Positions 1-64,000 of a DNA stretch of 64,000 nt are shown here, in pieces (positions within the stretch are counted from its first letter, which is position 1; every line of letters starts with the position of its first letter). This DNA is from Candidatus Micrarchaeia archaeon. Its GTDB lineage: Archaea; Micrarchaeota; Micrarchaeia; Anstonellales; Bilamarchaeaceae. The stretch is taken from assembly GCA_046331685.1 (NCBI GenBank), contig JAXLQI010000002.1, positions 34,630-98,629 of the forward strand, in the 5' to 3' direction. The notes under the pieces are model-generated. The model searched no databases and had not been told where the DNA came from. It saw only the letters and a program-made list of their open reading frames with translations. The position numbers and the translations under genes were made by a program.

Positions 1-185
1 GATGCAACTCCGGGCCGGATTTTCCTTCTTTATGACGGAAAATTGGATACTTTTGCAGGTCTAATTAGTTCGTAATGGTATTAAAAGTTATCTTTCGGGC
101 GGTTGCGACGGCCCGCGGGACCGGTTGACGCTCGTGCGGCCTCCACCGGCCGCATGGGATGCGGAGGCCGGGGGCCCCTGCAACT

Positions 186-200
186 GCCTTATATTATTTT
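186..200 (+). promoter_or_regulatory. AT-rich TATA-box-like element about 25 bp upstream of the fibrillarin ATG
   Basis: Sequence 'cttatattatttt' at 188-200 in an otherwise GC-rich leader; start codon at 218. This is the expected archaeal TATA spacing. Confidence 0.4.
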
Positions 201-217
201 ACCCGCAATAGCGGAAC

Positions 218-880
218 ATGAAACCTGCTTTTCCGGGAGTGTACTCCATTGACAGGTCGTTCGCCACCATGAACATGGACCGCGGCCACAAAGTCTACAA
301 CGAGAAACTGATCCGCGAGGGGGAGCGCGAATACCGCATCTGGGATCCGCATCGCAGCAAGCTCTGCGGGGCGATGAAGAACGGCCTGCGGACTTTCCCG
401 TTCGGCCGGGGCTCCAAGGTGCTCTATCTCGGCGCTTCCACCGGCACGACGATATCCCATATATCGGACATCGTAGGCGAAGAGGGGGAGATATTCTCGG
501 TGGAGATCTCCCCCCAGTGCATGAAGAGCCTGATGGCGCTATCAGACCGGCGGCGCAATATCATCCCCATCCACGGGGATGCCCGGCAGGCCCAGGAGTA
601 CGAAGAGGTGGGGGAGGTCGACTCGATATACCAGGATGTGGCCCAGCCCGACCAGGACGACATACTCATAAAGAACGCGAAGATGTTCCTCAAGGCGGGC
701 GGGATCGCGATGATATGCATCAAGAGCCAGAGCATCGATGTCACGAAAGACCCCAAAGTCGTTTTCGATGCGGTCGTCAAGAAGCTCGAGACCGTCTTCG
801 AGGTCGTCGAAAAAATCAAGCTCGAGCCCTACGACAAGGACCACCTTTTCGTAGTGCTCAAATATCCGGGCAAACTTTGA
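218..880 (+). CDS. flpA: Fibrillarin, rRNA/tRNA 2'-O-methyltransferase
   Basis: 220 aa; strong family resemblance including the 'VLYLGASTGTT' SAM-binding motif; archaeal length and organisation. Confidence 0.95.
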   Translation: MKPAFPGVYSIDRSFATMNMDRGHKVYNEKLIREGEREYRIWDPHRSKLCGAMKNGLRTFPFGRGSKVLYLGASTGTTISHISDIVGEEGEIFSVEISPQCMKSLMALSDRRRNIIPIHGDARQAQEYEEVGEVDSIYQDVAQPDQDDILIKNAKMFLKAGGIAMICIKSQSIDVTKDPKVVFDAVVKKLETVFEVVEKIKLEPYDKDHLFVVLKYPGKL

Positions 881-1084
881 CATCTGCCGAAACTGCGTTA
901 CAAACGTTTATATATCCGGGATGGACTACCAAAACGGGGTGGACGGTCAAGGGTTAGATTGCGCACAAAAGCCCTCCGGGGCTGTTCTGTGGCAACATCT
1001 GTGTGTGGCCCTTGTTCACCGCGCTTCGGCGATGCCACCCCATCTATGCTCCTTATTTAAATCCATTTATACACTAACTCCGAC

Positions 1085-1846
1085 ATGAATGGGTCGGAGC
1101 TGGAGAGGCGGTTCATTTCGAGCGCATCTCTCGTGCCCCCGCTCGATTTCCTGGAGAACCCGTATTCAGGCGCTGCCGAAGCTGCCGCGGTGCTTTTCGC
1201 CAGATGCTCCGCGATCTGCGGAGACGATAAAGGGTCCTTCCATTCCTGGCTAAGCCGGTGTCTCGATGATCCGGACCCGGGCCTCGCCTTCTTCGGGAGC
1301 GTCATGCATCAAGCCGATCCGTCGGATATCGACCTCCTCTCCTTCACCGGAGGGGGAAACCGTTTCCATCGCCCTACCAAGTTCCACATCACGGATGCAT
1401 TCTCCGGGTCGACGCCGGATCCCATCGCGGCTTTCTTCAGCGGCCCGCTGCTTTTCCCGGTCAGGCCCTCGAAAACCGCGCTTGCGGCCATAGAGAAGGG
1501 GCGGGAAAGATTCCTGAAGAGCCCTTTCCTTGATGGGGGGATCGGAGACCTGCTGGCGCATTCGGCTTACAAGTCCTCTCTCTCACGCGAGGGGCCGCTC
1601 CCGGCGGGGATAAGGGTGATCTGGCAGTGGCTCGATGATGCGAACATGCAGACCATGACATATTCCCCGCGCCAGATATGCCGCCAGATACTCGCCCAGA
1701 TGCAGAAGCTCGATGACCGGAGCCTTTCGGCCATGACAGAATCTGCCATAAGGAGGATGAGGGTCCGGCATGAGCAGAGGGCGGCGCTCGCCGAGAGGTT
1801 CGTCTGGGAGCTGCGCGCGAAGCAGATACGGGGCTCCTTCGGATGA
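1085..1846 (+). CDS. Hypothetical protein
   Basis: 253-aa ORF with reasonable composition and no recognisable family; the antisense ORFs over it are R/P-rich and look spurious. Confidence 0.35.
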   Translation: MNGSELERRFISSASLVPPLDFLENPYSGAAEAAAVLFARCSAICGDDKGSFHSWLSRCLDDPDPGLAFFGSVMHQADPSDIDLLSFTGGGNRFHRPTKFHITDAFSGSTPDPIAAFFSGPLLFPVRPSKTALAAIEKGRERFLKSPFLDGGIGDLLAHSAYKSSLSREGPLPAGIRVIWQWLDDANMQTMTYSPRQICRQILAQMQKLDDRSLSAMTESAIRRMRVRHEQRAALAERFVWELRAKQIRGSFG

Positions 1847-2129
1847 TAATGGTTATAAATACCGCAAACGCGGTCCAATAGGGTATCGATATGGCGCAAC
1901 GACAACGAGCTAAACCGGATGAGCAGACGTTCCGATTGCAGATCCCGGCTCTCACGGGCCAGCAATCGCAGCAGATGACCTCAGTGGCCATCCCGCATGG
2001 GTTCGAGCTGAGGCTCGGGAGCGAAGTCAAGATACGGATAACAAGCGAGATAACCTCCACCAGCCAGATGATCAATCTCACCTTCGACCTTGGACGCCTG
2101 ATGGGTCAGGCGCCGGTGCGCAGGAAGGA

Positions 2130-2549
2130 CTAGAATCCCTGGAGATTCAGGCCTGTCTTCCCGTCGTGTTTCCTTGTTATCTTGGCCGAGTAAGGGAGGA
2201 GGACGATCTCGCAAGTGGGGTAGACCTCAGCGCTCATCAGGTGCCCGGACAGGGTGGAATAATCGTGCCTGCTGATCGCTATGTGCAGGTGGGCGGCCGG
2301 CCCGTCATCCAGCTGAGTGATGTTGCCGCTCAGCGATACTATCTCCAGCATCCCTTCGAATTTTTTAGTGTTGTACCTTTTCTCCTTCGTGTCGAAATGG
2401 GCGATCTCGGCCTTGCGGGCTGCACCGATGCCGCTCACGAGCGCGCTCGCCACATTCTCCTTTCCGCAGACCGCCTTCAGCGAGGCGATTATCTCGTCCC
2501 CGTCATCCAGTCGTATAAGGATCTCCCGCTCCGTCCTCTTGTATTCCAT
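2130..2549 (-). CDS. PPC/DUF296-family putative DNA-binding protein
   Basis: 139 aa; resembles the plant-and-prokaryote conserved (PPC, AT-hook-associated) domain fold family. Confidence 0.55.
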   Translation of the reverse strand: MEYKRTEREILIRLDDGDEIIASLKAVCGKENVASALVSGIGAARKAEIAHFDTKEKRYNTKKFEGMLEIVSLSGNITQLDDGPAAHLHIAISRHDYSTLSGHLMSAEVYPTCEIVLLPYSAKITRKHDGKTGLNLQGF

Positions 2550-2559
2550 CGTAAACCCC

Positions 2560-2988
2560 CTAGACCAGCTCTTCAGCGAGGAAAAGCCTCTCGCAGAAAT
2601 GGCACCGGTATCCGCCCCTGTCCGCCACCAAAACCCTCTGCGTGCCTTCGGAGCTTATGCAGTTGGGATTCGGGCACCTGCCGTATCCGCGTATCTCTTT
2701 GGGCATCTCGACCTCGTATTTCCGCTCGAGCTTGCCTCCTTTTATTATGTTCACGGTCGCCCCTGGCGACACGAGCGCGATGAGGTTCGCAGCCTCGGGC
2801 GAGACAAGCTTCCCCTCTATCTTGACTATATCCTTGGTGCCCATCTTCTTGCTCGGCACGTTGAGCACGACCGCGACGCGGTGGGGATAGTTCTCCCCGA
2901 TCTCCAGCAATCGCATGACCTTGGACGCTTTCCCGGCCTTTATGTGATCCACGACCGTCCCTATCTCTATGTTGTCGACCTGCATCAA
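2560..2988 (-). CDS. pyrI: Aspartate carbamoyltransferase regulatory subunit
   Basis: 142 aa; C-terminal Zn domain with C..C...C..C ('CPNPNC...CHFC'); immediately downstream of pyrB. Confidence 0.9.
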   Translation of the reverse strand: MMQVDNIEIGTVVDHIKAGKASKVMRLLEIGENYPHRVAVVLNVPSKKMGTKDIVKIEGKLVSPEAANLIALVSPGATVNIIKGGKLERKYEVEMPKEIRGYGRCPNPNCISSEGTQRVLVADRGGYRCHFCERLFLAEELV

Positions 2989-2989
2989 A

Positions 2990-3877
2990 TCACCTCAAGG
3001 CGTATTCTAGCACAGCCTGCCTCACCGGGATCCCGTTATGGGCCTGCTCGAAATACCTGGCCTGCTTCATACCGTCTATCGACGCTTCTATCTCGCTTAT
3101 CTTCGGGAGCGGATGGAGGATCACGAGGTCCTCCTTTGCCCCTTTCAGGTCCTCCTTCCTGACCATGAACCTCTCCATCATCCGCTTCGCCTCGTAGGGG
3201 TCGGCGAACCGCTCCTGCTGGATCCGGCAGACATAGAGGACGTCCGCGTCAGAGAACTCGGGCTCGTTCTTTATCTCGACCTTGAAATCGAACGCCTTCT
3301 TCACTTCGCCCAGATATCCCTCGTCCATCTCGAGCCCGGGCGGGGAGACGAGCGTCACCTTGGCCCCGAACATCGCAAGCCCGTAGATCAGGGACCGCAT
3401 CGCCCGCGCGTATTTGAGGTCCCCGAGCAGGGTGATGTTCAAGCCTTTGATCCTGCCCTTATCCTTTCTAATGGAGTAGAGATCGATCAGGGTCTGGCTC
3501 GGGTGCTGGTTCGCTCCGTCCCCTGCGTTGATGACCGGCTTGTCTGTTATATCTGCAGCGAGGCGGGCCGCCCCTTCCCTCGGATGGCGCACGACAAGCG
3601 CGTCGGCATACCCGGAGACGACCCTGATGGTGTCCGAGAAGCTCTCGCCTTTCTTCAGCGAGCTGGTCTCCGGCTGGAAATCCAGATAGCCCATGCCGCA
3701 CCGCAGCGCGGCCGACTGGAAGGAGAGCTTCGTCCGTGTCGAAGGCTCGAAGAACAGCGTCCCGATGACCTTCCCGCCGAGGCTGGGCGTCCTGCCCCCC
3801 GAGGCTATCTCCTCCGCCGAATCGAGAATCCCCTCTATCTCTTTGCGATCAAGGTCCCTTATAGAAATTAGATCCAT
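2990..3877 (-). CDS. pyrB: Aspartate carbamoyltransferase catalytic subunit
   Basis: 295 aa; 'STRTK' carbamoyl-phosphate motif and 'HPLP' motif present; pyrB-pyrI operon. Confidence 0.95.
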   Translation of the reverse strand: MDLISIRDLDRKEIEGILDSAEEIASGGRTPSLGGKVIGTLFFEPSTRTKLSFQSAALRCGMGYLDFQPETSSLKKGESFSDTIRVVSGYADALVVRHPREGAARLAADITDKPVINAGDGANQHPSQTLIDLYSIRKDKGRIKGLNITLLGDLKYARAMRSLIYGLAMFGAKVTLVSPPGLEMDEGYLGEVKKAFDFKVEIKNEPEFSDADVLYVCRIQQERFADPYEAKRMMERFMVRKEDLKGAKEDLVILHPLPKISEIEASIDGMKQARYFEQAHNGIPVRQAVLEYALR

Positions 3878-4000
3878 CTAAGCACCTACTGTAGTTTGGG
3901 GAAATAGGAATATAAGCGCCTCCGGTCGCGCGATCCGGTTTTAAATTTAGGCTCAGTCAAGCTTACGGACGGTGCTCCAGGCCCCGATCCCAGAGAGGTA

Positions 4001-4582
4001 ATGCCCATGCTTGTCGTTTTCGAAGGAATCGATGGAGGAGGAAAAGAGACCCAGATTCGCCTCCTCCGGGAAGCGCTGGCGAAGAAAGGAAAAACGCTCA
4101 CGGCGCTGAAGTACCCCACGCGGAAGACCCAGATACTCAACGATTATCTGGAGAAGAAGGCGATCGTCCAGCCTAAATCGCTTTTCCTGCTCTTCCTCGC
4201 CGACATCGCCGAAGACCAGGAGAATGTCCGCAAGGCGCTCTCATCCTACGATGTGGTCGTCCTCGACCGGTACGTGTTCTCAACGATCGCATACGAAGTG
4301 GACAGCATCGACTATGCGCGGGGGAAGAGGATCGTCGAGAGCGTGGAATACATCCGTCCTGACATGGTGGTCCTTCTCGATCTGGACCCCAAACTCTCCC
4401 AGGAGCGCAAGCGGAAGCAGAAAGCGCTGGACCGCTATGAGGAAAATGTTTCATATCTGGCCGGCGTCCGGAAGAATTTCCTGAAACTCGCGGAAGAAAG
4501 ATTTTTAACCCCGAATTGGCATAGGGTTGATGCCGGCAAAACCATAGAGGCCGTGCACACGGATATCATGGATTTCTTCTGA
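4001..4582 (+). CDS. tmk: Thymidylate kinase
   Basis: 193 aa; P-loop 'EGIDGGGKET' and a DRY-type motif ('LDRYVFS'). Confidence 0.85.
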   Translation: MPMLVVFEGIDGGGKETQIRLLREALAKKGKTLTALKYPTRKTQILNDYLEKKAIVQPKSLFLLFLADIAEDQENVRKALSSYDVVVLDRYVFSTIAYEVDSIDYARGKRIVESVEYIRPDMVVLLDLDPKLSQERKRKQKALDRYEENVSYLAGVRKNFLKLAEERFLTPNWHRVDAGKTIEAVHTDIMDFF

Positions 4583-4583
4583 T

Positions 4584-4799
4584 GCTCCGTTCGTCTAGAC
4601 CGGTCAAGGATTATGGACTTTCATGCGCCTTTTGAAAAAAGGCGCCCCAAAACAGTCTGTTGCAAAACCCATCCGGGTTTTGGGCTCCCATACAGAGCCA
4701 TTTTTGCGAAAGCAAAAATTAGCAAGAATGTTTTTGGGCGCTTTTTACTAAAAAGCGCGAAGTCCTCCATCGACCTGGGTTCAAATCCCAGACGGAGCA
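4584..4799 (+). tRNA. tRNA-Glu(UUC) interrupted by a ~141-nt intron in the anticodon loop
   Basis: Acceptor GCTCCGT (4584-4590) pairs with ACGGAGC (4792-4798); discriminator A. D-arm has G.U wobbles as in archaeal tRNA-Glu. Anticodon stem ATGGA/TCCAT; loop CTTTCAT with anticodon TTC at 4620-4622. T-arm CTGGG-TTCAAAT-CCCAG. Intron is about 4625-4765. Folded by eye only. Confidence 0.7.
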
Positions 4800-4885
4800 A
4801 TCTTCCCCCATCAGCCACAGCACTCCCGAAACCTATCCGCTGAAATGCGATGCAATGATTATATTCCCCCTACGTCCTGAATCAG

Positions 4886-5836
4886 ATGATGCGCCTGTTG
4901 CTATGCCTATTCGCACTCTCCGTCCTTTGCTTCGCATCGAACGAAACCAACATCACGCGTTTCCTCGATGTCTCCCTCAACACCTCATGCCCCGGCAACC
5001 TCCTGACCGCCGTAGCGACCTCATCCGACGGCCTTCCCGCAGCCGGCATCGAGCTCCGTCTTGTGCTCTATGAGCCCTACCAGGGGTTAAGGGCGCTTCA
5101 ACACACAGACCAAGGCGGGATGGCTAGGTTCGAGCTCACTAAGGCCGGCAAATACCGGCTTTACATATACACGAAAAATTACAACCACGACCAGTATGCG
5201 GAATTCGCGTATCCTGCCCTCTGCCCTCCCCCTCCGCCGAGGCAGATGAACATCACCGCGCTCCCTGACTGCGGGAAGGGCATCCTGTTGGTCCGCGCAG
5301 CCGATGCGAACGGGACGCCCCTCGAAGGAGCGTTCATATCGGTCCAGGACGGCCGGAGCTGGTCCTCTCTGAGCGGCAAGAGCGGAGAGGTCTCATTCCC
5401 GCTCGATGAAGGCGACATATTCATCAACGCATCGCGCGGCAACTATTCAACGGTCGGCTTTTACTCCACGGTGGACTGCACCCCTCCGGAATGCCTGGAA
5501 GATGGGCAATGCGCATCAAACCAGTATTGCTCCGAGGAAAAATGCGTCGAAGCCGTCGGGACCTGCGGCTATCCTGCGAACCACAGCTGGGTGCATTATA
5601 CCTGCTGCTCTGATACGGACTGCGGCAATGCGTCGATGTGCATCAACAACACGTGCATCCTCAGGCCGCCGCCTCCGCAGCCCCAGAACATCACCAACCT
5701 TTCTAACGCCACCCCCACCGCAAAAAACGCCTTGCCCAACGAAACAGTCAATGAGGGGGGAAAGGGCGTGGCGGGCGGTTGCCTTGGGTCAGCCTTATTG
5801 CTGGCCGGAATCCTGATCTGGAAAAAGAATAAATAA
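4886..5836 (+). CDS. Secreted, C-terminally membrane-anchored cysteine-rich surface protein with many N-glycosylation sequons
   Basis: N-terminal signal peptide; numerous NxS/T sequons; C-terminal TM followed by basic tail 'IWKKNK'. Confidence 0.6.
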   Translation: MMRLLLCLFALSVLCFASNETNITRFLDVSLNTSCPGNLLTAVATSSDGLPAAGIELRLVLYEPYQGLRALQHTDQGGMARFELTKAGKYRLYIYTKNYNHDQYAEFAYPALCPPPPPRQMNITALPDCGKGILLVRAADANGTPLEGAFISVQDGRSWSSLSGKSGEVSFPLDEGDIFINASRGNYSTVGFYSTVDCTPPECLEDGQCASNQYCSEEKCVEAVGTCGYPANHSWVHYTCCSDTDCGNASMCINNTCILRPPPPQPQNITNLSNATPTAKNALPNETVNEGGKGVAGGCLGSALLLAGILIWKKNK

Positions 5837-6009
5837 CCGAAACCCCGGCGGGGTTTGGCTACGCGAGGTTTTGGTGCACTTTTCAACAAACAAGTTTTGG
5901 TCAAATTTTTCCTAAAAGTTTGATGGGCTTCCGCTTGGCGTTTGTCGCCAAGATCGTCCATTTTCCTGAGCCAAAACGCAGACACAACCTGCAAACCCCA
6001 GTAAAATGG

Positions 6010-6290
6010 GCTTCCCGGTTTGCCTTGGCAGATATGCAAGGAGCCGCAACCGTCCACTCGATCCTGTTTCCCACAAGCACGGTACAAAACGCTTAGGGCT
6101 GCTCCTTTCGGCCTGACCCGGTTCACATGTCGCGCCGCCATATGAGGCAGGACGTCAACGCTTAAGGCTGAGGGCATGCATAAAAGACAAAACGCCCCGG
6201 GCTTTCGAGCCGCCTGAAGGGGATGTGCGGAATCGGGACCCCTAGCCCCGCTCTAGCCCATGATATATCTGCCGGCCCCTGTTTTTAATC
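6010..6290 (-). ncRNA. Candidate signal recognition particle (7S/SRP) RNA
   Basis: Minus strand at about 6097-6121 reads 'CCGGGTCAGGCCGAAAGGAGCAGCC', close to the conserved SRP helix-8 motif GUCAGG.CCGGAAGGAAGCAGCC. The presumed ends (plus 6263-6275 and 6026-6034) are complementary over 9 bp (GGCAGATAT/ATATCTGCC), as expected for terminal helix closure. The 450-bp gap has no convincing ORF. Confidence 0.45.
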
Positions 6291-7031
6291 TCACCGGAAC
6301 GGGCTTGTCACTACCTCAAGAATGCCCTGATGAAGGTTCGGGCCGGCCGCGACGACGCCTGCCGAGAACACAGAGAAAGGCTTTCCTTCGAGGTCCGTGA
6401 CCACCGCCCCGGCCTCCTGCATCACAAGGAATCCGGCCGCATGGCTGGCCTCATGGAGGGGGACGACGACACCGTCGATCGCTCCGGCTGCGACCGCGGC
6501 GTAATCGGCCGCAGGTGACCCGGTGTTCCTCCATGCGATCCCGTTGCGGGATAATGCCCCTATCGCTTCTATCCCGGGGGCATACTCGCCGTCCGAATAC
6601 ATATCACAGTAGCAGCATACGAGCGAGGCCCGGATGTCGTCACGCCTGCTGGCCGACAGCTTCCGCCCGTCGGCGCGTGCACCCCTGCCTCTCTCTGCCG
6701 TGACCATGCTCCCTCTCTCAGGGAGGGAAATCACGGCGAACACAGGCGACCCTTCCTCGATGATGGCAGCCATAACGCCGAACTCTCCGAACCCCCTCGA
6801 GAAATTCACCGGCGAATCGAGAGGGCATATGCTGACCGCCCTCGCGCCTTCCTGCGCCTCGCCCCAGAGACTGACCGACGGGTCCGCAGCGCGGATCGTC
6901 CGAACCATCAGGTCCCTAGCACGTTTCTCCATGTCATAAGCCGTCTTCCTCGAGGACGCCTGCCTCCTGAGGAAAAAGCCGGCTTCCTGGGCGGCGCTGA
7001 TAATAGCCCCCTTAAGAGTATCATCCATCAT
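6291..7031 (-). CDS. Inositol monophosphatase / fructose-1,6-bisphosphatase family protein
   Basis: 246 aa; metal-binding motif context ('EEGSPVFAVISLPERG', 'WRNTGS', 'GAIDGVV') typical of the IMPase/SuhB fold. Confidence 0.7.
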   Translation of the reverse strand: MMDDTLKGAIISAAQEAGFFLRRQASSRKTAYDMEKRARDLMVRTIRAADPSVSLWGEAQEGARAVSICPLDSPVNFSRGFGEFGVMAAIIEEGSPVFAVISLPERGSMVTAERGRGARADGRKLSASRRDDIRASLVCCYCDMYSDGEYAPGIEAIGALSRNGIAWRNTGSPAADYAAVAAGAIDGVVVPLHEASHAAGFLVMQEAGAVVTDLEGKPFSVFSAGVVAAGPNLHQGILEVVTSPFR

Positions 7032-7061
7032 GAGATAACAAATGCAACAATTTATAAAAAA

Positions 7062-7616
7062 TCAGAACGCATAGCGCACGCGCTTCTCGACGTCTTTGAC
7101 CCGTCCGAGCACTGCCCCGGACCCAGAGTAAGCGCGGTAGCCTTCGATGAACGGCTCCCTGGATCCGGCGCCTATCGAGCGTAGCATGGTGAAGACGTCC
7201 ACGGCCTTGTCCTCGATGTCGTCCGAGACGAATCCGAGGCCGAAATCGATCACTACCATCCCTGACCGGCCCGCGATGAGGTTAGCCGGCGTGAAATCGC
7301 CGTGTATTATATCCGCTCCATGGAGCCTGCCGAGCATCATCCCTGCCTCGCGGGACTGCACCGCATCCATCCGCGGCCTTTCCCCATGCACGAGCGTCAT
7401 CGTGATGGAGAATTCGCCGACTCCAAGGACCACAGGGCAATCCACGCCTGCCAGTTTCGCGCGGTTGAGGAGGCGCGCCTCGCCCCTGGTCCGCTCTATC
7501 CGCAGCTTCCGGTCCAGCTCGGGATTGCGGTATCCCTTCGGATTCCTGAGCTTCACCACCGCATCCTTCCCTATAACGGTCTTCCTGGTCAAAACCGCCT
7601 CAGCGCCCCTCAACAT
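7062..7616 (-). CDS. bud32: Bud32/PRPK-type atypical Ser/Thr kinase (KEOPS complex subunit)
   Basis: 184 aa small RIO-like kinase; 'IHGDFTPANL' catalytic loop and 'VVIDFG' DFG-like motif; typical archaeal Bud32 length. Confidence 0.8.
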   Translation of the reverse strand: MLRGAEAVLTRKTVIGKDAVVKLRNPKGYRNPELDRKLRIERTRGEARLLNRAKLAGVDCPVVLGVGEFSITMTLVHGERPRMDAVQSREAGMMLGRLHGADIIHGDFTPANLIAGRSGMVVIDFGLGFVSDDIEDKAVDVFTMLRSIGAGSREPFIEGYRAYSGSGAVLGRVKDVEKRVRYAF

Positions 7617-7617
7617 C

Positions 7618-8343
7618 TCACCCGAACAAGAGCTTGGAAAGGATCGTGAAGAAGAGGAGCATGATCCCCCATCCGATCACTATGGCCGGGCTGATCAGCA
7701 CCGCACCAAGGACAAGGAATGCGCCCACTGCCCCGATCCAGGCCAGCCTGTTCCACCGGAACACCTTGCTTCCGTCCAGGGGGAAAGCCGGTATCATGTT
7801 GAAGAGGGCGAGCATCAGGTTCATCGCCGCGCCGAACCTCCAGACATGGAGGGTGCCGCCGGAGACCCCGAATCCGGCGAGGCCGGGCTGATTTGCCAGG
7901 AAGCTGTAATACTGGCTGACCGGAGCGAGCGTGTTCAGGGCCATGAAGAATAAGACGAGCGAGATGTTCGTCAGGGGCCCGACTATGGATATCAGGCCGT
8001 TCTGCCTGGCGTCTATCCGATCGGAATATATGTAGACCGCGCCCGGGGCCGCGAACAGGAAGCCGAAAGCCGAGGTGACGAGCATCAGCACGAGCCCCTG
8101 GGTCCACATCCTGAAGCGCGCCTGCGCCCCATAATACATCGCGACCAGCTTGTGGGCCATCTCGTGGAGTATGAAACCGCTTCCGACCGTCACGAGCAGG
8201 GGAAGCATGAAGAAGAGGAACTCTTTCGGGAATGCCAGCATGCCGCTGACTGTCGCGAAGACGACCGCGAGGGCGAAGGATATCGATACGACGCTTATCG
8301 CGATCTGCACAGCTTCATCCCTCTCGATGTCTATACCGTCCAA
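7618..8343 (-). CDS. Site-2 protease-family (peptidase M50) membrane metalloprotease
   Basis: 241 aa polytopic protein; HExxH ('HEMAHKL') inside a TM helix. Confidence 0.75.
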   Translation of the reverse strand: MDGIDIERDEAVQIAISVVSISFALAVVFATVSGMLAFPKEFLFFMLPLLVTVGSGFILHEMAHKLVAMYYGAQARFRMWTQGLVLMLVTSAFGFLFAAPGAVYIYSDRIDARQNGLISIVGPLTNISLVLFFMALNTLAPVSQYYSFLANQPGLAGFGVSGGTLHVWRFGAAMNLMLALFNMIPAFPLDGSKVFRWNRLAWIGAVGAFLVLGAVLISPAIVIGWGIMLLFFTILSKLLFG

Positions 8344-8745
8344 TCATTCCACCAGTTTCTCTTCGTATAGCAGCCTTATCTTGGCAGGGCTTATGAGCCC
8401 TACATAGCTTTCGATGACCCCGAGGGCTTCATTCCCGTTGTTCAGCGTGATCTTGATGCGGTCGTTCTTCTTCCCGGAGGCTCCCGCGGTGCCGATCCTT
8501 CCGATGATGGCCGGGATCGCCGAGTCATTCACGACCGAGACGCGGTCGCCGGCCTTGATCCCACGGAGATCCGGATAGACCGCGGTTATCGTGATGGTGG
8601 CCACGGTCAGGAGCGCGAGGATCTTGAGGGTCCCGGTGATCGTGGCATCCGGGAGCAGCGCGAATGAGAGCAGGGAGAGGCAGACGGACGCCAGCATGAG
8701 CCTCGAGAACATGGCAATCCTCATACGTATCCGCTCCGGCTCCAA
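8344..8745 (-). CDS. Small membrane protein, NfeD-like (OB-fold C-terminal domain)
   Basis: 133 aa; N-terminal TM helices plus a soluble beta-rich C-terminus; stop/start-adjacent to the M50 protease gene. Confidence 0.4.
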   Translation of the reverse strand: MEPERIRMRIAMFSRLMLASVCLSLLSFALLPDATITGTLKILALLTVATITITAVYPDLRGIKAGDRVSVVNDSAIPAIIGRIGTAGASGKKNDRIKITLNNGNEALGVIESYVGLISPAKIRLLYEEKLVE

Positions 8746-8764
8746 CTCCCGTCCTTCAAGGATA

Positions 8765-10912
8765 TCACCTGTACATGGTAGCCGCAGCGGCCTCGAAGCG
8801 CTGGACGCTCTCGACGTCCTCCTTCTTTATGCTCGGGACGATGGATTTGAAAGAGATCTCGAAGTGCCGGGCCACGACCTTCCGGGATCCTTCCCTTATC
8901 GCAGCCATGCCGGCCTCCCGGACGAGGTTCTCTATGTCCGCGCCGGTGTACCCTTCGGTGAGCCTTGAGAGGTCCTTCAGGTTCACGTCCTTGTCGAGGG
9001 GCATCCTCGCTGTCGCGATCTTGAATATGTCGAGCCTGGCGTTCTCGTCAGGCGGCAGTATCTTCATGAGGCGGTCGAAACGCCCTGCCCGCATGAGGGC
9101 GGGGTCCAGCATATCGGGCCTGTTGGTGGCGGCTATCACGACGACATTCTTGAGGCTCCGCAGGCCGTCCATCTCTGTGAGGAGGGTGTCGACTATCCTT
9201 TCGGTCACCATGGTCCCGGATTCGCCGTGCCCCCCCCTCCGGACAGCAATCGCATCTATCTCGTCTATGAATAGGACGCAGGGAGCGGCCATCCTGGCTT
9301 TCTTGAATATCTCGCGCACCGACCTCTCGGACTCTCCGACGTATTTGGTCAGGACCTGCGCCCCGCTGATCGATATGAAGTTGGCTTCGCTCTCGTTCGC
9401 GACAGCCTTCGCAAGCAGCGTCTTCCCGGTGCCCGGAGGGCCGTACAGGAGGATCCCCTTTATCGGGCGGATCCCCATCTTCTCGAAAACCTCGGGCTTC
9501 TTGAGCGGAAGCTCCACAGCCTCCATGATCTCCTTCTTGACCTCGGGCATGCCACCGATGTCGTTCCACCTGACGGTCGGCCGCTCGACATATACCTCGC
9601 GGAGCGCCGATGGCTGGATCTCATGCATCGCGTTGAAGAAGTCGTCCCGCATGACAACTATGGTCTCGAGGATCTGAGGCGAAAGGGTCTCCTCCTCTAT
9701 GTTTATGAGGGGCAACGCCCGGCGCATGGCCTTTATCGCGGCTTCCTTGGTCAGAAGCCCCAGGTCCGCCCCGGTGTATCCGTGGGTGACGTTCGCGATC
9801 TCGGTGATGTCGACATCCTTGGAAATCGGCATCACCCTGGTATGGATGCCCAGTATCTCGTTCCTCCCCCTCTTGTCAGGCACCCCTATCTCGATCTCGC
9901 GGTCGAAGCGGCCGGGCCTGCGGAGCGCCTGGTCAATCGATTCGGGCCTGTTGGTCGCTCCGATGACTATGACCTCGCCCCTGGTCTTGAGGCCGTCCAT
10001 GATTGTCAGGAGCTGGGAGACCATCCTCTTCTCTACCTCTCCCATCACCTCTTCGCGCTTCGGCGCGATGGCGTCTATCTCGTCGATGAATATTATGGAC
10101 GGCGCATTCTCCTGGGCTTCGGCGAACAGCTTGCGGAGGCGCTCTTCGCTCTCCCCGACGTACTTGCTGATGATCTCGGGCCCGCCGACATAGAAAAAGT
10201 TGGCATCGGACTCGTTCGCCACCGCTTTGGCTAGGAGCGTCTTCCCGGTCCCCGGGGCGCCGTAGAGCAGGATCCCCTTAGGCGGGTCGATCCCGAGCCT
10301 CTCGAATATCTCCGGGTGGCGGAGAGGGAGCTCGATCATCTCGCGGACTTTCTGGATGGTGTCCTTGAGGCCTCCGACATCGTCGTAAGTGACGTTCGGG
10401 ACGTTCTTCATCTCCTTGATGGGCTCCTTGTTTATCTTTATCTCGGTCTCCTCGCTTATCATGACCGGCCCCTGGGGGAACACCTGAGCCACGACAAGAG
10501 GTATCGAAGTGCCGAAAATCCCGACCGGAAGGAGGTTGCCTTTCAGGAGCGCTTTCCCGATTAGCCTTTTCTTGACATACTGGTCGAAGCCCACCGAATA
10601 CCTGACGGGCTCCTGCGGGGCGAGGACGACCTTCTTGGCGACCTTTGCGGTGACGGGCTCGGCCCGGACCTTCTCGCCAAGCCCCACGCCGACGTTCTGG
10701 CGCAGGATGCCGTCCATGCGGATCATGTCCAGCCCTTCGTCGTCAGGGTGGGCCTGCCACACGATGGCGAGCGCTGATTTCTTCCCGATGAGCTTGATTA
10801 TGTCTCCGGTCGATACCCCAAGCTCGCTTTTGGCCTTGGAGTCCACCCTCGCTATCCCTCTGCCTATATCATTCTGGAAAGCTTCAGCGACTTTCAGGGT
10901 AATAGATGGCAT
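8765..10912 (-). CDS. cdc48: CDC48/VCP-like AAA+ ATPase with two ATPase domains
   Basis: 715 aa; N-domain followed by two Walker A/B modules ('GAPGTGKTLLAKAVA', 'GPPGTGKTLLAKAVA') and SRH regions. Confidence 0.95.
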   Translation of the reverse strand: MPSITLKVAEAFQNDIGRGIARVDSKAKSELGVSTGDIIKLIGKKSALAIVWQAHPDDEGLDMIRMDGILRQNVGVGLGEKVRAEPVTAKVAKKVVLAPQEPVRYSVGFDQYVKKRLIGKALLKGNLLPVGIFGTSIPLVVAQVFPQGPVMISEETEIKINKEPIKEMKNVPNVTYDDVGGLKDTIQKVREMIELPLRHPEIFERLGIDPPKGILLYGAPGTGKTLLAKAVANESDANFFYVGGPEIISKYVGESEERLRKLFAEAQENAPSIIFIDEIDAIAPKREEVMGEVEKRMVSQLLTIMDGLKTRGEVIVIGATNRPESIDQALRRPGRFDREIEIGVPDKRGRNEILGIHTRVMPISKDVDITEIANVTHGYTGADLGLLTKEAAIKAMRRALPLINIEEETLSPQILETIVVMRDDFFNAMHEIQPSALREVYVERPTVRWNDIGGMPEVKKEIMEAVELPLKKPEVFEKMGIRPIKGILLYGPPGTGKTLLAKAVANESEANFISISGAQVLTKYVGESERSVREIFKKARMAAPCVLFIDEIDAIAVRRGGHGESGTMVTERIVDTLLTEMDGLRSLKNVVVIAATNRPDMLDPALMRAGRFDRLMKILPPDENARLDIFKIATARMPLDKDVNLKDLSRLTEGYTGADIENLVREAGMAAIREGSRKVVARHFEISFKSIVPSIKKEDVESVQRFEAAAATMYR

Positions 10913-10915
10913 TTT

Positions 10916-11878
10916 CTAACACCGGACAACAATCTCGCCGTCCTTATCCTCTATCTTGACTGCGATTCTAGTATTTAATATGCTATCTTTTTTAAGCTCC
11001 ACGACGGTGGAAAGAGCGATGTCATCCGCCACCGCGACCCCAAGGAGCCTGAGGGCGTTCCCCCGGTCAAGCCTGACGAGCCTCCCGTCCACATCGAAGA
11101 TGGCCGACCCGCCCGCGCACTCCACCGACCTGATGGTGCCAAGGAGCATCTCGCTGCTCCTCCTCGAGAGCAGCCGGGCATCAGAGCCGAGCTCGATGTT
11201 CCCGTTCTTCACGACCGCCCCCTCGATGATCACCTCATCGCCCACCCTGAGCCTGCCGGCCCGGTCGGCTCCTCCGACCGCCACGCAACGGCGCTCGTCA
11301 TGGCCGTCCGAAAGCACGAAAGAGAACCCCCGGACCTTCACCCCGTCCCGGACGAACGTGTCATATCTCTCGATAGCGGTGACGAAGCCCCGCACATGCG
11401 CGACCTGGCCTTCCCCGAGGGCCGCAAGGGCGGTGAATCCAGCCTTCTCGGAGACGCTCAGGGATCCGCTGTAGCCGAGATGGAGCTCGCCGCCCTTCTC
11501 ATATGCCCCCCTCACGATGATCCTGTCTTTCACGCGGAGATTCCGCCCTAGCGAGACGTCCTCGTTCCAGAGGACCAGCGGCTTCGTTCCGCTCTCGTCA
11601 CCGACCGTCACCACGCGCGAGCGCTTTCCTGAGGAATACTCGGCGACCGGCCATATCTTCCTCACTTCAGCGTCGAAGGTCACCTTCTTCTCCCCCTTCG
11701 GGATCTCGCCCACCTTCCAAGCCTTCTCCTCGCTCCTCAGCAATCCCTTCTCCTTTGCGATCAGACGGAGAGCCACATCGCGCGTCAGGAAACCATGGAA
11801 CGAGCGTATCCTCTCCCCGATAAGGTGCTCGAGCTGGTCTTTGGGGATATCCTTCAGCAGCTCCTCCTCAAGGTCCAT
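10916..11878 (-). CDS. Hypothetical protein with internally repeated OB-fold-like modules, co-transcribed with cdc48
   Basis: 320 aa; 4-nt gap to cdc48 start; internally repeated 'VRG..V....G' beta-rich modules. Confidence 0.5.
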   Translation of the reverse strand: MDLEEELLKDIPKDQLEHLIGERIRSFHGFLTRDVALRLIAKEKGLLRSEEKAWKVGEIPKGEKKVTFDAEVRKIWPVAEYSSGKRSRVVTVGDESGTKPLVLWNEDVSLGRNLRVKDRIIVRGAYEKGGELHLGYSGSLSVSEKAGFTALAALGEGQVAHVRGFVTAIERYDTFVRDGVKVRGFSFVLSDGHDERRCVAVGGADRAGRLRVGDEVIIEGAVVKNGNIELGSDARLLSRRSSEMLLGTIRSVECAGGSAIFDVDGRLVRLDRGNALRLLGVAVADDIALSTVVELKKDSILNTRIAVKIEDKDGEIVVRC

Positions 11879-11908
11879 ATCCGCATATTGGCAGAGAAGC
11901 GATAAAAA

Positions 11909-12658
11909 CTATCGCCGCCCGGGATAGATGAGGAGCGAAGCGAACGTCGGCCCGTATTCGGCCACAGCGTAATCAGGAGCGACGGTCTCCCTGCAAAACA
12001 CTCCGAGGTTGCGCAAGAGGAGGCCGTCCACCTGAGGAACGAACGTCCCTGGCTGGATATAGAACAACGCATCCTCCCTGCTCTTCGGGAACGGAGCGAT
12101 TATCCACTGGTCATTATATGTCATGACCCCCTCCTTCTCGACAGGCACGACCGCTTCGAACGGAGGGGAAGGGGTGTCGGTCATGACCGAATATGATTTC
12201 AGCGCCCCGATATACCTCTGCTCGCCAGGATCCCTGTATCTCGGGTTGAGGAGGAAATACACCGGACCGTTCTCGTCAGTAACCCCTATATCCTGGAAGA
12301 CGAACCAGCAATACGTGAGGTCCTGCTGGCCATGCCTCTTCTCGTAATCGACCAGATGCTCCTGCGTCCTGCCGTCGTTAATATGGACAGTGGCACGCAG
12401 GACCACATCTATCTCCCCTCCTACAGCGACGCGTTCCATCGCCTGCTCGCCGCCGAGGGCGTATGCCGAGACCTGGCCTATCGGAGGCGCGAGCGGTGGA
12501 TGGAGGTGAGCGCAGCCGGCACCGAAAACCGCCGCGGCCAAGATGCCTTCTTTCAGGCCGTTTTTCCTGAAAAACATCCTGCCCGTGGCTGGCGTCTCGG
12601 CATCCGCCGCTTTTCCGGCCATCGATCCATGTCGGATTTCCATACCCTGACCACTCAC
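11909..12658 (-). CDS. Hypothetical secreted protein
   Basis: 249 aa; hydrophobic N-terminal signal-like segment with Cys ('AAAVFGAGCAH'); no family recognised. Confidence 0.45.
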   Translation of the reverse strand: MSGQGMEIRHGSMAGKAADAETPATGRMFFRKNGLKEGILAAAVFGAGCAHLHPPLAPPIGQVSAYALGGEQAMERVAVGGEIDVVLRATVHINDGRTQEHLVDYEKRHGQQDLTYCWFVFQDIGVTDENGPVYFLLNPRYRDPGEQRYIGALKSYSVMTDTPSPPFEAVVPVEKEGVMTYNDQWIIAPFPKSREDALFYIQPGTFVPQVDGLLLRNLGVFCRETVAPDYAVAEYGPTFASLLIYPGRR

Positions 12659-13311
12659 CTGAGCGGAACGACCACGACATCCAGCTCCTTATCGAAATAA
12701 AGCATGGCCTTGGGTTCGTCCGTGATGCGGCAGAACTCCCTGACCCTCCCAGAAAAAGAATCGTCCACTACGGGCTGACGGCTGTTCTCCCTGATGCGGA
12801 ACAATATCCCTGCCCCGCCACCAGCCAGCCTGTATCTTCCGTGTCCGATCTCAGAAACCCCGACCACGGACTCCTGGCCCGCCGGCGAACCCGGAACCCG
12901 TACGATCTTGCCTATGAACGGGCTCTGCCCCGCTTCGGCCGAACGGGGATTCAACAGGTATTCCCCGTCCGAGCCATGAGAATAGAACAACCAGCAGAAC
13001 CGGCTGGCCGGAGAGTGCATCTCGATGATGTTCACGTTTATCCTTTTGGGCACCGAGTCGCTGTATTCCACGCCCACCGTGATCGTATCATCCTTCCTTG
13101 GCGAGAGCCTTGAGATAGGTTCAGCGACCGGCCGATACCAATAACTCTCCGCTGGTGCGCATCCGAGCACGCCAACTGCCGAGAGGACCATCGCGCCCTT
13201 TCTGATCGAGGGCGACCTCCTGGAAACGGTCATACCTGATCCTTCCGGACCGACATCTTGCCTGAGATTCATCAATATCATATCAGCCTGGAACTGTTTA
13301 TAAATATTCAA
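12655..13311 (-). CDS. Hypothetical secreted or lipoprotein-like protein
   Basis: 218 aa; 'RRSPSIRKGAMVLSAVGVLGCAP' resembles a Tat/lipobox signal; 4-nt overlap with the downstream gene. Confidence 0.45.
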   Translation of the reverse strand: MNIYKQFQADMILMNLRQDVGPEGSGMTVSRRSPSIRKGAMVLSAVGVLGCAPAESYWYRPVAEPISRLSPRKDDTITVGVEYSDSVPKRINVNIIEMHSPASRFCWLFYSHGSDGEYLLNPRSAEAGQSPFIGKIVRVPGSPAGQESVVGVSEIGHGRYRLAGGGAGILFRIRENSRQPVVDDSFSGRVREFCRITDEPKAMLYFDKELDVVVVPLR

Positions 13312-13371
13312 TATCTCTCACTTTCTAACACTTCTTCAAGCTTCTTTAAACCAATCCCAGCTAATCATGGC

Positions 13372-14373
13372 ATGCACAAGATGAGCAATCTCGAGTTCTT
13401 CTTCATCGCTAAAGAACTGTCCGGGTCCCTCGCTGGCAAACACTTCAGCCGGATCCGGAAACTCGGGGATGGCATCTACCGGATGAAGATCGGCACCCTG
13501 GAGATCCTCGCAGAAAGCGGAGTGCGCATCCATGCCACCAAGTACATCGAGACCAGCGACGAGACGGACAAGTTCGTCGAGAAGCTCAACAAGGAGCTCG
13601 ACAACGGCCGCCTGATCTTTGTGGAGCAGCTGAACCAGGACCGGATCGTTTCGTTCAATTTCGACAAGGGGCAGCTTGTCTTCGAGATGTTCGGAGGAGG
13701 GAACGTCATCCTCGTCCAGGGCGGGACCACGGTCTGCGCCCAGAAATACGAATCATGGTCGGACCGCGAGATAAAGGCCGGCTCGCCCTACAGCCCCCCG
13801 AAGAACGTCCCATCAGCTCTGCTCGAGGTATCGGAGAAATACATCATCGTATCGCTGATGAAGCTCCCGCTCGGCAAGGAATATGCGCTCGAAGCGCTCA
13901 GGCGGGCGGGCATCGACGAGAAGCTGCCAGGGTCCAGCCTCAGCGGCAACCGCATCCTCAGCCTCGAGCGCGAGATCTCGCTCATCCGGGAGAACGCTGC
14001 CCCTTACGGTTTCTTCGATAACGGCAGGCTGGTGGACTTCTCGCTGACAAGGCTCTCGGCCTACTCCGGACTTGAAACGCGCTCTTTCCAGACCCTGAGC
14101 GAAGCTGCGGATGAATACTACCACTCATACGAGAAACCGAATCCGTTGCTCGAGAAGCTGACCGAACGCCTGAGCAAGCAGAAGGAGCGCATCGCCGCCC
14201 TCGAGACCGAGGAGAAAGACCATCGCGCTAAGGGGGACATGATCTACCAGCACTACCAGCTCGCCGAAGAGATACTCTCGATGGCCAAAGCAGGAAAATT
14301 TCCCGAGATAGAGGCCCGCTTCGCCGCGAGGATAGACAAGAAGGAGAAATCGATAGAGCTGGACCTTCAGTAG
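13372..14373 (+). CDS. NFACT-N domain protein (archaeal Rqc2/FbpA-like N-terminal homolog)
   Basis: The track ORF starts at a TTG (13258) and overlaps the upstream gene, so it was trimmed to ATG 13372 ('MHKMSNLEFFFIAKELS...'). Architecture matches the NFACT-N family; C-terminal coiled coil. Confidence 0.55.
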   Translation: MHKMSNLEFFFIAKELSGSLAGKHFSRIRKLGDGIYRMKIGTLEILAESGVRIHATKYIETSDETDKFVEKLNKELDNGRLIFVEQLNQDRIVSFNFDKGQLVFEMFGGGNVILVQGGTTVCAQKYESWSDREIKAGSPYSPPKNVPSALLEVSEKYIIVSLMKLPLGKEYALEALRRAGIDEKLPGSSLSGNRILSLEREISLIRENAAPYGFFDNGRLVDFSLTRLSAYSGLETRSFQTLSEAADEYYHSYEKPNPLLEKLTERLSKQKERIAALETEEKDHRAKGDMIYQHYQLAEEILSMAKAGKFPEIEARFAARIDKKEKSIELDLQ

Positions 14374-14774
14374 GTCTCTTCGTTGGTTATCAGCACCTTC
14401 TCCAGGAGGGTGTGCGCGCGGCGCGGCTTATCGACCAGGAGCGCGATTATCGTGTGCTTGCCGTCCTTCGAGAGCGTGTGGACGGCCTGGAGGTTTATCC
14501 CTCCCTTCGCCAGCATATCGGTGAGCTTGCTCAGCTCTCCGGGGTCGTCGTTCAGCTTCACTACGAGCGAGTTGGCCTCTTCGACGGCGTACCCTGCCGC
14601 CTCCACGACCTGCTTCGCCTTCACATTATCAGCGACGCCGATAGAGATTATCGCTTTGCCGGCCACGACTTCGACGCTCACCGAGTCGATGTTGATCTTG
14701 GATTTCGCAAGGATATACGATATGTCGGCAAGAAGCCCGACCTTGTCGTCAGCAACCACAGTGATCGTTTTCAC
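14367..14774 (-). CDS. ACT-domain protein (tandem ACT)
   Basis: 135 aa; two beta-alpha-beta-beta-alpha-beta ACT-like repeats ('KVGLLADISYILA', 'GGINLQAVHTL'). Confidence 0.7.
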   Translation of the reverse strand: MKTITVVADDKVGLLADISYILAKSKINIDSVSVEVVAGKAIISIGVADNVKAKQVVEAAGYAVEEANSLVVKLNDDPGELSKLTDMLAKGGINLQAVHTLSKDGKHTIIALLVDKPRRAHTLLEKVLITNEETY

Positions 14775-14789
14775 ATCCCCACCTCTGGA

Positions 14790-15086
14790 TCATAATCTGT
14801 AAATCTGAATATATGGTGTCTTGTTTATATACATGACGTCATTTTTCCCGGCCAACCCTATCCCGATAGCCGTCGCGACCGATTCCTTGCCGACAATGTT
14901 GGCCGAGGAAAAACTCCCCAGGGCATCCTTCACTTCCCCGGGCCCTGCCTTGCCGCCCACATAGAAGCTCCGATAGCGGTCGAGGTCCATCACGATATCC
15001 TTCCCTTCCAGCACCTTGCCTATGAGGTCCTCGTCGCAAACAGCGACGATCCTCCCCTTCGGGCTCTCATGTATCCGCAGGTACAT
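14790..15086 (-). CDS. Small conserved hypothetical protein (about 98 aa)
   Basis: Only the C-terminal 98 aa of track ORF 14790..15572 have protein-like composition ('MYLRIHESPKGRIVAVCDEDLIGKVLEGKDIV...'). ATG confirmed at 15084-15086 on the minus strand. Confidence 0.5.
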   Translation of the reverse strand: MYLRIHESPKGRIVAVCDEDLIGKVLEGKDIVMDLDRYRSFYVGGKAGPGEVKDALGSFSSANIVGKESVATAIGIGLAGKNDVMYINKTPYIQIYRL

Positions 15087-15119
15087 CGCATCGCTATCTG
15101 CAGATAATTTAAAGTTCCT

Positions 15120-15662
15120 ATGTATATCTCTTCCATGCGCCTCCTGCTGATCCTGATGCTTATCGCTTCCATCTACGGATGCACCAGGCCGGCCACGGTC
15201 TCGAACTCCTCGCCAGTCGCGACGCCACAGCCTCCGAGGGAAGTCCTGAACTCCACCGAAGGGAATATCACTGCGTCGCCAGAACCTCCGGCAGCCGTCC
15301 CGGCCGGCACGGGAAATGGCACCGCTCCCCAGGCCACCGCTAATGCAACCCCGGCAGAAGCGCCGGGGAACCCTGGACCGAACCAGACCGGGGAGCCGGC
15401 CAAGGCCGGACTTCCTTTCGCCGGAGGGAAATACCGCATCGTGCTGGATGATGTCTCCACGATCCCCACCTCGGCCGAGCCCTGCGGCATATTCAGCATA
15501 ACAGACCAGACAGGCTCTGTCCTGGAGAAGATGCTGATCTGCCCGCCTGATTCCGAGACATGGACCGACCAAGATGGCCGGACCTTCCGGATAAGGGTGC
15601 TAAAGGTCGCCGCAGGATATTCGCACCAGGTGACCTGGGCCCAGGTAATCGTCGTCGGCTGA
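15120..15662 (+). CDS. Secreted lipoprotein-like protein with Pro/Thr/Ala-rich linker
   Basis: Signal peptide followed by Cys ('LIASIYGCTRP'); low-complexity PT-rich linker with NxT sequons; a globular C-terminus; divergent from 14790..15086. Confidence 0.5.
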   Translation: MYISSMRLLLILMLIASIYGCTRPATVSNSSPVATPQPPREVLNSTEGNITASPEPPAAVPAGTGNGTAPQATANATPAEAPGNPGPNQTGEPAKAGLPFAGGKYRIVLDDVSTIPTSAEPCGIFSITDQTGSVLEKMLICPPDSETWTDQDGRTFRIRVLKVAAGYSHQVTWAQVIVVG

Positions 15663-15795
15663 GGTCTCTGCCGGAGGATCAGCTACTTAATAGTTACTAT
15701 TCATATACTTTTGTGGTGTTTATCTGAAACAAGCGGGATGGGCCGACAAGGTCAAGGAGAAGATCGCACGTAACGGCATCAGGCTCCCACAGCCA

Positions 15796-16653
15796 TTGAC
15801 AGAGACAACGGAATCCTTCTCTACAAAACTGACACGCCTCGAAGACCCTTTCCCGCTCTTCCGCTTCCTGAGCGTGGAAGACGTCGCATGGATCACCGCC
15901 TTCTCGGCCGATTATAGGGAGAGCAGGTTCTTCGCGGAGGCATTCTGCAAGAGCGCCGGCCATGACTCACGCCTGTTCCGGAAAGCGGTTTCCGCCGGCT
16001 CCTCCTTCGGACGGATGGATCCGTCGTACGGGAGCGTCGTGTCTGCAAGCTACTACCTGCTTGCGAACACTCTCGGCGCTGACCAGTCGCGGGCAAGGAT
16101 GGTGGTCGGAGAGAACAGCCTGCCTTCATTCTCCCCCCCGAGCCTTAGCTCCTACGGCATGCGATGGCTGATCGTGGGCCGCGAAATGAAAGCCGGTTAC
16201 CCGGAGGAGATACTGAACACCGCAGGATCCGACCGTGAGCGGCTCGAGCTATTCATGGATGCGCCCCTCGGTTTCGTGCTTACATACAAAGGAATAGACA
16301 ATGCCCTATGCAGCTTCTGGCCGCATGAGCCGGATTCAGTGCTGATCTACCAGATCCAGGGCGTCCGCAGGAAGAAGTTCCGCGGCCAGCTTGTCACCGG
16401 ACGGCATCATTCGGCGGGGCTGAACACGATCGATTTCCGGAAGGCTCTCGTGGACCTCGCATCGTCATATGCCAGGGAGAGCGGCTTCTCACGGATAGGG
16501 ATCCGCGGCGCCCGCAATAACATATGGACCAACACCGATGACGATGGCCGGCCCCATATCCCGATGGAGCGGGCGAGCGAGGTCTATGACGGCACAGCGC
16601 TCAGGCTAGGATTCTCCGCGTCGCGGGATGGCAACTGGTATCGGCCTCTCTGA
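15796..16653 (+). CDS. Hypothetical protein
   Basis: 285-aa ORF starting at TTG on the track, so the true start is uncertain; no family recognised. Confidence 0.3.
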   Translation: MTETTESFSTKLTRLEDPFPLFRFLSVEDVAWITAFSADYRESRFFAEAFCKSAGHDSRLFRKAVSAGSSFGRMDPSYGSVVSASYYLLANTLGADQSRARMVVGENSLPSFSPPSLSSYGMRWLIVGREMKAGYPEEILNTAGSDRERLELFMDAPLGFVLTYKGIDNALCSFWPHEPDSVLIYQIQGVRRKKFRGQLVTGRHHSAGLNTIDFRKALVDLASSYARESGFSRIGIRGARNNIWTNTDDDGRPHIPMERASEVYDGTALRLGFSASRDGNWYRPL

Positions 16654-16663
16654 GCACCAAGCT

Positions 16664-17299
16664 TCATGGGGATTTCAGCCCGGCATAGGCGTTCAGGATC
16701 TGCATCATCGAAAGCGACGCGTTCATCAGGAAGAAAAGGAGGGATGCGAGCCTCAGCCTGTCCAGGGATTCGTCGAGCGATATTCCGGCGTCCGCTATCG
16801 CAGCTTCTGCGCTTTCCTCCTGCTGCCTCAGGCCGGCGATCGCAACCCGGAGCTCTGACAGGCTTTTCCCTGAAGCCCCTATCGCCCCTCCGGTCCTTGC
16901 TATCGCCTCGGAGGAAGACCTGAGCGAAGCCGCCGAACCTGCGAGCCCGCCGACGGCCAGGCTGCCTCCAGGTATGATGGAGACCGCTCCTGATACGGCG
17001 TCAAGCGAATCGCCTGCTGCGGCCAGCCCATCTGAAAGCGGGCCGATCGCGGATCCGAGCGAATCGAGCGAACGGCCTGAGCTGTTGACCAACCCCTCCG
17101 CCCCGTCCATAGCCCTGCCGAAGCTCCCTACCGTGCTGTTCACGCTCGAGAGAGCCTTGTGGGCGGACGAACCGATCCCGTCAATCGCGCCGTTCACCAT
17201 CATGAGTATGGATAACGCGGCTATGATGCCTACGATACCGAACGCCATAGATGCCTTGTAGATTAACGCCCTTTCCATGGGGTGACTATCCGCCGGCAA
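16664..17299 (-). CDS. Hypothetical membrane protein with Ala/Gly/Ser-rich low-complexity core
   Basis: 211 aa; N-terminal TM ('IVGIIAALSILMMV'), long AGS-rich region, C-terminal hydrophobic segment. Confidence 0.4.
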   Translation of the reverse strand: MPADSHPMERALIYKASMAFGIVGIIAALSILMMVNGAIDGIGSSAHKALSSVNSTVGSFGRAMDGAEGLVNSSGRSLDSLGSAIGPLSDGLAAAGDSLDAVSGAVSIIPGGSLAVGGLAGSAASLRSSSEAIARTGGAIGASGKSLSELRVAIAGLRQQEESAEAAIADAGISLDESLDRLRLASLLFFLMNASLSMMQILNAYAGLKSP

Positions 17300-17312
17300 T
17301 TCTTATTCTTAT

Positions 17313-18794
17313 TCATTCGGCGAACACCTCGACTCCGCTTCTCTTCTCCTTGACCTTGAGCATGAGCGAGACGGCGGCGGCGAACAAAAGGACCGTCCCT
17401 GCAAGGATGAAAGAGAGCCGGTAGGCATCGACCTGCGACTTGAGCGCTATCAGGGCCACAGCCTGCGCGATCACCCTCGGATCCGTGCTCCTGATTATGC
17501 TGTCCCCGGCGATCGAAAGGACGTTGCTTTTCGTGGCCTCCGTAACGATAGTCGCGAATATCGCTATGCCGAAGGCTCCGGCGATGTTCCGCGCCAGGGC
17601 GAGGATGGAGGACGCCACGCCTATCTCATCCGGCGGGACCGCCGAAGCGATTATGTTCGTCCGCTGGGACATGCCGAACCCCAAGCCGGCGGCTATTATG
17701 AAGATCGGTATCATGATCTCGACCGGGCCGGACCGCGGGTCGAGACCGACGAGGAGGAGCATCCCTCCTCCGGCCACAAAAGTGCTGATCGCTATGACGA
17801 TCCTGGGCTCTACCTTCCCGACAAGGCCTGCCCCGAGCGGAGCGGCGGCCATGAGCCCGAAAGCCATGGGCATGAACAGGTACCCTGTCTCTGTCGCCCC
17901 ATACCCCAGGAACGTCTGGGCGAAGACCGGGATCAGGAATATGCTCCCCATCATCGCCATGAACACCATGAAGTTGTTGAAAAGGGCACCGCTGAAAGCG
18001 CTGATCCGGAAAAAACTGAAATCTACTATCGGGTCGGGGTGGACGGAGTCGATCCGGTAGAATATGTAAAAGAACAGCGCGGACGCGATGTAGCAGGCGA
18101 TGCTCTCGTAGGACGTCCATCCCCATTCCAGCCCTTTGTCGAGAACCAGCACCAGCGTCGAAAGCGCGATGCCGAGCGTAGCTGCCCCCCACCAGTCCAG
18201 CTTCACGTCCTTGCGCTCCCCTACCGATTCCCGGACGAAAAGGACGGCCATCACCATGCCGATCAGGCCTATCGGGAGGTTTATCAGGAAGACCCACCGC
18301 CATCCGAGATTGTCTATCAGGGGGCCGCCTATCAGCGGTCCGAACACCGCTGAAGCCGCGAACGCGGCAGACCAGATGCCGAGGGCCTGGGACCGCTCCC
18401 TCGCGCCACGGAACGTCACGGCTATTATAGCCATCGCAGTGGGGTAGTCGGCCGAGCCTGCTATCGCCTGGATCACCCTGAAGAGGATCATGGAATCGAG
18501 GTCCCAGGAGAGGCCGGCCAGGATGGATCCGAGGATGAAAAGCCCGAAGCCCCACAGGTACACCTTCTTCCGTCCTATGATGTCGCCGAGCTTGCCCCAG
18601 ATCGGGACGAACACCGCGTTCGCGAGTATGTAGGCGGTGCCGATCCATCCGGCCTGCGCGAAGGTGATCGCGAAATCGTTCATGATCTTCGGGAGGGCCA
18701 GGTTGACTATGGTCTGGTCCAGCCTCCCCAGGAAGGTCCCGACTATGACGGTGAGCAGGATCAGCCACTTCGTCCTATCCATCCCTTCGGCCAT
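17313..18794 (-). CDS. emrB: MFS drug:H+ antiporter, 14-TMS DHA2 (EmrB/QacA) family
   Basis: 493 aa; MFS signature ('GKLGDIIGRKK') and about 14 predicted TMS. Confidence 0.9.
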   Translation of the reverse strand: MAEGMDRTKWLILLTVIVGTFLGRLDQTIVNLALPKIMNDFAITFAQAGWIGTAYILANAVFVPIWGKLGDIIGRKKVYLWGFGLFILGSILAGLSWDLDSMILFRVIQAIAGSADYPTAMAIIAVTFRGARERSQALGIWSAAFAASAVFGPLIGGPLIDNLGWRWVFLINLPIGLIGMVMAVLFVRESVGERKDVKLDWWGAATLGIALSTLVLVLDKGLEWGWTSYESIACYIASALFFYIFYRIDSVHPDPIVDFSFFRISAFSGALFNNFMVFMAMMGSIFLIPVFAQTFLGYGATETGYLFMPMAFGLMAAAPLGAGLVGKVEPRIVIAISTFVAGGGMLLLVGLDPRSGPVEIMIPIFIIAAGLGFGMSQRTNIIASAVPPDEIGVASSILALARNIAGAFGIAIFATIVTEATKSNVLSIAGDSIIRSTDPRVIAQAVALIALKSQVDAYRLSFILAGTVLLFAAAVSLMLKVKEKRSGVEVFAE

Positions 18795-18803
18795 GGAAAT
18801 ACC

Positions 18804-19475
18804 CTATCTGTATATCCACATCTTGGCTGACATGCCGTTCTTGAGCTCCTGGTAAGCAGACATATCGAATATCGCAGTGACCTCGAACTCCCGCTCCTCC
18901 CTCTTGTCTGAGATGCTGAATACGATATCGGCCTGGCGGGCCGAATCCGCCACGCTTTCGACCATCCCGCTGTACTCCTTCGGCCCGAAAGCGTCCACGG
19001 TGAATCTCACCTTCTGCCCGGGCTGTATGTCCTTCAGGCCCTTGTCCTCGGCCACCCTCCCGACCAGACGGAGCTGGCGGCGGTCGATCATAGTGACCAC
19101 GGTCTCATGCGGGTTTATATACGCGCCCGGGGTGTTCTTCACCCCGATCACGATGCCCTCGGTCTTCGATACTATGGTCTCATCGCCGACTTTGGCAAGC
19201 TTCTGGCCCATGGAGACCTGCTGGCCCTCCTCAACGTATAATTTATCCATCACGCCGGGCATGGTGGGGCTCACCGCTATGAGGGGCGCCCGAATCTCCG
19301 CCTTCTCGATATATATTTTCCCCTGCATATCCTGGAAGTAGAGGTATGTCCCGATGCTGAATGCGACGAGCAGGACGACCGCGATCTCTATGAACAGCGG
19401 ATGCTGGCGGATCCTGTGCACGACCGTTTTCTGATCATGCGGATCCTTTTGGATTTCATGCGTCATCTCAATCAC
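18804..19475 (-). CDS. emrA: HlyD/EmrA-family membrane fusion (secretion) protein
   Basis: 223 aa; single N-terminal TM followed by a biotinyl/lipoyl-like beta-barrel ('GQQVSMGQKLAKV'); 4-nt overlap with the MFS gene. Confidence 0.75.
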   Translation of the reverse strand: MIEMTHEIQKDPHDQKTVVHRIRQHPLFIEIAVVLLVAFSIGTYLYFQDMQGKIYIEKAEIRAPLIAVSPTMPGVMDKLYVEEGQQVSMGQKLAKVGDETIVSKTEGIVIGVKNTPGAYINPHETVVTMIDRRQLRLVGRVAEDKGLKDIQPGQKVRFTVDAFGPKEYSGMVESVADSARQADIVFSISDKREEREFEVTAIFDMSAYQELKNGMSAKMWIYR

Positions 19476-19917
19476 TCCTGATCTTGGATACTATCCTGTT
19501 CACTTCCGCTAGGCTCTCTCCGAGCCTGGCGCAATCCTTCTCGTCAAGCCGCGAGAGGCTCCGAATAAAGCTCTGCTTGGCCTGCTCGCGCCTGCCCCTC
19601 ATGTGCCTCTTCCCCATCTCGGTCATCGCTATCCTGACGACCCTCCGGTCGTCCTTGTCCGGCTTCCTCCGGACCATCCCCTGCGATATGAGCTTGTCGA
19701 CTAGGGCCGTCATGCTCGGCTTCGAGCGGTGGAGCCTGCGGCCTATCTCCGACATCGGAAGCTCCTCATGGTCCAGAAGCCACATCATCCAGTACTCCGG
19801 GTCGTATGGAGGAGGCTTGACGCCCTTGTCCCTCATGCGCATCAGGAAGAAGATCCTCATCAGGAGGACCGCGTCCTCAGCGATGGAATCCATGCCGCTT
19901 TTCGCCATATGCACCAA
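19468..19917 (-). CDS. marR: MarR-family transcriptional regulator
   Basis: 149 aa winged-HTH ('LPMSEIGRRLHRSKPSMTALVDKLISQGMVRRKPDKDDRRVVRIAMT'); first gene of the marR-emrA-emrB operon. Confidence 0.85.
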   Translation of the reverse strand: MVHMAKSGMDSIAEDAVLLMRIFFLMRMRDKGVKPPPYDPEYWMMWLLDHEELPMSEIGRRLHRSKPSMTALVDKLISQGMVRRKPDKDDRRVVRIAMTEMGKRHMRGRREQAKQSFIRSLSRLDEKDCARLGESLAEVNRIVSKIRSD

Positions 19918-20065
19918 CCTAAAGCAGTTAAATTTGTGAATGGTTCATATAGTGAACTATTTTAATCCTTTCCGGCGGATCCACCACCTCGCCGGCTGCC
20001 TCGATCTCATGCTAGTGGCCGGTGCGCCGGTCGGGAAATCGTGGAAAATTCGCCTGGAGGGCGAA

Positions 20066-20925
20066 CCGGACAATAAAAATGCAGGAGGAAGACCCTCAGA
20101 GCAGCTCTGAAGCCTGACCTTTCCTTAGCGCCCTGATGTCAAAATTGGCATCAAGCAAAATATAGTCGTCTGCTGGTAATGAGGCATAGTGAATATAGTC
20201 AAGAACGAAACAATTATAAACATAAATTATCACAAAATAAACCATGCTACGAGTACCTCTAAATAAAGCAATTCCGACAACACCAAGGAGGACTCTTGAT
20301 TTTGCCTTGGCGCCAAAAGGGCTGAAGCCGAAATTAAATGGCTTTTGAAAAGTACAATGAAGGTACGGAAGCTCGGAGCGAACCTGCCGAGCTTGCAGAT
20401 TATTGGTTTTTTGAGACGGTCGTGAGGCTGCACCGGGGCGGGGAAGGGGCCCCATACACGGGATTGAACCCGGTGGTGCTCGGCGGAAGCCCGGCGCTGC
20501 GGGCAGAACGCTGCATCGAGAAAGGAGATCCGAAGGAAGTGGTAGCGTTCCTGCACGTCACTGGGGTACAGATGCAGCGGATGTTCAAGGAAGCGATGGT
20601 AAAGAAAAGAATTAGTGATGAAAATGATGTTGACGCCGCACGTGAATATGTAGAAGCGATGCTTGGCTTCATATTGTATTCCCATGGCCCGTACAAGTGG
20701 CGATAAAGAGCGGAGGCCCCATGGTGAAAAGGGGAAGGAGGAGAACGCGGAGGCCACAAGCATTGAGTTTAGGAAAGCGATCTGATATTCGTTTTTGTGG
20801 GCGCGCTGAACGTACCTATCGGTCGTGCCCCTTGCAAGCAGAATTCCGCCCAATGGTTACAGTCCTGAACCATTAGTGGTATGCAGAGGAAGGACTTCAG
20901 AGCTGCTCTGAGGTCTGACCTTGGC
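20066..20925. mobile_element. Remnant (~0.8 kb) of an older integrated element, bounded by degenerate copies of the tRNA-Leu 3' end
   Basis: Degenerate tRNA-3'-end-like copies at about 20066-20125 and 20870-20925. Both carry the palindrome 'CAGAGC(A/T)GCTCTG' and match the 3' exon of tRNA-Leu(CAA) at 25730-25775. GC content drops from about 20000. Confidence 0.5.
20338..20706 (+). CDS. Hypothetical protein inside the element remnant
   Basis: 122-aa ORF with protein-like composition; no family recognised. Confidence 0.3.
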   Translation: MAFEKYNEGTEARSEPAELADYWFFETVVRLHRGGEGAPYTGLNPVVLGGSPALRAERCIEKGDPKEVVAFLHVTGVQMQRMFKEAMVKKRISDENDVDAAREYVEAMLGFILYSHGPYKWR

Positions 20926-21157
20926 AATATCCACTGTCCGACATTGACTGTAGCGAGCGAGGCTACGTTTTGTTCTGTTTTTAGTTTCTTGATGGTAAAT
21001 TTTGCATAACTCGACTTCGGAAATCAGTTGGTAGGTATAAGATAACGGGATTACTAATATTAACTGTCTCGTCCAACCAAGTAAAAACTTCGGAACAATA
21101 AACAAAGTCAATGCAATACAAAGATGGTAAAGAAAACATATCAACTAAAGGTGCCTT

Positions 21158-21595
21158 TTAAACGAGACAAACCATGAACATTTCGAAGTATCTCAAATTA
21201 ATAAATAGAAAATACAGATACAATGTGGTAATGCTATCAGAAATGGGATATGATATAAAAAGGCAGAGATGATCACGCCTAGAATCGTTGGTGGGACGAT
21301 TGCAACCCAACTGCCCAAGATCACGGCTGACCACAGCCAGCAGCCCAGACGGAAAGAAGACTTGCAAGAAAAGGAATATGATAAGCAAAGGAGACGATAT
21401 CGAATAAATGACCAGAGAAGAAAAGGTATAACAATGTAAATAATCTAGGTAGCGTGCTTTGCCCCCAACCCGTTTACCAATGAAAAATATTAACCAAGGA
21501 AAAAAGGTATAATCACCAAAACTTGATAAATATGACAACGGTGCCCAGCATGACTTTGGAAAAATCCCCATAATCTGCACCTTGCGAGTATTCAT
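21158..21595 (-). CDS. Hypothetical small membrane protein in the low-GC element
   Basis: 145 aa; very hydrophobic (I/L/F-rich) with 3-4 TM-like segments. AT-rich codon usage, so it may be a spurious ORF. Confidence 0.3.
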   Translation of the reverse strand: MNTRKVQIMGIFPKSCWAPLSYLSSFGDYTFFPWLIFFIGKRVGGKARYLDYLHCYTFSSLVIYSISSPLLIIFLFLQVFFPSGLLAVVSRDLGQLGCNRPTNDSRRDHLCLFISYPISDSITTLYLYFLFINLRYFEMFMVCLV

Positions 21596-22774
21596 TCATT
21601 ATAAAAGGAAGACCTATTACCAATGCAAGAAATGAGGGAAACATTGCGGCACACTAGATTTCTTATGATGATAGACCAAGAGGCATTGGAAAGCTCTTTC
21701 TGACAAATCATTCATTTTGTTTGGGCGAAGAAAAGAATGAACAAATCCCATATTTGCATGGATGTGTATTAGTTGGTTGGGTAATTAAACCCTTCATAGA
21801 TCCCTCTTTTTTAAGCTCTGCTTCTCAGAACAGTACTCGGCGAGATGATCTTACTCTCGCATAAAATTTGTTATCGTAGCAGATGTGGCCTTCAGACCTG
21901 CGATCTGTTCTGAGTTCCTCAGGACAGACGAACTGGATCTGAGGTTCCCAAGCGGGTAAGATCTCAGACCAGATCTGAATGCAGGAGGGAAAACGCTGAG
22001 CCCAGGGCTCAGAACAGAGCCGTTCAAAGACCCGTCCGATTGGTTCGAAACTTCCCTCCCGTAATAACCATTTGGTTCAGGTCAGAACAGAGTCCCGTTT
22101 TGACCTCTCAACCGAGTGGCCGCTCTGGTTGGAGAGCTATATAAAGTTATGGCTCAACAATATTTTCTATGGCAAAACCAATAATTGAGGCTTGCAAACT
22201 GTCCCCGGCAACTCAAATTTGGGATTACAGCTGCCGTTGCATTGCGAAGTTCTGGGCTGAATTCTTCCGGGCTCTGTTAGAGGATTTATTCAAAGGAGTA
22301 CTGCTAATCTTTTATCCGATTGCTACCGCAGATTTTTTTACTGCTATCCTGGCCTCGGTTTTGCTATGCGATACTGCTTTTTTACCGGAAAATTACTTTA
22401 TGGCTTAAGAAAGTCAAAGTGTGATAAATATTAAGATATAACTGTCTGTGATGGCACGTGTGGCTTAAGGCCTGACTCCCCTCAATATTTCCTTTGAAAT
22501 TACTTTTGCCGCCCTTTCCCTGTCCCGGGAACCCGACTATGTCGATGGTCTGGGATGCGAGCTGTATCCCATCTGTCTTCTGCACCTCTTCAGGATGCGG
22601 CCGCTCAGTCGATTGAATGTCTGGCGCCTCAACCGACTTCGGCAACATAACGAATGCTCATCGATATCCAATTATCCGTCAGCTTGATGAATATCTGGGG
22701 TTCGACATCCTTCTGCTGGAAGAAGTATTTCTCTCCCATGCCGGCCAGTTCCTTCGAGGCTTTTTTCACGGTCT

Positions 22775-23450
22775 CTAGCGTTTCTTTCCTTGCAACGTCT
22801 GAAAAAGGGTTATGGCCTTTTCCAATCGCTGTCGTATGTCACTGAACCCAAATTTCATCCCAGATGAATTCATGGTCTTTAGCAGTATAGTTTTGTATAA
22901 TCCCTGAAATGACATGGCTATTCGGGATGATCGTGAGCCTGCCTGTAGCCTGGTCGCCTTCAATCCATTCCCTCGTCTCAAGCAATGTCGTGTAAAAGAT
23001 ACCTATATTGACAACATCCCCATAGACAGAGTCTATCTGGACGCGGTCTCCGACCGAATAAACCCGCGTGAGAAGGAGTATTGCGCCCCCCGCCATATTT
23101 TTAAAAACATCCTGAAGGGCTATTGCGATGGCCGCGGCAATGAGGCCGTATGCTACGAGAATTGCCTCCGGGTTAGGGATCCATATCGTTATCACGACTG
23201 CGATGACGACAATTGCATTGATGATGGAGACTATCCTTCGAAGCTCGAACTTCCTGCGGCTGTCCTTCACAGTCCCTGTGATGGCGTCTTCGACCACTAT
23301 CTTGAAGATGGCGTATACCACCGCCAATGCAGCGAAGGTGTAAAATGCTTTCAGAAGGTACTCATTCTGATATACTGAGTTCGCATACCAAAGAGCTGCG
23401 GATGCAATGAGCAGCCCTGTGAACACCAGAACCTTTCTGATTGAAATCAA
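22775..23450 (-). pseudogene. MscS-family mechanosensitive channel, C-terminally frameshifted or truncated
   Basis: ORF 22839..23450 has the MscS TM3 and beta-domain signature ('DRVQIDSVYGDVVNIGIFYTTLLE...IIPNS') but ends prematurely after '...EFIW'. The continuation ('GFSDIRQRLEKAI', compare E. coli 'YDSDIDQVKQIL') lies in another frame (ORF 22775..22981), then stops again. Confidence 0.5.
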
Positions 23451-23525
23451 ATTTACACCCTGGTTTCTTGGTCAGAAGAGAGGCACAACCAAAGTTTATA
23501 AAATATCGTGCGTAGCAGGTAAGAT

Positions 23526-23933
23526 GTGCCTATGTTCAAAGAGCGAGAAGGAACGAAAATGAGGAAGGTGATGCGGCGACCGGGCAGCCAGGTTGCCAGA
23601 AGACGGCCAGAAAATGTTAAAAGATGCATTTACTGCGGGAAACGCGTTGTCCGCTTTTTTTGGAAATATGGGAAGAAGATTTCGTGCTACTCCTGTCACT
23701 TTCGCCATGCTTCGAGCATAAAACGCAGTAAGAAGAAAATTTCTGGAAATCTTAAGCAAGATGATATGAATCGGAGTTTACGAAGGGCTGCGCGTCGCGA
23801 GTGGATTGTTCAGCCTGACCAGAGGGTTATTGAAAATCTTGAGGGTCCGGGTTCCGGTCCGCCAAAGCGCAGAAAACAGAGGCCGTTCAGAAAATTGCGC
23901 AATGCCTTGAAGATTGAGGGAATACAATACTGA
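23526..23933 (+). CDS. Small, highly basic Zn-ribbon protein
   Basis: 135 aa; pI clearly basic (many R/K); 'CIYCGKR...CYSCH' zinc-ribbon-like Cys pairs; inside the element. Confidence 0.4.
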   Translation: MPMFKEREGTKMRKVMRRPGSQVARRRPENVKRCIYCGKRVVRFFWKYGKKISCYSCHFRHASSIKRSKKKISGNLKQDDMNRSLRRAARREWIVQPDQRVIENLEGPGSGPPKRRKQRPFRKLRNALKIEGIQY

Positions 23934-24029
23934 TGGATTCAGACAGGATTGGCTGGCACAATAAAATAATAGATTCGCCTTTCTTGAATTACTGCGAGAG
24001 ATAGCGCCTAATTCTGCGATTTTCAAATA

Positions 24030-24340
24030 AATTTTGACCTGTATTTGGTCAAAATTATTTAAGGAAAGTTTTGAACTCGCTGTTTGACCTCACGCAGGGG
24101 TTCTCCGTGCAACCAAGATCATGAATGTCGTAATTCTGGAAAGTGCTTTCCCGTATGAAGGTCAAAAAGATATCGGATGGGCCTAGATAAAAATCATTTT
24201 GAGCCATTCTTGCATATCTCAAAGAGATGGCTTCTATCTCCTTGATTTCCACTCAAATTTTGACCTGTTTCTGGTCAAAATTTTTCGAGGAAAAATTTGA
24301 CCTAATGATTTTGACCTCATAGGTCAGAATGAAGCTGGCC
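24030..24340. repeat. Iteron-like array of TTTGACC half-sites, including two 33-bp near-identical palindromic units
   Basis: 'AAATTTTGACCTGTATTTGGTCAAAAT' at about 24036 and 'AAATTTTGACCTGTTTCTGGTCAAAAT' at about 24253. More TTTGACC/GGTCAAA copies at about 24085, 24300, 24313 and 24322 ('TTTGACCTCATAGGTCAGA'). Lies between the integrase 3' end and the Zn-ribbon gene. Confidence 0.6.
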
Positions 24341-24343
24341 CAT

Positions 24344-25561
24344 TCATTGAAAGCTATTGTTTAGCCCCATCTCGAAAATCTTGCGGAGCATCATGTCCTT
24401 GAACTCATTATCCTGCATCAGCCGGTTCATGATGCCATCGGTAGCTTGCCGGTCCTTCTCAAGAGAGAAGATAAGGTTCTCATCGAGAGGCAGACCGCAT
24501 TTAACGCAGTATTTGGAGGCTGGAGAGTTGTTCTCCTTGCAGCGCTGGCAGCTCTTGGCCTTGATTTTTTCCTCTTGGCTTACCTCGTCATGGGCAAGGC
24601 CTTGCAGCTTCAAGAGCGCATTATCCACGTCGCGCCCGCTCAGATGGACATACGTAGAAGCCATATCCGAACCTTGAACCCACCCAAAGTATTCTTTCAT
24701 CTGCGCCTCCGTGAGCTTTCCGGCCAGCGCCGTAGCTCTGGAGTGGCGGAAAAGATGGGGGTGGATATGCTTCTTTATGCCAGCCTTGTCTGCCAGATTC
24801 CGCAGGAGCTTATAGACTGAGCGGTGGTCCATGCACTGAATCATGTTCTTTGTCTTCCATTTCGCGCACTTGGGCGGCCAAAGTGGGGCGTTCGGCTCGT
24901 CCTTTCTTCGATAGTTATCGACCCATTGGGCCAAAGCGGGCGCAGAGCTGATTATCCTTACCCTTCTATCTCCTGTTTTGCCGGTAACCCTCAGGACTGC
25001 CCCGTATTGGTCGAATTTGACGTTTTGCATACTGAGGGTGAGTATTTCCCCTATCCGGCACCCGGATTCGTATAAAACCAATACAAACGCCTTATCCCTT
25101 GGGTTTTCGGCTTGGCTGACTATCCTAAGGACTTCGTCCTCTGTCAAAAGGTCTTCAGGCAGCTTGTGTTTCTCGTTTTTCAGCTTGGGTTTCAGCCAGC
25201 TTATCTCCGGCGGGAAAGTCTCATCGTTGCCTTTGAGCCACTTATAGAACATCTTAAGGACGATTTTGAAGTCAAGGCGGGTATATTCCGCGTATTTGGG
25301 GTTGTTTTCAAGTCCCCCGACCAAGGTAATGAGATCCTCCTTTGTGGCCTTTCCGAACGGCTTGTTTAGCCATCCTGCAAGGAATCTTAGGCAATATACG
25401 ACCTTTGCCACACGGCCATGAGTCGCCCCCTTCGCCAAGCGGATTTTAGAAAAAGCGATGATGCTTTCCTTGTTCTCTTTGCTAACCGCCCGGTCTTTAT
25501 TGAGGTTTTCTATCGCCAGTTCAAGACGCCTGGGATAGTTGTATAGACCAAATCCATCCAT
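24344..25561 (-). CDS. int: Tyrosine recombinase / phage-type integrase
   Basis: 405 aa; C-terminal catalytic domain with R...HxxR...Y ('HLFRHSRATAL...STYVHL'); N-terminal SAM-like domain; followed by a C-terminal Zn-ribbon-like extension (CQRC...C..C). Confidence 0.9.
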   Translation of the reverse strand: MDGFGLYNYPRRLELAIENLNKDRAVSKENKESIIAFSKIRLAKGATHGRVAKVVYCLRFLAGWLNKPFGKATKEDLITLVGGLENNPKYAEYTRLDFKIVLKMFYKWLKGNDETFPPEISWLKPKLKNEKHKLPEDLLTEDEVLRIVSQAENPRDKAFVLVLYESGCRIGEILTLSMQNVKFDQYGAVLRVTGKTGDRRVRIISSAPALAQWVDNYRRKDEPNAPLWPPKCAKWKTKNMIQCMDHRSVYKLLRNLADKAGIKKHIHPHLFRHSRATALAGKLTEAQMKEYFGWVQGSDMASTYVHLSGRDVDNALLKLQGLAHDEVSQEEKIKAKSCQRCKENNSPASKYCVKCGLPLDENLIFSLEKDRQATDGIMNRLMQDNEFKDMMLRKIFEMGLNNSFQ

Positions 25562-25729
25562 GTTTTCACTCCGGCTGGAGGTCTATTTTAGGGTTCCGAC
25601 AAATCGACGCTTCGATTTGTGGACCATTAAATTGCCCCCGTCTTTTTGCAGTTTCTGGGCAATTTAATTGGTCGTGCCCCTTTGGGCAGAATTCTGCCCA
25701 ATGGTTACAGACCCGAACCAAAAAGATGA

Positions 25730-25922
25730 TGCAGGAGGAAGGATTCGAACCTTCGAAGGCGCTGAGCCAACAGATCTCCCAAACCGCGTTTGGAAAGGGA
25801 AAATAACGCAGCTAATCCGGCCTCCTGAAACCTCTGGCTTTTCGCGGGCATTTTGCCCTTAGAAAAGCGGAGGTCAAAAGGCCCCTTGAGTCTGCCACGT
25901 TTGACCGCTTCGCTACTCCTGC
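25730..25922 (-). tRNA. tRNA-Leu(CAA), class II, interrupted by a ~109-nt intron
   Basis: Minus strand: acceptor GCAGGAG (comp. 25916-25922) pairs with CTCCTGC (comp. 25731-25737); discriminator A. Anticodon stem GCAGA/TCTGT (one G.U); loop CTCAAGA, anticodon CAA (comp. 25886-25888). 15-nt variable arm; T-arm GAAGG-TTCGAAT-CCTTC. Intron about 25776-25884. Its 3' exon is the sequence duplicated at the element boundaries. Confidence 0.65.
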
Positions 25923-26072
25923 AGAAAATTTCCTCCGGTTTGACTTCGGGTAAATTTTCTATCAACGCACCTGAACGACGATTCGTTCAAGGCGCAAAGG
26001 GAACGCAGTTCCCTTATGACTTCCTGAGATGAACTTAGGAATTATTGATAATGCGACTGAATAAAATAAAAG

Positions 26073-26345
26073 CTAATATTCGACGACTATCTTGCCCTTT
26101 TTTATCTTGCACTGGCACATCAGCCGCTCGGTCGGGTCCGTCGCGAACGTGGCGAGGCCGGCCTGCTCTAGCTCGTTCGGAGCCTCGAGGTTGTCCATGC
26201 CTTCGACCACCCTGACCTTGCACGAGGCGCAGCTGCCTGTCTTGCATGCGAAGAGTATAGAGCATTTGCCATCCAGCTCGGCGAGGAGAGACCCGTCAGG
26301 GACCTCGACAGAAGCGCTGTCGTTCTTGACTTCTACCGTTGCCAT
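26073..26345 (-). CDS. [2Fe-2S] ferredoxin (plant-type fold)
   Basis: 90 aa; 'CKTGSCASCK' (CxxGxCxxC) plus a distal Cys ('MCQC'). Confidence 0.7.
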   Translation of the reverse strand: MATVEVKNDSASVEVPDGSLLAELDGKCSILFACKTGSCASCKVRVVEGMDNLEAPNELEQAGLATFATDPTERLMCQCKIKKGKIVVEY

Positions 26346-26400
26346 GTGATCACGGAATCCAATCTCTCCAACAGAATATAAATCTTCATCTCCGGGCCGG

Positions 26401-27000
26401 TTATTTCCTCGCGAAGACCAGGTAGGCGGTATGCATGAGTCCGAAATGCTTCGGCCTGAAGCCGAAGTCCCTCACTTCATACTCTCTCATGATCGTCTCG
26501 ATGGTGAAGACCTCAGAGAAAAACTTCGAGGCCTCGAGATGCAGGGCCTTGGCCTGCTCGGACTGGAGGCAGTGCGCCGCGAGGTAGCCTCCCTTCCTCA
26601 GGGCGTCGTGGGCGGGTTTGGCCATCTTCTCGGCATCTGCGATGTCGCAGAACACGAGATCCCAGGTCTCGTCGCTCTCCTCTATGCCATGGAGCACGTC
26701 ATGGAGGCGGAAAGTGACGTTCCCGAGGCCGGCGCGTCCGACGTTGGATTCGGCCAGCTCAAGGAACTCCTTCCTCTTCTCGTATGACTTGACCTCTTTC
26801 ACGATGTTCGCGAACTGGACCGTCATGAACCCGGAGCCGGAGCCGAGCTCTATCACTCTCGATTCCTTCCCTATCCCGGTGTATGCTATCACCATGCCGG
26901 CATCCTTGGGCAAGGTCACGGCCGGCCCCCCCCGCCTCAACCGGTTGAGCAGGGGCGGGAAATGAAAATCAGGCTTCTTCTCCATGGAATCCTCTCGCAC
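26401..27000 (-). CDS. trmI: SAM-dependent methyltransferase, TrmI/Gcd14-like (tRNA m1A57/58)
   Basis: 199 aa; Rossmann motif I 'VIELGSGSGFMT' and acidic motif II 'LVFCD'; size and order fit TrmI. Confidence 0.55.
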   Translation of the reverse strand: MREDSMEKKPDFHFPPLLNRLRRGGPAVTLPKDAGMVIAYTGIGKESRVIELGSGSGFMTVQFANIVKEVKSYEKRKEFLELAESNVGRAGLGNVTFRLHDVLHGIEESDETWDLVFCDIADAEKMAKPAHDALRKGGYLAAHCLQSEQAKALHLEASKFFSEVFTIETIMREYEVRDFGFRPKHFGLMHTAYLVFARK

Positions 27001-27037
27001 GCTAAATTATTTAATAAGCTCCCACGCAGTCCTTCAC

Positions 27038-27373
27038 ATGGCCAAATCCGGTTCACTCAGGAAGCGCTATGTGCTATTCAGCTACAGCGGGCCGGCCACG
27101 GACGAAGGGCAGCTGAAACGGGCCCTCTATGCCGAAGCCCTGAGGTTCTTCGGGGAACTGGGCCTCTCGCATGCGGCGATAAAGCTTGTATCATTCGACA
27201 AGGGGAAAAATGCCGGGATCCTGCGCTGCGAGCGCGATCATCTGGACAGCGTCCTCGGCTTCCTTGCGCTGATCAGCTCGCTCGAAGGCTCCGAGACGCG
27301 CCTCGTCGCCGTAAGATCCAGCGGGACCCTCAAGAGCCTGGAAAACGAGTTCTTGTCCACCCATTCCAGGTAA
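27038..27373 (+). CDS. pop5: RNase P protein subunit Pop5 (Rnp2)
   Basis: Trimmed to ATG 27038; 'LRKRYVLFSY...GILRCERDHLDSVLGFLALISSLEG...RSSGTLKSL' matches the Pop5 pattern (RYxxFE...IxRCxR...SGT.K). Confidence 0.6.
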   Translation: MAKSGSLRKRYVLFSYSGPATDEGQLKRALYAEALRFFGELGLSHAAIKLVSFDKGKNAGILRCERDHLDSVLGFLALISSLEGSETRLVAVRSSGTLKSLENEFLSTHSR

Positions 27374-27648
27374 TTCTTCTCCCCGCCCTTGATTTCGAGG
27401 AAGACTATCTCCGGGACCTTGTGCGGGTGGGTCTGTTTTATATGGGCCTCGACCTTCGGATATGCTTTCATGGTCGTCTTTATGAGGAGCAGGTATTCGG
27501 CCCCTGACTCTATCCTCCCCTTCCACCGATAGACCGAATCCTCGATCTTGATCATGCTCGCGCAGGCGGCGTATTCCTTCTCGACCACATCCATCGCCGC
27601 CTTCGCGGCCGTCTCCCGGTCAGGGTACGTTGAAAGGACCAGTATCAT
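27238..27648 (-). CDS. cutA: Divalent-cation tolerance protein CutA
   Basis: 'MILVLSTYPDRETAAKAAMDVVEKEYAACASMIKIEDSVYRWKGRIESGAEYLLLIKTT' is the canonical CutA1 N-terminus. The ORF has a ~30-aa C-terminal extension overlapping pop5 on the other strand. Confidence 0.8.
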   Translation of the reverse strand: MILVLSTYPDRETAAKAAMDVVEKEYAACASMIKIEDSVYRWKGRIESGAEYLLLIKTTMKAYPKVEAHIKQTHPHKVPEIVFLEIKGGEKNYLEWVDKNSFSRLLRVPLDLTATRRVSEPSSELISARKPRTLSR

Positions 27649-27657
27649 GAACCTTAT

Positions 27658-28893
27658 TTATCCGGGTTTCTTAAAAACTATCTCTATCACATTGCGATGA
27701 TGCAGGGGGTGGTCCTTCCCCACCGCCTGTTTTGTCTTATAATCGATCGCCTTGATGAAACCCCTTCCGATGTCGCTGTGGAGCTTGAATGCAAAATCGA
27801 GCGCCGTGGTCCCGGAGGGCATAAGGAAGCAATCCGGCAAGGTGCGCCCCTGCGCATCGACAAGGTCCCCTCCCCCGGGAAATATGGCGATGTAGTGAAG
27901 GAAATCGAAAACGGCTGTGTTCAGGCACTTCTGAATCCCCGTGCCATCATACTTATTGCAGACCGCTCTCATTATCTCCAACGCTCCTTTCTGCGCGTCA
28001 TTGAGCTCTCCTTTTATCCTGAACTCCTTGTCTCCAGGAATGTACTCGATCAAATTCGCCTTAGCCGCTCCCTTAAGCGTTATCTCGGCCTCAGCCGAGC
28101 AAGGGATGACTACGTATTCAGGGAACGTTTTTTTCAGTTTCTGGTAGTTGTCCCATCCGGTCGAAAGGTCGCATTTGTTGGCGGCGATTATGATCGGCTT
28201 CCCTATGTGCCTGATCTTCTTGCAAACAGCGAGCCGTTCATCCTCCCCCCACTGGTCTAGAGATTTTTCCTCAAGCTTGAGCTCTTTGAGGACTCTAGCA
28301 ATTATTGTCCTGTTCATTCCCAATCCGCTGAACTGATTTGTAACTATCTCTTCATTTTTTTTTGTGTTCAATTTCGCCTCGCGTGCAAGTTTGATCCAGT
28401 TATTGTCCAAAATGTCCTTTATCCAGAAATCGAGTTCCTGCTCCAGAAACCTCACATCGTTGCATGGGTCGTAGCTCCCTTTTGCGACCACCTCGCCTAC
28501 CTCGTTCGTGGAACCACTCGCATCCACCACGTGGACGAGCACGTCGGCTTGCCTGAGGTCATCGAGGAATTTGTTGCCGAGCCCCTTCCCTTCATGGGCG
28601 CCAGGCACAAGCCCGGCGACATCAAGGAGCTCCACAGGTGCGAAGCGCCTGTGGTTTACGCAGAACCCGCTCCGGGGATTGCACTGCTTGCCGAATTCCT
28701 TGTCCACGCATTCGACTTCGACATAAGCGACAGCCCTGTTCGGCTTGATCGTGGTGAACGGCCTCGGGGAGCGCTCGACCGGGACCGAGGTCGCGGCCAT
28801 GAAGAACGTGCTTTTCCCGACTGAAGGTTTGCCGACTATGCCTATCAACATAAGAATCGTCTCCCACTTATCTGCAGGGCAGGTTTTTAACAA
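27658..28893 (-). CDS. ychF: Obg-family GTPase, YchF/Ola1-like (P-loop GTPase plus TGS-like C-terminus)
   Basis: 'IGIVGKPSVGKSTFF' (G1), 'DVAGLVPGAHEGKGLGNKFLDDLRQADVLVHVVD' (G3 plus YchF signature), 'NKCD' (G4). The start may be the internal Met at 28851. Confidence 0.8.
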   Translation of the reverse strand: MLKTCPADKWETILMLIGIVGKPSVGKSTFFMAATSVPVERSPRPFTTIKPNRAVAYVEVECVDKEFGKQCNPRSGFCVNHRRFAPVELLDVAGLVPGAHEGKGLGNKFLDDLRQADVLVHVVDASGSTNEVGEVVAKGSYDPCNDVRFLEQELDFWIKDILDNNWIKLAREAKLNTKKNEEIVTNQFSGLGMNRTIIARVLKELKLEEKSLDQWGEDERLAVCKKIRHIGKPIIIAANKCDLSTGWDNYQKLKKTFPEYVVIPCSAEAEITLKGAAKANLIEYIPGDKEFRIKGELNDAQKGALEIMRAVCNKYDGTGIQKCLNTAVFDFLHYIAIFPGGGDLVDAQGRTLPDCFLMPSGTTALDFAFKLHSDIGRGFIKAIDYKTKQAVGKDHPLHHRNVIEIVFKKPG

Positions 28894-28933
28894 CCTTTTG
28901 ACGATTAAAAGCCCGGGGAGACGTGATGGCAGG

Positions 28934-29512
28934 ATGAAGATACTCGTGAGGGGATATGAGCCTGCGGACTCGAGCGCCGCGGTCGCTGTCTACCGGAGCT
29001 CCCACGAATCCATGCGCAGGAGCAGGGGCGGGATGCATCCGGACGGATCAATCGATGCCATCCTCGGGAAGAGCGACAGTGAGCTCCTCCTTCTCCTCAC
29101 CGGCTCCTGCAGCCTATTCGTCGCCATCGTCGAAGAGACCGGACAGATGGTCGGCATAGGCGGTTTCACGATCACTCCCGCAGGCCGGCTCCTCGGCTCC
29201 ACACTCAGCCGTAACCTCTATGTCCGGGAGGATTTCCAGAAGGGCAGGGCCGGAGTCAACGTCGGGAAGATTCTGCGGAGCCGCATACTCGAGGAAGCGC
29301 GCAGGCAGGGGTTCCGCAAGATCTACGGGTTCTCGACACCCGAAGCGGTGGAATTCCACAGGAAGTTCGGCGCCGTCTTCTTCCCGTCATTCGACAAGAC
29401 GGTCGATTCGGTCAACGTCAGCTATTATGAGATAGAGCTCCGGAAAAGCCTCATGAACCGCCTGCGGGCCGAACCATACCTGATGAGGCTCGCCTCTTTC
29501 CTGCGACGCTGA
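28934..29512 (+). CDS. GNAT-family N-acetyltransferase
   Basis: Trimmed to ATG 28934, since the track ORF would overlap the ychF start. Motif A-like 'VEETGQMVGIGGF' / 'RRQGFRKIYG'. Confidence 0.65.
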   Translation: MKILVRGYEPADSSAAVAVYRSSHESMRRSRGGMHPDGSIDAILGKSDSELLLLLTGSCSLFVAIVEETGQMVGIGGFTITPAGRLLGSTLSRNLYVREDFQKGRAGVNVGKILRSRILEEARRQGFRKIYGFSTPEAVEFHRKFGAVFFPSFDKTVDSVNVSYYEIELRKSLMNRLRAEPYLMRLASFLRR

Positions 29513-29598
29513 GCGCCCTCATCCGGGACGGGCCCGCCGATATCTTTTTTATATCCGCCGAGGCAAATATATCACACCGACAATACCGCGGTCCTGAT

Positions 29599-30480
29599 AT
29601 GACGAACCACGCATACGACCTTTTCAGCACCTCATCGATGCCCCATACGCGGAAACTGATCATAAACGCCGCGCTGACCGGCAACCTGCACCAGCGATCC
29701 GACAATCCTGCGGTCCCTTACCTCCCGGAAGAGATCGTCGATGACGCCCGCCGGTGCTACCTCGCCGGCGCGAGCATGTTCCACATCCATGCCCGGGACG
29801 GTACCGGCAAGCCCTCCTGCCAGAAGGAGCACTATGCCGAGATCGTGGCCGGGATCCGGAAGAGATGCCCGGATTCGATCGTCTGCCTGACGACGAGCGG
29901 AAGGGTGTTCAAGACCTTCGAGCAGCGCACCGCCGTCCTCAGCCTGGAAGGCGAGCTGAAACCGGATTTCGCGAGCCTCAGCCTCGGCTCCATGAATTTC
30001 CCGAATACCGAGAGCGTCAATTCGCCCCAGATGATCGAGAAGCTAGCCGTCATGATGGACAGGCGCGGGATCAGGCCGGAGCTCGAGGTCTTCGAGACGG
30101 GAATGATCAATTACGGAAGGTTCCTCCTCAAGAAAGGCATCCTGAAGGCGCCATTGTTCTTCAACCTGTTCCACGGGATACTCGGCACCATGCCGGGCAG
30201 GATGGTCGATCTATGCCATATGGCCGGGGCCCTGCCGGACGGCTCCGAATGGGGGGCCGCAGGAGGAGGTCGGTTCCAGCTCCCCATCAACGTATCAGCC
30301 ATGCTGATGGGCGGGCATGTGCGTACCGGCATCGAGGACAACATCTGGATGGACCATGACAAGAAAACCCCAGCCACGAACGAGCTCCTTGTGAAGCGGA
30401 TAGCCCGGATAGCGACGGAGATCGGCCGGCCGGTCGCATCCCCCAAAGAGGCCCGCGAGATCCTCGGTCTGAAAAAATGA
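29599..30480 (+). CDS. kce: 3-keto-5-aminohexanoate cleavage enzyme family (BKACE/DUF849, Kce-like)
   Basis: 293 aa TIM-barrel; Zn-site motifs 'MFHIHARD' and 'LSLGSMNF'; family-typical length. Confidence 0.8.
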   Translation: MTNHAYDLFSTSSMPHTRKLIINAALTGNLHQRSDNPAVPYLPEEIVDDARRCYLAGASMFHIHARDGTGKPSCQKEHYAEIVAGIRKRCPDSIVCLTTSGRVFKTFEQRTAVLSLEGELKPDFASLSLGSMNFPNTESVNSPQMIEKLAVMMDRRGIRPELEVFETGMINYGRFLLKKGILKAPLFFNLFHGILGTMPGRMVDLCHMAGALPDGSEWGAAGGGRFQLPINVSAMLMGGHVRTGIEDNIWMDHDKKTPATNELLVKRIARIATEIGRPVASPKEAREILGLKK

Positions 30481-31730
30481 ACCTCGAGAAGTGGACGATC
30501 GTGCGGGACATCTTCGCGATCAAGCGCGAGGAGTGGCTTGACCGGGATTCACTGGAAGCGCTCCAGGAGCGCCGCCTCACCCGGGTTGTCCGTGCGGCAC
30601 GCGATACGCCCCACTACGGCAGGATCCTCCCCCCGGATATCTCCGATCTCGATTCCCTGGCGCGTCTCGCGCCCACAAGCAAGGAAGATGTGAGGCGCGA
30701 CCCGTTCTCTTTCGTACGGAAACAAGCCGCCGGCCGGCTCCAGGTATTCAACACATCCGGGTCCACCGGGAAGCCCATGCCCGTGTACATGGACCAGGGA
30801 GCCATCTTCTATTCCGGGGCGGTGAAATACGCGATGGTCACCGATTTCGGCCTGTCCCCGCTGGACCACCTCGCCGAGGTATCGATATGGACCAAGACCG
30901 CGCGGCCCGGCCGCATGGGCATTTTCAGGAGGCTCCAGCTCCCGGTGTCCGACAGCGAGGAGGCGAATCTCGGCCGCATGGCCACGCATCATGTGAATGT
31001 CTTCAGCGCGTACCCCACGATCGCCCAGCTGCTCGCCGGGCTGAACTCGGAGCGCCGGACGCCTTTGCGGATGAAATCCGTCTATTGCGGAGGCGAGGTC
31101 CTGAGGAGCAGGACTCGCGAATCCATCGAATCCTCCTTCTCCGCAGAAGTCTTCCAGCGATACGGGAACACGGAGTTCGGTTTCGTGGCATGGGAATGCC
31201 CGCAGGAGCACCGGCTCCATGTCTGCAGCAGCTCGGTGATACTGGAGATCCTCGACGCGAAAGGGAAGCCCAGGAAGAGCGGGGAAGGGGAGGTCGCCCT
31301 CACCACCCTCCATAACCTTGCCATGCCGCTCATCAGGTTCAGGATCGGTGACCTCGCCAGCTGGGGGAAGGAATGCCCTTGCGGCAGGGGGTGGCCGGTG
31401 CTCGGCTCCATCGCAGGAAGGAGCGGAGAGACGGTGAGGCTACCCAGCGGGAGGATCCGTCCGACTTTCGCCTTCAATGTGCTCTATGATTCAGAATTCC
31501 GCTTCGACGGCATCTCCCAGTTCCAGATAGTCCAGGAATCTCCCGAGGTCTTCGTGTTCAGATATATCCCTTCCGATGGCGGGCCGACCAGGGAAGTCCT
31601 TTCCGAGATCGAAAAAAGGATCAGGCGGGCTTGCCTAGGCGAGGATATCGAGGTCGGTTTCCAGGAGACCGACTCGATCAGCAAGAGCCCTTCAGGGAAG
31701 ACGACACACATGATCCCCTACCGGGGCTAA
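30477..31730 (+). CDS. Adenylate-forming enzyme, phenylacetate-CoA ligase (PaaK) / coenzyme F390 synthetase-like
   Basis: 417 aa; 'TSGSTGKP' AMP-binding P-loop; ANL-superfamily architecture; start overlaps the kce stop by 4 nt (operon). Confidence 0.75.
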   Translation: MNLEKWTIVRDIFAIKREEWLDRDSLEALQERRLTRVVRAARDTPHYGRILPPDISDLDSLARLAPTSKEDVRRDPFSFVRKQAAGRLQVFNTSGSTGKPMPVYMDQGAIFYSGAVKYAMVTDFGLSPLDHLAEVSIWTKTARPGRMGIFRRLQLPVSDSEEANLGRMATHHVNVFSAYPTIAQLLAGLNSERRTPLRMKSVYCGGEVLRSRTRESIESSFSAEVFQRYGNTEFGFVAWECPQEHRLHVCSSSVILEILDAKGKPRKSGEGEVALTTLHNLAMPLIRFRIGDLASWGKECPCGRGWPVLGSIAGRSGETVRLPSGRIRPTFAFNVLYDSEFRFDGISQFQIVQESPEVFVFRYIPSDGGPTREVLSEIEKRIRRACLGEDIEVGFQETDSISKSPSGKTTHMIPYRG

Positions 31731-32866
31731 TTCCCTTTCCTGAGCACGACGACGCTCTCGCGGGTCCTCACTTTCTGGGGGCGGACATCCGCGATCCGTT
31801 CCGCGCCCACGAGGATCTCGGCATCCGAGAAGCCGAGCCGCAGGCCCATCTCCGCGAAAATCTCATCGACAAGCACATGGGTCTGGTGGATCACAGAATT
31901 GGAGACCGTTATGTGCGCCGTCCCCCCCGGGGCGAGGACCCGGTGCATCTCGGCTATAGCCGCTTCCATATCCCGGAAGTATGTGGCGATTATCGGTATC
32001 TTGTACCCCACATCGCCTACTTCCGGGGGCATCTGCTGGACCTCCATCCTCTTGCCGATGAAGGACCGGACCGACCGCATCCTCACTTCCTCTGCGGCGG
32101 CTTTGCTCATCTGGAGCAGGCTCAGCTCCAACCCGTAAATCTTCGAGTAATCTATGTTGTTCAGATAAGGCGGCGATGTGACGACGAGGTCGACGCTTCC
32201 GCTGTCGATCTCCAGCGAACGCGCATCCCCGAGGTACACCTTCGGGGCGTGTCCCTGGGGCGCGGAGCCGAGCTCGCGCACCATCCTCTTGACCTTCCTC
32301 CTGAAGATCTCGCGGGCCGGAAGCGCCCTCTTCCCCTTCATTATCTTGAGGACCCCGCCATCCTTGAGGACGAGGCTCGCCTGGGGGATCACGGACAGCA
32401 GAGCGAGCAGGAGGATGTTGCGCACGCGGCCCTCCTCGTTCTCGATCGCCTGCCTTAGGGCGAGGATCTCGCCGTAATTACGCTTCGGGAACGCGGCGCG
32501 GGCGCTGAAGAGCTCGAACTCCCAAACCGCCTCAGGGGCAGGTTCTAGCCTCCTCTCCAGGAACTCCAGGGCGGCTTCGAGATCGGCCTTCTCATAATCG
32601 TCGGTCTTAACCCTAGATACGAAGACAGCGAGCTCGGACGCATCCACGCCGGCGGATTCGATCCCTGCCGCCTTGCACGCAAGGAGGCTTGTCCCCACCC
32701 CGCAGAACGGGTCGAGGACCGTCCGCGGAGCCGTCTCCTTTATCGCGAAATCGACGAGCTCAGGGGCGAAACCCTCCTTGTACCAGAACCATCCGTGGAC
32801 CGGCTTCTCCTTGCTCAGGTCGAACGTCATCCACGGGCCGAGCTCAGGCCTGTTCTGGATATTCAT
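31727..32866 (-). CDS. DNA methyltransferase (N6-adenine or N4-cytosine; beta-class, SPPY motif)
   Basis: Motif I 'DPFCGVGT' and catalytic motif IV 'SPPY'. Trimmed to Met 32866, because the upstream extension has odd composition and would overlap rnhA. No restriction-endonuclease candidate is adjacent. Confidence 0.75.
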   Translation of the reverse strand: MNIQNRPELGPWMTFDLSKEKPVHGWFWYKEGFAPELVDFAIKETAPRTVLDPFCGVGTSLLACKAAGIESAGVDASELAVFVSRVKTDDYEKADLEAALEFLERRLEPAPEAVWEFELFSARAAFPKRNYGEILALRQAIENEEGRVRNILLLALLSVIPQASLVLKDGGVLKIMKGKRALPAREIFRRKVKRMVRELGSAPQGHAPKVYLGDARSLEIDSGSVDLVVTSPPYLNNIDYSKIYGLELSLLQMSKAAAEEVRMRSVRSFIGKRMEVQQMPPEVGDVGYKIPIIATYFRDMEAAIAEMHRVLAPGGTAHITVSNSVIHQTHVLVDEIFAEMGLRLGFSDAEILVGAERIADVRPQKVRTRESVVVLRKGN

Positions 32867-33300
32867 CTGTTCCCACCGCTCGCCGGCGAGGCTTCCCGCT
32901 CGCGCCGCCTCCCTATCTCCGCCCCTTCCTTGGATAATGTATCCGCGGCTGAATTCTTCTCCCTCGGGATGTGCTCGAACGAGACCTTGATCCCCGAGCA
33001 CAGCCGTTCCACGTCCTTCTTGAGCGGGACGAGCTTCGGATCCTTCACGCGATACTCGTTGTTGAGCTGCCGCACCACAAGCTCGCTGTCGCTCTTGATG
33101 TGCACCTCCATCTCCCCGATGCTCCGTGCGGTCTCGAGCGCCTTGATTATCGCTGTGTACTCGGCTATGTTATTGGTGCCGCTCCCGATATACTCGCTCA
33201 GCTCCTCTATCACCAGCCCGTCCCGGTAGATGACTATCCCGATACCCATCGGACCTGGATTACCGAGCGAAGCCCCGTCAGTGAATGCTATGATCATCAT
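32863..33300 (-). CDS. rnhA: Ribonuclease HI (type 1 RNase H)
   Basis: Trimmed to 'MMIIAFTDGASLGNPGPMGIGIVI'; DEDD carboxylates in canonical context ('TDGAS', 'NNIAEY', 'HIKSDSELVV', 'REKNSAAD'). Confidence 0.8.
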   Translation of the reverse strand: MMIIAFTDGASLGNPGPMGIGIVIYRDGLVIEELSEYIGSGTNNIAEYTAIIKALETARSIGEMEVHIKSDSELVVRQLNNEYRVKDPKLVPLKKDVERLCSGIKVSFEHIPREKNSAADTLSKEGAEIGRRREREASPASGGNR

Positions 33301-33329
33301 TAGCCCTTGGCTTATGTTTTTTATATACT

Positions 33330-33782
33330 TTGGCACTGCATCAATCCATGAACTACTCTTTCCACCCTTCCCCCATCGTGGCGATCGTCCAGTCGGTCAT
33401 AGTGGCGGGAGGGGTGGCAGCGGCGGCATACCTGATCAGGGACTTCCTCGGGGATATCCTCATGCCGCTCATAGTGCTGATGGCATCGCTTTGCCTCATT
33501 AAAATCCTGCTTTCGTTCATCTCGTCGCAGACATACACGATAACCCTGGACGAAAGCTCGATAACATACACCCACGGGATACTGTCCAGGAAGCAGTTCG
33601 TCGTCCCGTTTTCCAAGGTGACCGAGTCCAGCTTCGACCAGAGCCTGGTCCAGCGGTTCTTCGGCCTCGGCACGCTCTTCGCGGACACCCCCGGGGGATC
33701 GGAATCAGCCATCCGCCTCCAGGATGCGAGGATGAGCGACATCGAGCTGACCCTGGCCAAGATCAAGGCGAAAAACAAGTGA
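33330..33782 (+). CDS. Membrane protein with bacterial-type PH (bPH/DUF304-like) domain
   Basis: 150 aa; two N-terminal TM helices followed by a small beta-rich domain. Confidence 0.5.
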   Translation: MALHQSMNYSFHPSPIVAIVQSVIVAGGVAAAAYLIRDFLGDILMPLIVLMASLCLIKILLSFISSQTYTITLDESSITYTHGILSRKQFVVPFSKVTESSFDQSLVQRFFGLGTLFADTPGGSESAIRLQDARMSDIELTLAKIKAKNK

Positions 33783-33786
33783 GCGC

Positions 33787-34284
33787 ATGGCTGACATCGA
33801 ATATGCCGAAGGATACGTTGTTATACGGTCCAGGCCGCTGATCCTGAAGCTCCGGAGCCTGGGGGCGGGAGTGGAGGAAGCAGATGATACCAAGATCACC
33901 CTCATCGAAGCGGCATATTTCGCCGAGCGGAAGGTGCTTCCCGCCGACCATGCGGAGCTGATCCGGAAAGCAGCGGAAAGCGATCCGCTCGCGAGGGAGA
34001 AATACAGCGTCCTCAAATATCTCCGCGACCGCGGATACATCGTCCGGCCCAGCCTGGACGGGAGCGGTTATCTCCGGCTCCACCGGAAAGGATACCGCCC
34101 CGGAGAGGACAAGACCTACTACCTGATCGAAGTCGTCGGAAGCGGATGGAAGGCGAGTTTGGAGAGCCTGCTGCCAGGGCTCGAGACCGCCGGAAAGCTC
34201 CGCAAAGAGCTCGCTGTCGCGGTGGTCGGAGAAGGGGAAGAGCGGCCCCTGTTCATCAAATTCGGGAAGATGAATTTCGAGTGA
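33787..34284 (+). CDS. endA: tRNA-splicing endonuclease (EndA) subunit
   Basis: 165 aa; C-terminal catalytic-domain pattern ('KYSVLKYLRDRGYIVRPSLDGSGYLRLHRKG...YLIEVV...LAVAVV') with conserved Tyr/His/Lys positions. Confidence 0.65.
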   Translation: MADIEYAEGYVVIRSRPLILKLRSLGAGVEEADDTKITLIEAAYFAERKVLPADHAELIRKAAESDPLAREKYSVLKYLRDRGYIVRPSLDGSGYLRLHRKGYRPGEDKTYYLIEVVGSGWKASLESLLPGLETAGKLRKELAVAVVGEGEERPLFIKFGKMNFE

Positions 34285-34363
34285 ATTCCGGCGCAGGCCT
34301 TCCGCTCCACATTGATTATAAACTCTTCTGCGGAACAATTGTCATAATTCTTGGTGATTAGTA

Positions 34364-35164
34364 ATGGACAGGTCATATATCATTGAAGCCCAGATGAAAG
34401 AAGGCGCAGCCGAGAAACCGGTGATCGCGGTGGTGTTCATGAACACAGAGCCCGGAAAGGGATTGCTCGGCGATCTGGGGCTGCACTCGGTGTCAGCGGT
34501 CACCGAAGTCAGGCCCGAGTCCAGGCAGCCGACCGAACCGACGATGTATGCATATGATCGCACCAGTTCCCCGGGCTGCGTGCTTGTCACGAGATTCGAC
34601 TGGCAGGGCAAGGTCATCAACACGGCCCGCATCCACGGCGAGCCCCACTCCCTCATCCCCCCGGTCAGCGGGCAGGCGGCCGAGGATCTGCTCTATCTTC
34701 CCCAGGCATACGTGATCTCCGCATGCGTGAGGGATGGCCCGAGCCTGGATCCTGTCGTGGGGGTCCTATTCATCAAGCCGGCATACGGGGAGAAGACGCT
34801 GGCGCCGGACAAGAAATCGCTCTCAAGGATGGGCCTCGTCAATATCCAGAGCGTCGAACGGGTCGCTGTGGATTCGACCATCACCGGGACCGCGCTCTAC
34901 GTATTCGACCGGACGCCGTCAGCCTCAGAAGTCAGGGTATCGAGCCTGAATAACGACGGTACGATAGGTTCGACACGGGTGATCGAAGGACAACCCCATT
35001 CGATCATACCCCAGATAAAAGGGACCGCCGCCGACCGGTTCGTGAATCCGCGGAACGGCCTCGGAAAAAGCGATTTCCCTGCCAAGCCCGCATCCATCCC
35101 CCCGTCTTCACGCGATTCCAGGATCCCGCCAAGCCAGTTGCCATCCGGCTCGCGCAGGGCATGA
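34364..35164 (+). CDS. Hypothetical protein with an internal duplication
   Basis: 266 aa; repeated module 'HGEPHSLIPPVSGQAAEDL' / 'EGQPHSIIPQIKGTAADRF'; Pro/Ser-rich tail. Confidence 0.4.
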   Translation: MDRSYIIEAQMKEGAAEKPVIAVVFMNTEPGKGLLGDLGLHSVSAVTEVRPESRQPTEPTMYAYDRTSSPGCVLVTRFDWQGKVINTARIHGEPHSLIPPVSGQAAEDLLYLPQAYVISACVRDGPSLDPVVGVLFIKPAYGEKTLAPDKKSLSRMGLVNIQSVERVAVDSTITGTALYVFDRTPSASEVRVSSLNNDGTIGSTRVIEGQPHSIIPQIKGTAADRFVNPRNGLGKSDFPAKPASIPPSSRDSRIPPSQLPSGSRRA

Positions 35165-36274
35165 TCACTCGATGAAATCGGCCGGGTTGTAGTAAATCCT
35201 CCGGTCCCCGTCTTCCCTATAAACCGAAAAATGGACATGGGGGACCCTGGTGTTCCCGGTCTCCCCGACCAGGCCGATGCGTGCCCCCCGCTCCACGCGC
35301 TGGTTCGGCGCCACGTCTATCTGCTGGAGGTGCGAGAGGAGGAACGTCACTCCATCGTCAGTCACAAGGTAAATCACATAACCCCCCCTCGCGCTCGTCT
35401 GCGGCGTGTCTATCCTGGCTACGGTGCCCGAAAGCGGGGCCACGACCTCCGCGCCTTCCCTCGCGAAGATGTCTATAGCCCTGTGAAGTGTGCCGCTCCT
35501 CCATGAATGCGTGCCGTACGACCCTCTGGCATACCCCACCTGGACGTGGCCGCCATCGGCATAGAAATCCCTCTCCCTCGTTATCCTCCTATTCGCCTCG
35601 GGGACAGGGAAAGTGAACCTCGGGATATCCGTCCTCGAAGGCGGAGCCACCTCCCTCCTGACCGGGATCGCCCTCCCCAGGAAATCCCTCACCATCGAAT
35701 CCAGGTCCCTGTTGTCTATGCCGGCGCCGAAGGCGAGGATAGCGAAAAGCATGCTGCGGTTGACAAGCTGCCCGATCTCAAGGTCCCGGTTCCGGAAGTC
35801 ATGGTACCCATGGCCGATCAGGAAAGCGCCTAGATAGGATGGGCTCGAATAGCCCGAAGCGCGCACGACCATGCCTGAAGCCTCATCATACCCCCGGCCC
35901 TCCCTTATCAGAGGGTACACAGCGGCCCGCAGGCGCATCAGGACTCCGGACGCCTCCCCCGGGTGCGTCCTCTGCTCGTCATAGAGGTAACTGAAAAGCG
36001 AGTGGACGGTCTGCCGGTCGAGCCGTCCGTTCTCCCGGAGGGGTCCGGCGTCCGGACCGCGGTATCCCCGTGAGCTCAGGAACTCCTGCAGCTGCAGGAC
36101 CGAACCCACGCCCAGATGATCCCCCACCGCCGAGATCACGGCTCCTTCTGCCCGGCCCAGGCTGCGCGGGAGCCCGTGCTCGATGAAATAGGATTCCAGG
36201 GCGTTTCCATATGCGAGGAGGCCGGCCCTGCGGTCGACCTCCTGCTTCATCTGTCTCATCAACAGGACTATCAT
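35165..36274 (-). CDS. Peptidase M23 (LytM/lysostaphin-type) domain protein
   Basis: C-terminal 'HRAIDIFAREGAEVVAPLSGTV...GYVIYLVTDDGVTFLLSHL...GARIGLVGETGNTRVPHVHFSVY' matches the M23 HxxxD...HxH metal site. Trimmed to Met 36274 to avoid overlap with the divergent gene. Confidence 0.65.
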   Translation of the reverse strand: MIVLLMRQMKQEVDRRAGLLAYGNALESYFIEHGLPRSLGRAEGAVISAVGDHLGVGSVLQLQEFLSSRGYRGPDAGPLRENGRLDRQTVHSLFSYLYDEQRTHPGEASGVLMRLRAAVYPLIREGRGYDEASGMVVRASGYSSPSYLGAFLIGHGYHDFRNRDLEIGQLVNRSMLFAILAFGAGIDNRDLDSMVRDFLGRAIPVRREVAPPSRTDIPRFTFPVPEANRRITRERDFYADGGHVQVGYARGSYGTHSWRSGTLHRAIDIFAREGAEVVAPLSGTVARIDTPQTSARGGYVIYLVTDDGVTFLLSHLQQIDVAPNQRVERGARIGLVGETGNTRVPHVHFSVYREDGDRRIYYNPADFIE

Positions 36275-36289
36275 CGGTATTTTTTTTAA

Positions 36290-37816
36290 GTGGCGCTGTG
36301 TAGCACCTGCATGAGCGAATCCTTGGGAGTCATCATAGCCGCCGAAGAATCCCCGTCGACTTCCGAATTCTCCTTCGTCGTCAAGGACCGGGGCGTAAAG
36401 AAAGGCCAGTTCGTATCCGTGCGCCATGGAAACGGCACGATGTTCGGCTTCGTCTCGGAAGTATTCAAATCCAACCGGTACTACGAGCGTGCGGAGAGCG
36501 TGGCTGAATTCGAGCGCACATCTGGGGTGGCATCACAGTTCCCCTCAGGCTCCTGGGAGTACACCATCGGCGCTGTCAAGATACTCGGCGTGTTCAGCGG
36601 CCGTTTCGAGCGGGCGTTCACCCCCCCGTCCCCGGGGGCGGAAGTGAAGATCGCAGACGCTTCGGTCCTGAAGGCTTTCCTCGGCTTCGACCCCGGGGGC
36701 CTCCACCTCGGGGCGATCGAGCACCACGACGTCGCCGCGGATATCTCTATGACGCGGCTCCTGCAGAAGCATTTCGCGATATTGGCGATGAGCGGCGCCG
36801 GCAAATCGCACCTTGCCAGCGTGCTGCTCGAGGAGCTTCTGGACAGGAAAGCCGAGCAGGGCCGGGTCGCGGTGATAATCATCGACATCCACGGCGAGTA
36901 CATCGGATTCGGCTTCGACCCGCATTACGGGGGCCGGACCAAGATAATCGACGGGGGCGAGATCTGCATCCCCCTCAAGAAAGTCCCGGCCGAGGCGCTG
37001 ATGGAATGGCTGCCCCACCTCTCATCGGTCCAGCGTGATGTCCTGCGACAGGTCGTCGCCGCCCTGCGGTCGGAGAAGAAAGACTCGAAAGGGTTCTCTT
37101 TCAAGGACCTCGAAGAAGCGGTCATGGCCTGCGACCAGGACGATAAGACCAAGCGGGCCCTCCGGCGCAGCCTTCACGAGCTCCGGCGATACCACTTCCT
37201 CTCCCCGAACGATGAGAAGCCACGCCTGGTATCAGACGTCTCCCCCGGCCGCCTCCTCGTCCTGGACTTCAGCACGATCGATTCGCTCCGCAAGAAGCAG
37301 ATCCTGGTCTCCCTGATGGCAAAGAGGCTTTTCCATCTCCGCAAGAAGAACATGATCCCGCCTTTCCTCCTCGTCATCGAGGAGGCCCATAATTTCGCCA
37401 GGGAGAAAGCCGAAGAGAGCGAAGCGGTTTCAAGGAGCATAATAGAGACAATCGCGAGGGAAGGGAGGAAATTCGGCGCTTCGCTCTGCCTCATCAGCCA
37501 GCGGCCGGTCAACCTCAGCACGACCGCCCTCTCCCAGTGCAACACCCACATCATACTGAGGGTGACGAACCCCAATGACCTCGACCATATCCAGATGAGC
37601 TCGGAGGGGATCGACTCGCGCGTAGCCAAAAGCATCACATCGCTGAAAGTCGGCGAAGCGATCATCGTCGGAGAGGCCGTGAACTACCCCCTCTTCATCA
37701 ACGTGCGCGACCGGAAATCGAAAAAGCGCGAGAGGGGGGCCCCGCTGCACATCCAGGCGATCGAGTTCGAGGAGAAAAGGGCGAAGAGGGAGAAGAACGC
37801 CGAATCCTTCATCTGA
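36290..37816 (+). CDS. HerA/FtsK-superfamily ATPase (DUF87-type, VirB4/HerA-like)
   Basis: 508 aa; Walker A 'AILAMSGAGKSHLAS' and Walker B-like 'LLVIEEAHNF'; N-terminal beta-barrel region typical of HerA. Confidence 0.7.
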   Translation: MALCSTCMSESLGVIIAAEESPSTSEFSFVVKDRGVKKGQFVSVRHGNGTMFGFVSEVFKSNRYYERAESVAEFERTSGVASQFPSGSWEYTIGAVKILGVFSGRFERAFTPPSPGAEVKIADASVLKAFLGFDPGGLHLGAIEHHDVAADISMTRLLQKHFAILAMSGAGKSHLASVLLEELLDRKAEQGRVAVIIIDIHGEYIGFGFDPHYGGRTKIIDGGEICIPLKKVPAEALMEWLPHLSSVQRDVLRQVVAALRSEKKDSKGFSFKDLEEAVMACDQDDKTKRALRRSLHELRRYHFLSPNDEKPRLVSDVSPGRLLVLDFSTIDSLRKKQILVSLMAKRLFHLRKKNMIPPFLLVIEEAHNFAREKAEESEAVSRSIIETIAREGRKFGASLCLISQRPVNLSTTALSQCNTHIILRVTNPNDLDHIQMSSEGIDSRVAKSITSLKVGEAIIVGEAVNYPLFINVRDRKSKKRERGAPLHIQAIEFEEKRAKREKNAESFI

Positions 37817-37854
37817 AGATGACGCTTTTTAATCCTTAATCCCGATATAGCGCC

Positions 37855-38661
37855 ATGCTCAAGCGGACCATCCTCGCGGCGATCCTACTCGTAACCCTGT
37901 CATCGGCCATCAACCTCGTATCCCCGGGGGTGAGCATAAAGAACGGCGATGTGATAGACCTCGGGACGATCGGGCCAGGCCAGACAGTGTCCATACTCAT
38001 CGACCCCAAAGTCTCGAGCGGCGGTATCCACGGGATCGGAGGGCGCTACGACCAGGCCGTCGCAGAAGACCTGCCCCGCGGATGGGCGAGCTCCGAGAGC
38101 AAGCTCTACCAGGACCCCCTCCAGCTCACGATAACCGCGGATCCGGATTCACCGGAAGGCAACTACACCGTGAGAGTCAAGGTCATAGACGAGAACGACG
38201 GGGAGAAGCTGGGGAACATCACATTCGATGTCAAGGTCAGGATCACATACGACGTCATGGATTTCGACGTTTCCCCCAAATACCTGAACGTCGGCCCGGG
38301 CCAGCCTGCCCGCTTCGCGATCACCATCACCAACAAAGGCTCGACGAGCGACGTCTTCTCGGTGAGCGCCGACGGCCCGAAGAGATGGATGTTCAGGAAA
38401 CCGGTCTTCGTCCCTGCCCAGAGCTCCAAGACCATCTATTACGAGATCGTGGCCACGGAGGAAGAGACATACAAAGCGACGGTGCGCGTCGTCTCGCTCG
38501 CGAGCAGGAACATCGGCGACGAGCAGAACGTGACCCTTTTCGTGGGCTCGGACGTCTTCGGCGACTACAGGTCGACCAACAACGGAGTCCTGGTCTTCCC
38601 TATCTTCGAGGCGCCGATCTATTCCCTCGCCGGGCTGATATCGAACCTCTTCCCCAAATGA
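37855..38661 (+). CDS. Secreted protein with CARDB/DUF11-like beta-sandwich repeats
   Basis: 268 aa; signal peptide; two Ig-like repeats ('GNYTVRVKVIDEN', 'ARFAITITNKGSTSDVFSVSADGP'). Confidence 0.45.
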   Translation: MLKRTILAAILLVTLSSAINLVSPGVSIKNGDVIDLGTIGPGQTVSILIDPKVSSGGIHGIGGRYDQAVAEDLPRGWASSESKLYQDPLQLTITADPDSPEGNYTVRVKVIDENDGEKLGNITFDVKVRITYDVMDFDVSPKYLNVGPGQPARFAITITNKGSTSDVFSVSADGPKRWMFRKPVFVPAQSSKTIYYEIVATEEETYKATVRVVSLASRNIGDEQNVTLFVGSDVFGDYRSTNNGVLVFPIFEAPIYSLAGLISNLFPK

Positions 38662-38691
38662 TAAAAAACGCTCTACACACTCTTATCCTCA

Positions 38692-40239
38692 ATGTCACGA
38701 AAGGAGGCCATCTCACGCATCATCGGGCGCATACTCAGCGGGGAGGCCGACATCGAGAAGATAAAGCGGGAATCCTCCAGGGAATTCAGCACGAGCTCTA
38801 TCATAACGAACCCTGAGATCATCGGGGCATTCCCCAAAGACCGGCTCGACGGCCGGATAAGGGAGCTGCTCCTCAAGAAGCCCGCGAAGACCCTCTCGGG
38901 CGTCACTCCCGTCGCCGTGATGATCAAGCCCCAGAGCTCCTGCAGATGGGGGTGCATCTACTGCCCTTACACGGGCCTGGCGGCGAAAAGCTATACCGGG
39001 TTCGAGCCTGCGGCTCTCCGGGGCAGACAGTTCGGATTCGACCCCTACATGCAGGCATCCAGCCGTGTCAGGCAGTACGAAGGAGGGGGGCACCCGACCG
39101 ACAAATGCGAGGTGATCGTGATGGGCGGCACCTTCCTGGAGATGGACCAGGGATACAAATCATCATTCATCAAAGGCATCTACGACGGGCTGAACGGCTT
39201 CCGGTCCGAGACCCTGGTCCGCTCCATCGAGAACAACGAAAAGAACCGGAAGCACCGTGTGGTCGGCCTCACTATCGAGACGCGGCCGGACGTATGCACA
39301 GACCACATAGGCGAGATGCTCTCATACGGGGCCACCCGGGTGGAGCTGGGGGTCCAGCATGCGGATGACGGCATATATAAGACGATCAACCGCGGCCACA
39401 CCGTGAAAGACGTCACCGACTCCACAAGAGAGCTGAAAGACGCCGCCTTCAAAGTCCTCTACCATATAATGCCCGGGCTCCCTGGCTCGGACCGCGGGAA
39501 AGACATCGAATCCTCCAGGCGCCTCTTCGAGGACGAAAGCCTCAGGCCAGACATGCTGAAGATCTACCCAACCCTTGTCGTCGGAGGGACGGTCCTGAAG
39601 AAGATGATGGACGAAGGGAGATACACCCCGTATTCCAGCGAGGAAGCAGCCGATGTCATCTCCGAATTCTACCGTCATATACCGAAATACGTCAGGGTGA
39701 TGAGGATACAGCGCGATATACCCGCCGACAGGATAGACCGGGGAGTGAAGAAGAGCAACCTGAGGGAGATGGTCGAGCAGAGGATCAGGGAGAAAGGGAT
39801 AAGGCCGATGGAGATCCGGTGCCGCGAAGTCGGGGTCTCCAGGAGAAAGGCGGTCGACATGGAGGGATTCCGCATCGAGAGGATGGATTACCGGGCGAGC
39901 AAGGGAAAGGAGACCTTCCTCTCCTACGAGAATGAATCCGGGCTCGTCGCCGGCTTCATACGCCTCCGCATCCCGGGGGAGGGGAGAAGGCCGGAGATAA
40001 CGCCAGGGACAGCCCTGATCCGCGAGCTGCACATCTATGGATCAGAAGTCCCGATCGAAGGCGACGGGAAGGTACAGCACCGCGGCCTCGGGATGAACCT
40101 GCTCAAAGAGGCCGAATCGAACGCCCGCGACCTTGGCATGACGAAGATGGTCATAATAAGCGGTGTCGGAGTCCGCGAATACTACCGCAGGCACGGATAT
40201 GGGCTGGAAGGCCCCTACATGGCCAAAAGGCTATCCTGA
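38692..40239 (+). CDS. elp3: Elongator subunit 3 homolog (radical-SAM plus GNAT; tRNA U34 carboxymethyl-transferase)
   Basis: 515 aa; radical-SAM cluster motif 'CRWGCIYC'; C-terminal GNAT/HAT domain ('HRGLGMNLLKEAE'). Confidence 0.95.
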   Translation: MSRKEAISRIIGRILSGEADIEKIKRESSREFSTSSIITNPEIIGAFPKDRLDGRIRELLLKKPAKTLSGVTPVAVMIKPQSSCRWGCIYCPYTGLAAKSYTGFEPAALRGRQFGFDPYMQASSRVRQYEGGGHPTDKCEVIVMGGTFLEMDQGYKSSFIKGIYDGLNGFRSETLVRSIENNEKNRKHRVVGLTIETRPDVCTDHIGEMLSYGATRVELGVQHADDGIYKTINRGHTVKDVTDSTRELKDAAFKVLYHIMPGLPGSDRGKDIESSRRLFEDESLRPDMLKIYPTLVVGGTVLKKMMDEGRYTPYSSEEAADVISEFYRHIPKYVRVMRIQRDIPADRIDRGVKKSNLREMVEQRIREKGIRPMEIRCREVGVSRRKAVDMEGFRIERMDYRASKGKETFLSYENESGLVAGFIRLRIPGEGRRPEITPGTALIRELHIYGSEVPIEGDGKVQHRGLGMNLLKEAESNARDLGMTKMVIISGVGVREYYRRHGYGLEGPYMAKRLS

Positions 40240-41052
40240 TGTCTTGAGGGAAAGCTTCTCTTCATCGTTGAACTGGCGCAGGATCTCATCCTGCTGCTTG
40301 AGCAGATCGAGATACTCCTTCTGCAGTCCCGCGAACCCGGCCTCTTCCTCGTCGCTGAAGGTCCGGATCTGCCGCTCAGCGTTCCGGAGCTGGATGACCG
40401 TGTTGATCGCATGGATCTTCTTAAGGTTCTCCTCGAGCAGCTTCTTCCCCTCCTCGCTGATCCACACCTGCCGGTTCGACACTTCCAGACGGACCTCACG
40501 CGCGCCTTCCTGCTCCGCGGCCCTCAGCTCTCCGGATACGGATTCGCATGAAATCCCGCACCTGCGCAGGCACCGCGCCAGGCTGTTCGCTGCATTCTCG
40601 TCGAGAGGGGAAAGCCCTATCGGGCCGGCCAACGCCCCCGAAGATACGGCGGCGGAAAGCTCCTGCCTCTCTTTGGCCCCTAATCCTGATGCCAGAATGG
40701 ATATCTTCGCTATCTCCAGCCTGTTCTCGAAATTCCTTTTGACGATGAATCCGCGCTCCCGCAGTATCTCATACACCCTGCCGTCGCGCACCTTCATCGC
40801 CTCCCTGACGGAGTCAGGCGGGAACTCATCAAGGGTTTTGCCGAGCTCATCCAGCTTCTTGAGGCAGGGTATCATGATCTCTATCCCGGCAGCACTGATC
40901 TTCGATGATATCTCCGATGCGTTCTGGGAGACCGCCTTCGATTCGGCATCTTCGGTGCCGTACACCCTCCTCTTGAATTCGAATTCAGCCCTTTTTTTGT
41001 TTAGCTCTAAAAGTCTTGAGATCTCTCTGGCCGTTATTTCCATGTTTCCCAC
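40231..41052 (-). CDS. Hypothetical coiled-coil-rich protein
   Basis: 273 aa; charged, helical; no family recognised; overlaps elp3 end by 9 nt, on the other strand. Confidence 0.4.
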   Translation of the reverse strand: MGNMEITAREISRLLELNKKRAEFEFKRRVYGTEDAESKAVSQNASEISSKISAAGIEIMIPCLKKLDELGKTLDEFPPDSVREAMKVRDGRVYEILRERGFIVKRNFENRLEIAKISILASGLGAKERQELSAAVSSGALAGPIGLSPLDENAANSLARCLRRCGISCESVSGELRAAEQEGAREVRLEVSNRQVWISEEGKKLLEENLKKIHAINTVIQLRNAERQIRTFSDEEEAGFAGLQKEYLDLLKQQDEILRQFNDEEKLSLKTSG

Positions 41053-42679
41053 TTGTCAACAATAATACCACGACAATCAATAAAAAGATTGAGATGATGG
41101 CCGCTGCGTATATCAGAGCGGTGTCATCCCTCGCAGGGCTCTCTTCCGCAGGCTGGGGCCTGGCCGCTGCCAGCCCCTTCATCCGAAGGGTGTCATCCTC
41201 TATCGCAATCGCATACCTCTCGGTCTGGAGCGCCGGGCTGGTGAGGTTCTGGGCATAGAGGAAAGCCGCATGGGACTCGTATACGCTGCCCCAAAGGGAG
41301 GCCTTCCTGCCGCCTATCGCGCTTTCGTTGCCGGGATCCACAGCCCCACCTTCTGTCTGGAGGACGTATTCCGCGTCATAGATCGCCGCTCCGAACTGGC
41401 CCTTGTCGAACGATCCGGAAGCGGAATTCAGCTTCGATGCCGTATCAGTGGCCGTCGTGCCCTTGAGCCGCGCCTGCCTGATCTTCTGCTCGGCGAGGGG
41501 TTTCCATGCCCCCTCATCCACCGGCGTACCCCCTGCCGGAGCCGCCGCGACCAGTCCCTTCGCGACATCGCACCACATCTGCGCGTACATGAGATCGTTG
41601 AAGACGACGAACCTCTCATCAGCGGTCCGCGTCTGCGATGCGTCTATCGAATTCAGGCGTTCGTAAGCCCATTGGATGCGCTGGTCGGCTCCGATCACCC
41701 ATTCGTAGTTGCGATCGGTGAGAGCGGGCCTCTTTATCCCCGTGAGGCATTTGCCTATCTCGCCCTTTGTGCGGGCCAGGTCGGCCGAGCCGTTGAGGAC
41801 TATCTTTATGCTGGACAGGTCGATGTTGTTGAGGAAGGCTTCGTTTGCCGCGCTGAAATAATATCCGCCCGCGGCGATCGCCTTCTGCCTCTTGACCTCA
41901 TTATCAAAGTAATCCCTGATCGCCTTGGTATCCTCATGGCCGTCCGAGATGGACGCGGTGAGGTTCCGCTCGTTCTCTATCATGCTCTCGGCGAGCGGGG
42001 CGAGCGCTTTCGATGCACCCGCATCATAGCCCGGCAGGGCGGGTATCTCCCTATTCCGGACGACCAGCCCGTCCTGCTCTATGCTCTTGTTCTCGGTCAT
42101 GAAACCTATGACCTCCTGCACCTTCCGTGCCTGGAGGACCTTGATCCCGTAGTCCTTCTCTATGTCCCTCAGGAGGAGCATCTCGTAGAAGCTCTCCTCC
42201 GGGGTGATGAAATACCTGGCGTGGACGCTCGCGGCGCCTTTGGCCTTCTCGAGCAGGCCCCCCACTGCCCCGACGTTGCCTGCCTTGTCTATGGTGCCGG
42301 TGATTATAGTGTCGTTCCGGAGCTGCCTGCCTTCGATCAGGGCATATGTCATGACCGTGAGCGCGGTGCCGGCGCTTGGTCCGTCGATGAGGTCGGTGGT
42401 CGGCTTCGCTCCGAAGTCCACCAGCACGTCGCAGTCCCCGCCCCCGTTCGCGAGCTTGTATGCGTAAAAGGCCGCCTGCTCGACCGAATCCTGCGTGCTC
42501 GTGCCGGTCCGCGGGAATACACTTACGAAAGCAGTGCCGTGCCCCGGGACGAGATCTATGGTCACATTGACCAGGCCGCCGCCATCGCCGACAACAGCCG
42601 GCACGTATCCTGAGATCGAGCCCTGGCACTGGGCCATAGCAAGCGAGATGAATGCGATTAGGAGGAGAAAAAAACGCAT
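40985..42679 (-). CDS. Signal-peptide protein with Lon-type S16 proteolytic domain and C-terminal TM anchor
   Basis: Signal peptide ('MRFFLLLIAFISLAMAQC'); S16 catalytic serine context 'LIDGPSAGTALTVMTYALIEG' and downstream Lys ('TGTIDKAGNVGAVGGLLEKAKGA'); C-terminal TM 'IISIFLLIVVVLLLT' plus basic tail. Confidence 0.55.
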   Translation of the reverse strand: MRFFLLLIAFISLAMAQCQGSISGYVPAVVGDGGGLVNVTIDLVPGHGTAFVSVFPRTGTSTQDSVEQAAFYAYKLANGGGDCDVLVDFGAKPTTDLIDGPSAGTALTVMTYALIEGRQLRNDTIITGTIDKAGNVGAVGGLLEKAKGAASVHARYFITPEESFYEMLLLRDIEKDYGIKVLQARKVQEVIGFMTENKSIEQDGLVVRNREIPALPGYDAGASKALAPLAESMIENERNLTASISDGHEDTKAIRDYFDNEVKRQKAIAAGGYYFSAANEAFLNNIDLSSIKIVLNGSADLARTKGEIGKCLTGIKRPALTDRNYEWVIGADQRIQWAYERLNSIDASQTRTADERFVVFNDLMYAQMWCDVAKGLVAAAPAGGTPVDEGAWKPLAEQKIRQARLKGTTATDTASKLNSASGSFDKGQFGAAIYDAEYVLQTEGGAVDPGNESAIGGRKASLWGSVYESHAAFLYAQNLTSPALQTERYAIAIEDDTLRMKGLAAARPQPAEESPARDDTALIYAAAIISIFLLIVVVLLLTSGKHGNNGQRDLKTFRAKQKKG

Positions 42680-42731
42680 GCCTTTTTTTCTCTGGCTACC
42701 TTAATAAAGTATTGCTTGGAAATATAATATC

Positions 42732-43454
42732 ATGGATAAAGCCCTAGAACGCAAACTTACGAGCCTGCGGAAGAACATCAGGAAACTCGACAGCGCCCTC
42801 GTCGCATTCTCCGGCGGAGTCGACAGCACCTTCCTCACCCGCATCTGCCGGGAAGAGCTCGGCGAGAAAGCGGTGGCCGTCACCACATTATCCTCATCCT
42901 ACCCCCGCTCAGAGCTCTCTCTCGCACGGAGGGTAGCCAAGATCGTCGGAGTGAAACACGTGGTCGTGGACCCGTCGAACGGATCATCAGGGTCCAGGGA
43001 CATGTGCCGGGGCTCAAACATATACAGCTGCCTCAAAAGCGTCGCCATGAGGATGAAAGTGAATAATGTCCTCGACGGCTCCCATATGGATGACGCATCA
43101 GAGAAAGGCAATAGCTTCCTCGCCGCGAAAAAGGCGGGCATAAAGAGCCCCCTCCTGGAATCCGACCTGACGAAAGCCGAGATCAGGCTGCTCGCCAAGG
43201 AGTTCGGCCTCCCCAACTGGGACAAGCCGGAATCCTCCTCATCCAGATCGAGGAACAAGCCGAGCAAGACCGAAGCCGCCAAGAACTTCATCAAAGGCTT
43301 CGGGAGCGGGGCGAGCCTGGAGGCGAGCGGAAGCAAGGCGGTCATCTCCGGGAGCAAGGCCGTGATCTCATCGCTCGCCAAGAACATCGAGTCTATCGAG
43401 AAGAAGCTCAAGTCGCTGGGATTCTCAGAAGTGATGCTCAAGCTGTCTACCTGA
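42732..43454 (+). CDS. PP-loop superfamily ATPase (LarE/TIGR00268-like)
   Basis: 'VAFSGGVDSTFL' PP-loop and a LarE-like 'LP.WDKP' region. C-terminal part is low-complexity and Ser/Lys-rich, so the gene may be damaged. Confidence 0.5.
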   Translation: MDKALERKLTSLRKNIRKLDSALVAFSGGVDSTFLTRICREELGEKAVAVTTLSSSYPRSELSLARRVAKIVGVKHVVVDPSNGSSGSRDMCRGSNIYSCLKSVAMRMKVNNVLDGSHMDDASEKGNSFLAAKKAGIKSPLLESDLTKAEIRLLAKEFGLPNWDKPESSSSRSRNKPSKTEAAKNFIKGFGSGASLEASGSKAVISGSKAVISSLAKNIESIEKKLKSLGFSEVMLKLST

Positions 43455-43475
43455 AGGGCTTCATCCTCGTCCCCC

Positions 43476-44051
43476 TCAGGCCACTTTCTTGAATGCGAGG
43501 ATCCCCTTCTCTGTCCTGAAGAACTCATATCCCTCGGACAGGTAGAGCTTCTCCAGCGCGCTTCCGGCCTCGGTGATATAATCGGCTATGTTCCCCTTAG
43601 GGATATCCTCATAGAGATAGCCGATCGTGTATCTGAGGCCTGAATCGACGGCTTCCTTCTCGCGCTCGGAGAGGAGGATCCTGCGGATGCCCCTGCCCTC
43701 GTAGGCGAGGAGGACGGCCGGGTCTTCCAGATACAGGGCGTTTGGCTCGCCGCTCATTATCCTTTTGGTATCAAGATCGACCTTGGCAGGCCAGGCGAGG
43801 CCCACCCCGACGAGCATCCGGTTGACGGTCGCTCCGAAGCTCTTGCCGTAAGCGACTATATTGCTGACCTCGACCTCGGTCACGTCGAAAGCGCATTTGC
43901 GCATCACTTTGACGCAGTTCTCGATGTCCTCAGGGTCGTTCGCGTCCAGCCTCTTGACCTCGACCTCTTCTTCATCGAGAAGATGGACGAACTTTTTTTT
44001 CGGGGCTTCCGCCTCCTGCTTCTTCTCGGTTTGCTTGAAAGACTCGACCAT
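43476..44051 (-). CDS. GNAT-like acetyltransferase fold protein
   Basis: 191 aa; 'LAYEGRGIRRILL' motif A-like; last gene of the long minus-strand operon. Confidence 0.45.
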   Translation of the reverse strand: MVESFKQTEKKQEAEAPKKKFVHLLDEEEVEVKRLDANDPEDIENCVKVMRKCAFDVTEVEVSNIVAYGKSFGATVNRMLVGVGLAWPAKVDLDTKRIMSGEPNALYLEDPAVLLAYEGRGIRRILLSEREKEAVDSGLRYTIGYLYEDIPKGNIADYITEAGSALEKLYLSEGYEFFRTEKGILAFKKVA

Positions 44052-44057
44052 ATCCCT

Positions 44058-44399
44058 TCACATGAACCGCGTATTGCATGCCGGGCACTGTGTCAGCATG
44101 GCTTCCATCTTGTACCCGCAGATAGGACATACATAAAAGGTTTTATTAGCCCTCTCTAATTCGGCCTCGAAGTTGTACCGGCATTTGGTGCAGCTTTTCA
44201 CGTCGAGCTCGTTCAGCGTCTGGCATTTCGGGCACTTCCTCCTGAACATGCTCTTGACGCGGATCCCGCACTTGGGGCAGCGCGCCATGCTCAGGTTTAT
44301 CGTCTCCCCGCAGTTCGGGCACTTCTGGACCTGCCCTTTGCGGTCCGACGAGGCACCGGGCCCGTGCATGAAGTTCTTCAGGACGTCTCCGATCCCCAT
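44058..44399 (-). CDS. Multi-zinc-ribbon protein
   Basis: 113 aa with six CxxC pairs ('CPNCG','CPKCG','CPKCQ','CTKCR','CPICG','CPACN'). Confidence 0.6.
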   Translation of the reverse strand: MGIGDVLKNFMHGPGASSDRKGQVQKCPNCGETINLSMARCPKCGIRVKSMFRRKCPKCQTLNELDVKSCTKCRYNFEAELERANKTFYVCPICGYKMEAMLTQCPACNTRFM

Positions 44400-44400
44400 G

Positions 44401-47400
44401 TCATCCGCTCAGCGTGCAGCTCACGTCGTAATCCTTCAGGGGTATCGGGACATTGCAGAAAGTCTGGGCCTTCTCAATGGACCGGATATCGGCATTGAGG
44501 CCGCAGTCGACCTCCTGGTCGCCGATCTTCGAGAAGGCGATCGGCTTGTTGACCTGGTTCGAGGTGGATTTCTTGACATAGCTGTACCTGCGGCCGCCCT
44601 GGTCCTCGAGGCAGCATTTGCTGGTCCGTGGGATCCCACCGATTATGTCGAGGTAGACGTCGGAGCTCAGGTCGGTCATGCTGCCGTTCCTGGCCTCGAC
44701 CGTGCCGTTCGCGTAAGAGAAGGTGCAGTCATAGGTCCCGGGAAGGTCCTTGCACAGCGGGCAGCGGCTTCCGGCCGGGTCGTCCACGACCGTGTTCTCC
44801 GGGCATCTGAAGCTCCCCTTGATATCAGCCTCGGAGAACCCTGCCGGGGGGACGCATTTGATCGCGTCGTCGCATTTGAGGGCATCGTCGTTGCATAGGC
44901 CCTGAGCCTTCTCGAGGCTGCTGCAGGGCACGCACTCGGATACGTTGACAGCGTTCGTGAGCTGGTAGACCGCGATGGGCGGGGAGGACGTCATCCTCTG
45001 CATCGCCTTCTCGAGGGCGCACATCTTCGAGTTGGAGGTCCCGATGCCGCCGTTCACATCCTCGAGGCCTATCGCAGGGCCTTTGATGGTGCTCGGGGGT
45101 ATGATGAGCTCGAACTGCCTCGCCGGCGAATAGATTATCCCGGTGAGCCCGGCCTTGATCAGCTGGTCCTGGTCGAGCACGATCGCATCGAACAGGGCTG
45201 TCTGCTTGTCGCGGGTGTTCCAGATCGAGTCAGCGCTGTCCAGGTTGAGGCCCACCACCATCGTGGGCTTGCCGTATTTCTGGAGGATCGCGAGCGAATA
45301 ACCATAGATCGAGTCGGCGATGTACTGGCTGTAGTTGGCGGTGAGATTGGCGGAAGGGTCGAGCGATGTCACGTACGCGCCGAATGCAGGCAGCTCGCCC
45401 GTGTGCGAGCTGATCGCATAGTCGTATGTGACCATGTCCACGGAGAATTTCGTGTTCAGGTTGGTGGTGAACACCCCTCCTGCCGTGTCGGAGAGGCTCT
45501 GGTTGCTCGCAGCGCCGGTGACGTGGAACGCGGTCAGGCATCCGAAGCACCTGCTGTGGATCAATGCGCTCCGGTCCCCTATCTCGGTGGCCTTGTCAGA
45601 CGCATCGCTCGCGTTCGCCACGCGGTCCACTATGACCACGGCCGCGCCCGTGTTCCCGACGAGCCTCTGGAAGTCATACTCATCGAGCTTCTCGTTCCAG
45701 TTCGAGGCGTCGCTCAGGTCGAGCACAGGCATGACGCCGGCTTTCATGTAGTTCCCGAACCTCTCCTTGAGGACGCTCGCCTCAGGGACGGTCCGCGGGC
45801 CGGGAGGCTTCGCTCCGTCCTCGACGCTGAAGTCGTTCGCGTCGGTGATGAGATTATTGGCGCACCGCAGCTCGTTCGATCTTCCAACGCAGATCTTCCT
45901 CTGGAGGGGGGTCAGGTCCACGGTCCCGCCGTTGTCCACATTGCCGATCCCAAGGGGCACGTAAGTGTCGTTCGTTGCGGTTATGGTCTGGTACGCCAGC
46001 GTGGATGTCGTGCAGGGTTCGCACCAGCCGTACGTCCTGATCTTCGGCATGCCCGACGCGGCATCGAGGGCGCATTTGCCGATCTTCTGGTTGTTGTTGT
46101 CATAGAACAGCACGATATACTTGCTGTAGAGGATGTCGTAAGTAGGCTTCACCCCTTCTGCCCAGAAGTAATAGTTCTTATCCTCGTCATCGTTGTGATG
46201 GTACGGGTTGACGTAATATCCTGAGTTGAGGCCGCGGAGCGCGCAGAGCGAAGCCTCGCTCGCCGAAGTGTATGTCTCGCTGAACCTGTTGATCTTCCTC
46301 TCCCCGATAGCGATCTCGTTCGCGAGGAGGAAGTTCGATGCCCCGCCTCCCATGTACGGCTGGACCGGGTGCGGGCGCTTATCCACGTTGATGACCCAGG
46401 GAAGGCCGGTGAAGAAGAAATCATAGAAATACGACCGTGCCTGGACGGGCGCATCATCGTAAAGCTTGCCTGCATCGGCTCCGCAGTCGTCTCCTGTCGA
46501 GATCGCCTTCATGCCGCTGAACCTGCTCCTGAAGTATCCTGTGAAAACGTCCTTGAGCGGGCCCCACTGCGTCGGGTCGTTGGGCACAGCGACGATATCA
46601 TAATCCACCCCTCCCCCCACCATCTCGCAGTTCTTCACGACAAGCAGGTTTTTCACGTCGCTCTGGGTGGCTAGCGCGTACCCTATGACCTTGCGTCCAT
46701 TATATGTCGCCTGCGGCTCCACGTTGCCGAAGAACAGCGCTCCTCCGGCCGGCGGGCCGTTCGACACTTCGGCGAAATTATTGTTCCAGCTGCCATCAGT
46801 GTAGTTATACCAGTAGAGATAGGTCGAGGCGGTGTTCGTTATGTCCCCGACATCGGTGGATTTCTTCGCCTGGGTGAAATACGAGCTGCTCATCACGTTC
46901 GGGCAGTTGACCTGCCAGCCGTCGTTGCCCCCGCCGAAGTAGTAGGCGCCCGAATATATGTAATTGACGAAGCTGTCCAGGTGGTTCGAATCGAATATGC
47001 CGCACAAACCGTCCCCTCCCTCGACCCAGGACTGCCCGTCGAAGTGCGTGGTCCTCGCCGATACCTTGGCGTATTTCCGGTTCGGGGCGGTGTTGGGGCC
47101 GGTCAGGGTGACGTTCACCGTGGGCGCGCAGATGATCTTCGTCGTCCTGCTTTCGTCGGTGTAGCTTTCGCAGTCGGTGACGACCTCCTGCGACTGGCCG
47201 CTCTCGTCCTGGGGCGTCAGCATCACCACCCTGTTGTATGTGGTCGTGCCGCATATCCCTGAGAAGCACTCCGTCGAAGCGACGTCGCATTCGAATGGCG
47301 CCCGCGTCGTGTTCTTCTTGACCGGGTTCAGCCCGTAGACCGTGTCGGCATGCGCGATCGACAGCCATTTCTTGTAGAAGCTGTCGTCGATCTTCTTGTT

Positions 47401-48336
47401 GACGCTGGATGGCATGAAGAACTTGTCATTCATGAAGTATCCGAACCCGAAACTGGACAGCGTCCCGTCCAGGCGCGCCCAGTGGGCGAACTTGTAATTG
47501 GCGCTGTCCTTGTTCACTATGGAATAATTGTATCCGATGCTCCAACCATCATGCGTGAATGTCCCGGACCTGCTGCCTAATCCGCTTTCGTCGAAACTGA
47601 GGGGCGAGGGCGGGGTGGAGCTGCCCTGGTCGAAGCAGTTGTTTGTGATCCCTGTTATCGGGTCGTACTGCGCCAGCGTCGAAGGGTTGAGGTAATTCAT
47701 GTACCGGTCCACGCGCAGCTCTCCCAGCTTGGGCGGGTTGACCGTGCAGAACCTGTCTGAGATGGGGAAGAGATACCTGTATTGCTCATATTCGTCGAAG
47801 GACCCGCCGACGCCCAGCCTGAACACGTTGATGGCCGATTTCGAGTTCTTCATTATCTTCTTCAGGCTCCCGTCCATGGGGAGGAAGCGGCACTGCGCTT
47901 TGTAGAACTGGATCGCCGTGGCATCCTGCGTGTCAGGAGGGATGTCTGCGCTGACCTTGTTATCGTCGCTCACGCTGAGCCCGAATCCTACGGCCGGCTT
48001 GAACTTGAAATCCCCGCACACCATGGTGAGGCAGTTCGGCGCCCTGCAGCTCAGGATGTCGTCCTCGGTGCATATGGGCACGAGATAAGGGCCGATGGTC
48101 GGGGAAAGCGTGACATTGCAGAAATTCCCGGTGGTATTGCATTTCTGGCCGTCGGATTCGAGGTTGGTCTTCGCTATCATGTCGGTGATCGTGTCGGAGC
48201 TGTCGTTATACAGGATGCACCCCGTGTGGTCCGTTGCATTGGCCTTGAGGCAGCAGCCGATCTTGGATGCGGGCTGGAGACAGCCGAAGGCCATCAGGGC
48301 CGCGAACAATACCAGTGCGAGGGTTCGTTTCTCCAT
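44401..48336 (-). CDS. Giant (1311 aa) secreted cysteine-rich protein with dense N-glycosylation sequons
   Basis: Signal peptide 'MEKRTLALVLFAALMAFGCL'; no internal TM; many Cys; NxS/T sequons throughout; start abuts the upstream paralog's stop (48337). Confidence 0.7.
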   Translation of the reverse strand: MEKRTLALVLFAALMAFGCLQPASKIGCCLKANATDHTGCILYNDSSDTITDMIAKTNLESDGQKCNTTGNFCNVTLSPTIGPYLVPICTEDDILSCRAPNCLTMVCGDFKFKPAVGFGLSVSDDNKVSADIPPDTQDATAIQFYKAQCRFLPMDGSLKKIMKNSKSAINVFRLGVGGSFDEYEQYRYLFPISDRFCTVNPPKLGELRVDRYMNYLNPSTLAQYDPITGITNNCFDQGSSTPPSPLSFDESGLGSRSGTFTHDGWSIGYNYSIVNKDSANYKFAHWARLDGTLSSFGFGYFMNDKFFMPSSVNKKIDDSFYKKWLSIAHADTVYGLNPVKKNTTRAPFECDVASTECFSGICGTTTYNRVVMLTPQDESGQSQEVVTDCESYTDESRTTKIICAPTVNVTLTGPNTAPNRKYAKVSARTTHFDGQSWVEGGDGLCGIFDSNHLDSFVNYIYSGAYYFGGGNDGWQVNCPNVMSSSYFTQAKKSTDVGDITNTASTYLYWYNYTDGSWNNNFAEVSNGPPAGGALFFGNVEPQATYNGRKVIGYALATQSDVKNLLVVKNCEMVGGGVDYDIVAVPNDPTQWGPLKDVFTGYFRSRFSGMKAISTGDDCGADAGKLYDDAPVQARSYFYDFFFTGLPWVINVDKRPHPVQPYMGGGASNFLLANEIAIGERKINRFSETYTSASEASLCALRGLNSGYYVNPYHHNDDEDKNYYFWAEGVKPTYDILYSKYIVLFYDNNNQKIGKCALDAASGMPKIRTYGWCEPCTTSTLAYQTITATNDTYVPLGIGNVDNGGTVDLTPLQRKICVGRSNELRCANNLITDANDFSVEDGAKPPGPRTVPEASVLKERFGNYMKAGVMPVLDLSDASNWNEKLDEYDFQRLVGNTGAAVVIVDRVANASDASDKATEIGDRSALIHSRCFGCLTAFHVTGAASNQSLSDTAGGVFTTNLNTKFSVDMVTYDYAISSHTGELPAFGAYVTSLDPSANLTANYSQYIADSIYGYSLAILQKYGKPTMVVGLNLDSADSIWNTRDKQTALFDAIVLDQDQLIKAGLTGIIYSPARQFELIIPPSTIKGPAIGLEDVNGGIGTSNSKMCALEKAMQRMTSSPPIAVYQLTNAVNVSECVPCSSLEKAQGLCNDDALKCDDAIKCVPPAGFSEADIKGSFRCPENTVVDDPAGSRCPLCKDLPGTYDCTFSYANGTVEARNGSMTDLSSDVYLDIIGGIPRTSKCCLEDQGGRRYSYVKKSTSNQVNKPIAFSKIGDQEVDCGLNADIRSIEKAQTFCNVPIPLKDYDVSCTLSG

Positions 48337-49380
48337 TCAGACCACTTTGCTGACCATTCTCATAATCTCGTATGAATCCGCCCCGAGGACCGTGATTATA
48401 TAACGGACGAAGACCATCGTGAGGAAGAACGCGACGAGCGGGTGGAGCATGAGGGTTATGTACGACTTGGAAAGCTCGTCGCGGATGTTCTGGTTGCCGA
48501 GGAGGCCCGTCGTCCCGAGGCCCCCTGCCTGGAGCGTCTGAAGGACCGAGACCGTGTTCGACATCGTCGCGTAGCAGTAGGGCTGCTGGATCGGCGGCTG
48601 GGCCTGCTCGGTTACAGGGGGGGCAGGCACGAAGCCAGGGTCGAGGAGGACGAAGAAAATAGGGAATATGAAATACATCCCGATCCCGAACGCGATGAAC
48701 AGGGCTCCCACGCTCCTGCTGAAGTATATGCTCCGGAGGAATATCCCGAACGGGATGAAAAGGTTAAGCATGTTCGCTTTCAGGTAGGCGATGATCGAAG
48801 ACTGGGCGTTGAGGCCGATGAGCAGGGTGGTCGCGAGATTGTTCGTGATCCTGGCGGTCTCCGTCGCCCGGTAGAGCGAGCCGATCCAGTCCCCTTTGAA
48901 AACCGTGAGCCCGAGGAGGCTTCCCTGCGTGTTCAGGATATTGAATTCCGATGCCGTCCCGATCCCTGTAGTGACATCCCCCTGTATCTTGGCGACTGCG
49001 ACCGCCTTCTCCTGGAGCCTGCAGCGTATAGCGTCGAAAGCCTCATCCATGGTGGACTGGTTGGTGGTCCCGATATGGACGGATTTTCCGAAACATGATA
49101 TATCCCCGGTGATGAAGCTGTGCGCTATGTCCATAGCGCTGTTGACCATGATGAGCAGGGATCCGACCATCACCGCGGTGGAGAGGGCCTGGAGTATCTC
49201 TGACATGGCGTAGTTCTCGAACTCCTTGATGGAAAGAACCCTTGCAGCCAGGAGGAAAACGATGTGGAGGAGGAGGGATACCATCAATGCCAGCGCAGAG
49301 AGAGGAGCCCAGTTCGCGACCCACCCTGCGCCTCTGAACTGGAGGTCCGATAATAGGGAAAGTATCGGCAGGGCATCCAT
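48337..49380 (-). CDS. Polytopic membrane protein, paralog 1 of 6 (unassigned family)
   Basis: 347 aa. Shares with paralogs 2-6: an N-terminal TM, a '(F/W)xxE' amphipathic segment ('KEFENYAMSEILQAL'), a core 'FLRSIYFSRSVGALFIAFGIGMYFIFP', and a C-terminal 'LGADSYEIMRMVSKVV'. Confidence 0.7.
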   Translation of the reverse strand: MDALPILSLLSDLQFRGAGWVANWAPLSALALMVSLLLHIVFLLAARVLSIKEFENYAMSEILQALSTAVMVGSLLIMVNSAMDIAHSFITGDISCFGKSVHIGTTNQSTMDEAFDAIRCRLQEKAVAVAKIQGDVTTGIGTASEFNILNTQGSLLGLTVFKGDWIGSLYRATETARITNNLATTLLIGLNAQSSIIAYLKANMLNLFIPFGIFLRSIYFSRSVGALFIAFGIGMYFIFPIFFVLLDPGFVPAPPVTEQAQPPIQQPYCYATMSNTVSVLQTLQAGGLGTTGLLGNQNIRDELSKSYITLMLHPLVAFFLTMVFVRYIITVLGADSYEIMRMVSKVV

Positions 49381-49382
49381 AT

Positions 49383-50414
49383 TTACACCATCTGGACTAT
49401 CCTACTTAAATCTATCTCCTCTCCGTAGAGACGGGCCACGTACGCTATGGTCCCGATCGTCCCGAGCAGCGCCGCGGTGGGCATGAGGACGGCTGCCACG
49501 AACGCGTAAGCACCGAACTGCATGGCGCCGATCGGGTTCTGCCCGCTCGGGAAATAGGAATCCACGACCGCGCCTGCCCCCATCACAGCTGCCTCCACGC
49601 TCTGGCCGGCCCCATTCTTCTCGTCGAAGACACCTTCGTCGTAGAACGCGCTGAAGTCCTGCGGCTGGTAGTTCGGCTTGTCCACAAGGACAGGTTCCAT
49701 CAGGTAGAAGATCGAGAGCAGCAATGGATAGACGATCAGGAAAGAGAGCGCCACGGCTATCATGAGCCCGCCGAACCCTCTCAGGTACGGCATCGACCGC
49801 ATGAACACCCCGAGAGGAAGGAACAGGAGGACGAACCCCTTATAGACGAACTGCAGTATGAACAGGAAATTCAGCGCCGTGAGCGTGGACATTATCGAGG
49901 AATTGAAGAAGAAATTCAGGGCCGCCTGCTCGGCGCCATACCCCCCGAGCGGCTGGAGGCTCGTCCCGGAGTACCCGAACAGGCAACCGATCCCTCCGAA
50001 TTCGCACTCGAAGACGCTGAGGGCGGCGAGGATATTGTAAGCCTCGAGGTGGTATCGGATCACGGCTGTGGCGCGCAGGGAGTAATACCCGGCATCGACA
50101 AGGTAGTGCTGGGCTGCCGTGTATATGTCGATAGAGTCGGCCGTGAGGCCGAAGAGCGGGGCTACGGTGTCCATCTTTATCGAGCAGAACCCGTTCATGA
50201 CCCCGATCAGCAGGACCACCGTGAATAGGGAGAGCGTGACCTGGACGGCCTCGGTCTTGGCCCAGAGGCTGAGCTTGGGGTTCGATAGCACCTGGCTCAG
50301 CATGTAGCTGACCGCTATTATTGACATCGTGGTCGCTACAGACAGGGCGGAGAGCGGGATGATCACCCCGTTCATCAGGTCGTTGAATCCGGAAATTCCG
50401 CATGCGTCGACCAT
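49383..50414 (-). CDS. Polytopic membrane protein, paralog 2 of 6
   Basis: 343 aa; 'NPKLSLWAKTEAVQV', 'FMRSMPYLRGFGGLMIAVALSFLIVYP', C-terminal 'LYGEEIDLSRIVQMV'. Confidence 0.7.
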   Translation of the reverse strand: MVDACGISGFNDLMNGVIIPLSALSVATTMSIIAVSYMLSQVLSNPKLSLWAKTEAVQVTLSLFTVVLLIGVMNGFCSIKMDTVAPLFGLTADSIDIYTAAQHYLVDAGYYSLRATAVIRYHLEAYNILAALSVFECEFGGIGCLFGYSGTSLQPLGGYGAEQAALNFFFNSSIMSTLTALNFLFILQFVYKGFVLLFLPLGVFMRSMPYLRGFGGLMIAVALSFLIVYPLLLSIFYLMEPVLVDKPNYQPQDFSAFYDEGVFDEKNGAGQSVEAAVMGAGAVVDSYFPSGQNPIGAMQFGAYAFVAAVLMPTAALLGTIGTIAYVARLYGEEIDLSRIVQMV

Positions 50415-51410
50415 TCAGACAAACCTCGCGATGCTGCTGACATCCACTTCAGCCCCTGCCATGGACGTGAGAGCGCGGACGCCGGCCCCCATCAGGAGCA
50501 GGGCAAGGACCGGGCCGAAAGTGCCCCGCACGAGGACGCTGAAGACGACCCTGCGGAGGTCGGCCCTCAAACTGTCGAAGATGTTGATGGCTTTCCCGGC
50601 TTCTCCCCCTCCGCCGCTGAAAAGGACCTGCGACGGGTCGCAGGAATCGATCGAGGATGTGAGCCCGCCGGAATATCCGCTCGATGCTGATGCGTCGGCG
50701 AGGAAGGTATCGACCAGCATCTGGTTGAATATGATCCCTGCTGGTATCATTATATGCATGGATACGCCGAGAGCTATGAAGAACCCGCCGGCGCCCCTCG
50801 TGAGCTTGAACGTCCTCAGGATGATCCCGACCGGCAGGAGCAGCTGGAGCGCATAATTCTTGGACAAATCTATGAGCCGCTTCATGCTGCTAAGCTCGCC
50901 TATCGAGAACGCCACGATCCCGCCGGCCATCGACAGCGGCGTGCTGAGCATCGCATACCCGCCGCAGGCGCTGACTGTGTATCCGATCCCAACTATATTG
51001 CAGGATTCGGCCTTCGAGCCTTCGATCGAGACCTTGGTGTCGAACTCGGCAACCTTGTTGTACACCTGCTTCATCCCGTCAGTGGGGTTATCGAGGTTCT
51101 GGGCGATCAAGGTGTTCGCGGCATCCTGCATATTCGCCGCCCCCTGGACGGCCCCGAGCGTGCTCGAGAATCCATCGAGGATGTTGTTGCTCCCGACGAG
51201 GACCACCATGAGCAGCATCGTCGCGATAAGCTGGTAGAACTCCTCCTTGGCCATGATCTGGAGCTCATTCACGCCGAATCCGAAACCGATCGCATAGACG
51301 AATCCAAGGATCGTGGCGGACACCGCTATGGCGAGGGCGGCGGTGCCCTCCCAGCCTCCGGCGGCGAAAGCAAGCGGGACCAGGGCCATGAGCAGGATCA
51401 TCTTCCTCAT
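50415..51410 (-). CDS. Polytopic membrane protein, paralog 3 of 6
   Basis: 331 aa; 'NELQIMAKEEFYQLI', 'ILRTFKLTRGAGGFFIALGVSMHIMIP', C-terminal 'MAGAEVDVSSIARFV'. Confidence 0.7.
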   Translation of the reverse strand: MRKMILLMALVPLAFAAGGWEGTAALAIAVSATILGFVYAIGFGFGVNELQIMAKEEFYQLIATMLLMVVLVGSNNILDGFSSTLGAVQGAANMQDAANTLIAQNLDNPTDGMKQVYNKVAEFDTKVSIEGSKAESCNIVGIGYTVSACGGYAMLSTPLSMAGGIVAFSIGELSSMKRLIDLSKNYALQLLLPVGIILRTFKLTRGAGGFFIALGVSMHIMIPAGIIFNQMLVDTFLADASASSGYSGGLTSSIDSCDPSQVLFSGGGGEAGKAINIFDSLRADLRRVVFSVLVRGTFGPVLALLLMGAGVRALTSMAGAEVDVSSIARFV

Positions 51411-53509
51411 CAGAACACCTTGGACAGTCCCGGGATCTCTATGTCCCCTCCCAGTATCGCCGAAAGGCCCCTTATGAACACCAGCGTCGCCACGATATTG
51501 AACAATGGCAGGACATACGCCGGCAGCATCATCTTCGAGACGTTCTGGATCTCAGAGGTGCCTGCGAGGCCCTCGGCTCCTATGGACGAGAATTTGCCCG
51601 CGCTTTTGGTCGGCATCGCATCCCCGGCCCTGCACAGCTCCACGCAGTTGGGCTGGATCGGCGGCTCATACACCTGCGATTCCTCAGTGAAGAGGCACTG
51701 CTCGCAGGCATTGCGCGGGACCGGTACCCTGTCCTCGGGCTTGCAGGCGCTGTTGATATCGCACGCGCCTGTAATGTAGCTGCTCGGCATCGTCTCGCCG
51801 TATGTGATTATCCTTTTCTCGGCATCGCACGACCCGCACGCCGTCGGCGAGACCTCGGCGATGTAAGTGGAATTCACCTTGCAGCCTACCGGGCAGCTCT
51901 TGCATGAATTTATCAGCTGGTTGTTGCTGGAGTTGATGCAGTTGCTCGGCAGCTTGGTTATGTCGTTCGTGGTGACCCTGCAGACCTCGGGGCAGGCGTC
52001 GCAGAGGAAATTGCACCGTCCTGTCTCCGGGACGATGTATGCGCATGAATCCAGCGCATTCAGCGAAGGCGTGCATTCCTGGGCCAGCTGGCATCTGATG
52101 TACTGCTCCAGCGAGGCATCCTTGATCGGGTTCGGGGACCAGTTGACATCCTGCGCCAAGACACCAGTATAGTTGATCCTCGTGTAGACCCTGCACTCCG
52201 GCCTCGATGCCAGGCAGCTCCCCGTATTGCAGTTACCTTTGAGCGGGGGGACGACCTTGCATTCCTTGGGGCACATCGAGAGGACAGGAGCCGTCTCGTT
52301 GTCCGGAGGAGGTGGAGGCGAAGCGAGCCTCCTCACCCAGCATTTGTCCGGGAGCGCGGCGCAATTCTGCGGGACGAGTCCCGTCTGGTTGTAGCATGTA
52401 GTGAGCGTATTGGGGAAGGGCAATTCGCGGCAGACAAGGGGGCAGGCATCGGGGCTGACGGTCATGCACGACACGACGTTCTTCCCGCTGTAGTTCCCGC
52501 TCGTGGGGCTGCCTGAAGCCGCGCTGCCGTCCAGGATCTTGGATGCCAGGTCAGCCTGCCCGGGGAACACGTCGAATACCTCTTTGGGCGAGCCCAGCTT
52601 CTTGCCGTCAGCCGATCCGTCATCTATGTAAGCGAGCGCATGCGGCACCTTGCATTCGTCAGGGCACTGGTTCGCCCCGGCGTTCTCATTGGCCTTGTCG
52701 CCGGTGAGGGTGGTGTCCAGGGTGAGCCAGTCGAACACGAACATGCCGGGGAAGAAGAACATTATGCCGCACCCTACCGCGATGAGCAGCCCTCCGAGCT
52801 TGCGGGTGAAGAAGAACGTCCTCGCGATAACCCCCATGGCGAGTATCCAGGGGCCGATCCCGAACGAGATGTGCTGGATGAAGAACTTCTGGGCTTCGAG
52901 CGAGGCGAGGAGGTTGCTGTAATATTCGAAGACCATAGTGTACCTGTCCTGGTCGAGGATGAAATGGCCTAGGAGGCTGAACGAAGCGCCTGCCTGGAGG
53001 CATAGGATAGATGTGCAATAGAGCCCGAACCTGCGGCCGGCCCACCCGGAAGCAGTGACGGCGTCGATGGAGACCTGCCTGGCGTCGTCCTTCGCCGAAT
53101 TGATGTATGAATCCAGATATGCCACAGAGACATTCCCTATGCAGCTCTGGCCGCCGACGCATGAGAGATTGAGCTGGCTCTCCTGGACGATAGCCTGGGA
53201 CATGGCATCGAGGAAAGCGATCGTAACGAGAAGGCCAATGATGATCGTCACGTTCGCGAAGACCTGGACGAGCTCGTTGCTGGCCCATGCCTTTATCTCA
53301 GGCATCTCCATGCCGATACCGACGGCGTAGGCCATCCCGATCAGGATTATCGAGATCATGATCGAGATCATGGAGAGCACCCTCCAGTCCTTGATGAATT
53401 CCGGGAGCCCGGCGCCCGAGGTCTGGGTGGTGAAGGTGTTCTCTGACTGCGTCGGCGCGAAGGAGACCGCGACCAGAGCCAGGAAGAGCGCAAGGTAAAG
53501 GAGCCTCAT
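51410..53509 (-). CDS. Polytopic membrane protein, paralog 4 of 6, with a ~380-aa cysteine-rich extracytoplasmic insertion
   Basis: 699 aa; 'PEIKAWASNELVQVF', 'IARTFFFTRKLGGLLIAVGCGIMFFFP', C-terminal 'LGGDIEIPGLSKVF'. Insertion has repeated CPxxC(K/R)V modules ('CPDECKVPH','CPKECKVVP','CPEVCRVTT','CPVGCKV'). Confidence 0.7.
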   Translation of the reverse strand: MRLLYLALFLALVAVSFAPTQSENTFTTQTSGAGLPEFIKDWRVLSMISIMISIILIGMAYAVGIGMEMPEIKAWASNELVQVFANVTIIIGLLVTIAFLDAMSQAIVQESQLNLSCVGGQSCIGNVSVAYLDSYINSAKDDARQVSIDAVTASGWAGRRFGLYCTSILCLQAGASFSLLGHFILDQDRYTMVFEYYSNLLASLEAQKFFIQHISFGIGPWILAMGVIARTFFFTRKLGGLLIAVGCGIMFFFPGMFVFDWLTLDTTLTGDKANENAGANQCPDECKVPHALAYIDDGSADGKKLGSPKEVFDVFPGQADLASKILDGSAASGSPTSGNYSGKNVVSCMTVSPDACPLVCRELPFPNTLTTCYNQTGLVPQNCAALPDKCWVRRLASPPPPPDNETAPVLSMCPKECKVVPPLKGNCNTGSCLASRPECRVYTRINYTGVLAQDVNWSPNPIKDASLEQYIRCQLAQECTPSLNALDSCAYIVPETGRCNFLCDACPEVCRVTTNDITKLPSNCINSSNNQLINSCKSCPVGCKVNSTYIAEVSPTACGSCDAEKRIITYGETMPSSYITGACDINSACKPEDRVPVPRNACEQCLFTEESQVYEPPIQPNCVELCRAGDAMPTKSAGKFSSIGAEGLAGTSEIQNVSKMMLPAYVLPLFNIVATLVFIRGLSAILGGDIEIPGLSKVF

Positions 53510-54507
53510 CCGATCACCCTCAGAGCCTTATGTATCGAACCGAAGAACGTTATCAGGAGCGCGAGCGTGAGGTTCGGCAGGAAGAACGCCTGCGGGATCA
53601 GCCTGGCGACGTTCCAGAGGCTGTCGGGGTTGCTGCATGTCGCGGCCCCGCTCGAAGCCGGGTTCTGGATGCTCGGGCATCCGTTATTGTCGATGGCGTT
53701 GTCGCAGGCGGCCTTAGAAAACGAATTGCAGTCGCCTGCCACCACGTCGTACATCGCACCGTTGAATGCATAGAGCAGCGGAAGGAGCACGTATAGTCCA
53801 ATCACAAGAGCAATAAATATGTTCCCCATGTGCCTTGTCGGGGGGAAGAAGCGGAGCAGGACGGCGATGGGGAGCACCCAGCGGACGACGTTCTCGTTCA
53901 CGAACTGGAGGAAGAACTTCTGCATGCTCAGGCTCATGAGGGCCGGCACGAGGAACGAGCTGAATATCATATTATACTGGCTGGATATCACCTTGCGGAA
54001 CGCTCCGGTCGTGGCCGTGAACGCGTTGAAGAGAGGGATCTGGAGACTGACGGCGAAAGTGGAATCCATCATCTGGTCGATATACTTCTGCACATACCTC
54101 TCCGACATCGACCGGGCATCCTCCTGCGCGTTCTTGATATAGCATTCCGCGATGCCGTTGACATTCAGGCCGGGGCTGTAGCAGGTCGTCGTGCCGAGCC
54201 TGGAGAAAGTCTGGTCGAAGAAGAAGCCGGTGAGCTGGCAGGAGAAGACGAGTATCCCGCTGAATCCCACAAGGAGCATGATCGAGAACATGAGGTGGTA
54301 GAACTCGTCTTTGGCGAACACTATGAAGCTGGGGTTGTGGGTCGCGTTCCCGGCAGCGTAAGCCACAGCGAGGACGAGTATCAGGAATGCTATCACGATG
54401 CCTATGAGGCTTCCCTGCTCGCTCACTATGACCGATGTGGCGTTGAGCAGGCATGATGCGGCGCTCGAAAGGCCGAGGACAAGCAGGAGCACCAGAGCGG
54501 ATCTCAT
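53506..54507 (-). CDS. Polytopic membrane protein, paralog 5 of 6
   Basis: Trimmed to ATG 54507 ('MRSALVLLLVLGL...'); the 176-aa upstream extension on the track is R/P/H-rich and overlaps paralog 6. 'SFIVFAKDEFYHLMF', 'LLRFFPPTRHMGNIFIALVIGLYVLLP'. Confidence 0.65.
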   Translation of the reverse strand: MRSALVLLLVLGLSSAASCLLNATSVIVSEQGSLIGIVIAFLILVLAVAYAAGNATHNPSFIVFAKDEFYHLMFSIMLLVGFSGILVFSCQLTGFFFDQTFSRLGTTTCYSPGLNVNGIAECYIKNAQEDARSMSERYVQKYIDQMMDSTFAVSLQIPLFNAFTATTGAFRKVISSQYNMIFSSFLVPALMSLSMQKFFLQFVNENVVRWVLPIAVLLRFFPPTRHMGNIFIALVIGLYVLLPLLYAFNGAMYDVVAGDCNSFSKAACDNAIDNNGCPSIQNPASSGAATCSNPDSLWNVARLIPQAFFLPNLTLALLITFFGSIHKALRVIG

Positions 54508-55679
54508 ATCAACCTCTGTATCCCGGCCATATACCATTCGCCTCCGAGGGCTGCAGAAAGGCTCCTGATGCTCGACATCGTGATTATCGCTATCAGCACT
54601 ATGTCCATGTAGATGACCATGACGTAATTGCTTACATCGCGCATGAACGGCTGGAGGTGGTCGAACACAGTCCCGCCGTACTTGCCCGGGTTGATGAACG
54701 CTTCCCATGCGATGAGCGTCACTGCGTTCACTATCTGGAAGATCAGGCTGATGATCGGGTAGACCACATGCCAGAGCAGGTCGAAGCAGACAGGGAAGGC
54801 CCCGGGGATCCATGCGATCGGTAGGCAGAGTATGAGGGCGAAAAGAGGGTCGGTGAGCGAGAAGAGGATCCTGATGGGCGCCGCTTCGCATGCCCAGCCG
54901 ATGGCGTATATCGGGAACGGGTTGGAATCGAGCGAATCCGGGTCCGACAGAGCCGGCGCGGTGAGCCCAATCTGCCCGTTCACCATATCCGCGATTATGA
55001 CTGAAAGCGGGAGGAACAGCACGACCCCCACGCATATGGCTATCAGGGTGTTGCCCACCCTCCTCGTGAAGGGGATGAGCCTCGCGCAGAAAGCCATGGG
55101 CAAGAGTATCTGCGGTATGACGACGCCGAAGAAGCTGATGAGGAGGCGTATCGCCTCAGCGAGGAAGATGGCGTTGGAAAGCCCCTGCGTGGCGAGGCTC
55201 AGCGGGACCAGGTAGATGGATGCGCCGCTCAGGGGGGCTGTCTGGTAGCTGAGGGACACCCACCAGATCGGGATGTTGGTGCCTGAGGAGTATGACGCGG
55301 CGACCCTGATGTAGGACGCGGCGGTAATCACATCGTGATATGCGCCGGTCAGGCCGTCGCCCCACGAATCCACCACGGACTGGGCTTTCGTGATATAGTC
55401 ATTATGGCCTGTGAGGACCACTGCGAGGCCGTTGCTCCCGACTAGTATCCCGATGACTATGGCTATTATGATAAGGCCGGCGAGGAACTCGCGTATCTCG
55501 GTCTTGGCCCATGCCTCGAGCTGCGGGTTCGAGATCGAATGGGCGAGCATGTTCATCGCAGCGAGGAAAATAACGACTATGATCGCTATCGCCGGAACGG
55601 CGAACTGGAGGTTCACAGCGGCCGAGAAAACAGCTGGCAGCATTAATGCAAATAAGAATGCGAGTCGCCACAGCTGCAT
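54504..55679 (-). CDS. Polytopic membrane protein, paralog 6 of 6 (first gene of the operon)
   Basis: 391 aa; 'NPQLEAWAKTEIREFL', 'CARLIPFTRRVGNTLIAICVGVVLFLP', C-terminal 'LGGEWYMAGIQRLI'; 4-nt overlap with paralog 5. Confidence 0.7.
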   Translation of the reverse strand: MQLWRLAFLFALMLPAVFSAAVNLQFAVPAIAIIVVIFLAAMNMLAHSISNPQLEAWAKTEIREFLAGLIIIAIVIGILVGSNGLAVVLTGHNDYITKAQSVVDSWGDGLTGAYHDVITAASYIRVAASYSSGTNIPIWWVSLSYQTAPLSGASIYLVPLSLATQGLSNAIFLAEAIRLLISFFGVVIPQILLPMAFCARLIPFTRRVGNTLIAICVGVVLFLPLSVIIADMVNGQIGLTAPALSDPDSLDSNPFPIYAIGWACEAAPIRILFSLTDPLFALILCLPIAWIPGAFPVCFDLLWHVVYPIISLIFQIVNAVTLIAWEAFINPGKYGGTVFDHLQPFMRDVSNYVMVIYMDIVLIAIITMSSIRSLSAALGGEWYMAGIQRLI

Positions 55680-55773
55680 GGCTAGATTTCTTGCTCATAG
55701 ATTTAAATGTTTGCTGGAGCCTCCGAATGGCGCGGACAATTATCTTTATAAAGTTGCCAAATGTTATTATGCC

Positions 55774-58446
55774 ATGAGGCTGTTGCTCCTTGCCCTGGTC
55801 CTTCTGACTCTCTTCCCCGCGATCCATGCTGACAGTTCGACCTGCGCGACCTGCTCCGAGCTGATCAATGCATCCACGACCGGCATCTTCGTGGAGGTCC
55901 GCGATGCCGACCCCACGAACCAGTACATCAAGATCACAGGATACTACAACAACGTCACAGCTTCCCCTTCCAGGCAGCCCCTGAAGGACTCTATCATAGT
56001 CATCCAGCTCACGAACTCCACCACCCTCAACGTCCTGCAGAAGACATACACGGACGGCAACGGCTCGGCCAAATTCAAGTACAACAACTGGAACCACACC
56101 TGCCTCAACTTCAAGGTGATGTACTGCCCCTACTGCAATCCCCCGAGCGCGAATTGCACCGGATTCAAGCAGTGCCTGGATTTCGCCCAGATAAGCACCA
56201 ATGCGACGACGGCAGACCAGATAACCGATGCTGCGGATGCCGTCCAGCCCGGGACGCTGAACCCGGACAGATACCTGCCGCAGATAGGGACCGGCTCCTG
56301 GTGCCCGCCTCCGCCTCCACTCAGCGCGACGCCGGCGATCTGCCTCCCGCTCATACTCATATTCTCGCTCCTATCCGGAGCTCTCTACTTGACCGGCAGG
56401 AACCCCTTCGCGGCATTCAATATCGGCGGCCAGAGGGTGGGCCAGCACATAAAATACCAGGCAAGAGGGAGAGGGTTCTCCTTCAGCATAACCCAGGCTA
56501 TCATCGCCGGTTTCAGCGTCGGCCAGGCCGCCGCGACGATCAAGAAGGAAGGCATGAAAGGCTTCGTCAAGAAGGAAGTCGATTCGGTGAAAGCCAGAGG
56601 CTTCTATAACGTCTCAGGAACTATACGAGGCATCAAAGGAGGCCTCAAGGGCCTCTCCGACGCCCGGGCCCATGCCCGGGCTGGCAGGGGCACGGCTTCC
56701 GGAGCGAGAACCAGCGGGGGGCCGACACAGGTTTCGACTGCCCAGGGTGTGCAATCCGCCTCAGCCGGCGGAGGCCAGGTCCGGGGCGCGGACCTGATGG
56801 GTTCGGGAAGGGGCGGATGGGCAATACTAGACAATCCCCTCACGCGCATACTCACATTCGTGATAATGAGCTCCACAATCGGCCGCGCCTTCGATGCCAT
56901 GTATTCTGCCGCGACATTCAACGCAGATGCCGGACGCGGAAGGAGCGTCTTCGAAGCGATATTCGCTGACTCTCCGACAAGGCAGGCTTCAGAAGGCGTA
57001 GCGACAATCCGTGCGATGCGCGGCGCGGACGGCGGCTGGTTGGTCCGTTTCGGCCCTGGCAATGCCGAGACTGCCCAGGTCCTAGGCGAACGGGTGAATT
57101 CCGATGGATCCAGGACATACATCCTCGCAGCCCCTCCGGGGACCGGCCCTGTGAAGGATAACCAGATCCAGGTGACTATAGCCCAGAACGGCACCATCTC
57201 TTCGGTCAGTTTCACCCTGACTTTGCCAAGTCCGACAGCCCAATTCCCCAACGGAGAAGCCAGAGTCGTGATCTCTCCTGGCGCAAGGCCCGGCGATCCG
57301 ATGAATATCCAGGTCGCCGTGCCCAACCCGGATTCCCGGCCAGGTCAGCCACCAACGATCTTGGTTCCATATGAAAACCAGTTCATGCAGACCTTCGGCA
57401 CCGGAGCGACAGCCCACCAGGAACCTATGACCGGGGCCGACATGCTGAGCAAGATCCCGACTTTCCTGTCTCCGGGCAGCGACGGCCGAGACTTCCAGGC
57501 AGGCTATAATGCCACGATGCTGGTGGTATCGGATGCACAGAGGCAGATACAGGAAGCGATGGCTTTCGGCGGGCAATCTATCAGGGATCGCGTGATCTCT
57601 GACATGGCGAGCAGGCCGGAGATGAGGCCTGTGGTCCGAGAAGCACGCTATGATGTGGCCGTGGACGCATTATCGACCGTGCTCGGCATCGATCCGGCGT
57701 CGCTGCGTGCAGGCGGCACAGACCACCCGGAGCTCACGAGGGGCCTTTCGCCCGGCAGCAGCGAGGCCGGCGAAGTCGGAAGATACGAAGTAGCGGTGAC
57801 GAAATTCTCGAGCGCTGATTCGGCGGGCACTCTGTCATTCTTTGATGACCGGAGCGGCACCACGAGGACCATGACCTATTCGCAGATAGGGACGGCTGGA
57901 GGAGTGACTTATATGGCCGAAAGAGGGAATCCACCACTCTCAGATGCCGCACGTCCATTCGCGACAGAGGTTCTCCCCTCCGTCATCGGTCATATGGGCG
58001 GGGCCGAGCTCGCCGGCATGACGCCGGAAAGGCTTCAGGCAGCGATCGCAAGCGATCTGCCGCGTCTCAACGCAGAACGGGCGACACATGGGCTACCCCC
58101 GATAGCGATCGCAGGATCAGGCACTCCGCCCACCGGTGCTATAGTTATATCCGCGGGAACGATGACCGAAATGACACGCGTCTTCGCTCCCCAGATCTCG
58201 CAGGCCACTACTGAATTCCGCTCCAATATGGCCAGCAGCGGACTGCCTTCCGGGTTCATCGACCGCGTGATGACCTCGGACACTTCCACCCTGGGCACAC
58301 TGAGCGCAGCAGGGCGGATGATGTCCGATGACCACACGGCCGATCTCCTCTCATCCAGACCTACCCTGATTTCGGATTACCGGATCCCAGAGTCAGTATC
58401 CCAGAACCTGCGAGAGTTCGCTCTCATGCAAAGGGCTTCCGGATGA
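55774..58446 (+). CDS. Large (890 aa) signal-peptide protein: Cys-rich ectodomain, PPPPP linker, one TM, long basic Gly/Ala/Ser/Thr-rich domain
   Basis: Trimmed to ATG 55774 ('MRLLLLALVLLTLFPAIHADSSTCATC...'). Ectodomain has Cys clusters ('CLNFKVMYCPYCNPPSANCTGFKQC') and NxT sequons; TM 'ICLPLILIFSLLSGALYLTG'. Divergent from the six-paralog operon. Confidence 0.6.
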   Translation: MRLLLLALVLLTLFPAIHADSSTCATCSELINASTTGIFVEVRDADPTNQYIKITGYYNNVTASPSRQPLKDSIIVIQLTNSTTLNVLQKTYTDGNGSAKFKYNNWNHTCLNFKVMYCPYCNPPSANCTGFKQCLDFAQISTNATTADQITDAADAVQPGTLNPDRYLPQIGTGSWCPPPPPLSATPAICLPLILIFSLLSGALYLTGRNPFAAFNIGGQRVGQHIKYQARGRGFSFSITQAIIAGFSVGQAAATIKKEGMKGFVKKEVDSVKARGFYNVSGTIRGIKGGLKGLSDARAHARAGRGTASGARTSGGPTQVSTAQGVQSASAGGGQVRGADLMGSGRGGWAILDNPLTRILTFVIMSSTIGRAFDAMYSAATFNADAGRGRSVFEAIFADSPTRQASEGVATIRAMRGADGGWLVRFGPGNAETAQVLGERVNSDGSRTYILAAPPGTGPVKDNQIQVTIAQNGTISSVSFTLTLPSPTAQFPNGEARVVISPGARPGDPMNIQVAVPNPDSRPGQPPTILVPYENQFMQTFGTGATAHQEPMTGADMLSKIPTFLSPGSDGRDFQAGYNATMLVVSDAQRQIQEAMAFGGQSIRDRVISDMASRPEMRPVVREARYDVAVDALSTVLGIDPASLRAGGTDHPELTRGLSPGSSEAGEVGRYEVAVTKFSSADSAGTLSFFDDRSGTTRTMTYSQIGTAGGVTYMAERGNPPLSDAARPFATEVLPSVIGHMGGAELAGMTPERLQAAIASDLPRLNAERATHGLPPIAIAGSGTPPTGAIVISAGTMTEMTRVFAPQISQATTEFRSNMASSGLPSGFIDRVMTSDTSTLGTLSAAGRMMSDDHTADLLSSRPTLISDYRIPESVSQNLREFALMQRASG

Positions 58447-59364
58447 CAGGTATTGTCCAGAACGTCGCTCCACCCGGTGAAGACCCGATATACCGGCCAT
58501 CCGGAGGCGGGATGCAACCGGATGGAACAACTCTGTATGGCGTATCAGTGACCCGACACCAGTTATTGATCCAGCGCATCCGGAAACCCCGCGTTTCGTC
58601 GATCATTATGCCGAGAGAGGCGGGGGGGCCGTCGAAGCCCTGACCAGGGCGCAAGTTCGATTACCTTCCGGGAGGATGGTCACCGAAACGGCACGGACGT
58701 GCCTGGGGCGTTCTCGGGTTCGACATTCGCAGTCATCAGCTGGCCATCCTGCCCCCGGCGCCCCTGGAAGAATCATACTGAATACAGGCTGGCCAATCGC
58801 GGGCTGGACTCAAGAATCATCGAGGATCGACTCGGTTTCGTTCACACCCTCCTGAGCATGGCCTTGCCCTTCTGAAATCCCTGGCTATATCGCCCGAGCC
58901 GAGGCTGGCGATGAGATAGGCAAGGCGCAACAGCATAGGCCTCTCTAATCGAAAACCGGGATTACAGCACGGCGCGGGCAGAGACCGGCCGCGCGATCTC
59001 AGAATACACGACTGCTGCCGATGCCGCCCATGCTCGCGGCGATGAGGCTAGCGGAATCGCTCAGGAACACGGCGCAGGGCCTATGGGCGCCTGTTCTCTT
59101 ACATCGATCAAAGCCCCAGGTCTGCCCGGATCTTGATGCGATGCTCCTGCACCGGGACGGTGCCATGACACCCACGGATATCGGAACCGCGTATTCCGGC
59201 ACCGCCGGCGTGATCAGGGACCGCGCTGCCAGCGACATGATAAGGGTGAAGGAGCACATAGAAGAGAGGCTGCCCCCGAGGCCTCCCCGCGCAGAACCAC
59301 TCTACCGTGAAGGGGCGGATACAAGCTCATCGCCGCTCACCCCCAGGGTGGAATAGCTGATCGG

Positions 59365-59679
59365 ATGGACAAAGCACCACGGCCGATCAAACGCCTGACG
59401 ACCCTCCTCACCTCGGGCAACCTCTGGCTCTACATCCTCTCGCTCATCAGCAAGGAAGGGGAGCTCTACGCATATGCCCTGGACGAGCGGATCGAGAAGG
59501 ATTTCTCGTTCCGGCCCAACAAGATCATGGTCTACATAGTCCTCTACAAGCTCGAGGGCGAAGGGCTCATCGCCTCGAAGTTCGTAGAGCGCAGGAAATA
59601 CTACAAGCTCACCGACGAAGGGCGGAAGACCCTCCAGAGGGCGCGCGAGTATTTCAAAACCCTGTCTGAGAGGCTTTGA
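59365..59679 (+). CDS. PadR-family transcriptional regulator
   Basis: 104 aa winged helix ('LYAYALDERIEK...YIVLYKLEGEGLIASKF...KYYKLTDEGRKTL'). Confidence 0.8.
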   Translation: MDKAPRPIKRLTTLLTSGNLWLYILSLISKEGELYAYALDERIEKDFSFRPNKIMVYIVLYKLEGEGLIASKFVERRKYYKLTDEGRKTLQRAREYFKTLSERL

Positions 59680-59680
59680 C

Positions 59681-60214
59681 ATGAGGGTGATCATCACAGG
59701 CTCCCCTGGGAGCGGGAAGTCCACAGCCTCGGAACTGCTCGCGCGCAGGATGGGGCTCAGCCTGATCCGCATCAAGGACGTCGCCGAGGCCGAGGGGCTG
59801 GTAGGAAAAGGCGGCGAGGTCGATATCGGCAGGCTCGCCAGAAGCCTCTCCTTCCTCAGGGGCCGGGACGGGTATGTCGTCGAAGGCCATCTTGCCTGCG
59901 AGATGCGGCTTCCGGCGGATTTCCTGTTCATACTCAGATGCCGTCCTGACGAACTGCGGCGGAGGCTCAAGAGGAGGAGATACTCCAAGAGAAAGACAGA
60001 GGAGAACATCATGGCCGAGATGCTGGATTACTGCCTCCAGCGTGCCGAAGCCACCTATGCGATCAAGCCCCTCCAGATAGAGACGGCGGGGAGGAGCGCA
60101 ATCCAGACCGCCGCTGAAATGGAAAAAGCTATAAAACGGAATAAGAAGAAGATAGATGAGCCGGATTATTCAAAATCACTCGCCAGATATCTCGCTGAAG
60201 GTATGTCATCATGA
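59681..60214 (+). CDS. fap7: Adenylate kinase isoenzyme 6 / Fap7-like NTPase
   Basis: 177 aa; P-loop 'MRVIITGSPGSGKST'; size and architecture of archaeal Fap7. Confidence 0.7.
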   Translation: MRVIITGSPGSGKSTASELLARRMGLSLIRIKDVAEAEGLVGKGGEVDIGRLARSLSFLRGRDGYVVEGHLACEMRLPADFLFILRCRPDELRRRLKRRRYSKRKTEENIMAEMLDYCLQRAEATYAIKPLQIETAGRSAIQTAAEMEKAIKRNKKKIDEPDYSKSLARYLAEGMSS

Positions 60215-60708
60215 AGGAAGAGAAGAAGCTCATCGAAGCGGCCCTTTTCATCAGCTCGCGCGCCATGTCGCTCGAGGAATTCCGCACGCTCACGGGCATC
60301 GGCGCCCTCGGCTACATCCAGGGGGTCCTCAGCGAGCTGATGAAGGAATACGAGGACCGCGGGAGCGCAATAGAGATCATCGACCTGGACGGGAAATATG
60401 TCATGCGGGTGCGCAACGAGCACCTCGCCCGCGTGAAGCAGTTCGCCCAGGATACGGAGATCAGCAAGAGCGCCCTGCGCACGCTCGCTTACATATCGAA
60501 GAACGATGGCATCCTCAAGTCCAACCTGATAAAGAGGGTGGGCACTCATGCATATGCGGATGTGAAGGAGCTCGTGGAAGCCGGTTTCGTCAGGGCGCAG
60601 AAGGCCGGGAGGACCTCCAAGCTGGCGCTCACCGAGAAATTCAGGAAATATTTCGTCCAGCAGCCGCCGGCGGCCGACAACTCCCAAACCACATTGCAGC
60701 CTCAATGA
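60211..60708 (+). CDS. scpB: Segregation and condensation protein B
   Basis: 165 aa; tandem winged-helix pattern ('LIEAALFISSRAMSLEEF...', 'ALRTLAYISKNDGILKSNLIKRVG'); 4-nt overlap with the fap7 end. Confidence 0.75.
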   Translation: MKEEKKLIEAALFISSRAMSLEEFRTLTGIGALGYIQGVLSELMKEYEDRGSAIEIIDLDGKYVMRVRNEHLARVKQFAQDTEISKSALRTLAYISKNDGILKSNLIKRVGTHAYADVKELVEAGFVRAQKAGRTSKLALTEKFRKYFVQQPPAADNSQTTLQPQ

Positions 60709-60712
60709 TTTT

Positions 60713-60870
60713 GCTGACGTCGCATAACCTGGTAGTGCGCCGGTCTTGAATCCCGCCTTTTAGTAAAAGGCGGGCCCAAAACTGGGTTGTTTGCGAACCC
60801 CATCGGGGTTTGCCAACTAACAAAAAAACCGGTCCCTTCGGGATCGCAGGTTCAAATCCTGCCGTCAGCG
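60713..60870 (+). tRNA. tRNA-Ser(UGA), class II, with a 76-nt intron in the anticodon loop
   Basis: Acceptor GCTGACG/CGTCAGC; discriminator G. D-arm GCAT-AACCTGGTA-GTGC. Anticodon stem CCGGT/ACCGG; loop CTTGAAA, anticodon TGA (60747-60749). 13-nt variable hairpin (TCCC-TTC-GGGA); T-arm GCAGG-TTCAAAT-CCTGC. Intron 60751-60826. Confidence 0.65.
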
Positions 60871-60944
60871 TTTTCTTTATTCATATGCTCGCCAGCGGCT
60901 CGCATTATCAGCGATCGTCCCTAGATAGCAGAACAGATGACAAT

Positions 60945-62105
60945 CTACCTGCAGGCGTTCCTGAGCGAATAATACGCCCGGAGCTTATCCGCCCCGAGAT
61001 CGATCGAGGGGCTCAGGTATGGGATCCTGCATTCGCGGATGAACGTGATGATATCCGTGTAGCCATAGCAATACGCCGGCGGCTCCTGCCGCGGCTGCCC
61101 TTCCTTGCACCTTATCGGGTCCGAGAGCCCTCCATCGCTCTGGCAATATGCATCGCCTACCATCCTGCTCTCGGAGAAGCTCTGGACGAAACACTCTCCG
61201 TTAGCGAGCGAACCCTGGCAGGACGGCCGCGCGGTATTGAAATCCCTTGACCGGGCAGAACTGTTCCACATGCCGGAATACATGTTCCCGCTGATGTAGA
61301 CCGAGAACGCCCTGTCTTTCGAGAGCTCTCCCGGATCCCAGCCGAGAAGCTTCCTGTGGGACTGGATGAATGCTCGGCTGAGCCCCTCCAGCCTTTTCAT
61401 GACCGATGTCCCTAGGCAGATGGATTCCGACGCGATGAACGGGTTGAAGCTGTGGCTGCATGCGCTCGCTTCGTTGAGGTCGAGCTGGTAGAATCCGGAT
61501 CTCTTGTATATGTGGTTATACGGGCCCGGCGTGCCGCTCGAATCCTCCCAATACGTGTAAGGCGGATGCGGGGTCTGCATGAGCCCAAGCCCGACCCATC
61601 TCCAGGCCGGATCAGGGGATGGCGGGGGATTGCGCATGACGCAGCTTCCCCGCGGATCATGCATCTCGTCGAAGCCGGCCGAGTACCCCTGGCTGTTGCC
61701 GGAGCCGTCGGCCGGGAGGCATCCTGATGCCGAATTGGCCTTTATCGTGCTCATAGAGCAGGCCTTGCCCGCGGCGCATGGATCGAAGCCGCTCTCGCTC
61801 AGGATGAATGCACGCACGAGCAATGGATCCATCCTCCTGGCCTTGGACCACATCTCGACCTCTGGGAATGAGCGGCACGCGGTTTTCGGCACATCCACAA
61901 GGGGAAGCCCGAGATCGAACGGCGGCTGCTCCTTCTCATGCTCTTCCCGGCTCTCCACCATGACCGGAGGGAGCGCCGGCAGGCTCTGCGGCTGCTTCGA
62001 GCAGCTCAATAACACGACGGCAGCGCATGCTGCCGCTTTCAGACGCCTCCTCATACTGCCTTCCTGCGTGTTCATGCCCTCAACCTTGATATTAGTTGTT
62101 GTCAT
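60945..62105 (-). CDS. Lipoprotein-like secreted protein with lytic transglycosylase (SLT) catalytic-domain signature
   Basis: 'AAACAAVVLLSCSK' signal/lipobox-like; 'LVRAFILSESGFDPCAAG...WVGLGLMQ' matches the SLT E-S...GLMQ catalytic motif. Probable start at Met 62054. Confidence 0.55.
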   Translation of the reverse strand: MTTTNIKVEGMNTQEGSMRRRLKAAACAAVVLLSCSKQPQSLPALPPVMVESREEHEKEQPPFDLGLPLVDVPKTACRSFPEVEMWSKARRMDPLLVRAFILSESGFDPCAAGKACSMSTIKANSASGCLPADGSGNSQGYSAGFDEMHDPRGSCVMRNPPPSPDPAWRWVGLGLMQTPHPPYTYWEDSSGTPGPYNHIYKRSGFYQLDLNEASACSHSFNPFIASESICLGTSVMKRLEGLSRAFIQSHRKLLGWDPGELSKDRAFSVYISGNMYSGMWNSSARSRDFNTARPSCQGSLANGECFVQSFSESRMVGDAYCQSDGGLSDPIRCKEGQPRQEPPAYCYGYTDIITFIRECRIPYLSPSIDLGADKLRAYYSLRNACR

Positions 62106-62244
62106 TTATGTGGTCTTGTATTTAAAAGGCCTATCTCCGTCCTGCCTGATGGGCAGGTAGATACATGAAAGGCCACCGAATGGACGATTTATTAACACAA
62201 CTGCGCATATATCTAGATACATCTTCTACTAGTGGAGGGCTCAT

Positions 62245-62430
62245 ATGAGGATCAAATGCGACAAATGTTCGGTCAGCTGCACGGCTTCGGCAGAACGGCT
62301 CGAGGAGCTCGGCTGGAGCAGGCTCACGATCACTTCACCGTCGAAAAAGACGTTCACGAGATGCCCGATGCACCGCGCCGGCATGACCGAAGAGATCGGG
62401 AAGGCCCAGGGTCTCCGTATCGGCGGCTGA
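62245..62430 (+). CDS. Small Cys-containing (zinc-ribbon-like) protein
   Basis: 61 aa; 'CDKCSVSC...CPMH'; weak. Confidence 0.25.
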   Translation: MRIKCDKCSVSCTASAERLEELGWSRLTITSPSKKTFTRCPMHRAGMTEEIGKAQGLRIGG

Positions 62431-62728
62431 TTTTTTTACTGCGCAAGCCCATCCGGGCTGCGTGAGCTGCACGCCATAACCCCAACGAATCGGCGAGCGG
62501 CAATTTGTGCGGGTCCGAAGGACCCACAAACTGGCAATTATCCGCAGAATCCGTAACCGTTCATTCGTCTTGGGGGATGAATGAGCAAGCTGGCGGAGAC
62601 CGCATAAGACAGCGCTTGGCCCAAAAAAGGCCCAACAAACGATTCACCCCCGGATTTTATATCCTTTGCCGGGCCAAAGCGGATGGTTTTTATACATTGG
62701 CTTTGGCAATATCTGTTACGGTGTCTAT

Positions 62729-63124
62729 ATGGGAGAAAACAGAATCGTGACCGAACTTTTCCTGGAAAAGCCAAGCTTCAAAGAGGTATCCAGGGTGGCC
62801 AAGGCCTTAGCCGACGATGGGATCAAGACCATCATGATGCCGCCTGAGGACCGTGAGATAAACACCCATCTCGTCGTCGAGAACGCCGACCTGGAGAAGG
62901 TGCGGAAGAAGCTCAAGGCGATGAAGGTCAAGACTATGGAGAAGGAGGTCATAATCATCAGGCTCGAGAACAAGCCTGGCACCATGGCCGCTGCTTCTAA
63001 GAAGATCTCCGACGGAGGGATCAACCTTCTCTACGCGTTCTCCGTGACGATGACCCCGACGATGTCCTATGTCCTGCTCGGGACCGCCGACAACAAGGCG
63101 GCCCTCAAAGCGCTCGAGACCTAG
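62729..63124 (+). CDS. ACT-domain protein
   Basis: Trimmed to ATG 62729 ('MGENRIVTELF...'); two ACT-like beta-alpha-beta-beta-alpha-beta units. Confidence 0.5.
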   Translation: MGENRIVTELFLEKPSFKEVSRVAKALADDGIKTIMMPPEDREINTHLVVENADLEKVRKKLKAMKVKTMEKEVIIIRLENKPGTMAAASKKISDGGINLLYAFSVTMTPTMSYVLLGTADNKAALKALET

Positions 63125-64000
63125 GCTTCCCTCCTATCTATTATATCCGTGGCGTCCGGCCCTGTCCCGATGAGTGTGACCGGCACGCCGATCCTCTTCT
63201 CGGCATCCTCTATGAACGCCCTCGCCTCCATGCTCAGCTTCGGGTAGTCCCTGACCTTTTCGTTCCCGGGGAATCTCACGTCGATCTTCGTGATCGCGAT
63301 CTGCGTCGCGCCGTTTATCATCGCGGCGTTCCTCAGGTCCTCGAAGTGCAGATCCAGCGAGGTCCTCCGCGGCCTGCCGCTCACGGTCCCGTATTCCTGC
63401 ATCCCTTTCCCTTTGGCATCCTCTATGCTGATCTCACCAGGCAGCGGACCGCTCCCCACCCTGGTCGTGTATGCTTTGATCACCATTATCACCTGGTCTA
63501 TCCTTGTCGGGCCGAGGCCGACATCGGCCGCGATCGTGGATGCGGATACGTCCTTCGAGGTCACATACGGATAGGTGCCATAGACGTTTGAGAGCATGAA
63601 TGCCTGCGTCCCTTCGATCAGGACGGAATCGCTCATGTTGACCTCCTTTGCGACATCAGTGAGGTATCTCTTGAGCTCCGGGGCATCGGATACCGTCTTG
63701 CCGATCCGGTTAACCCGGTCCGACACGGCCGGGCCGCATCCGGTCTTGGTCGTCCCGATCCTCCTGGAGTTCTCCGAAGCGCTGTCGCGCTCGATATGCT
63801 CTTTCGTTATCAGCCCTGCACGGAAGTCGATCCCGAACCTCTCATGGCCGCCTATCAGGTCCAGCTCCCTGAGGAGGACATCCGGATCCACGAAGACGCC
63901 TGCGCCTATGAGGAGCCGCGCTTTCTCGTAGACGAAGCCGCAGGGCACCATCCGGAGGGGATATGTTTTGCCCTTGTACTGGACCGAATGGCCTGCATTG
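63121..64000 (-). CDS. purA: Adenylosuccinate synthetase (C-terminal part; the N-terminus lies beyond the window)
   Basis: 'GTTKTGCGPAVSDRVNRIG' resembles the conserved PurA GTTxRGIGPAY region, and 'TTRVGSGP' fits the PurA fold; ORF runs off the window end. Confidence 0.85.
   Translation of the reverse strand, partial: NAGHSVQYKGKTYPLRMVPCGFVYEKARLLIGAGVFVDPDVLLRELDLIGGHERFGIDFRAGLITKEHIERDSASENSRRIGTTKTGCGPAVSDRVNRIGKTVSDAPELKRYLTDVAKEVNMSDSVLIEGTQAFMLSNVYGTYPYVTSKDVSASTIAADVGLGPTRIDQVIMVIKAYTTRVGSGPLPGEISIEDAKGKGMQEYGTVSGRPRRTSLDLHFEDLRNAAMINGATQIAITKIDVRFPGNEKVRDYPKLSMEARAFIEDAEKRIGVPVTLIGTGPDATDIIDRREA

What the first reader, a model, noticed from the sequence alone, without database searches (positions are those of the whole stretch)
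4584..4799. tRNA-Glu(UUC) with an unusually long (~141 nt), highly structured, AT-rich intron related to the intron of tRNA-Ser(UGA) 56 kb away
The intron is built from GC-clamped A/T-tract hairpins: 'GCGCCTTTTGAAAAAAGGCGCC', 'CCCAAAACAGTCTGTTGCAAAACCCATCCGGGTTTTGGG', 'TTTTTGCGAAAGCAAAAA' and 'GGGCGCTTTTTACTAAAAAGCGCG'. The first two modules recur, with about 70% identity and in the same order, in the tRNA-Ser intron ('CCCGCCTTTTAGTAAAAGGCGGG' + 'CCCAAAACTGGGTTGTTTGCGAACCCCATCGGGGTTTG'). The tRNA-Leu intron uses the same hairpin style.

Three of three tRNAs found in this window carry long introns, and endA is encoded here (33787-34284). Shared modules between introns of different tRNAs suggest intron mobility, homing, or a common stable excised product (a circular intron RNA or sRNA). 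The introns are far longer than typical 15-30-nt archaeal introns. No C/D boxes are evident.
Basis: seen in the sequence. Interest (0 to 1): 0.72.

Follow-up and report, generated by a model that had tools for sequence, protein, structure and literature searches.

The report
Hairpin-capped tRNA intron family in Micrarchaeia
The tRNA-Glu gene really is interrupted by a 141-base intron, and that intron belongs to an apparently undescribed family of introns with near-invariant hairpin ends. The family has spread through many tRNA genes of the tiny Micrarchaeia archaea and hides those genes from standard tRNA finders.

Summary
Window 4584-4799 is tRNA-Glu(UUC) with a 141-nt intron (4624-4764) at the canonical 37/38 site. 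Removing it in silico gives a 75-nt tRNA that is 71/75 identical to an intron-less, syntenic orthologue. The junctions can form a textbook bulge-helix-bulge (BHB) splice motif.

The similarity to the tRNA-Ser(UGA) intron is real: 46/59 aligned positions, with 0 of 1000 shuffles reaching the score. The tRNA-Leu intron is not homologous.

The shared unit is a 36-nt module: a 9-bp hairpin (CC/GC-GCC-UUUU-NNN-AAAA-GGC-GG/GC) plus CCCAAAAC. A pattern scan and a covariance model found at least 112 copies in 83 loci from about 31 Micrarchaeia assemblies. The copies cap the 5' end, the 3' end or both ends of introns in at least 12 tRNA species, in the anticodon, D and T loops. A few lie just after tRNA or SRP RNA 3' ends.

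A standard 101-nt form folds as a four-way junction supported by compensatory changes. The window's intron is that form plus a 37-nt insert. This sub-family also occurs in tRNA-Pro, tRNA-Val and tRNA-Ala genes elsewhere.

Best reading: an intron cut out by the host splicing endonuclease, from a family that has multiplied among tRNA genes. How it spreads, and why its ends are as conserved as exons, are unknown. I rate it a new variant of a known kind.

The parts
4584..4799 (+). tRNA-Glu(UUC) gene including its intron
   Evidence: ARAGORN in intron mode. The spliced product is a 75-nt tRNA-Glu, 71/75 identical to the intron-less orthologue in L092.
4584..4623 (+). Exon 1 (tRNA positions 1-37; ends ...CUUUCA)
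   Evidence: The BLAST alignment to the intron-less orthologous locus L092 stops exactly at 4623.
4624..4764 (+). 141-nt intron at canonical position 37/38 (45% G+C)
4765..4799 (+). Exon 2 (positions 38-73)
4613..4624 (+). 5' strand of the BHB: anticodon stem AUGGA (4613-4617), central helix CUUU (4618-4621), 3-nt bulge C-A|U (4622-4624) holding the 5' splice site
   Evidence: Read from the sequence. A fold with these pairs enforced gives -65.9 kcal/mol against an unconstrained minimum (MFE) of -70.3.
4759..4770 (+). 3' strand of the BHB: central helix GAAG (4759-4762), 3-nt bulge U-C|C (4763-4765) holding the 3' splice site, anticodon stem UCCAU (4766-4770)
4623..4658 (+). 5' end module: hairpin GCGCCUUUU-GAA-AAAAGGCGC (4625-4645) plus tail CCCAAAAC (4646-4653)
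   Evidence: Model R1 hit, 50.6 bits, E = 6e-13. Hairpin covariation is shown.
4663..4682 (+). Central hairpin CAAAACCC-AUCC-GGGUUUUG, conserved with compensatory changes in the 101-nt standard form
   Evidence: RNAalifold on 9 long-form introns.
4683..4719 (+). 37-nt sub-family insert of two hairpins: GGCUC...GAGCC and AUUUUUGC-GAAA-GCAAAAAU
   Evidence: Absent from the 101-nt forms. Shared with L100, L062, L125 and L126.
4725..4760 (-). 3' end module, an inverted copy: GUUUUUGGG (4730-4738, its last G shared with the hairpin) followed by hairpin GCGCUUUUU-ACU-AAAAAGCGC (4738-4758)
   Evidence: Model R1 hit on the minus strand, 46.4 bits. Inverted repeat I1.
60713..60870 (+). tRNA-Ser(UGA) with a 76-nt intron (60751-60826, +/-1 because of an A run). 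The intron holds the same 5' module (60751-60787) and central hairpin, but no 3' module
   Evidence: Rfam 43.8 bits; ARAGORN; R1 hit 45.2 bits; alignment with orthologues.
5889..5924 (-). AT-rich copy of the module (CAAACUUUU-AGG-AAAAAUUUG + ACCAAAAC), 81 nt downstream of the SRP RNA 3' end
   Evidence: R1 hit 23.3 bits, E about 1e-4. The sequence is shown. It is 94% identical over 32 nt to the intron-end module in metagenome contig L125.
33787..34284 (+). EndA-family protein (165 aa), probably a non-catalytic subunit of the splicing endonuclease
   Evidence: Pfam PF01974. Alignments to PDB entries 1a79 and 1r0v put His and Lys at the catalytic Tyr and His positions; the catalytic Lys is kept.

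Best explanation
The region is a tRNA-Glu(UUC) gene interrupted at position 37/38 by a 141-nt, non-coding intron.

How it is removed
- The pre-tRNA is transcribed as one piece.
- The archaeal splicing endonuclease (EndA) cuts at the two bulges, and an RNA ligase joins the exons. This step is inferred.

What family it belongs to
- The intron belongs to a family found across Micrarchaeia. The family's defining part is a 36-nt end module: a 9-bp hairpin with a U4/A4 core followed by CCCAAAAC.
- One copy sits 1-2 nt inside the 5' splice site. In long forms an inverted copy sits 4-6 nt inside the 3' splice site.
- The two tails pair with each other (AAAAC/GUUUU) and carry a central hairpin. The pre-tRNA therefore forms a four-way junction in which the terminal hairpins flank the splice-site helix.
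- The only host-matched part is the 4 nt after the 3' hairpin. This stretch ends in AG, which pairs with the near-universal C32-U33 of anticodon loops, so the same cassette fits almost any tRNA.

What is shown and what is not
- Shown: the family has multiplied among tRNA genes.
- Not known: the mechanism of spread, and the reason the end module is as conserved as the exons. I infer that a trans-acting factor recognises the module in a sequence-specific way.
For: Intron and boundaries
- ARAGORN intron mode and in-silico splicing.
- The syntenic orthologue in L092 has no intron, and the BLAST alignment ends exactly at the exon 1 boundary.

BHB motif
- Enforcing the canonical hBHBh' pairs gives -65.9 kcal/mol. 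Adding both terminal hairpins gives -61.8. The unconstrained minimum is -70.3.

Family
Eighty-three of them come from about 31 Micrarchaeia-type assemblies.
- Model R1 finds 112 full-length copies at E <= 3e-5 in those loci plus the window.
- In the hairpin 99.9% of cells are paired, and 5 of 9 pairs show double compensatory changes (68 cells). No shuffle of 500 reaches these values.

Hosts and positions (by inspection of the flanks)
- 37/38 in Glu(UUC), Glu(CUC), Asp, Asn, His, Val, Cys, Ser(UGA/GGA/GCU), Gly(UCC/GCC/CCC) and Leu(UAA).
- D-loop: L019, L024, L095, L122 and others.
- T-arm: L100 at 53/54 of tRNA-Pro(GGG), a position already known in ARMAN-2 (PMC3239211).

Standard long form
- A 101-104-nt form occurs in Glu(UUC), Glu(CUC), Asp, Leu(UAA) and Arg(CCG)-like hosts.
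- The RNAalifold consensus is a four-way junction: 42 pairs, 15 with compensatory changes, and G.U pairs in the tRNA sense.

Spread of the window's own variant
- It is 79% identical over 143 nt to the intron in tRNA-Pro of L100.
- It is about 79% identical to the introns in tRNA-Val(GAC) (L126) and tRNA-Ala(CGC) (L125).
- Orthologous tRNA-Glu genes carry 0, 52-53 or 101-104 nt introns.

Conservation
- In tRNA-Ser orthologues the 5' module is invariant like the exons, while the rest of the intron varies from 39 to 78 nt.

Polarity
- Every central loop that is asymmetric is pyrimidine-rich in the tRNA sense, in 8 independent hosts.

Endonuclease
- An EndA-family gene lies in the window.
Against: - No experimental or transcript evidence was available. 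Splicing, the fate of the excised RNA and the ligase step are all inferred.
- The unconstrained minimum-energy fold does not show the 3' bulge. It pairs GGACUUU with GAAGUCC instead.
- The Ser intron and several short forms give only relaxed BHB motifs: a 3-bp central helix with no h' strand (and my own reading).
- The EndA-like ORF in the window lacks two of the three catalytic residues. The catalytic subunit was not located.
- Some copies are not introns. Seven lie just after tRNA or SRP RNA 3' ends and four lie in or between protein genes. The module therefore has a life outside splicing that this explanation does not cover.
- The host and position table rests on inspection of flanks. My automated excision test was too permissive to use.
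- The hairpin alignment used for covariation was fitted to the model.
Confidence: 0.8

Rival explanations
1. The 36-nt module is mainly a sequence-specific RNA signal: a binding or cleavage mark for a dedicated protein or for EndA itself. It marks a cut 1-2 nt upstream of the hairpin. Introns are only its most frequent setting, and the same signal serves at the 3' ends of stable RNAs. This reading is not exclusive of the best explanation.
For: - The module is as invariant as tRNA exons among orthologues whose neighbouring genes are only about 70-75% identical.
- U4, A4, GGC and CCCAAAAC hardly vary, while the closing pairs covary.
- The hairpin starts 1-2 nt after the end of exon 1. It also starts 0-2 nt after the mature 3' end of tRNAs (L076, L097, L049, L041) and of SRP RNA (L092).
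- All non-intron copies whose host can be assigned are in the sense orientation.
- The polarity of long forms relative to the host is fixed.
Against: - Only 3 of 58 ARAGORN-called tRNAs in the loci have such a hairpin within 45 nt downstream (background 34 of 5000 windows). It is therefore not a general 3'-end signal.
- At intron 3' ends the RNA carries the reverse complement (GUUUUGGG plus a hairpin with a CCU loop). One RNA-binding site would not match it.
- EndA cleavage would leave a 2',3'-cyclic phosphate and an extra nucleotide on a tRNA 3' end (established EndA chemistry).
- No candidate protein was identified.
Confidence: 0.3
2. It is a DNA-level non-autonomous mobile element (MITE/REP-like, or a deletion remnant of tRNA-targeting integrative elements) with terminal inverted repeats. 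Copies survive in tRNA genes only because the host splicing machinery can remove them.
For: - The long forms have 34-36-nt terminal inverted repeats with variable interiors.
- There are copies in intergenic spacers and even inside a pyrF ORF.
- Copies just after tRNA or SRP RNA 3' ends are followed by a direct duplicate of the host's last 8-14 nt: L076 9 nt, L049 8 nt, L041 14 nt, window SRP 10 nt.
- The hairpin has no G.U pairs in 978 cells, as expected if both strands matter.
- A tyrosine-integrase island sits at tRNA-Leu in this window.
- Mobile-element-mediated intron gain has been proposed for Caldiarchaeum (PMC3293823), and a DNA-level process for Thermoproteales (PMC4090602).
Against: - Intronic copies have no target-site duplication: 77 of 85 have no repeat of 7 nt or more, which matches the control.
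- The duplicate lengths vary from 8 to 14 nt, unlike the fixed length a transposase produces.
- Polarity relative to host transcription is fixed in 8 of 8 informative hosts, and all non-intron copies are in the sense orientation.
- The inner stem uses U.G pairs in the tRNA sense.
- The CC/GC stem variants follow tRNA identity across genomes. That points to long vertical descent under selection, not to recent bursts.
- No autonomous copy or transposase was seen in the loci.
- There is no Micrarchaeia-type copy in the viral collection.
Confidence: 0.2
3. The intron is kept because the excised RNA, linear or circular and shaped as a rod or cruciform, is itself a functional small RNA.
For: - The fold is very stable and conserved (-94.6 kcal/mol for the whole pre-tRNA; consensus structure).
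- Archaeal BHB introns are known to be circularised, and one (tRNA-Trp in Haloferax) carries a C/D guide RNA (PMC4090602).
- The end modules are conserved at the sequence level.
Against: - There are no C/D boxes and no Rfam family, even at a permissive threshold.
- The interior is dispensable. Orthologous introns range from 0 to 141 nt, and one orthologue has no intron at all.
- Dozens of copies per lineage in different hosts argue against one gene product.
Confidence: 0.12
4. The two halves are separately transcribed (a split tRNA) and the 141 nt is a spacer. Alternatively, the resemblance to the Ser intron is due to chance.
For: None found. A-rich and T-rich stretches in the spacer could be taken for promoter or terminator elements.
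Against: - The halves are collinear and 141 nt apart, and their junctions pair as a BHB in cis.
- Orthologues have the same gene with 0 to 104 nt at the same position.
- Chance is excluded: 0 of 1000 shuffles reach the alignment score, 0 pattern matches are expected against 2 seen, and there are more than 100 homologous copies elsewhere.
Confidence: 0.02

Closest known systems
Transposed tRNA intron groups of Thermoproteales (Fujishima et al. 2010, Mol Biol Evol 27:2233; summarised in PMC4090602 and PMC3239211)
   Same: [quoted passage not shown]
- They are non-coding.
- Intron gain is inferred from comparison of relatives.
- The mechanism is unknown.
- They are linked to a splicing endonuclease with broad specificity.
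   Different: - The lineage is different (DPANN Micrarchaeia rather than Crenarchaeota).
- The introns are much longer (50-140 nt or more).
- They have a defined 36-nt hairpin-plus-CCCAAAAC module at one or both ends and a conserved four-way-junction fold.
- The module persists nearly invariant across a whole class.
- The module also occurs outside introns.
- I could not read the 2010 paper itself, so this comparison rests on the two reviews.
Disrupted tRNA genes of ARMAN-2 (Ca. Micrarchaeum acidiphilum) and its epsilon2 EndA (PMC3239211, PMC3488258, PMC12397907)
   Same: - It is the same phylum.
- 56% of its tRNA genes are interrupted, at various positions.
- tRNA-Pro(GGG) has introns at 53/54 and 59/60, exactly as in L100.
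- Its endonuclease tolerates relaxed BHB motifs.
   Different: - The ARMAN-2 introns described and tested are short (13 and 25 nt), and no shared intron module is reported.
- The EndA-family protein in this window is a 165-aa single unit with a substituted catalytic site, not the three-unit epsilon protein.
Intron gain through integration of a mobile element at a tRNA gene in Caldiarchaeum subterraneum (PMC3293823)
   Same: - tRNA fragments are duplicated next to inserted DNA.
- A recombinase-bearing element sits at a tRNA gene. The window has an integrase island at tRNA-Leu flanked by a 13-bp repeat of the tRNA 3' end.
- Some module copies are followed by duplicates of the host's 3' end.
   Different: - There the insert is a 1.8-kb element with an ORF.
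- Here the units are 40-140 nt with no ORF, have a fixed polarity, and lack duplications at intronic sites.
tRNA-Trp intron of Haloferax with a box C/D guide RNA
   Same: It is a long (about 100 nt), structured archaeal BHB intron with a conserved interior.
   Different: There are no C/D boxes here. The family is not tied to one tRNA, and its interior is dispensable.
Bacterial REP/BIME elements and MITEs
   Same: - They are short palindromic units, often paired in inverted orientation around a variable linker.
- They are present in many copies per genome.
   Different: - REPs are extragenic and have no link to tRNA loops or splicing.
- No RAYT-type or other transposase was found.
- The polarity is fixed relative to transcription.
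- There is no regular target-site duplication.

Membership tests
Archaeal BHB (EndA-spliced) tRNA intron | Excision restores a canonical tRNA | tested here: met
   The spliced 75-nt product is called tRNA-Glu(UUC) by ARAGORN. It is 71/75 identical to the intron-less orthologue in L092.
Archaeal BHB (EndA-spliced) tRNA intron | Two 3-nt bulges separated by a 4-bp helix, flanked by helices (hBHBh'), with the splice sites after the second bulge nucleotide | tested here: met
   - h: AUGGA/UCCAU.
- Bulges: C-A|U and U-C|C.
- H: CUUU/GAAG.
- h': GCGC/GCGC or the terminal hairpins.
- The enforced fold gives -65.9 kcal/mol against an unconstrained minimum of -70.3.
- It is not the unconstrained minimum.
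Archaeal BHB (EndA-spliced) tRNA intron | The genome encodes a splicing endonuclease and an RNA ligase | tested here: inconclusive
   An EndA-family ORF is present (PF01974), but its catalytic Tyr and His are replaced. The catalytic subunit and RtcB were not looked for outside the window.
Archaeal BHB (EndA-spliced) tRNA intron | Cleavage and ligation observed in RNA | not testable with these tools
   No transcript data were available.
Transposed / proliferating tRNA intron group (Thermoproteales type) | Homologous intron sequence in tRNAs of different identity | tested here: met
   - Glu versus Ser within the window.
- At least 12 anticodons among the loci.
- The 141-nt sub-family occurs in Glu, Pro, Val and Ala.
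Transposed / proliferating tRNA intron group (Thermoproteales type) | [quoted passage not shown] | tested here: met
   37/38, D-loop and T-arm (53/54) examples, judged by inspection of flanks and by L100. The positions are not confirmed by a dedicated BHB predictor.
Transposed / proliferating tRNA intron group (Thermoproteales type) | Presence/absence differences between orthologous genes of relatives | tested here: met
   tRNA-Glu(UUC) next to tmk carries 0 nt (L092), 52-53 nt (L040, L103), 101-104 nt (L016, L080, L114) or 141 nt (window).
Box C/D sRNA-bearing intron | C box RUGAUGA and D box CUGA | tested here: not met
   Neither motif is in the intron. No Rfam snoRNA hit.
Group I / group II intron | Match to the ribozyme core | tested here: not met
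   There is no Rfam hit at gathering or at E <= 10. At 141 nt it is too short.
Split tRNA | Halves at separate loci or separate transcription units, joined in trans | tested here: not met
   The halves are collinear with a cis BHB, and orthologues have a shorter intron or none. Promoter use is not testable.
MITE / DNA transposon | Terminal inverted repeats | tested here: met
   34-nt arms, 79% complementary. Twenty-two convergent module pairs in the loci.
MITE / DNA transposon | Target-site duplication of fixed length | tested here: not met
   77 of 85 copies have no flanking repeat of 7 nt or more, the same as the control. The few repeats (8, 9, 10 and 14 nt) occur only at copies after RNA 3' ends.
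MITE / DNA transposon | Cognate transposase or autonomous element | not tested
   None was noticed in the 8-kb loci. No systematic search was made.

The most novel reading that the evidence does not exclude
The hairpin-plus-CCCAAAAC module is a portable, sequence-specifically recognised RNA cassette. It defines a new class of RNA-level mobile introns in DPANN archaea.
- Excised introns capped by the module are re-inserted into exposed loops and 3' ends of stable RNAs by the host endonuclease and ligase machinery or a dedicated factor, and are then copied back into DNA.
- This would explain the fixed polarity, the preference for loops and 3' ends, the lack of target duplications, and the exon-like conservation of the ends.
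Probability: 0.2. Interest if true: 0.88.

Novelty: new variant of a known kind. Interest (0 to 1): 0.68.

Why it matters
- How archaeal tRNA introns are gained has been an open question since the Thermoproteales 'intron transposition' report. This is a second, independent and much better-marked case: the introns carry a recognisable 36-nt end module. Gains, losses and transfers can therefore be traced across a whole class, and a recognition factor can be sought by pull-down or phylogenetic profiling.
- The conserved four-way-junction design suggests how one cassette can be spliced from almost any tRNA. Its guide-like stretch ends in AG and pairs with C32-U33.
- There is a practical consequence. 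Default ARAGORN found none of the window's three tRNAs. Rfam missed tRNA-Glu, and it found tRNAs in only 4 of 18 related loci, none of them an intron-bearing host gene. 'Missing' tRNAs in Micrarchaeia and other DPANN genome bins may therefore be annotation artefacts, which bears on claims of their reduced translation apparatus.

Tried and rejected
- Exhaustive in-silico excision. I removed every start/end combination around 109 copies and ran ARAGORN, hoping to assign hosts and positions automatically. ARAGORN accepted too many false solutions. I did not use the result except for a few unambiguous cases. One call was wasted.
- Target-site duplications. There is no enrichment over the control at intronic copies.
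- Homology of the Leu intron to the Glu and Ser introns. The similarity is not significant. The Leu intron shares a 23-nt core only with a tRNA-Gln intron in L095, so it belongs to a second family.
- Other copies in the window by BLAST or exact pattern. None were found. The covariance model then found the AT-rich copy near the SRP RNA.
- Viral origin. The viral collection gave only 3 hits, all of the bacterial 4-nt-spacer type.
- Module as a general tRNA 3'-end hairpin. Only 3 of 58 tRNAs have one.
- Known RNA family, C/D boxes, group I intron. All negative.
- Source of the window. The taxon was inferred from relatives instead.
- Literature. Searches by topic and by the sequence strings themselves found no description of the module.
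- Bacterial hits. The Komagataeibacter, Novacetimonas and Ruminococcaceae hits to the pattern are a different bacterial repeat or terminator, and I set them aside.
Full report
**1. What is in the window**

Default ARAGORN finds no tRNA in the 64 kb. Rfam finds an SRP RNA (6006-6261, minus strand) and two tRNAs with large insertions in the anticodon loop: 60713-60870 and 25730-25922 on the minus strand. It finds nothing at 4584-4799. A permissive scan of 4500-4900 returns only the 3' half of a tRNA at 15 bits and no known family for the intervening sequence.

ARAGORN in intron mode finds three tRNAs, all with introns:
- Glu(UUC), 141-nt intron.
- Ser(UGA), 76-nt intron.
- A third gene that ARAGORN calls Ser(CGA). 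With a 37/38 intron of 109 nt and discriminator A, it is Leu(CAA).

After in-silico splicing, ARAGORN calls the three products Glu(UUC) 75 nt, Ser(UGA) 82 nt and Leu(CAA) 84 nt.

The Glu boundaries are independently fixed by a relative. Locus L092 has the same tmk-tRNA-Glu arrangement and an uninterrupted 75-nt tRNA-Glu (Rfam 57.6 bits). That tRNA is 71/75 identical to the spliced window product. The BLAST alignment between the two loci stops at 4623, the last base of exon 1.

**2. The splice motif**

By the standard rule, the central helix pairs positions 32-35 with intron positions -6 to -3, and each cut falls after the second base of a 3-nt bulge. The junctions then read:
- Anticodon stem: AUGGA (4613-4617) with UCCAU (4766-4770).
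- Central helix: CUUU (4618-4621) with GAAG (4759-4762).
- Bulges: C-A|U (4622-4624) and U-C|C (4763-4765).
- Outer helix: GCGC/GCGC.

Enforcing these pairs gives -65.9 kcal/mol. Enforcing the two terminal hairpins as well gives -61.8. The unconstrained minimum of -70.3 pairs GGACUUU with GAAGUCC instead. The motif is therefore accessible but is not the predicted ground state of the isolated arm.

In the Leu intron the 3' bulge sits in a proper helix-bulge-helix context. In the Ser intron that context is weaker, because its central helix has only 3 bp plus a C.A mismatch. In both, the 5' bulge is followed at once by an intron-internal hairpin (and my reading of the sequence).

**3. The relation to the Ser intron**

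The first 60 nt of the two introns align with 46 of 59 columns identical. The score is 46 against 17.3 +/- 2.8 for dinucleotide shuffles, and none of 1000 shuffles reaches it. The Leu intron is not significantly similar to either.

Within the Glu intron the first and last 34 nt are inverted copies of each other.

**4. The module is a lineage-wide element**

A pattern matching both window copies (GCCTTTTNNNAAAAGGCGN{1,4}CCAAAA) has 2 matches in the window against 0 expected.
- Eighty-three stretches are from about 31 assemblies labelled Micrarchaeota, Micrarchaeia, Bilamarchaeum or 'ainarchaeum'.
- The rest are mostly acetic-acid bacteria, plus a few other bacteria and Ca. Syntrophoarchaeum. 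Most have a different spacing.

The window's nearest relative among the loci is a Bilamarchaeum bin, at about 75% nucleotide identity over the pyrB-tmk region. Bilamarchaeum belongs to the class Micrarchaeia.

I built a covariance model of the 36-nt unit: 2 nt, a 9-bp hairpin with a 3-nt loop, then CCCAAAAC plus 5 nt.
- It finds 112 full-length copies at E <= 3e-5 in those loci plus the window.
- In the hairpin, 99.9% of 978 cells are paired.
- Five of nine pairs show double changes, for example CG 64 versus GC 43 at the closing pair.
- No shuffle of 500 reaches the observed values. The alignment was fitted to the model, so the paired fraction leans its way. The double changes are also visible in the raw pattern hits.

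In the window the model finds four copies:
- The two ends of the Glu intron.
- The 5' end of the Ser intron.
- An AT-rich copy at 5889-5924 (minus strand), 81 nt downstream of the SRP RNA.

**5. Where the copies sit**

These assignments are by inspection of the flanks.
- About 23 copies start 1-2 nt after position 37 of tRNAs with at least 12 different anticodons.
- About 12 follow ...GCUCAGU or ...GUAGUCGA in the D-loop.
- About 8 lie in the T-arm.
- About 29 are reverse complements at the 3' end of an intron, with the tRNA on the other strand.

In long introns both ends carry the module. I found 22 convergent pairs, nine of them 101-104 nt long.

Non-intron copies also exist:
- Directly after the 3' end of complete tRNAs: L076 and L097 (Rfam 58.7 and 66.1 bits), and also L049, L041 and L083.
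- Directly after SRP RNA in L092.
- Between two translation-factor ORFs (L065).
- After stop codons (L124, L014).
- In frame inside a pyrF ORF (L063). There the protein is about 7 residues longer than a solved homologue at that loop.

Only 3 of 58 ARAGORN-called tRNAs in the loci have such a hairpin downstream, so it is not a general 3'-end feature.

**6. The conserved fold**

I took nine 101-104-nt introns from Glu(UUC), Glu(CUC), Asp(GUC), Leu(UAA) and an Arg(CCG)-like tRNA and aligned them in the tRNA sense. The RNAalifold consensus has 42 pairs, 15 with compensatory changes. It consists of:
- The anticodon stem.
- A 5' hairpin.
- An inner stem: AAAAC/GUUUU, then UGU/ACA, then a central hairpin GCRAACCC/GGGUUYGC.
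- A 3' hairpin.

The two terminal hairpins often have different stem sequences within one intron (CGCGC versus CCGCC in L016). Each therefore pairs with itself rather than with the other, and the result is a four-way junction. In the window's intron the two are similar enough that a rod is 4 kcal/mol better.

The 4 nt after the 3' hairpin differ by host (GAAG, GGAG, AAAG) but end in AG, opposite C32-U33. This is my reading of alignment A4.

Every central loop that is not self-complementary is pyrimidine-rich in the tRNA sense: UCUC, UCUC, AUCC, AUC/UUU, UAUC, UUUC, UUUC and UUCC. These come from eight independent hosts. The element therefore has a fixed polarity relative to transcription.

The window's Glu intron is this standard form plus 37 nt (4683-4719, two extra hairpins). 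The Ser intron is the 5' module plus the central hairpin, without a 3' module.

**7. Evidence for spread and for constraint**

Spread:
- The 141-nt variant is 79% identical over 143 nt to an intron at 53/54 in tRNA-Pro(GGG) of L100. ARMAN-2 tRNA-Pro(GGG) is also known to be interrupted at that position (PMC3239211).
- A scan of metagenome contigs for the variant's diagnostic string found it at 37/38 in tRNA-Val(GAC) (L126) and in tRNA-Ala(CGC) (L125), both about 79% identical.
- Orthologous tRNA-Glu(UUC) genes carry introns of 0, 52-53, 101-104 or 141 nt.

Constraint:
- In tRNA-Ser orthologues the 5' module is as invariant as the exons, while the rest of the intron ranges from 39 to 78 nt.
- The CC/GC stem variants follow tRNA identity across genomes. 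That points to long vertical descent under selection on the module.

There is no regular target-site duplication. Copies lying after RNA 3' ends are, however, followed by duplicates of the host's last 8-14 nt.

**8. Interpretation**

Established to the extent sequence analysis allows:
- The region is a cis-spliced BHB intron.
- It belongs to a large, structured intron family.
- The family occupies many hosts and positions.

Inferred:
- EndA and ligase processing.
- The role of the terminal hairpins in presenting the splice sites.
- The AG 'generic guide'.

Unknown:
- How copies move.
- What reads the invariant sequence.

Fixed polarity, U.G pairs in the sense strand, and the preference for loops and 3' ends lean towards an RNA-level constraint or an RNA-mediated route. 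The inverted ends, the copies in protein-gene contexts, the duplicates at 3' ends, and the absence of G.U pairs in the terminal hairpin lean towards DNA. I keep both as rivals.

The EndA-family ORF has His and Lys at the catalytic Tyr and His positions in alignments to 1a79 and 1r0v. It is probably a structural subunit, as in heteromeric endonucleases with broad specificity (PMC5829648). The catalytic partner was not sought.

**9. Comparison with what is known**

The closest precedent is the Thermoproteales intron-transposition case, described in PMC4090602 and PMC3239211. The highly disrupted tRNA set of ARMAN-2 (PMC3239211) and the mobile-element model for Caldiarchaeum (PMC3293823) are also relevant.

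None of the papers I could search mentions this module. That covers searches by topic and by the sequence strings themselves. The library lacks most subscription journals, so prior description cannot be excluded.

I rate the finding as a new variant of a known kind.

Noticed in passing
window 20079-25741: A low-GC island (0.45-0.48 against about 0.58) lies directly 3' of tRNA-Leu(CAA). It begins with a tyrosine-integrase ORF (24344-25561, minus strand; Pfam Phage_integrase, E = 1.7e-20). It is bounded by a 13-bp direct repeat of the tRNA-Leu 3' end (25729-25741 and 20079-20091). It is probably a 5.6-kb integrated element. Window 21977-22149 resembles the tRNA-Leu region of L049.
   Followed up: partly
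window 5889-6015 (minus strand): The last 10 nt of the SRP RNA (GGAAGCCCAT, 6006-6015) are repeated at 5923-5932. The repeat is preceded by a 7-bp hairpin and followed at once by the AT-rich module copy. In L092 the module follows the SRP RNA 3' end directly. It is unclear whether this is a small intron near the SRP 3' end, a duplication made on insertion, or a processing feature.
   Followed up: partly
window 25776-25884 (minus strand); L095 about 2840-2920: The 109-nt tRNA-Leu(CAA) intron belongs to a second family. It shares the core GGGCAAAAYGCCCGCGAAAAGCC and a GGGGCCUUUUGACCUC start with the 37/38 intron of a tRNA-Gln(UUG) in L095. That tRNA also has a first-family intron in its D-loop.
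   Followed up: partly
window 33787-34284: The EndA-family protein has His and Lys in place of the catalytic Tyr and His, while the catalytic Lys is kept. This implies a heteromeric endonuclease whose catalytic subunit is encoded elsewhere.
   Followed up: partly
L063 2226-2261: A full-scoring module copy (49.6 bits) lies in frame inside an OMP decarboxylase (pyrF) ORF. The protein is about 7 residues longer than PDB homologue 3qw3 at that loop. It is either a tolerated insertion or a small mRNA intron.
   Followed up: partly
L086 about 7100-7400, L091 about 1750-2100, L061 about 6000-6350: A tRNA-Ile(UAU)-like gene appears to carry three introns, one of them capped by the module in the T-arm. 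It is not detected by Rfam or ARAGORN.
   Followed up: no
L100 5560-5590 (minus strand): Directly after the tRNA-Pro(GGG) 3' end there is another AT-rich hairpin of the same style: CACUUUUUU-GGA-AAAAAGUG.
   Followed up: no
L007, L009, L012, L017 and about 30 other bacterial loci: Komagataeibacter, Novacetimonas and Acetobacter genomes hold many copies of GCCTTTTTNNAAAAAGGCGRCAYCCAAAA. This is an unrelated bacterial repeat or terminator family caught by the same pattern.
   Followed up: no
short introns, e.g. L103 6676-6803, L040 2590-2716, L021 1722-1852, L050 2407-2537: Short family members carry a third strand: a second copy of one hairpin arm at the far end of the intron. It can replace the hairpin's own partner, so the RNA can switch between a closed terminal hairpin and a long-range helix that completes the BHB. 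The third strand covaries with the hairpin: GGAAAAGG with CCUUUUCC, and GGGAAAGGCG with CGCCUUUUCCC.
   Followed up: partly

Follow-up and report, generated by a model that had tools for sequence, protein, structure and literature searches.

A block of 5,650 bp (20080-25729) lies between the 3′ end of a tRNA-Leu(CAA) gene, at 25730, and an outermost repeat of that end, at 20080, in the window, by which we mean the whole analysed stretch of 64,000 nucleotides from a Micrarchaeon. The GC content of the block is 46.1%, against 58.5% and 58.6% in two 10-kb flanks, with values of 40%, 47% and 50% in its segments. An earlier note on this DNA had recognized the low GC content, but its figure of about 40% over 20.0-25.7 kb applies only to 20.9-22.0 kb. 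It had also placed the insert downstream of marR-emrAB; this operon lies on the minus strand, and the insert therefore adjoins its 5′ (promoter) side. The gene content that it listed (integrase, basic zinc-ribbon ORF, repeats, decayed MscS gene and hydrophobic ORF) was found in full. The target gene and the segment beside it, E1, hold the following features:

25730-25922, minus strand: tRNA-Leu(CAA) gene (Rfam tRNA model; ARAGORN with introns), with exon 1 at 25885-25922, an intron of 109 nt at 25776-25884 and exon 2 at 25730-25775
25730-25742, minus strand: att core, the tRNA 3′ end, plus-strand letters TGCAGGAGGAAGG
21990-25729: segment E1, 3.7 kb, with intact integrase, putative promoter arm, iteron-like cluster and orphan or decayed cargo
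25562-25729, minus strand: arm A, element DNA between the core and the integrase gene
24344-25561, minus strand: intact tyrosine integrase of 405 aa (PF00589, E = 1.7e-20)
23957-24321, minus strand: iteron-like cluster of two ~135-nt units, 23957-24094 and 24183-24321
23526-23933, plus strand: orphan basic zinc-ribbon ORF (CxxC...CxxC) of 135 aa
22382-23450, minus strand: MscS mechanosensitive-channel pseudogene (PF00924, E = 9.7e-14)

The tRNA-Leu(CAA) gene is the integration target and forms the attL side. It scores 40.1 bits on the minus strand with the Rfam tRNA model, whose gathering score is 29, and as it lies above this threshold with full acceptor and T arms it has stayed intact after the insertion. 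ARAGORN found no tRNA at the locus in its default mode; with introns allowed (-i) it gave the same span and the 109-nt intron, but named the gene Ser(CGA). The Leu(CAA) identity is based on splicing at 37/38, which agrees with a manually read bulge-helix-bulge, together with the discriminator A and a conserved CUCAAG, which is kept in the relatives L078-L080. The fold forced into the bulge-helix-bulge pairing lies 3.3 kcal/mol above the MFE.

The integrase ORF is of full length compared with its homologues, and the core lies 168 nt upstream of its ATG. The candidate catalytic residues are R169, K195, H269-x-x-R272, W294 and Y304, all of them invariant among 28 aligned sequences, and the C terminus carries a zinc ribbon (C338, C341, C352 and C355), which gives a weak domain match. 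The closest solved structures are archaeal XerA (4a8e and 5hxy), and the XerA model NF040815 gives 99 bits against a cut-off of 220. These features identify the enzyme, at the level of its sequence, as a Xer-like tyrosine recombinase. Of the three placements suggested earlier (pNOB8, SSV or XerA-like), the Xer-like one holds, while the HxxR motif and the intact gene speak against the SSV and pNOB8 types.

Each ~135-nt unit of the iteron-like cluster contains four GGTCAAAA boxes, two of them forming TTTTGACC-N7-GGTCAAAA. Six of the nine window matches to TTTTGACC fall within 24.0-24.3 kb, where 1.1 would be expected by chance in the whole window, and the cluster is a candidate set of protein-binding sites. 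In a profile search the unit was found only in the window, in L009 and L012 (mean identity 80%) and partly in L017; the repeats are conserved in three genomes, and an initiator gene, as expected beside an iteron-type replication origin, is not recognizable. The zinc-ribbon ORF has no match in Pfam, PHROG or NCBIfam and only two weak matches among 1.84 billion representatives. The MscS gene is split over three reading frames, and its fragments align to a single 314-aa ORF of L020 with 68-76% identity. No replication, excisionase or transfer genes are recognizable in E1.

Core copies, arms and remnants

The final 10-13 nt of the tRNA stand four times in the region in direct orientation (at 25730, 21980, 20882 and 20080). 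On the tRNA strand the att core reads CCTTCCTCCTGCA and comprises the 3′ strands of the T stem and the acceptor together with the discriminator. The features beyond E1, and those at its outer end, are:

22042-22119, plus strand: inverted att-like site, with the tRNA-3′-end-like GGTTCGAAACTTCCCTCCCGTA at 22042-22063 followed by an arm
21996-22012: palindrome beside copy 2, CTGAGCCC-A-GGGCTCAG
21980-21989, minus strand: core copy 2, TGCAGGAGGG on the plus strand, 10 nt only, read from the sequence
20894-21979: segment E2, 1.1 kb, ~40% GC, integrase absent
20897-20911, minus strand: copy 1 palindrome TCAGAGCTGCTCTGA
20882-20893, minus strand: core copy 1, TGCAGAGGAAGG on the plus strand
20093-20881: segment E3, 0.8 kb, integrase lost, att arms kept
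20820-20881, minus strand: arm B, a second copy of the putative promoter/operator arm, not followed by an integrase gene
20338-20706, plus strand: DUF6448 gene fragment in E3, N-terminally truncated (PF20046, E = 3.5e-26)
20096-20110, plus strand: copy 0 palindrome TCAGAGCAGCTCTGA
20080-20092, listed on the plus strand: core copy 0, TGCAGGAGGAAGA on the plus strand; the outermost att site, with host sequence starting at 20079

The three direct copies of the tRNA end described in the earlier note are real, but it had missed both the fourth at 21980-21989 and the inverted one at 22042-22063, and of the ~60 bp that it assigned to the repeat only ~13 nt are identical to the tRNA itself. Copies 0 and 1 resemble each other (84% over 37 nt), and the palindrome TCAGAGC-N-GCTCTGA stands beside both. 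The alternative that these repeats are a common intergenic family does not hold within the window, where eight of the nine matches to TCAGARCWG lie within 20.1-22.1 kb. Copy 2 has homology on both sides: its flank at 21940-21989 aligns to L024 9860-9904 and L014 6830-6880, and its palindrome side to L002 and L084. By its sequence, copy 2 appears to be the boundary between E1 and E2. The integrase-bearing unit accordingly measures 3.7 kb instead of the ~4.8 kb implied by the earlier note, with the hydrophobic ORFs in the separate 1.1-kb segment.

Simple tandem insertion does not account for the inverted site beside copy 2, which is 74% complementary to 25710-25751 over 42 nt. The arm of this site begins with TTTGGTTCAGGTC, holds CAACCGAGTGG and shares its motifs with junctions in L009, L021, L014 and L024; the inverted-core arrangement is found also in L002 and L084.

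Arm A contains TTTGGTTCGGGTC, the palindrome GGGCAGAATTCTGCCC, GGGGCACGA, the TATA-like box CCCTAAAATAG and a GGAGTG ribosome-binding site. It is 94% identical to L001 9858-9967, except for a 75-nt insert with two hairpins (25597-25671) that is missing from L001, and its layout recurs ahead of the integrase at most of 77 genome loci. Between 20820-20881 and 25668-25729 the best block matches at 32/35 positions (91%), compared with 24/35 in 20 shuffles of the 7-kb region, confirming that ~60-bp arms next to the att sites are conserved between elements. These arms are predicted to be the integrase promoter/operator region. A second type of putative integrase promoter lies beyond copy 0, within 20080-20198 on the plus strand, where TGATGTCAAAATTGGCATCA is followed by a TATA-like box AAAATATAG. 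The integrase start behind it is decayed, with ATG changed to ATA at 20186-20188, and the gene is cut off after ~15 nt, with homology ending near 20198. This region is 77-82% identical over ~90-120 nt to DNA directly upstream of the integrases in L014, L024 and L064; L042 ends in a copy of ~74% identity.

E2 carries hydrophobic ORFs on the minus strand (21158-21595) and an arm at 21800-21979 with TCAGAACAG boxes at 21825 and 21905; further such boxes stand across the core in E1, at 22009 and 22082. The DUF6448 fragment in E3 covers profile positions 35-147 of 147. Each end of E3 holds the apparent remains of an integrase promoter; the two differ in type and face each other, so E3 is probably two elements fused by deletion.

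Empty site and integrase family

The relative L078 is syntenic on both sides of the locus, with 70-79% DNA identity, and has the order GTPase-CutA-TrmI-Fer2-tRNA-Leu(CAA, 107-nt intron), ~180 nt, then marR-emrA-MFS. At this tRNA-Leu(CAA) locus the 5,650-bp block, its integrase and the DUF6448 fragment are all absent, and copy 0 in the window lies ~165 nt from marR, in the place of the tRNA end in L078. The empty tRNA-Leu site for which the earlier note had looked to relatives thus exists, and its claim of integration survives. The empty site shows the insertion of 5.65 kb as a whole; a division into three or four events is suggested by the internal cores and the arm homology. In L080 and L081 the same tRNA is followed by a 175-nt scar that includes a second copy of the core, and no integrase is present at the syntenic locus in L078-L081.

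Homologues of the integrase number more than 3,000, and the best matches with a named source are nearly all from Micrarchaeota/DPANN; identity is 56-89% among the top 120, and several genomes or MAGs carry two to four copies. Among the 77 genome loci, 21 have a tRNA detectable by ARAGORN that ends 60-260 nt upstream on the same strand, and 13 of these are tRNA-Leu. Elements of 4.4-9.5 kb bounded by 12-22-nt direct repeats of a tRNA end were found in L009, L012, L017, L021, L027, L030, L039, L040, L041 and L045, with tandem arrays in L014, L024 and L072 and probable ones in L002, L043 and L044. In the closest relative, L001, an attR was sought within 11 kb and not found. Both layouts, with the integrase beside the tRNA or at the far end, are known in the family. 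Its cargo varies and is non-viral, including a type IIG restriction-modification enzyme, an HNH nuclease, a Na/H exchanger and a HEPN protein (all by Pfam). We found no published description of the family.

The low-GC block is foreign DNA, a stack of one integrase-carrying mobile element and two or more decayed ones, and represents an ordinary type of genomic island derived from a widespread integrase family. The proposal of a tandem integration hotspot at tRNA-Leu(CAA) with an older ~0.8-kb remnant stands, while its count of two elements and their boundaries give way to four direct cores and at least three segments.

Origin of the inserted block

Direct observations are the insertion by comparison with the empty site, the repeats and conserved arms, an intact integrase and the association of its family with tRNA ends. 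With little doubt, in our judgement, the block arose as a stack of small integrative elements through sequential site-specific recombination by the Xer-like tyrosine integrase. From the workings of tyrosine recombinases, the attP of an element would carry a 10-13-nt core identical to the last tRNA bases; strand exchange within this core would place the element behind the tRNA and rebuild an intact tRNA, leaving a second core copy at the far end. Since the rebuilt tRNA could be used again, newer elements would lie next to it and older ones be pushed outward, and E2 and E3 would have lost their integrases while keeping recognizable att arms. The mobility of E1, the position of the crossover and the order of events are inferred.

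A single composite island of 5.65 kb, acquired in one event and with the internal cores belonging to a complex attP or regulatory region, would agree with the relatives, in which the insert is either complete or missing and intermediates are not seen, and with the presence of extra core-like sequences inside elements of the family, of which the inverted-core module (L002, L084 and the window) is an example. We consider it unlikely, as the internal cores are each flanked on both sides by arms that end separate elements in other genomes, the segments differ in GC, tandem arrays are common in the integrase family, and the two integrase promoters and truncated integrase start of E3 would be needless in a single functional element. 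In the earlier note, copies 0 and 1 are read as tRNA 3′ halves that were duplicated and then turned into palindromes by mutation at this locus. Aligned to the variable-arm/T-arm region of the tRNA, they do match it at scattered positions outside the 13-nt core (GGyTCAG..CC...), and the att arm may descend from an ancient tRNA copy, as the tRNA-sized module with acceptor-like inverted ends suggests. However, the palindrome-bearing sequence running into the promoter ('core + CCTCAGAGCAGCTCTGAGGTCTGACC + promoter') stands directly upstream of integrase genes in the unrelated L014, L024 and L064, with a copy at the end of L042, which marks it as an att arm carried by the element. Palindromes of other sequence occupy the corresponding position in other elements, and 43% of 28 sites have perfect arms of at least 6 bp, compared with 5.6% of random 35-mers. 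The palindrome thus belongs to the elements, and its origin at this locus is highly improbable.

That the recombinase is host XerA or another housekeeping enzyme, and the block ordinary variable host DNA, is scarcely credible. Some database records label homologues 'XerA', the closest models and structures are Xer proteins, and the family is unusually conserved; against this, the score of 99 bits falls below the XerA cut-off of 220, genomes carry two to four copies, and the integrase consistently adjoins tRNA ends with direct repeats and is missing from the syntenic locus in L078-L081.

Alongside the stacking of elements, a more speculative idea, which we regard as rather doubtful, is that the att region is a tRNA-sized pseudo-tRNA, with an inverted core pair, a palindrome able to form a hairpin at the T-arm position and a 13-nt crossover core. 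If so, a single integrase could accommodate both orientations of insertion, and integrase-less mini-elements with both arms kept, like E2 and E3, could move in trans as satellites. It is an old idea that tRNA introns protect tRNA genes against integrating elements. In the intron-rich tRNA genes targeted by this family all intron positions are 5′ of the very short core, and some of the genes have a T-loop intron directly before it, so the family would permit a direct test of intron protection.

Comparison with known systems

By its catalytic residues, intact gene, direct repeats and the empty site in a relative, E1 fits the classical (type II, non-suicidal) class of archaeal integrative elements, which includes the pNOB8 and SNJ2 types (PMC8371274). 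It shares with them an intact integrase gene, a tRNA 3′ target and flanking direct repeats, and tandem integration at one locus, as proposed here, is a known phenomenon. Unlike the pNOB8 integrase, with its YxxR motif, that of E1 has HxxR (PMC8371274). The core of 10-13 nt is shorter than the 40-60 bp of pNOB8-type, suicidal and Methanococcales integrases (PMC8371274), and the Xer-like enzyme with a C-terminal zinc ribbon differs from those of classical elements. The Micrarchaeota/DPANN hosts are not mentioned in that review (PMC8371274). Integrated elements of Thaumarchaeota, as cited there, have an att identity of 8 bp (Krupovic et al. 2019, cited in PMC8371274), and as far as this account goes they are alike in short att, small cargo elements and uncultured archaeal hosts, while the host phylum differs.

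Other classes fit less well. The gene is intact, unlike in the SSV type (type I), and matched only PF00589 and, weakly, a zinc ribbon, PF16795 not being found; the motif H269-L-F-R272, invariant in the family, stands against the R...YxxR...Y of pNOB8-type integrases. PHROGs matched only the integrase and IMG/VR gave one distant partial match, arguing against a provirus, and VirB4/TraC-type ATPase and pilin genes of an integrative conjugative element are absent from the window element. Pfam matches to conjugation-type genes do occur in L085, beside a 78%-identical integrase. A XerA chromosome-dimer resolvase was rejected on the NF040815 cut-off and the multiple copies. No solved structures are closer to the catalytic domain than XerA of Pyrococcus abyssi and Thermoplasma acidophilum (4a8e and 5hxy; E = 3e-15 and 1.4e-10). 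The integrase differs from them in its length (~100 residues more), an added zinc ribbon and C-terminal extension, its multiple copies and its place on a mobile element.

Bacterial tRNA islands with tandem accretion likewise have an integrase beside the tRNA 3′ end and variable cargo (defence, transporters), and their decayed remnants, with the integrase lost, accumulate on the side away from the tRNA. Compared with these, the elements described here have an archaeal host, an intron-bearing target tRNA, an archaeal TATA-like box and a much smaller size (0.8-9.5 kb).

Target tRNA and its empty counterpart

The target of integration in this Candidatus Micrarchaeia MAG is an intron-bearing tRNA gene (25730-25922, minus strand) that the Rfam tRNA model recovers at 40.1 bits and in which ARAGORN, with introns allowed, places a 109-nt intron. 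We read it as tRNA-Leu(CAA), because splicing at the canonical 37/38 position gives the loop CUCAAGA, the hand-read splice sites occupy 3-nt bulges on both sides of a helix of 4 bp (C32-A35 with UGGG), A stands at the discriminator position, and the homologous genes of the syntenic contigs L078, L079 and L080 keep CUCAAG. ARAGORN's own call, Ser(CGA), was dropped in favour of Leu(CAA). The bulge-helix-bulge is absent from the unconstrained MFE fold of the pre-tRNA, and a fold constrained to it lies 3.3 kcal/mol above the MFE; the sequence is compatible with such pairing. A match to TTTTGACC within the intron (25872) was ruled out as part of an element, since L078, whose site is empty, carries a comparable TTTTTGAC at the corresponding point of its intron.

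Finding the tRNAs of the window requires the intron mode of ARAGORN or the Rfam model: ARAGORN -i gives introns of 141, 109 and 76 nt in genes at 4583-4800 (+), 25730-25922 (-) and 60712-60871 (+), and the default mode reports no tRNA in the window, missing all three. Neither a 3'-end repeat nor a low-GC block lies behind the first and last of these. Additional introns interrupt related tRNA-Leu genes at non-canonical sites (D loop, variable arm and T loop), as judged by eye from intron-less homologues; several of the tRNAs next to integrases have, again by eye, a T-loop intron directly 5' of the att core, the repeated tRNA end.

tRNA-Leu relatives with extra introns
L079, 11019-11222
L080, 11042-11256
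L066, about 9830-9910
L083, about 9740-9910
L008, about 60-130

Multi-intron tRNAs upstream of integrases in L008, L010, L066 and L083 are missed by Rfam at the gathering threshold. In the closest relative, integrase locus L001, a second copy of the tRNA's initial 15 nt (GCAGGAGTAGCGAAG) and of the stretch preceding them lies about 165 nt upstream of the gene (9582-9639 and 9791-9828), and a small insertion or rearrangement may have taken place at the 5' end of this tRNA.

A search started from homologues of the neighbouring TrmI gene led to syntenic contigs of related Micrarchaeota. One of these, L078, shares 70-79% DNA identity with the window on both sides of the insert and has the order GTPase, CutA, TrmI, Fer2, tRNA-Leu(CAA; 107-nt intron), about 180 nt, marR, emrA and MFS pump, with neither integrase nor repeated core at this locus; a relative with an empty site therefore exists. 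Copy 0, the tRNA-end repeat at 20080, lies about 165 nt from marR, the position of the tRNA end in L078, and 5,650 bp (25730 minus 20080) are therefore extra in the window. Their GC content is 46.1%, against 58.5% and 58.6% in the 10-kb flanks. The earlier note placed the elements downstream of marR-emrAB; because this operon is on the minus strand, the insert in fact lies on its promoter side. Protein-level synteny of the flanks with the 77 integrase loci came to a single Fer2 match, and none of these loci supplied an empty site. Two further contigs, L080 (11250-11440) and L081, carry a 175-nt scar behind the same tRNA-Leu with a second core copy, TCAAATCCTCTCCCTGCA, and no integrase there.

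Repeated cores, arms and proposed order of insertion

The tRNA end recurs through the insert as follows.

25730-25742: the 13-nt tRNA end itself (plus strand, TGCAGGAGGAAGG)
20080-20092: copy 0, same orientation, one mismatch to the tRNA end
20882-20893: copy 1, same orientation, one deletion relative to the tRNA end
21980-21989: core 2, same orientation, TGCAGGAGGG
22042-22063: inverted copy, retaining a T-loop-like GGTTCGAAAC

Integrase cleavage would fall within the core stretch CCTTCCTCCTGCA. The repeats at 25730, 20882 and 20080 were located exactly, in one orientation, as had been proposed from the sequence; the proposed total of three overlooked core 2 and the inverted copy. Copies 0 and 1 are 84% identical over 37 nt and both contain TCAGAGC-N-GCTCTGA. 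Eight of the nine TCAGARCWG motifs in the 64-kb window fall within 20.1-22.1 kb, and the 13-mer core is not a dispersed repeat across it, which argues against a common intergenic family. The likeness of the att-adjacent arms also held: the best block between 20820-20881 (arm B) and 25668-25729 matches at 32 of 35 positions, against a maximum of 24 of 35 in 20 shuffles.

Nearly every integrase is preceded by a TATA-like box, TAAAATAG, and a GGAG-type ribosome-binding site, and farther upstream by a palindrome of type GGGCAGAATTCTGCCC or GGCAC-N4-GTGCC. The conserved 60-bp arm of the earlier note is precisely this integrase promoter/operator region; arm A, next to the core of the tRNA-proximal segment E1, is 94% identical to L001. 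Between the operator palindrome and the TATA-like box of the window integrase sits a 75-nt insert (25597-25671) with two hairpins (CCAATTAAATTGCCC...GGGGCAATTTAATGG; CACAAATCGA...TCGATTTGTCG), missing in L001 and with a similar piece in L003; neither the window nor the loci contain another copy.

Two layouts recur. In type A, to which E1 belongs, the tRNA reads into the core, then the arm, then the integrase. In type B an antisense core is positioned a short distance upstream of the integrase; CCTCAGAGCAGCTCTGAGGTCTGACC and a TGATGTCAAATTTGGCATCA palindrome come after this core, and the tRNA lies at the element's far end (L014, L021, L039, L041). Copy 0 and the next ~105 nt (20078-20198) are 77-82% identical to the type-B upstream regions of L014, L024 and L064 and about 74% identical to a copy at the end of L042; the homology includes the first integrase bases, with ATG decayed to ATA, and then stops. 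Copies 0 and 1 had been taken for tRNA ends mutated to a palindrome, a view that this match overturns: because 20078-20198 resembles integrase-upstream regions, the palindrome is an att arm carried in by an element, and a truncated integrase follows it. Perfect palindrome arms of at least 6 bp occur at 43% of 28 junctions (35 nt on that side of the core; sites not all independent), against 5.6% of random 35-mers. They differ in sequence between junctions and occupy the T arm's place in the tRNA.

Core 2 is bordered on one side by TAAGATCTCAGACCAGATCTGAA, which aligns with the junctions of L024 and L014, and on the other by a palindrome-rich stretch that ends in the inverted core and aligns with sequence directly upstream of arm plus integrase in L002 and L084. 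On account of both flanks, the insert was divided into three segments.

E1, 21990-25729: 3.7 kb, 47% GC; integrase, iteron units, zinc-ribbon ORF, MscS pseudogene, ORF79
E2, 20894-21979: 1.1 kb, 40% GC; hydrophobic ORFs
E3, 20093-20881: 0.8 kb, 50% GC; truncated DUF6448 gene

E3 pairs a type-A promoter arm with, at its opposite end, a type-B promoter and integrase stub; it is probably two elements joined through deletion, which would imply at least four insertion events. The youngest element would be nearest the tRNA, an order that follows from reuse of the rebuilt tRNA. Of the proposed successive integration of two elements the stacking stands; the number becomes three segments and probably at least four events.

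The integrase family and its cargo

24344-25561, minus strand: integrase, 405 aa, Phage_integrase domain

The integrase is identical (100%) to an NCBI protein, and a set of 28 homologues shows no variation at R169, K195, H269-x-x-R272, W294, Y304 or the four cysteines of the zinc ribbon. There are more than 3,000 homologues; the top 120 show 56-89% identity, one being a 295-aa fragment with only 73% of the query aligned, and those of them with names come almost all from Micrarchaeota. A scan limited to a single genome for each species yielded 77 loci, frequently with 2-4 in the same MAG. ARAGORN places a same-strand tRNA ending 60-260 nt upstream of the integrase in 21 of these 77; 13 are tRNA-Leu and the others are called Glu, Thr, Pro, Ser, Cys or Pyl, some calls being doubtful. 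Elements of 4.4-9.5 kb bounded by 12-22-nt direct repeats of the tRNA end occur in ten loci (L009, L012, L017, L021, L027, L030, L039, L040, L041, L045), and multi-copy arrays in L014, L024 and L072 and probably also in L002, L043 and L044. No attR was found for L001 in the 11 kb searched. The window locus, together with its empty-site relative, is a clean anchor for this large, well-conserved family.

Cargo is not conserved across the loci. Among its ORFs are some with Pfam matches to a type IIG restriction-modification enzyme, a HEPN protein, an HNH nuclease and a Na/H exchanger, and one with a weak AbiH-like match; for the ORFs in the window element, protein relatives at the loci exist for the integrase and MscS alone. 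The zinc-ribbon ORF has no family and gave two weak matches by exhaustive search. As IMG/VR holds no real relative of the integrase, the elements are small cargo islands and not recognisable viruses.

Two copies of an iteron-like unit of about 135 nt, each with four GGTCAAAA boxes, lie in E1; their conservation with the L009 and L012 units is 80%, that of the surrounding DNA being much lower. The two units are adjacent in L009 and about 90 nt apart in the window. They may act as an origin or serve as a site for partition or regulation; no initiator gene is recognisable, and the adjacent zinc-ribbon ORF is an orphan. In L012 (11570-12665) the two units flank an HNH endonuclease gene with homing-endonuclease repeats, which appears to have been inserted between the units. 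The inverted-core module has the size of a tRNA, its acceptor-like inverted ends at real tRNA-gene spacing, and may be a decayed tRNA copy within attP; that it enables integration in both orientations is speculation.

Two other loci carry unusual neighbours. In L085 (602-12076) a 78%-identical integrase lies behind tRNA-Leu(TAA), and downstream ORFs match, in Pfam, an AsnC regulator, Cdc6/Orc1-type ATPases, a 1000-aa VirB4/TraC-type ATPase, a T4SS pilin/TrbC and a DNA methylase. By its gene content this is a conjugative-type element in a Micrarchaeon, and because of the Cdc6/Orc1, VirB4/TraC and T4SS pilin matches the family may also serve such elements. Some 3.4 kb downstream of the L066 integrase there is an RT-16 RNA (reverse-transcriptase-associated; 14640-14801, 71.5 bits against a gathering threshold of 50), which is possibly cargo of the element there.

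Relation to known systems

The observation as a whole, comprising repeats, arms and insertion relative to L078, is confirmed, and the hotspot interpretation was right in essence, its origin for the palindrome and its element count excepted. For annotation, the low-GC block is explained, pseudogenes are flagged (MscS, DUF6448, truncated integrase), and the intron-bearing target tRNAs needed for island detection are seen to escape default tRNA finders. The mobile elements of DPANN archaea are poorly described; here a family moves small cargo islands among Micrarchaeota, with defence genes and transporters in the cargo. It is undescribed in the full-text literature searched and in a 2021 review of archaeal tyrosine recombinases.

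Of the types suggested for the integrase (pNOB8, SSV or XerA-like), two do not apply: this enzyme has neither the YxxR motif by which pNOB8-type integrases are recognised nor the domain characteristic of suicidal SSV/pTN3-type ones (both PMC8371274). Archaeal XerA proteins are its nearest solved relatives, and against the XerA model it scores 99 bits, with a cut-off of 220. Tandemly arrayed integrative elements that target a tRNA make up the locus; they are of a known and unsurprising kind, and the locus belongs to a large Micrarchaeota integrase family.

Follow-up and report, generated by a model that had tools for sequence, protein, structure and literature searches.

Within the 64,000-nt stretch of DNA analysed here (the window), which derives from a Micrarchaeota (DPANN) archaeon, we identified an intron-containing tRNA-Leu(CAA) gene that is followed on the same strand by a tyrosine integrase gene and by a low-GC island holding further copies of the tRNA 3′ end. 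The tRNA gene was read within this window only, and the comparative set comprises 14 tRNA orthologues and 291 integrase relatives, whose loci carry L numbers below. The features of the tRNA gene are as follows:

25923..25960, minus strand: conserved 5′ flank of the tRNA gene, a probable promoter
25730..25922, minus strand: tRNA-Leu(CAA) gene, with no encoded CCA (Rfam RF00005, and ARAGORN with introns allowed)
25885..25922, minus strand: 5′ exon, 38 nt (acceptor 5′ strand, D arm, anticodon stem 5′ strand, loop nucleotides C32-U33-C34-A35-A36-G37)
25776..25884, minus strand: 109-nt intron between positions 37 and 38 (5′ hairpin at 25883-25819, 3′ hairpin at 25813-25782)
25775..25890, minus strand: bulge-helix-bulge (BHB) core, from orthologue conservation and constrained folding
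25730..25775, minus strand: 3′ exon, 46 nt (A38, anticodon stem 3′ strand, long variable arm, T arm, acceptor 3′ strand, A73)

The Rfam model RF00005 matches the gene end to end at 25922-25730 on the minus strand (scoring 40.1 bits where the gathering threshold is 29, and covering model positions 1-71), with an insertion of ~112 nt in the anticodon loop that the alignment places after CUCA. The acceptor partner CTCCTGC, which an earlier sequence-only reading had located at 25916-25922 on the plus strand, is the plus-strand reading of GCAGGAG, the 5′ strand of the acceptor stem, and both its coordinates and its strand were right. Default ARAGORN found no tRNA in the window; with introns allowed it returned three, including the 25730-25922 locus with its 109-nt intron, and two further intron-containing tRNAs of the window lie at 4583-4800 and 60713-60870. 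The exact bounds of the intron, 25884-25776, agree with the interval proposed earlier between positions 37 and 38, and the hairpin quoted at that time, CGCTTTTCTAAGGGCAAAATGCCCGCGAAAAGC, lies inside it. The parsed exons of 38 and 46 nt join to a product of 84 nt, which corrects the earlier figure of 85 nt.

The central helix of the BHB consists of 4 bp between 25890-25887 (CUCA) and 25781-25778 (UGGG), in which C32-G, U33.G, C34-G, and A35-U pairs are formed with intron nucleotides n-2 to n-5. The 5′ bulge at 25886-25884 (A G G) comprises A36-G37-G(i1), and the 3′ bulge at 25777-25775 (A G A) comprises A(n-1)-G(n)-A38, giving the canonical arrangement of two 3-nt bulges on opposite strands, a 4-bp helix, and splicing after the second bulge nucleotide. 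The BHB motif at the junctions, on which the sequence-only reading had staked its intron, is therefore present, and it is kept in 14 of 14 orthologues, the one exception within the helix being an A.C pair in L012. The h helix, represented by the anticodon stem, is present as well, and the candidate h′ helix is GGCC/GGUU, with two G.U and two G-C pairs and a length of 0-4 bp across orthologues, where the strict hBHBh′ form calls for flanking helices of 2 bp or more. Folding of the precursor gave −81.1 kcal/mol for the unconstrained minimum (MFE), which is neither the BHB nor the cloverleaf fold, −74.7 kcal/mol for the cloverleaf plus BHB, and −61.1 kcal/mol with the strict outer helix forced; h′ pairing costs 13.6 kcal/mol relative to the fold with two intron hairpins, and it competes with an intron hairpin stronger than itself. 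Because its outer helix is weak, the motif fits the ‘relaxed’ class.

The splice sites also bear on the identity of the tRNA. The ARAGORN call for the locus is tRNA-Ser(cga) i(37,109) at c[25728,25923], repeated for L006, L009, L010, and L011, and would make the gene a tRNA-Ser(CGA) whose two splice sites each lie 3 nt closer to the 5′ end, at C34|A35 and G(n-3)|G(n-2). In either register the excised piece is 109 nt and the remaining loop 7 nt, and serine tRNAs, too, have long variable arms. We nevertheless regard the serine assignment as highly improbable, since its splice sites would fall within the conserved 4-bp helix and not in the 3-nt bulges, and the position of the Rfam insertion speaks against that register. 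In archaea, a discriminator A73 denotes leucine and G73 serine; A73 occurs in 14 of 14 orthologues, in contrast to G73 in the window's own tRNA-Ser. Furthermore, ARAGORN assigned other orthologues to Leu (caa, L005), Gln (L004), Pro (L012), and Arg (L013), and in view of this inconsistency it was not used as arbiter. The features read from the sequence as leucine identity elements are the CAA anticodon, the long variable arm, and A73.

Removal of introns yields the same 84-nt cloverleaf at 14 loci (the window, L002, L004-L006, L008-L012, L022, L024, L025, and L040), which represent 11 distinct spliced sequences; L013 was left out because the bounds of its variable-arm intron are ambiguous. Across these loci, 99.2% of cells in the cloverleaf are paired, and three compensatory pairs were counted against 0.7 expected, a number reached by 0 of 500 shuffles. 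The orthologues carry one to three introns each, and over 14 related loci these occupy four positions: the D-loop, 37/38, the variable arm, and the T-loop. The introns orthologous to that of the window gene are 30-120 nt in length and have the 3′ end TGGGAR in common. Introns of related loci share modules that are found at differing positions. The splice-site helix and bulges are kept while the remaining intron sequence varies freely. At least 13 Micrarchaeota loci, from species whose proteins are 50-90% identical, have exons with 91-100% identity; the 5′ exon alone shows 92-100% BLAST identity to orthologues, and the segment 25960-25885, which includes the upstream flank, matches L011 at 92% identity and both L001 and L004 at 88%. 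The gene order GTPase-CutA-Pop5-MTase-Fdx-tRNA is retained in at least 13 genomes, and each relative has different DNA downstream of the tRNA.

It is in the light of this conservation that a dead pseudo-tRNA, or a tRNA fragment left behind by mobile elements, with inserted junk in place of an intron, must be weighed. Such an origin would fit the adjoining mobile DNA, the precursor MFE that is not a cloverleaf, and the failure of default tRNA finders to detect the locus, but it is scarcely credible given the exon identity across species with compensatory stem changes, the splice-site structure preserved amid freely varying intron sequence, the conserved upstream flank, and the synteny. The tRNA-Leu(CAA) with an intron at 37/38, as originally claimed, is thus upheld by the Rfam score, the BHB core, and the common cloverleaf, and represents a genuine gene that standard tRNA finders miss or misname.

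The predicted folding energy of the 109-nt intron itself is −47.5 kcal/mol, a z-score of −3.5 relative to shuffled sequences, and an Rfam search with it returned no family match, snoRNA and sRNA families included (E ≤ 1). No C box (RUGAUGA) or D box (CUGA) of a box C/D guide was seen in it by eye, and a guide function is not indicated. The tRNA-Trp intron of Haloferax volcanii, ~105 nt long, resembles it in being an anticodon-loop intron of ~100 nt at a BHB. That intron carries a box C/D guide RNA (PMC4090602), whereas the window intron lacks a C box (UGAUGA) and a D box (CUGA). A group I intron was considered and rejected, as no Rfam group I model matched at E ≤ 1 and 109 nt falls short of the size of such introns (at least ~200 nt), which are known in archaea, Micrarchaeota included (PMC6125680).

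The closest known parallel in splicing is ARMAN-2 (Candidatus Micrarchaeum acidiphilum), for which disrupted tRNAs and the epsilon2 endonuclease have been described (Fujishima et al. 2011, PMC3239211; Hirata et al. 2012, PMC3488258). In this Micrarchaeota member, 56% of tRNAs are disrupted, the epsilon2 enzyme cleaves both strict and relaxed BHB motifs, and three introns per tRNA gene are stated to be the archaeal maximum (PMC3239211). The window and its relatives share with ARMAN-2 the phylum, introns at 37/38, in the D-loop, and in the T-loop, strict and relaxed BHB motifs, and up to three introns, here in orthologues of the tRNA-Leu(CAA) gene. They differ in that the window intron is 109 nt long, against 13-25 nt for the tested ARMAN-2 substrates, and in that its 5′ splice site is predicted to have a three-way junction next to it in place of a plain outer helix. 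Pairing of C32-A35 in the precursor with UGGG near the intron 3′ end would place both splice sites in 3-nt bulges, an archaeal splicing endonuclease, presumably of the broad-specificity epsilon2 type in this lineage, would cut the bulges, an RtcB-type ligase would join the exons into the 84-nt tRNA, and CCA would be added after splicing.

Downstream of the tRNA gene, the island and its putative attachment (att) cores and arms are arranged as follows:

20080..25743, unstranded: composite low-GC island with what appear to be two to three tandem element remnants (GC content and four same-orientation cores)
25730..25743, minus strand: putative att core copy 1, within the intact tRNA (TCCTTCCTCCTGCA on the tRNA strand, positions ~60-73; junction alignment)
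25670..25729, minus strand: tRNA-proximal arm (9-nt variable spacer at 25729-25721 and the 51-nt block B)
24344..25561, minus strand: intact tyrosine integrase, 405 aa, with a C-terminal zinc ribbon (PF00589, PHROG, structure match)
23977..24303, unstranded: two direct repeats of ~100 nt each, within the element, that contain TTTTGACC..GGTCAAAA palindromes
22042..22083, plus strand: diverged copy, in inverted orientation, of the junction between tRNA and element (T arm, acceptor, spacer, start of block B)
21980..21988, minus strand: putative att core copy 4, an internal island junction (CCTCCTGCA on the tRNA strand)
21956..21979, minus strand: arm TTCAGATCTGGTCTGAGATCTTAC next to core copy 4, an inverted repeat of the 20895-20922 hairpin arm
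20895..20922, unstranded: hairpin arm CTTCAGAGCTGCTCTGAGGTCTGACCTT, flanking core copy 2 towards the element (repeat D2)
20882..20894, minus strand: putative att core copy 2 (TCCTTCCTC-TGCA, 1-nt deletion)
20821..20881, minus strand: second copy of the spacer and block B in the distal remnant, 85% identical to L012 4546-4617
20093..20198, unstranded: distal arm of the presumed oldest remnant (hairpin and GATGTCAAAATTGGCATC palindrome)
20080..20092, minus strand: putative att core copy 3 (CTTCCTCCTGCA), then the native T-run TTTTTATTG, at the distal island boundary

The integrase gene starts 168 nt downstream of the tRNA on the same strand. Its product matches PF00589 (74 bits against a cut-off of 27.1, 1.7e-20) and PHROG integrase families (2.8e-26), and among solved structures P. 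abyssi XerA comes closest (3e-15), the two proteins aligning at CRIGE (Arg I) and HLFRH (HxxR); the R...HxxR...Y residues are all present, the catalytic tyrosine having been placed in STYVHL by eye only. XerA itself, which acts in chromosome dimer resolution, was rejected as an identity, with 99 bits against a cut-off of 220 for the NCBIfam equivalog NF040815; compared with XerA, the window protein has an extra N-terminal domain and the C-terminal zinc ribbon, and its gene is tRNA-adjacent within a low-GC island. A partitioning integrase of the SSV1 type was likewise rejected, as the gene is a single unbroken ORF of 405 aa that aligns end to end with its relatives (residues 1-405 in the case of L024). 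The gene is 96-99% (97%) identical in nucleotides to that of L012, against 65-88% (about 75%) for flanking host genes, and the four closest integrases with upstream sequence (L012, L040, L024, and L025) all lie at tRNA-Leu(CAA) genes with differing intron sets. In 24 of 63 family loci, a same-strand tRNA ends 90-260 nt before the integrase start, where tRNA density would predict less than 1% by our own estimate. About 60% of the relatives have no recognisable upstream tRNA, and a T-arm regular expression and the Rfam tRNA model recovered almost no further tRNAs upstream of these loci, so that tRNA adjacency is frequent, not universal, in the family. No relatives of the integrase were found in IMG/VR.

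The island has a GC content of 0.38-0.50, against 0.56-0.62 in its flanks, the drop starting from about 0.58-0.60. The duplicated tRNA 3′ end spans 9-14 nt, with same-orientation copies starting at 20080, 20882, and 21980 in plus-strand coordinates, and comprises the T-stem 3′ strand, the acceptor 3′ strand, and A73; identity of core copy 1 to the other copies begins sharply at 25730..25743. The sequence-only reading had equated the core with the 3′ exon: the core does lie inside that exon, but it covers only the last 12-14 nt and not the whole 46 nt. Taken alone with up to 2 mismatches, the core gives 8 matches against 2.4 expected, and the significance of the copies derives from their shared flanks and from homologous junctions in other contigs. 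Block B, which contains the palindrome GGGCAGAATTCTGCCC at 25684-25699, is 91% identical to 20838-20872, 94% to L012 4568-4617, and 86% to L040, and an analogous palindrome occurs in L024 and L025. Repeat D2, the hairpin arm at 20895..20922, is 84% identical to 20085-20121 and matches the arm at 21956..21979 in inverted orientation at ~20 of 25 positions, counted by eye. The direct repeats at 23977..24303 look like an origin or iterons, and a homologous stretch is found after the L033 integrase.

Every junction of the window island has a core-containing homologue in another contig (L012, L005, L034, or L073). The segment 21956-21988 is 94% identical to the L005 tRNA 3′ end and its downstream flank, 21980-22146 is 70% identical to an L034 segment that ends in the core just before the integrase, and 20079-20198 matches L073 114-235 at 79.5% identity, the L073 stretch ending in a core; in addition, CTCCTGCATTTTTATT is identical to the L009 downstream junction. 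The L073 homologue of 20093..20198 is the upstream region of an integrase gene, and that integrase is missing from the remnant. A decayed copy in the distal remnant was rejected, as the L073 homology stops at the start codon and tblastn yielded only insignificant fragments (best E = 0.077 at 22110-22172). The inverted repeat at 22042..22083 (I1) spans 42 nt with 74% complementarity to 25710-25751 and recurs in the same arrangement in L034. A cryptic tRNA in the 165-nt segment 21980-22146 (and L034 8521-8685) was also rejected, since its T arm is unpaired and no Rfam model matches, and the segment is accordingly read as an inverted junction remnant. The inverted junction copy and the inverted arms are left unexplained by simple tandem integration.

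These inverted arms invite a different account of the island, namely that it did not arise by integrase recombination at the core and is either a variable chromosomal region or, at least in its 1.1-kb part 20895-21979, a transposon-like insertion. The ends of 20895-21979 are inverted copies of a ~25-nt arm flanked by CCTCCTGCA and CCTC-TGCA; in the transposon-like version, these would be terminal inverted repeats and a target duplication of ~9 bp. The near-chance number of core matches alone and the many integrase family members without an adjacent tRNA would also suit such an origin, as would the lack of an empty site. In the fetched relative loci the left (MarR-side) flank had no nucleotide homologue, and a circular attP junction was not seen either. 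Inverted arms just inside directly repeated cores are, however, the typical post-integration attL/attR anatomy of tyrosine recombinases, as core-type binding sites. The same arms adjoin integrase genes of the same family in L073 and L034, a near-identical integrase and arm occupy the same tRNA position in L012 and L040, no transposase occurs among the ORFs scanned from the island, and the tRNA adjacency in the family far exceeds its estimated expectation, all of which make a non-integrase origin quite unlikely.

Integration at the tRNA core is thus favoured by both the anatomy of the island and the comparison with relatives. As had been claimed, the tRNA gene appears to be an attachment site, with an intact integrase beside it, direct core repeats with shared arms, a dip in GC, and the same tRNA used elsewhere. 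The arms of L024 and L025 are identical even though a T-loop intron lies just 15 nt from the tRNA 3′ end in L025, which limits the crossover to at most 15 nt. At the same site, L008 carries 2.3 kb of inserted DNA relative to L009. Searches for core repeats downstream of related integrases were mostly unsuccessful, because the contigs or the cores were too short, and the only clear attL/attR pair is that of L097, which takes in positions −11 to +22, counted from the end of the tRNA, and has its members 5.4 kb apart.

In the mechanism we propose, the last 12-14 bp of the tRNA gene would serve as the attB core for this family of tyrosine-integrase elements, and each integration would rebuild the tRNA end from element DNA and displace the old core copy downstream. 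The newest unit would then be the one adjoining the tRNA, with the intact integrase, and the older units would be gutted remnants; in an empty attB, TTTTTATTGTCC would follow straight after the tRNA core. On this reading, two or more successive integrations, probably three, are recorded in the window. Replication and transfer genes are absent from the window's element, so that it may no longer be mobile; a related island, that of L025, does have Orc1/Cdc6-like and VirB4/TraG-like genes. All intron positions used in the tRNA are 5′ of the core, and splicing and integration therefore do not interfere with each other, which sustains the earlier claim that integration leaves the intron undisturbed. 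Overall, we put the probability at roughly 85% that the locus is a functional tRNA-Leu(CAA) gene that contains an intron and serves as attB for tyrosine-integrase elements, with several successive integrations.

Similar elements are known from other archaea. Non-partitioning pNOB8-like integrases belong to elements at tRNA genes, including intron-containing tRNAs of Thaumarchaeota, and tandem integrations have been reported among them (Badel et al. 2021, PMC8371274). The window element shares with them an intact integrase gene beside a regenerated tRNA, direct repeats of the tRNA 3′ end as flanks, tandem arrays, integrase-less remnants, and, in its larger relatives, Orc1/Cdc6-like and VirB4/TraG-like genes, but its integrase signature is R...HxxR...Y (Xer-like) instead of the YxxR of the pNOB8 type, and it overlaps the tRNA by just 12-14 nt. 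As in SSV1, a tRNA gene acts as attB for site-specific integration by a tyrosine recombinase; the SSV1 integrase gene is split on integration (PMC8371274), whereas that of the window is unsplit and the shared segment is confined to the final 12-14 nt of the tRNA.

Two proposals link tRNA introns to mobile elements: in the summary given in PMC4090602, Randau and Soll (2008) suggested that introns protect attB sites, and Sugahara et al. (2012, PMC3293823) suggested that attP delivers introns. The locus resembles both in that an intron-rich tRNA gene is an integration hot spot. Unlike the Randau-Soll idea, the intron does not block integration here, since every intron position is 5′ of the core, and, unlike the proposal of Sugahara et al., the exchanged segment of 12-14 nt is too short to deliver the 37/38 intron.

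Both the splitting of a tRNA gene by an intron and integration at a tRNA gene are ordinary, well-known archaeal biology. The locus adds a documented case from Micrarchaeota/DPANN, a phylum whose integrative elements have hardly been described (the words DPANN and Micrarchaeota are absent from the archaeal recombinase review PMC8371274), and the attB of its element is a tRNA gene with an intron, the core being unusually short and restricted to the 3′ tip. The comparative set, with 14 orthologues and an element present in hosts with differing introns, bears on the debated link between introns and mobile elements. The 12-14-nt core is the sole stretch 3′ of every intron position in the related loci, and it is conceivable, though rather doubtful, that the Micrarchaeota tRNA-Leu(CAA) gene records an arms race between introns and integrases in which the integrases retreated to this 3′ core. 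If introns were gained for their disruption of longer attB sites, as in the Randau-Soll proposal, the locus would be a natural test case, and if the arms race were true, it would also show the escape of an integrase from an intron defence.

The gene at 25922-25730 on the minus strand aligns over its whole length with the Rfam tRNA model, scoring 40.1 bits (gathering score, 29), and the alignment places an insertion of ~112 nt within the anticodon loop. Reading of the strand divides the gene as follows:

25922-25885, minus strand: 5′ exon, 38 nt, GCAGGAGTAGCGAAGCGGTCAAACGTGGCAGACTCAAG
25884-25776, minus strand: intron, 109 nt
25775-25730, minus strand: 3′ exon, 46 nt, ATCTGTTGGCTCAGCGCCTTCGAAGGTTCGAATCCTTCCTCCTGCA

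As read from the sequence, the mature tRNA has CAA as its anticodon, followed by G37, and A73 as its discriminator; the T arm is canonical and the variable arm long. The gene does not encode CCA, and a T5 run lies 6 nt beyond its end. The Rfam match and the strand reading bear out the coordinates, the intron length of 109 nt, the acceptor partner, and the hairpin quoted in the sequence-only reading, whereas the spliced product is 84 nt long, not 85 nt as that reading had it.

In the canonical archaeal/eukaryal geometry, position 32 pairs with the intron base 3 nt before the 3′ splice site. In tRNA-Leu(CAA), the anticodon-loop bases pair with intron bases n-2 to n-5 as C32-G, U33.G, C34-G, and A35-U, flanked by the 3-nt bulges A36-G37-G(i1) and A(n-1)-G(n)-A38, and both splice sites lie after the second bulge base; the bulge-helix-bulge (BHB) sought at these junctions is thus present. 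The bulges and helix are best described as a relaxed BHB motif, with the 5′ site predicted to lie beside a three-way junction, because the candidate outer helix (GGCC/GGUU) competes with a far stronger intron-internal hairpin, and because constraining the precursor to the cloverleaf and BHB core gives a best fold of -74.7 kcal/mol, compared with a free minimum of -81.1 and with -61.1 when the strict outer helix is also forced. Folded on its own, the intron reaches -47.5 kcal/mol and has significant structure (z = -3.5). It matched no Rfam family and contains no C/D boxes, and its 109 nt fall far short of the size of a group I intron. The splicing enzymology would presumably be that of the phylum, in which 56% of the tRNA genes of ARMAN-2 are disrupted and the epsilon2 endonuclease of ARMAN-2 cuts both strict and relaxed BHB motifs (PMC3239211). 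The interrupted gene fits this known tRNA disruption, and long BHB introns and multi-intron tRNAs have already been documented in Micrarchaeota (PMC3239211).

Orthologous loci were located through the neighbouring Obg-like GTPase, which yielded 23 loci from the genome collection, the 16 closest belonging to Candidatus Micrarchaeota, with the conserved gene order GTPase-CutA-Pop5-methyltransferase-ferredoxin-tRNA (L-numbers below denote comparison contigs or loci from related genomes or metagenomes). The tRNA exons are 91-100% identical; the interruptions are very variable, with 37/38 introns of 30, 37, 40, 43, 54, 83, 107-111, and 120 nt. All sequences in which the BHB was parsed (14/14) keep the CUCA/UGGG helix and both bulges, apart from a single A.C pair in L012, while the remainder of the 37/38 intron varies freely in these sequences. 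An 84-nt spliced product is obtained at 14/14 loci (13 orthologues and the window gene), a partly different set that takes in L025 and L040 and leaves out L007 and L013, whose extra interruptions could not be delimited. Across the 11 distinct spliced sequences, 99.2% of the cloverleaf is paired, with both-sided changes at three pairs (6-67, 27-43, and 28-42), and neither shuffles nor slid registers come near the real value. Since exons, BHB core, and a cloverleaf with compensatory changes are all conserved among orthologues, a pseudo-tRNA, a possibility raised in the earlier reading, is ruled out.

When permitted introns, ARAGORN names the gene tRNA-Ser(CGA), with splice sites shifted by 3 nt. 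We reject this identity: both shifted cuts fall inside the conserved 4-bp helix, A73 is invariant in the orthologues whereas the window's tRNA-Ser(TGA) has G73, and the ARAGORN calls on the orthologues contradict one another. The assignment to Leu(CAA) is therefore kept.

Additional introns of this tRNA were observed in the D-loop (L002, L004, and L012), the variable arm (L013), and the T-loop (L002, L008, L022, and L025), so that the gene carries 1-3 introns at four positions (including 37/38), differing between Micrarchaeota genomes. A module of ~30 nt, GGCAAAAGGGCTTCACCCCAAAACCCTGAG, is 93-96% identical among the L013 37/38, L004 D-loop, and L022 T-loop introns, which suggests that intron sequence may move between positions. 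Three further RNAs lie in the window:

4583-4800, plus strand: tRNA-Glu(TTC) with a 141-nt intron, found by ARAGORN with introns and missed by the Rfam gathering scan
60713-60870, plus strand: tRNA-Ser(TGA) with a 76-78-nt intron and G73, Rfam 43.8 bits
6006-6261, minus strand: SRP RNA, scoring best with the bacterial large SRP model (66.5 bits) in an archaeal host, a lower-scoring overlapping clan match being suppressed in the scan

The Glu intron has GC-clamped T-run/A-run hairpins resembling those of the Leu and Ser introns, in agreement with the earlier remark that all three share them. The Ser intron contains CCCGCCTTTTAGTAAAAGGCGGG followed by CCCAAAACTGGG, a two-unit pattern also seen in the L002 D-loop intron.

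Downstream of tRNA-Leu(CAA), GC content drops from ~0.58-0.60 to 0.38-0.50 over roughly 20000-26000, and the tRNA 3′ end (core 1, 25730-25743) recurs at three further sites in the same orientation, given here below the gene that lies next to the tRNA:

25561-24344, tRNA strand: tyrosine recombinase ORF, 405 aa, starting 168 nt downstream of the tRNA
20882-20894, tRNA strand: core 2, TCCTTCCTC-TGCA
20080-20092, tRNA strand: core 3, CTTCCTCCTGCA, then the T-run TTTTTATTG
21980-21988, tRNA strand: core 4, CCTCCTGCA

The recombinase matches Pfam PF00589 (1.7e-20) and PHROG integrase families (~1e-26); among solved structures, P. abyssi XerA comes nearest, and its alignment with the recombinase includes the Arg and HxxR boxes. 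The recombinase scores well below the cut-off of the XerA equivalog. At the core copies, identity to the tRNA begins sharply and spans 9-14 nt, a length too short for statistical meaning by itself. The T-arm-side flanks of the three distal cores are unlike the tRNA, and in two copies they are alike (hairpin arms 20093-20121 and 20895-20922, 84% identical). Block B, a 51-nt arm with the palindrome GGGCAGAATTCTGCCC, stands just after the core at 25670-25720 and 20821-20872 (91% identical). In tRNA orientation, the order is tRNA/core 1, block B, integrase, ~3.7 kb of element DNA, core 4, a ~1.1-kb segment, hairpin arm, core 2, block B′, ~0.8 kb, hairpin arm, core 3, and chromosome. We infer that the island arose because elements integrated repeatedly at a single attB, the unit beside the tRNA probably being the youngest; the two distal units without integrase are remnants. 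Neither an empty site of this genome nor an excised circle was found.

Several further features of the island were recorded. Its cargo includes a 203-aa MscS-like channel fragment (22839-23450, minus strand; PF00924, 9.7e-14) and a DUF6448 protein (20338-20706, plus strand; 3.5e-26). Two direct repeats of ~100 nt (23977-24077 and 24203-24303) share 73% identity and both contain TTTTGACC..GGTCAAAA palindromes; they resemble an origin or iterons, and a homologous stretch follows the integrase of L033 (11607-11744). Short TCTGAG-type repeats, candidate integrase binding sites, cluster in both orientations beside every core copy (21892-21979, 20895-20922, and 20093-20121 in the window; after the core in L005, L022, and L034). 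The 9-nt spacer between core and block B is wholly different among otherwise near-identical elements.

Two features are not accounted for by simple tandem integration: the tRNA-element junction has an inverted copy at 22042-22083, and inverted arms bound the 1.1-kb segment. Being bounded in this way, that segment alone might have a transposon-like origin, although inverted arms are also the expected appearance of core-type recombinase binding sites at attL and attR. The inverted junction copy is diverged and lies ~60 nt from a forward core; the same arrangement occurs in the unrelated contig L034 (8560-8685), there preceding an integrase.

Repeated integration at the tRNA is supported by other contigs. 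In L012, the integrase likewise follows block B at this tRNA; its identity to the window's integrase is 99% at the protein level and 96-99% at the nucleotide level, whereas the flanking host genes share only 65-88% nucleotide identity. Integrases of L040 (88%) and of L024 and L025 (73%) likewise adjoin tRNA-Leu(CAA), whose introns measure 43 nt in L040, 111 nt in L024, and 108 nt plus a T-loop intron in L025. Given that the element arms of L024 and L025 are identical and that 15 nt separate the T-loop intron of L025 from the 3′ end, at most 15 nt can have been exchanged, which matches the 12-14 nt in the window. The proposal that the att core corresponds to the 3′ exon holds as to its location, but the core is very short and confined to the gene's 3′ tip. 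Each internal junction of the window also has a homologue elsewhere ending in a tRNA-Leu-type core: 21956-21988 corresponds to the tRNA end of L005, 21980-22146 to a stretch of L034 directly ahead of an integrase, and 20079-20198 to a stretch of L073 between two integrase genes. Upstream sequence was long enough in 63 metagenomic relatives. In 24 of them a tRNA on the integrase strand ends 90-260 nt ahead of the integrase; most of these tRNAs contain introns, and they decode many different amino acids. The remaining relatives have no recognisable tRNA upstream. In L097, where tRNA-Leu(CAA) is intron-less, a clean attL/attR pair comprises the final 11 nt of this tRNA and 22 nt downstream.

The L025 island (11200-19500; GC 0.40-0.50 against 0.55-0.59 in the host) encodes the 73% identical integrase, an Lrp/AsnC regulator, an Orc1/Cdc6-like AAA+ protein, a PrgI-like protein, and a 779-aa VirB4/TraG/HerA-like ATPase. 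From its Orc1/Cdc6-, VirB4/TraG-, and PrgI-like genes, the island has the appearance of a conjugative plasmid integrated in a Micrarchaeota host, as intact relatives would then have; in the window's element, in contrast, genes for replication, a capsid, or transfer were not found.

At other loci, a hairpin CTTGAAC..GTTCAAG occurs 50-80 nt after the tRNA 3′ end (L009 15158-15210, L010 13509-13590, L011 14736-14790, L013 13970-14070, and L008 6270-6330; compensatory form TTGGAC/GTCCAA in L013); after the hairpin, the tRNA 3′ end appears a second time, with a T-run. In L010 the repeated end measures 13 nt and includes a lineage-specific base, and in L008 the unit lies 2.3 kb downstream, separated from the tRNA by an inserted block that has toxin-antitoxin-like ORFs. 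The unit is either a footprint of deleted elements or a native terminator. Matches to RT-16 RNA (RF03019) were found in L092 (6831-6970, 87 bits) and L037 (12208-12453, 58 bits), a few kb from integrases of the window's family.

Overall, the sequence-only observation is confirmed, and its interpretation, once refined, is supported. Archaeal elements are documented to integrate into tRNA genes, and intron-containing targets, tandem arrays, and integrase-less remnants are likewise on record (PMC8371274); the present case differs in its Micrarchaeota host phylum, the Xer-like HxxR signature of the integrase, and the very short core limited to the 3′ tip of the tRNA gene. As the core lies 3′ of every intron position used in this gene, integration leaves the intron untouched, as had been proposed: the intron neither blocks integration, unlike in the idea of Randau and Soll as relayed in PMC4090602, nor could be delivered by it, unlike in that of Sugahara et al. 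(PMC3293823). The intron and the attachment site each belong to known kinds of biology, and the comparative material hints, speculatively, at a story of intron turnover and integrase targeting in the tRNA-Leu(CAA) gene.
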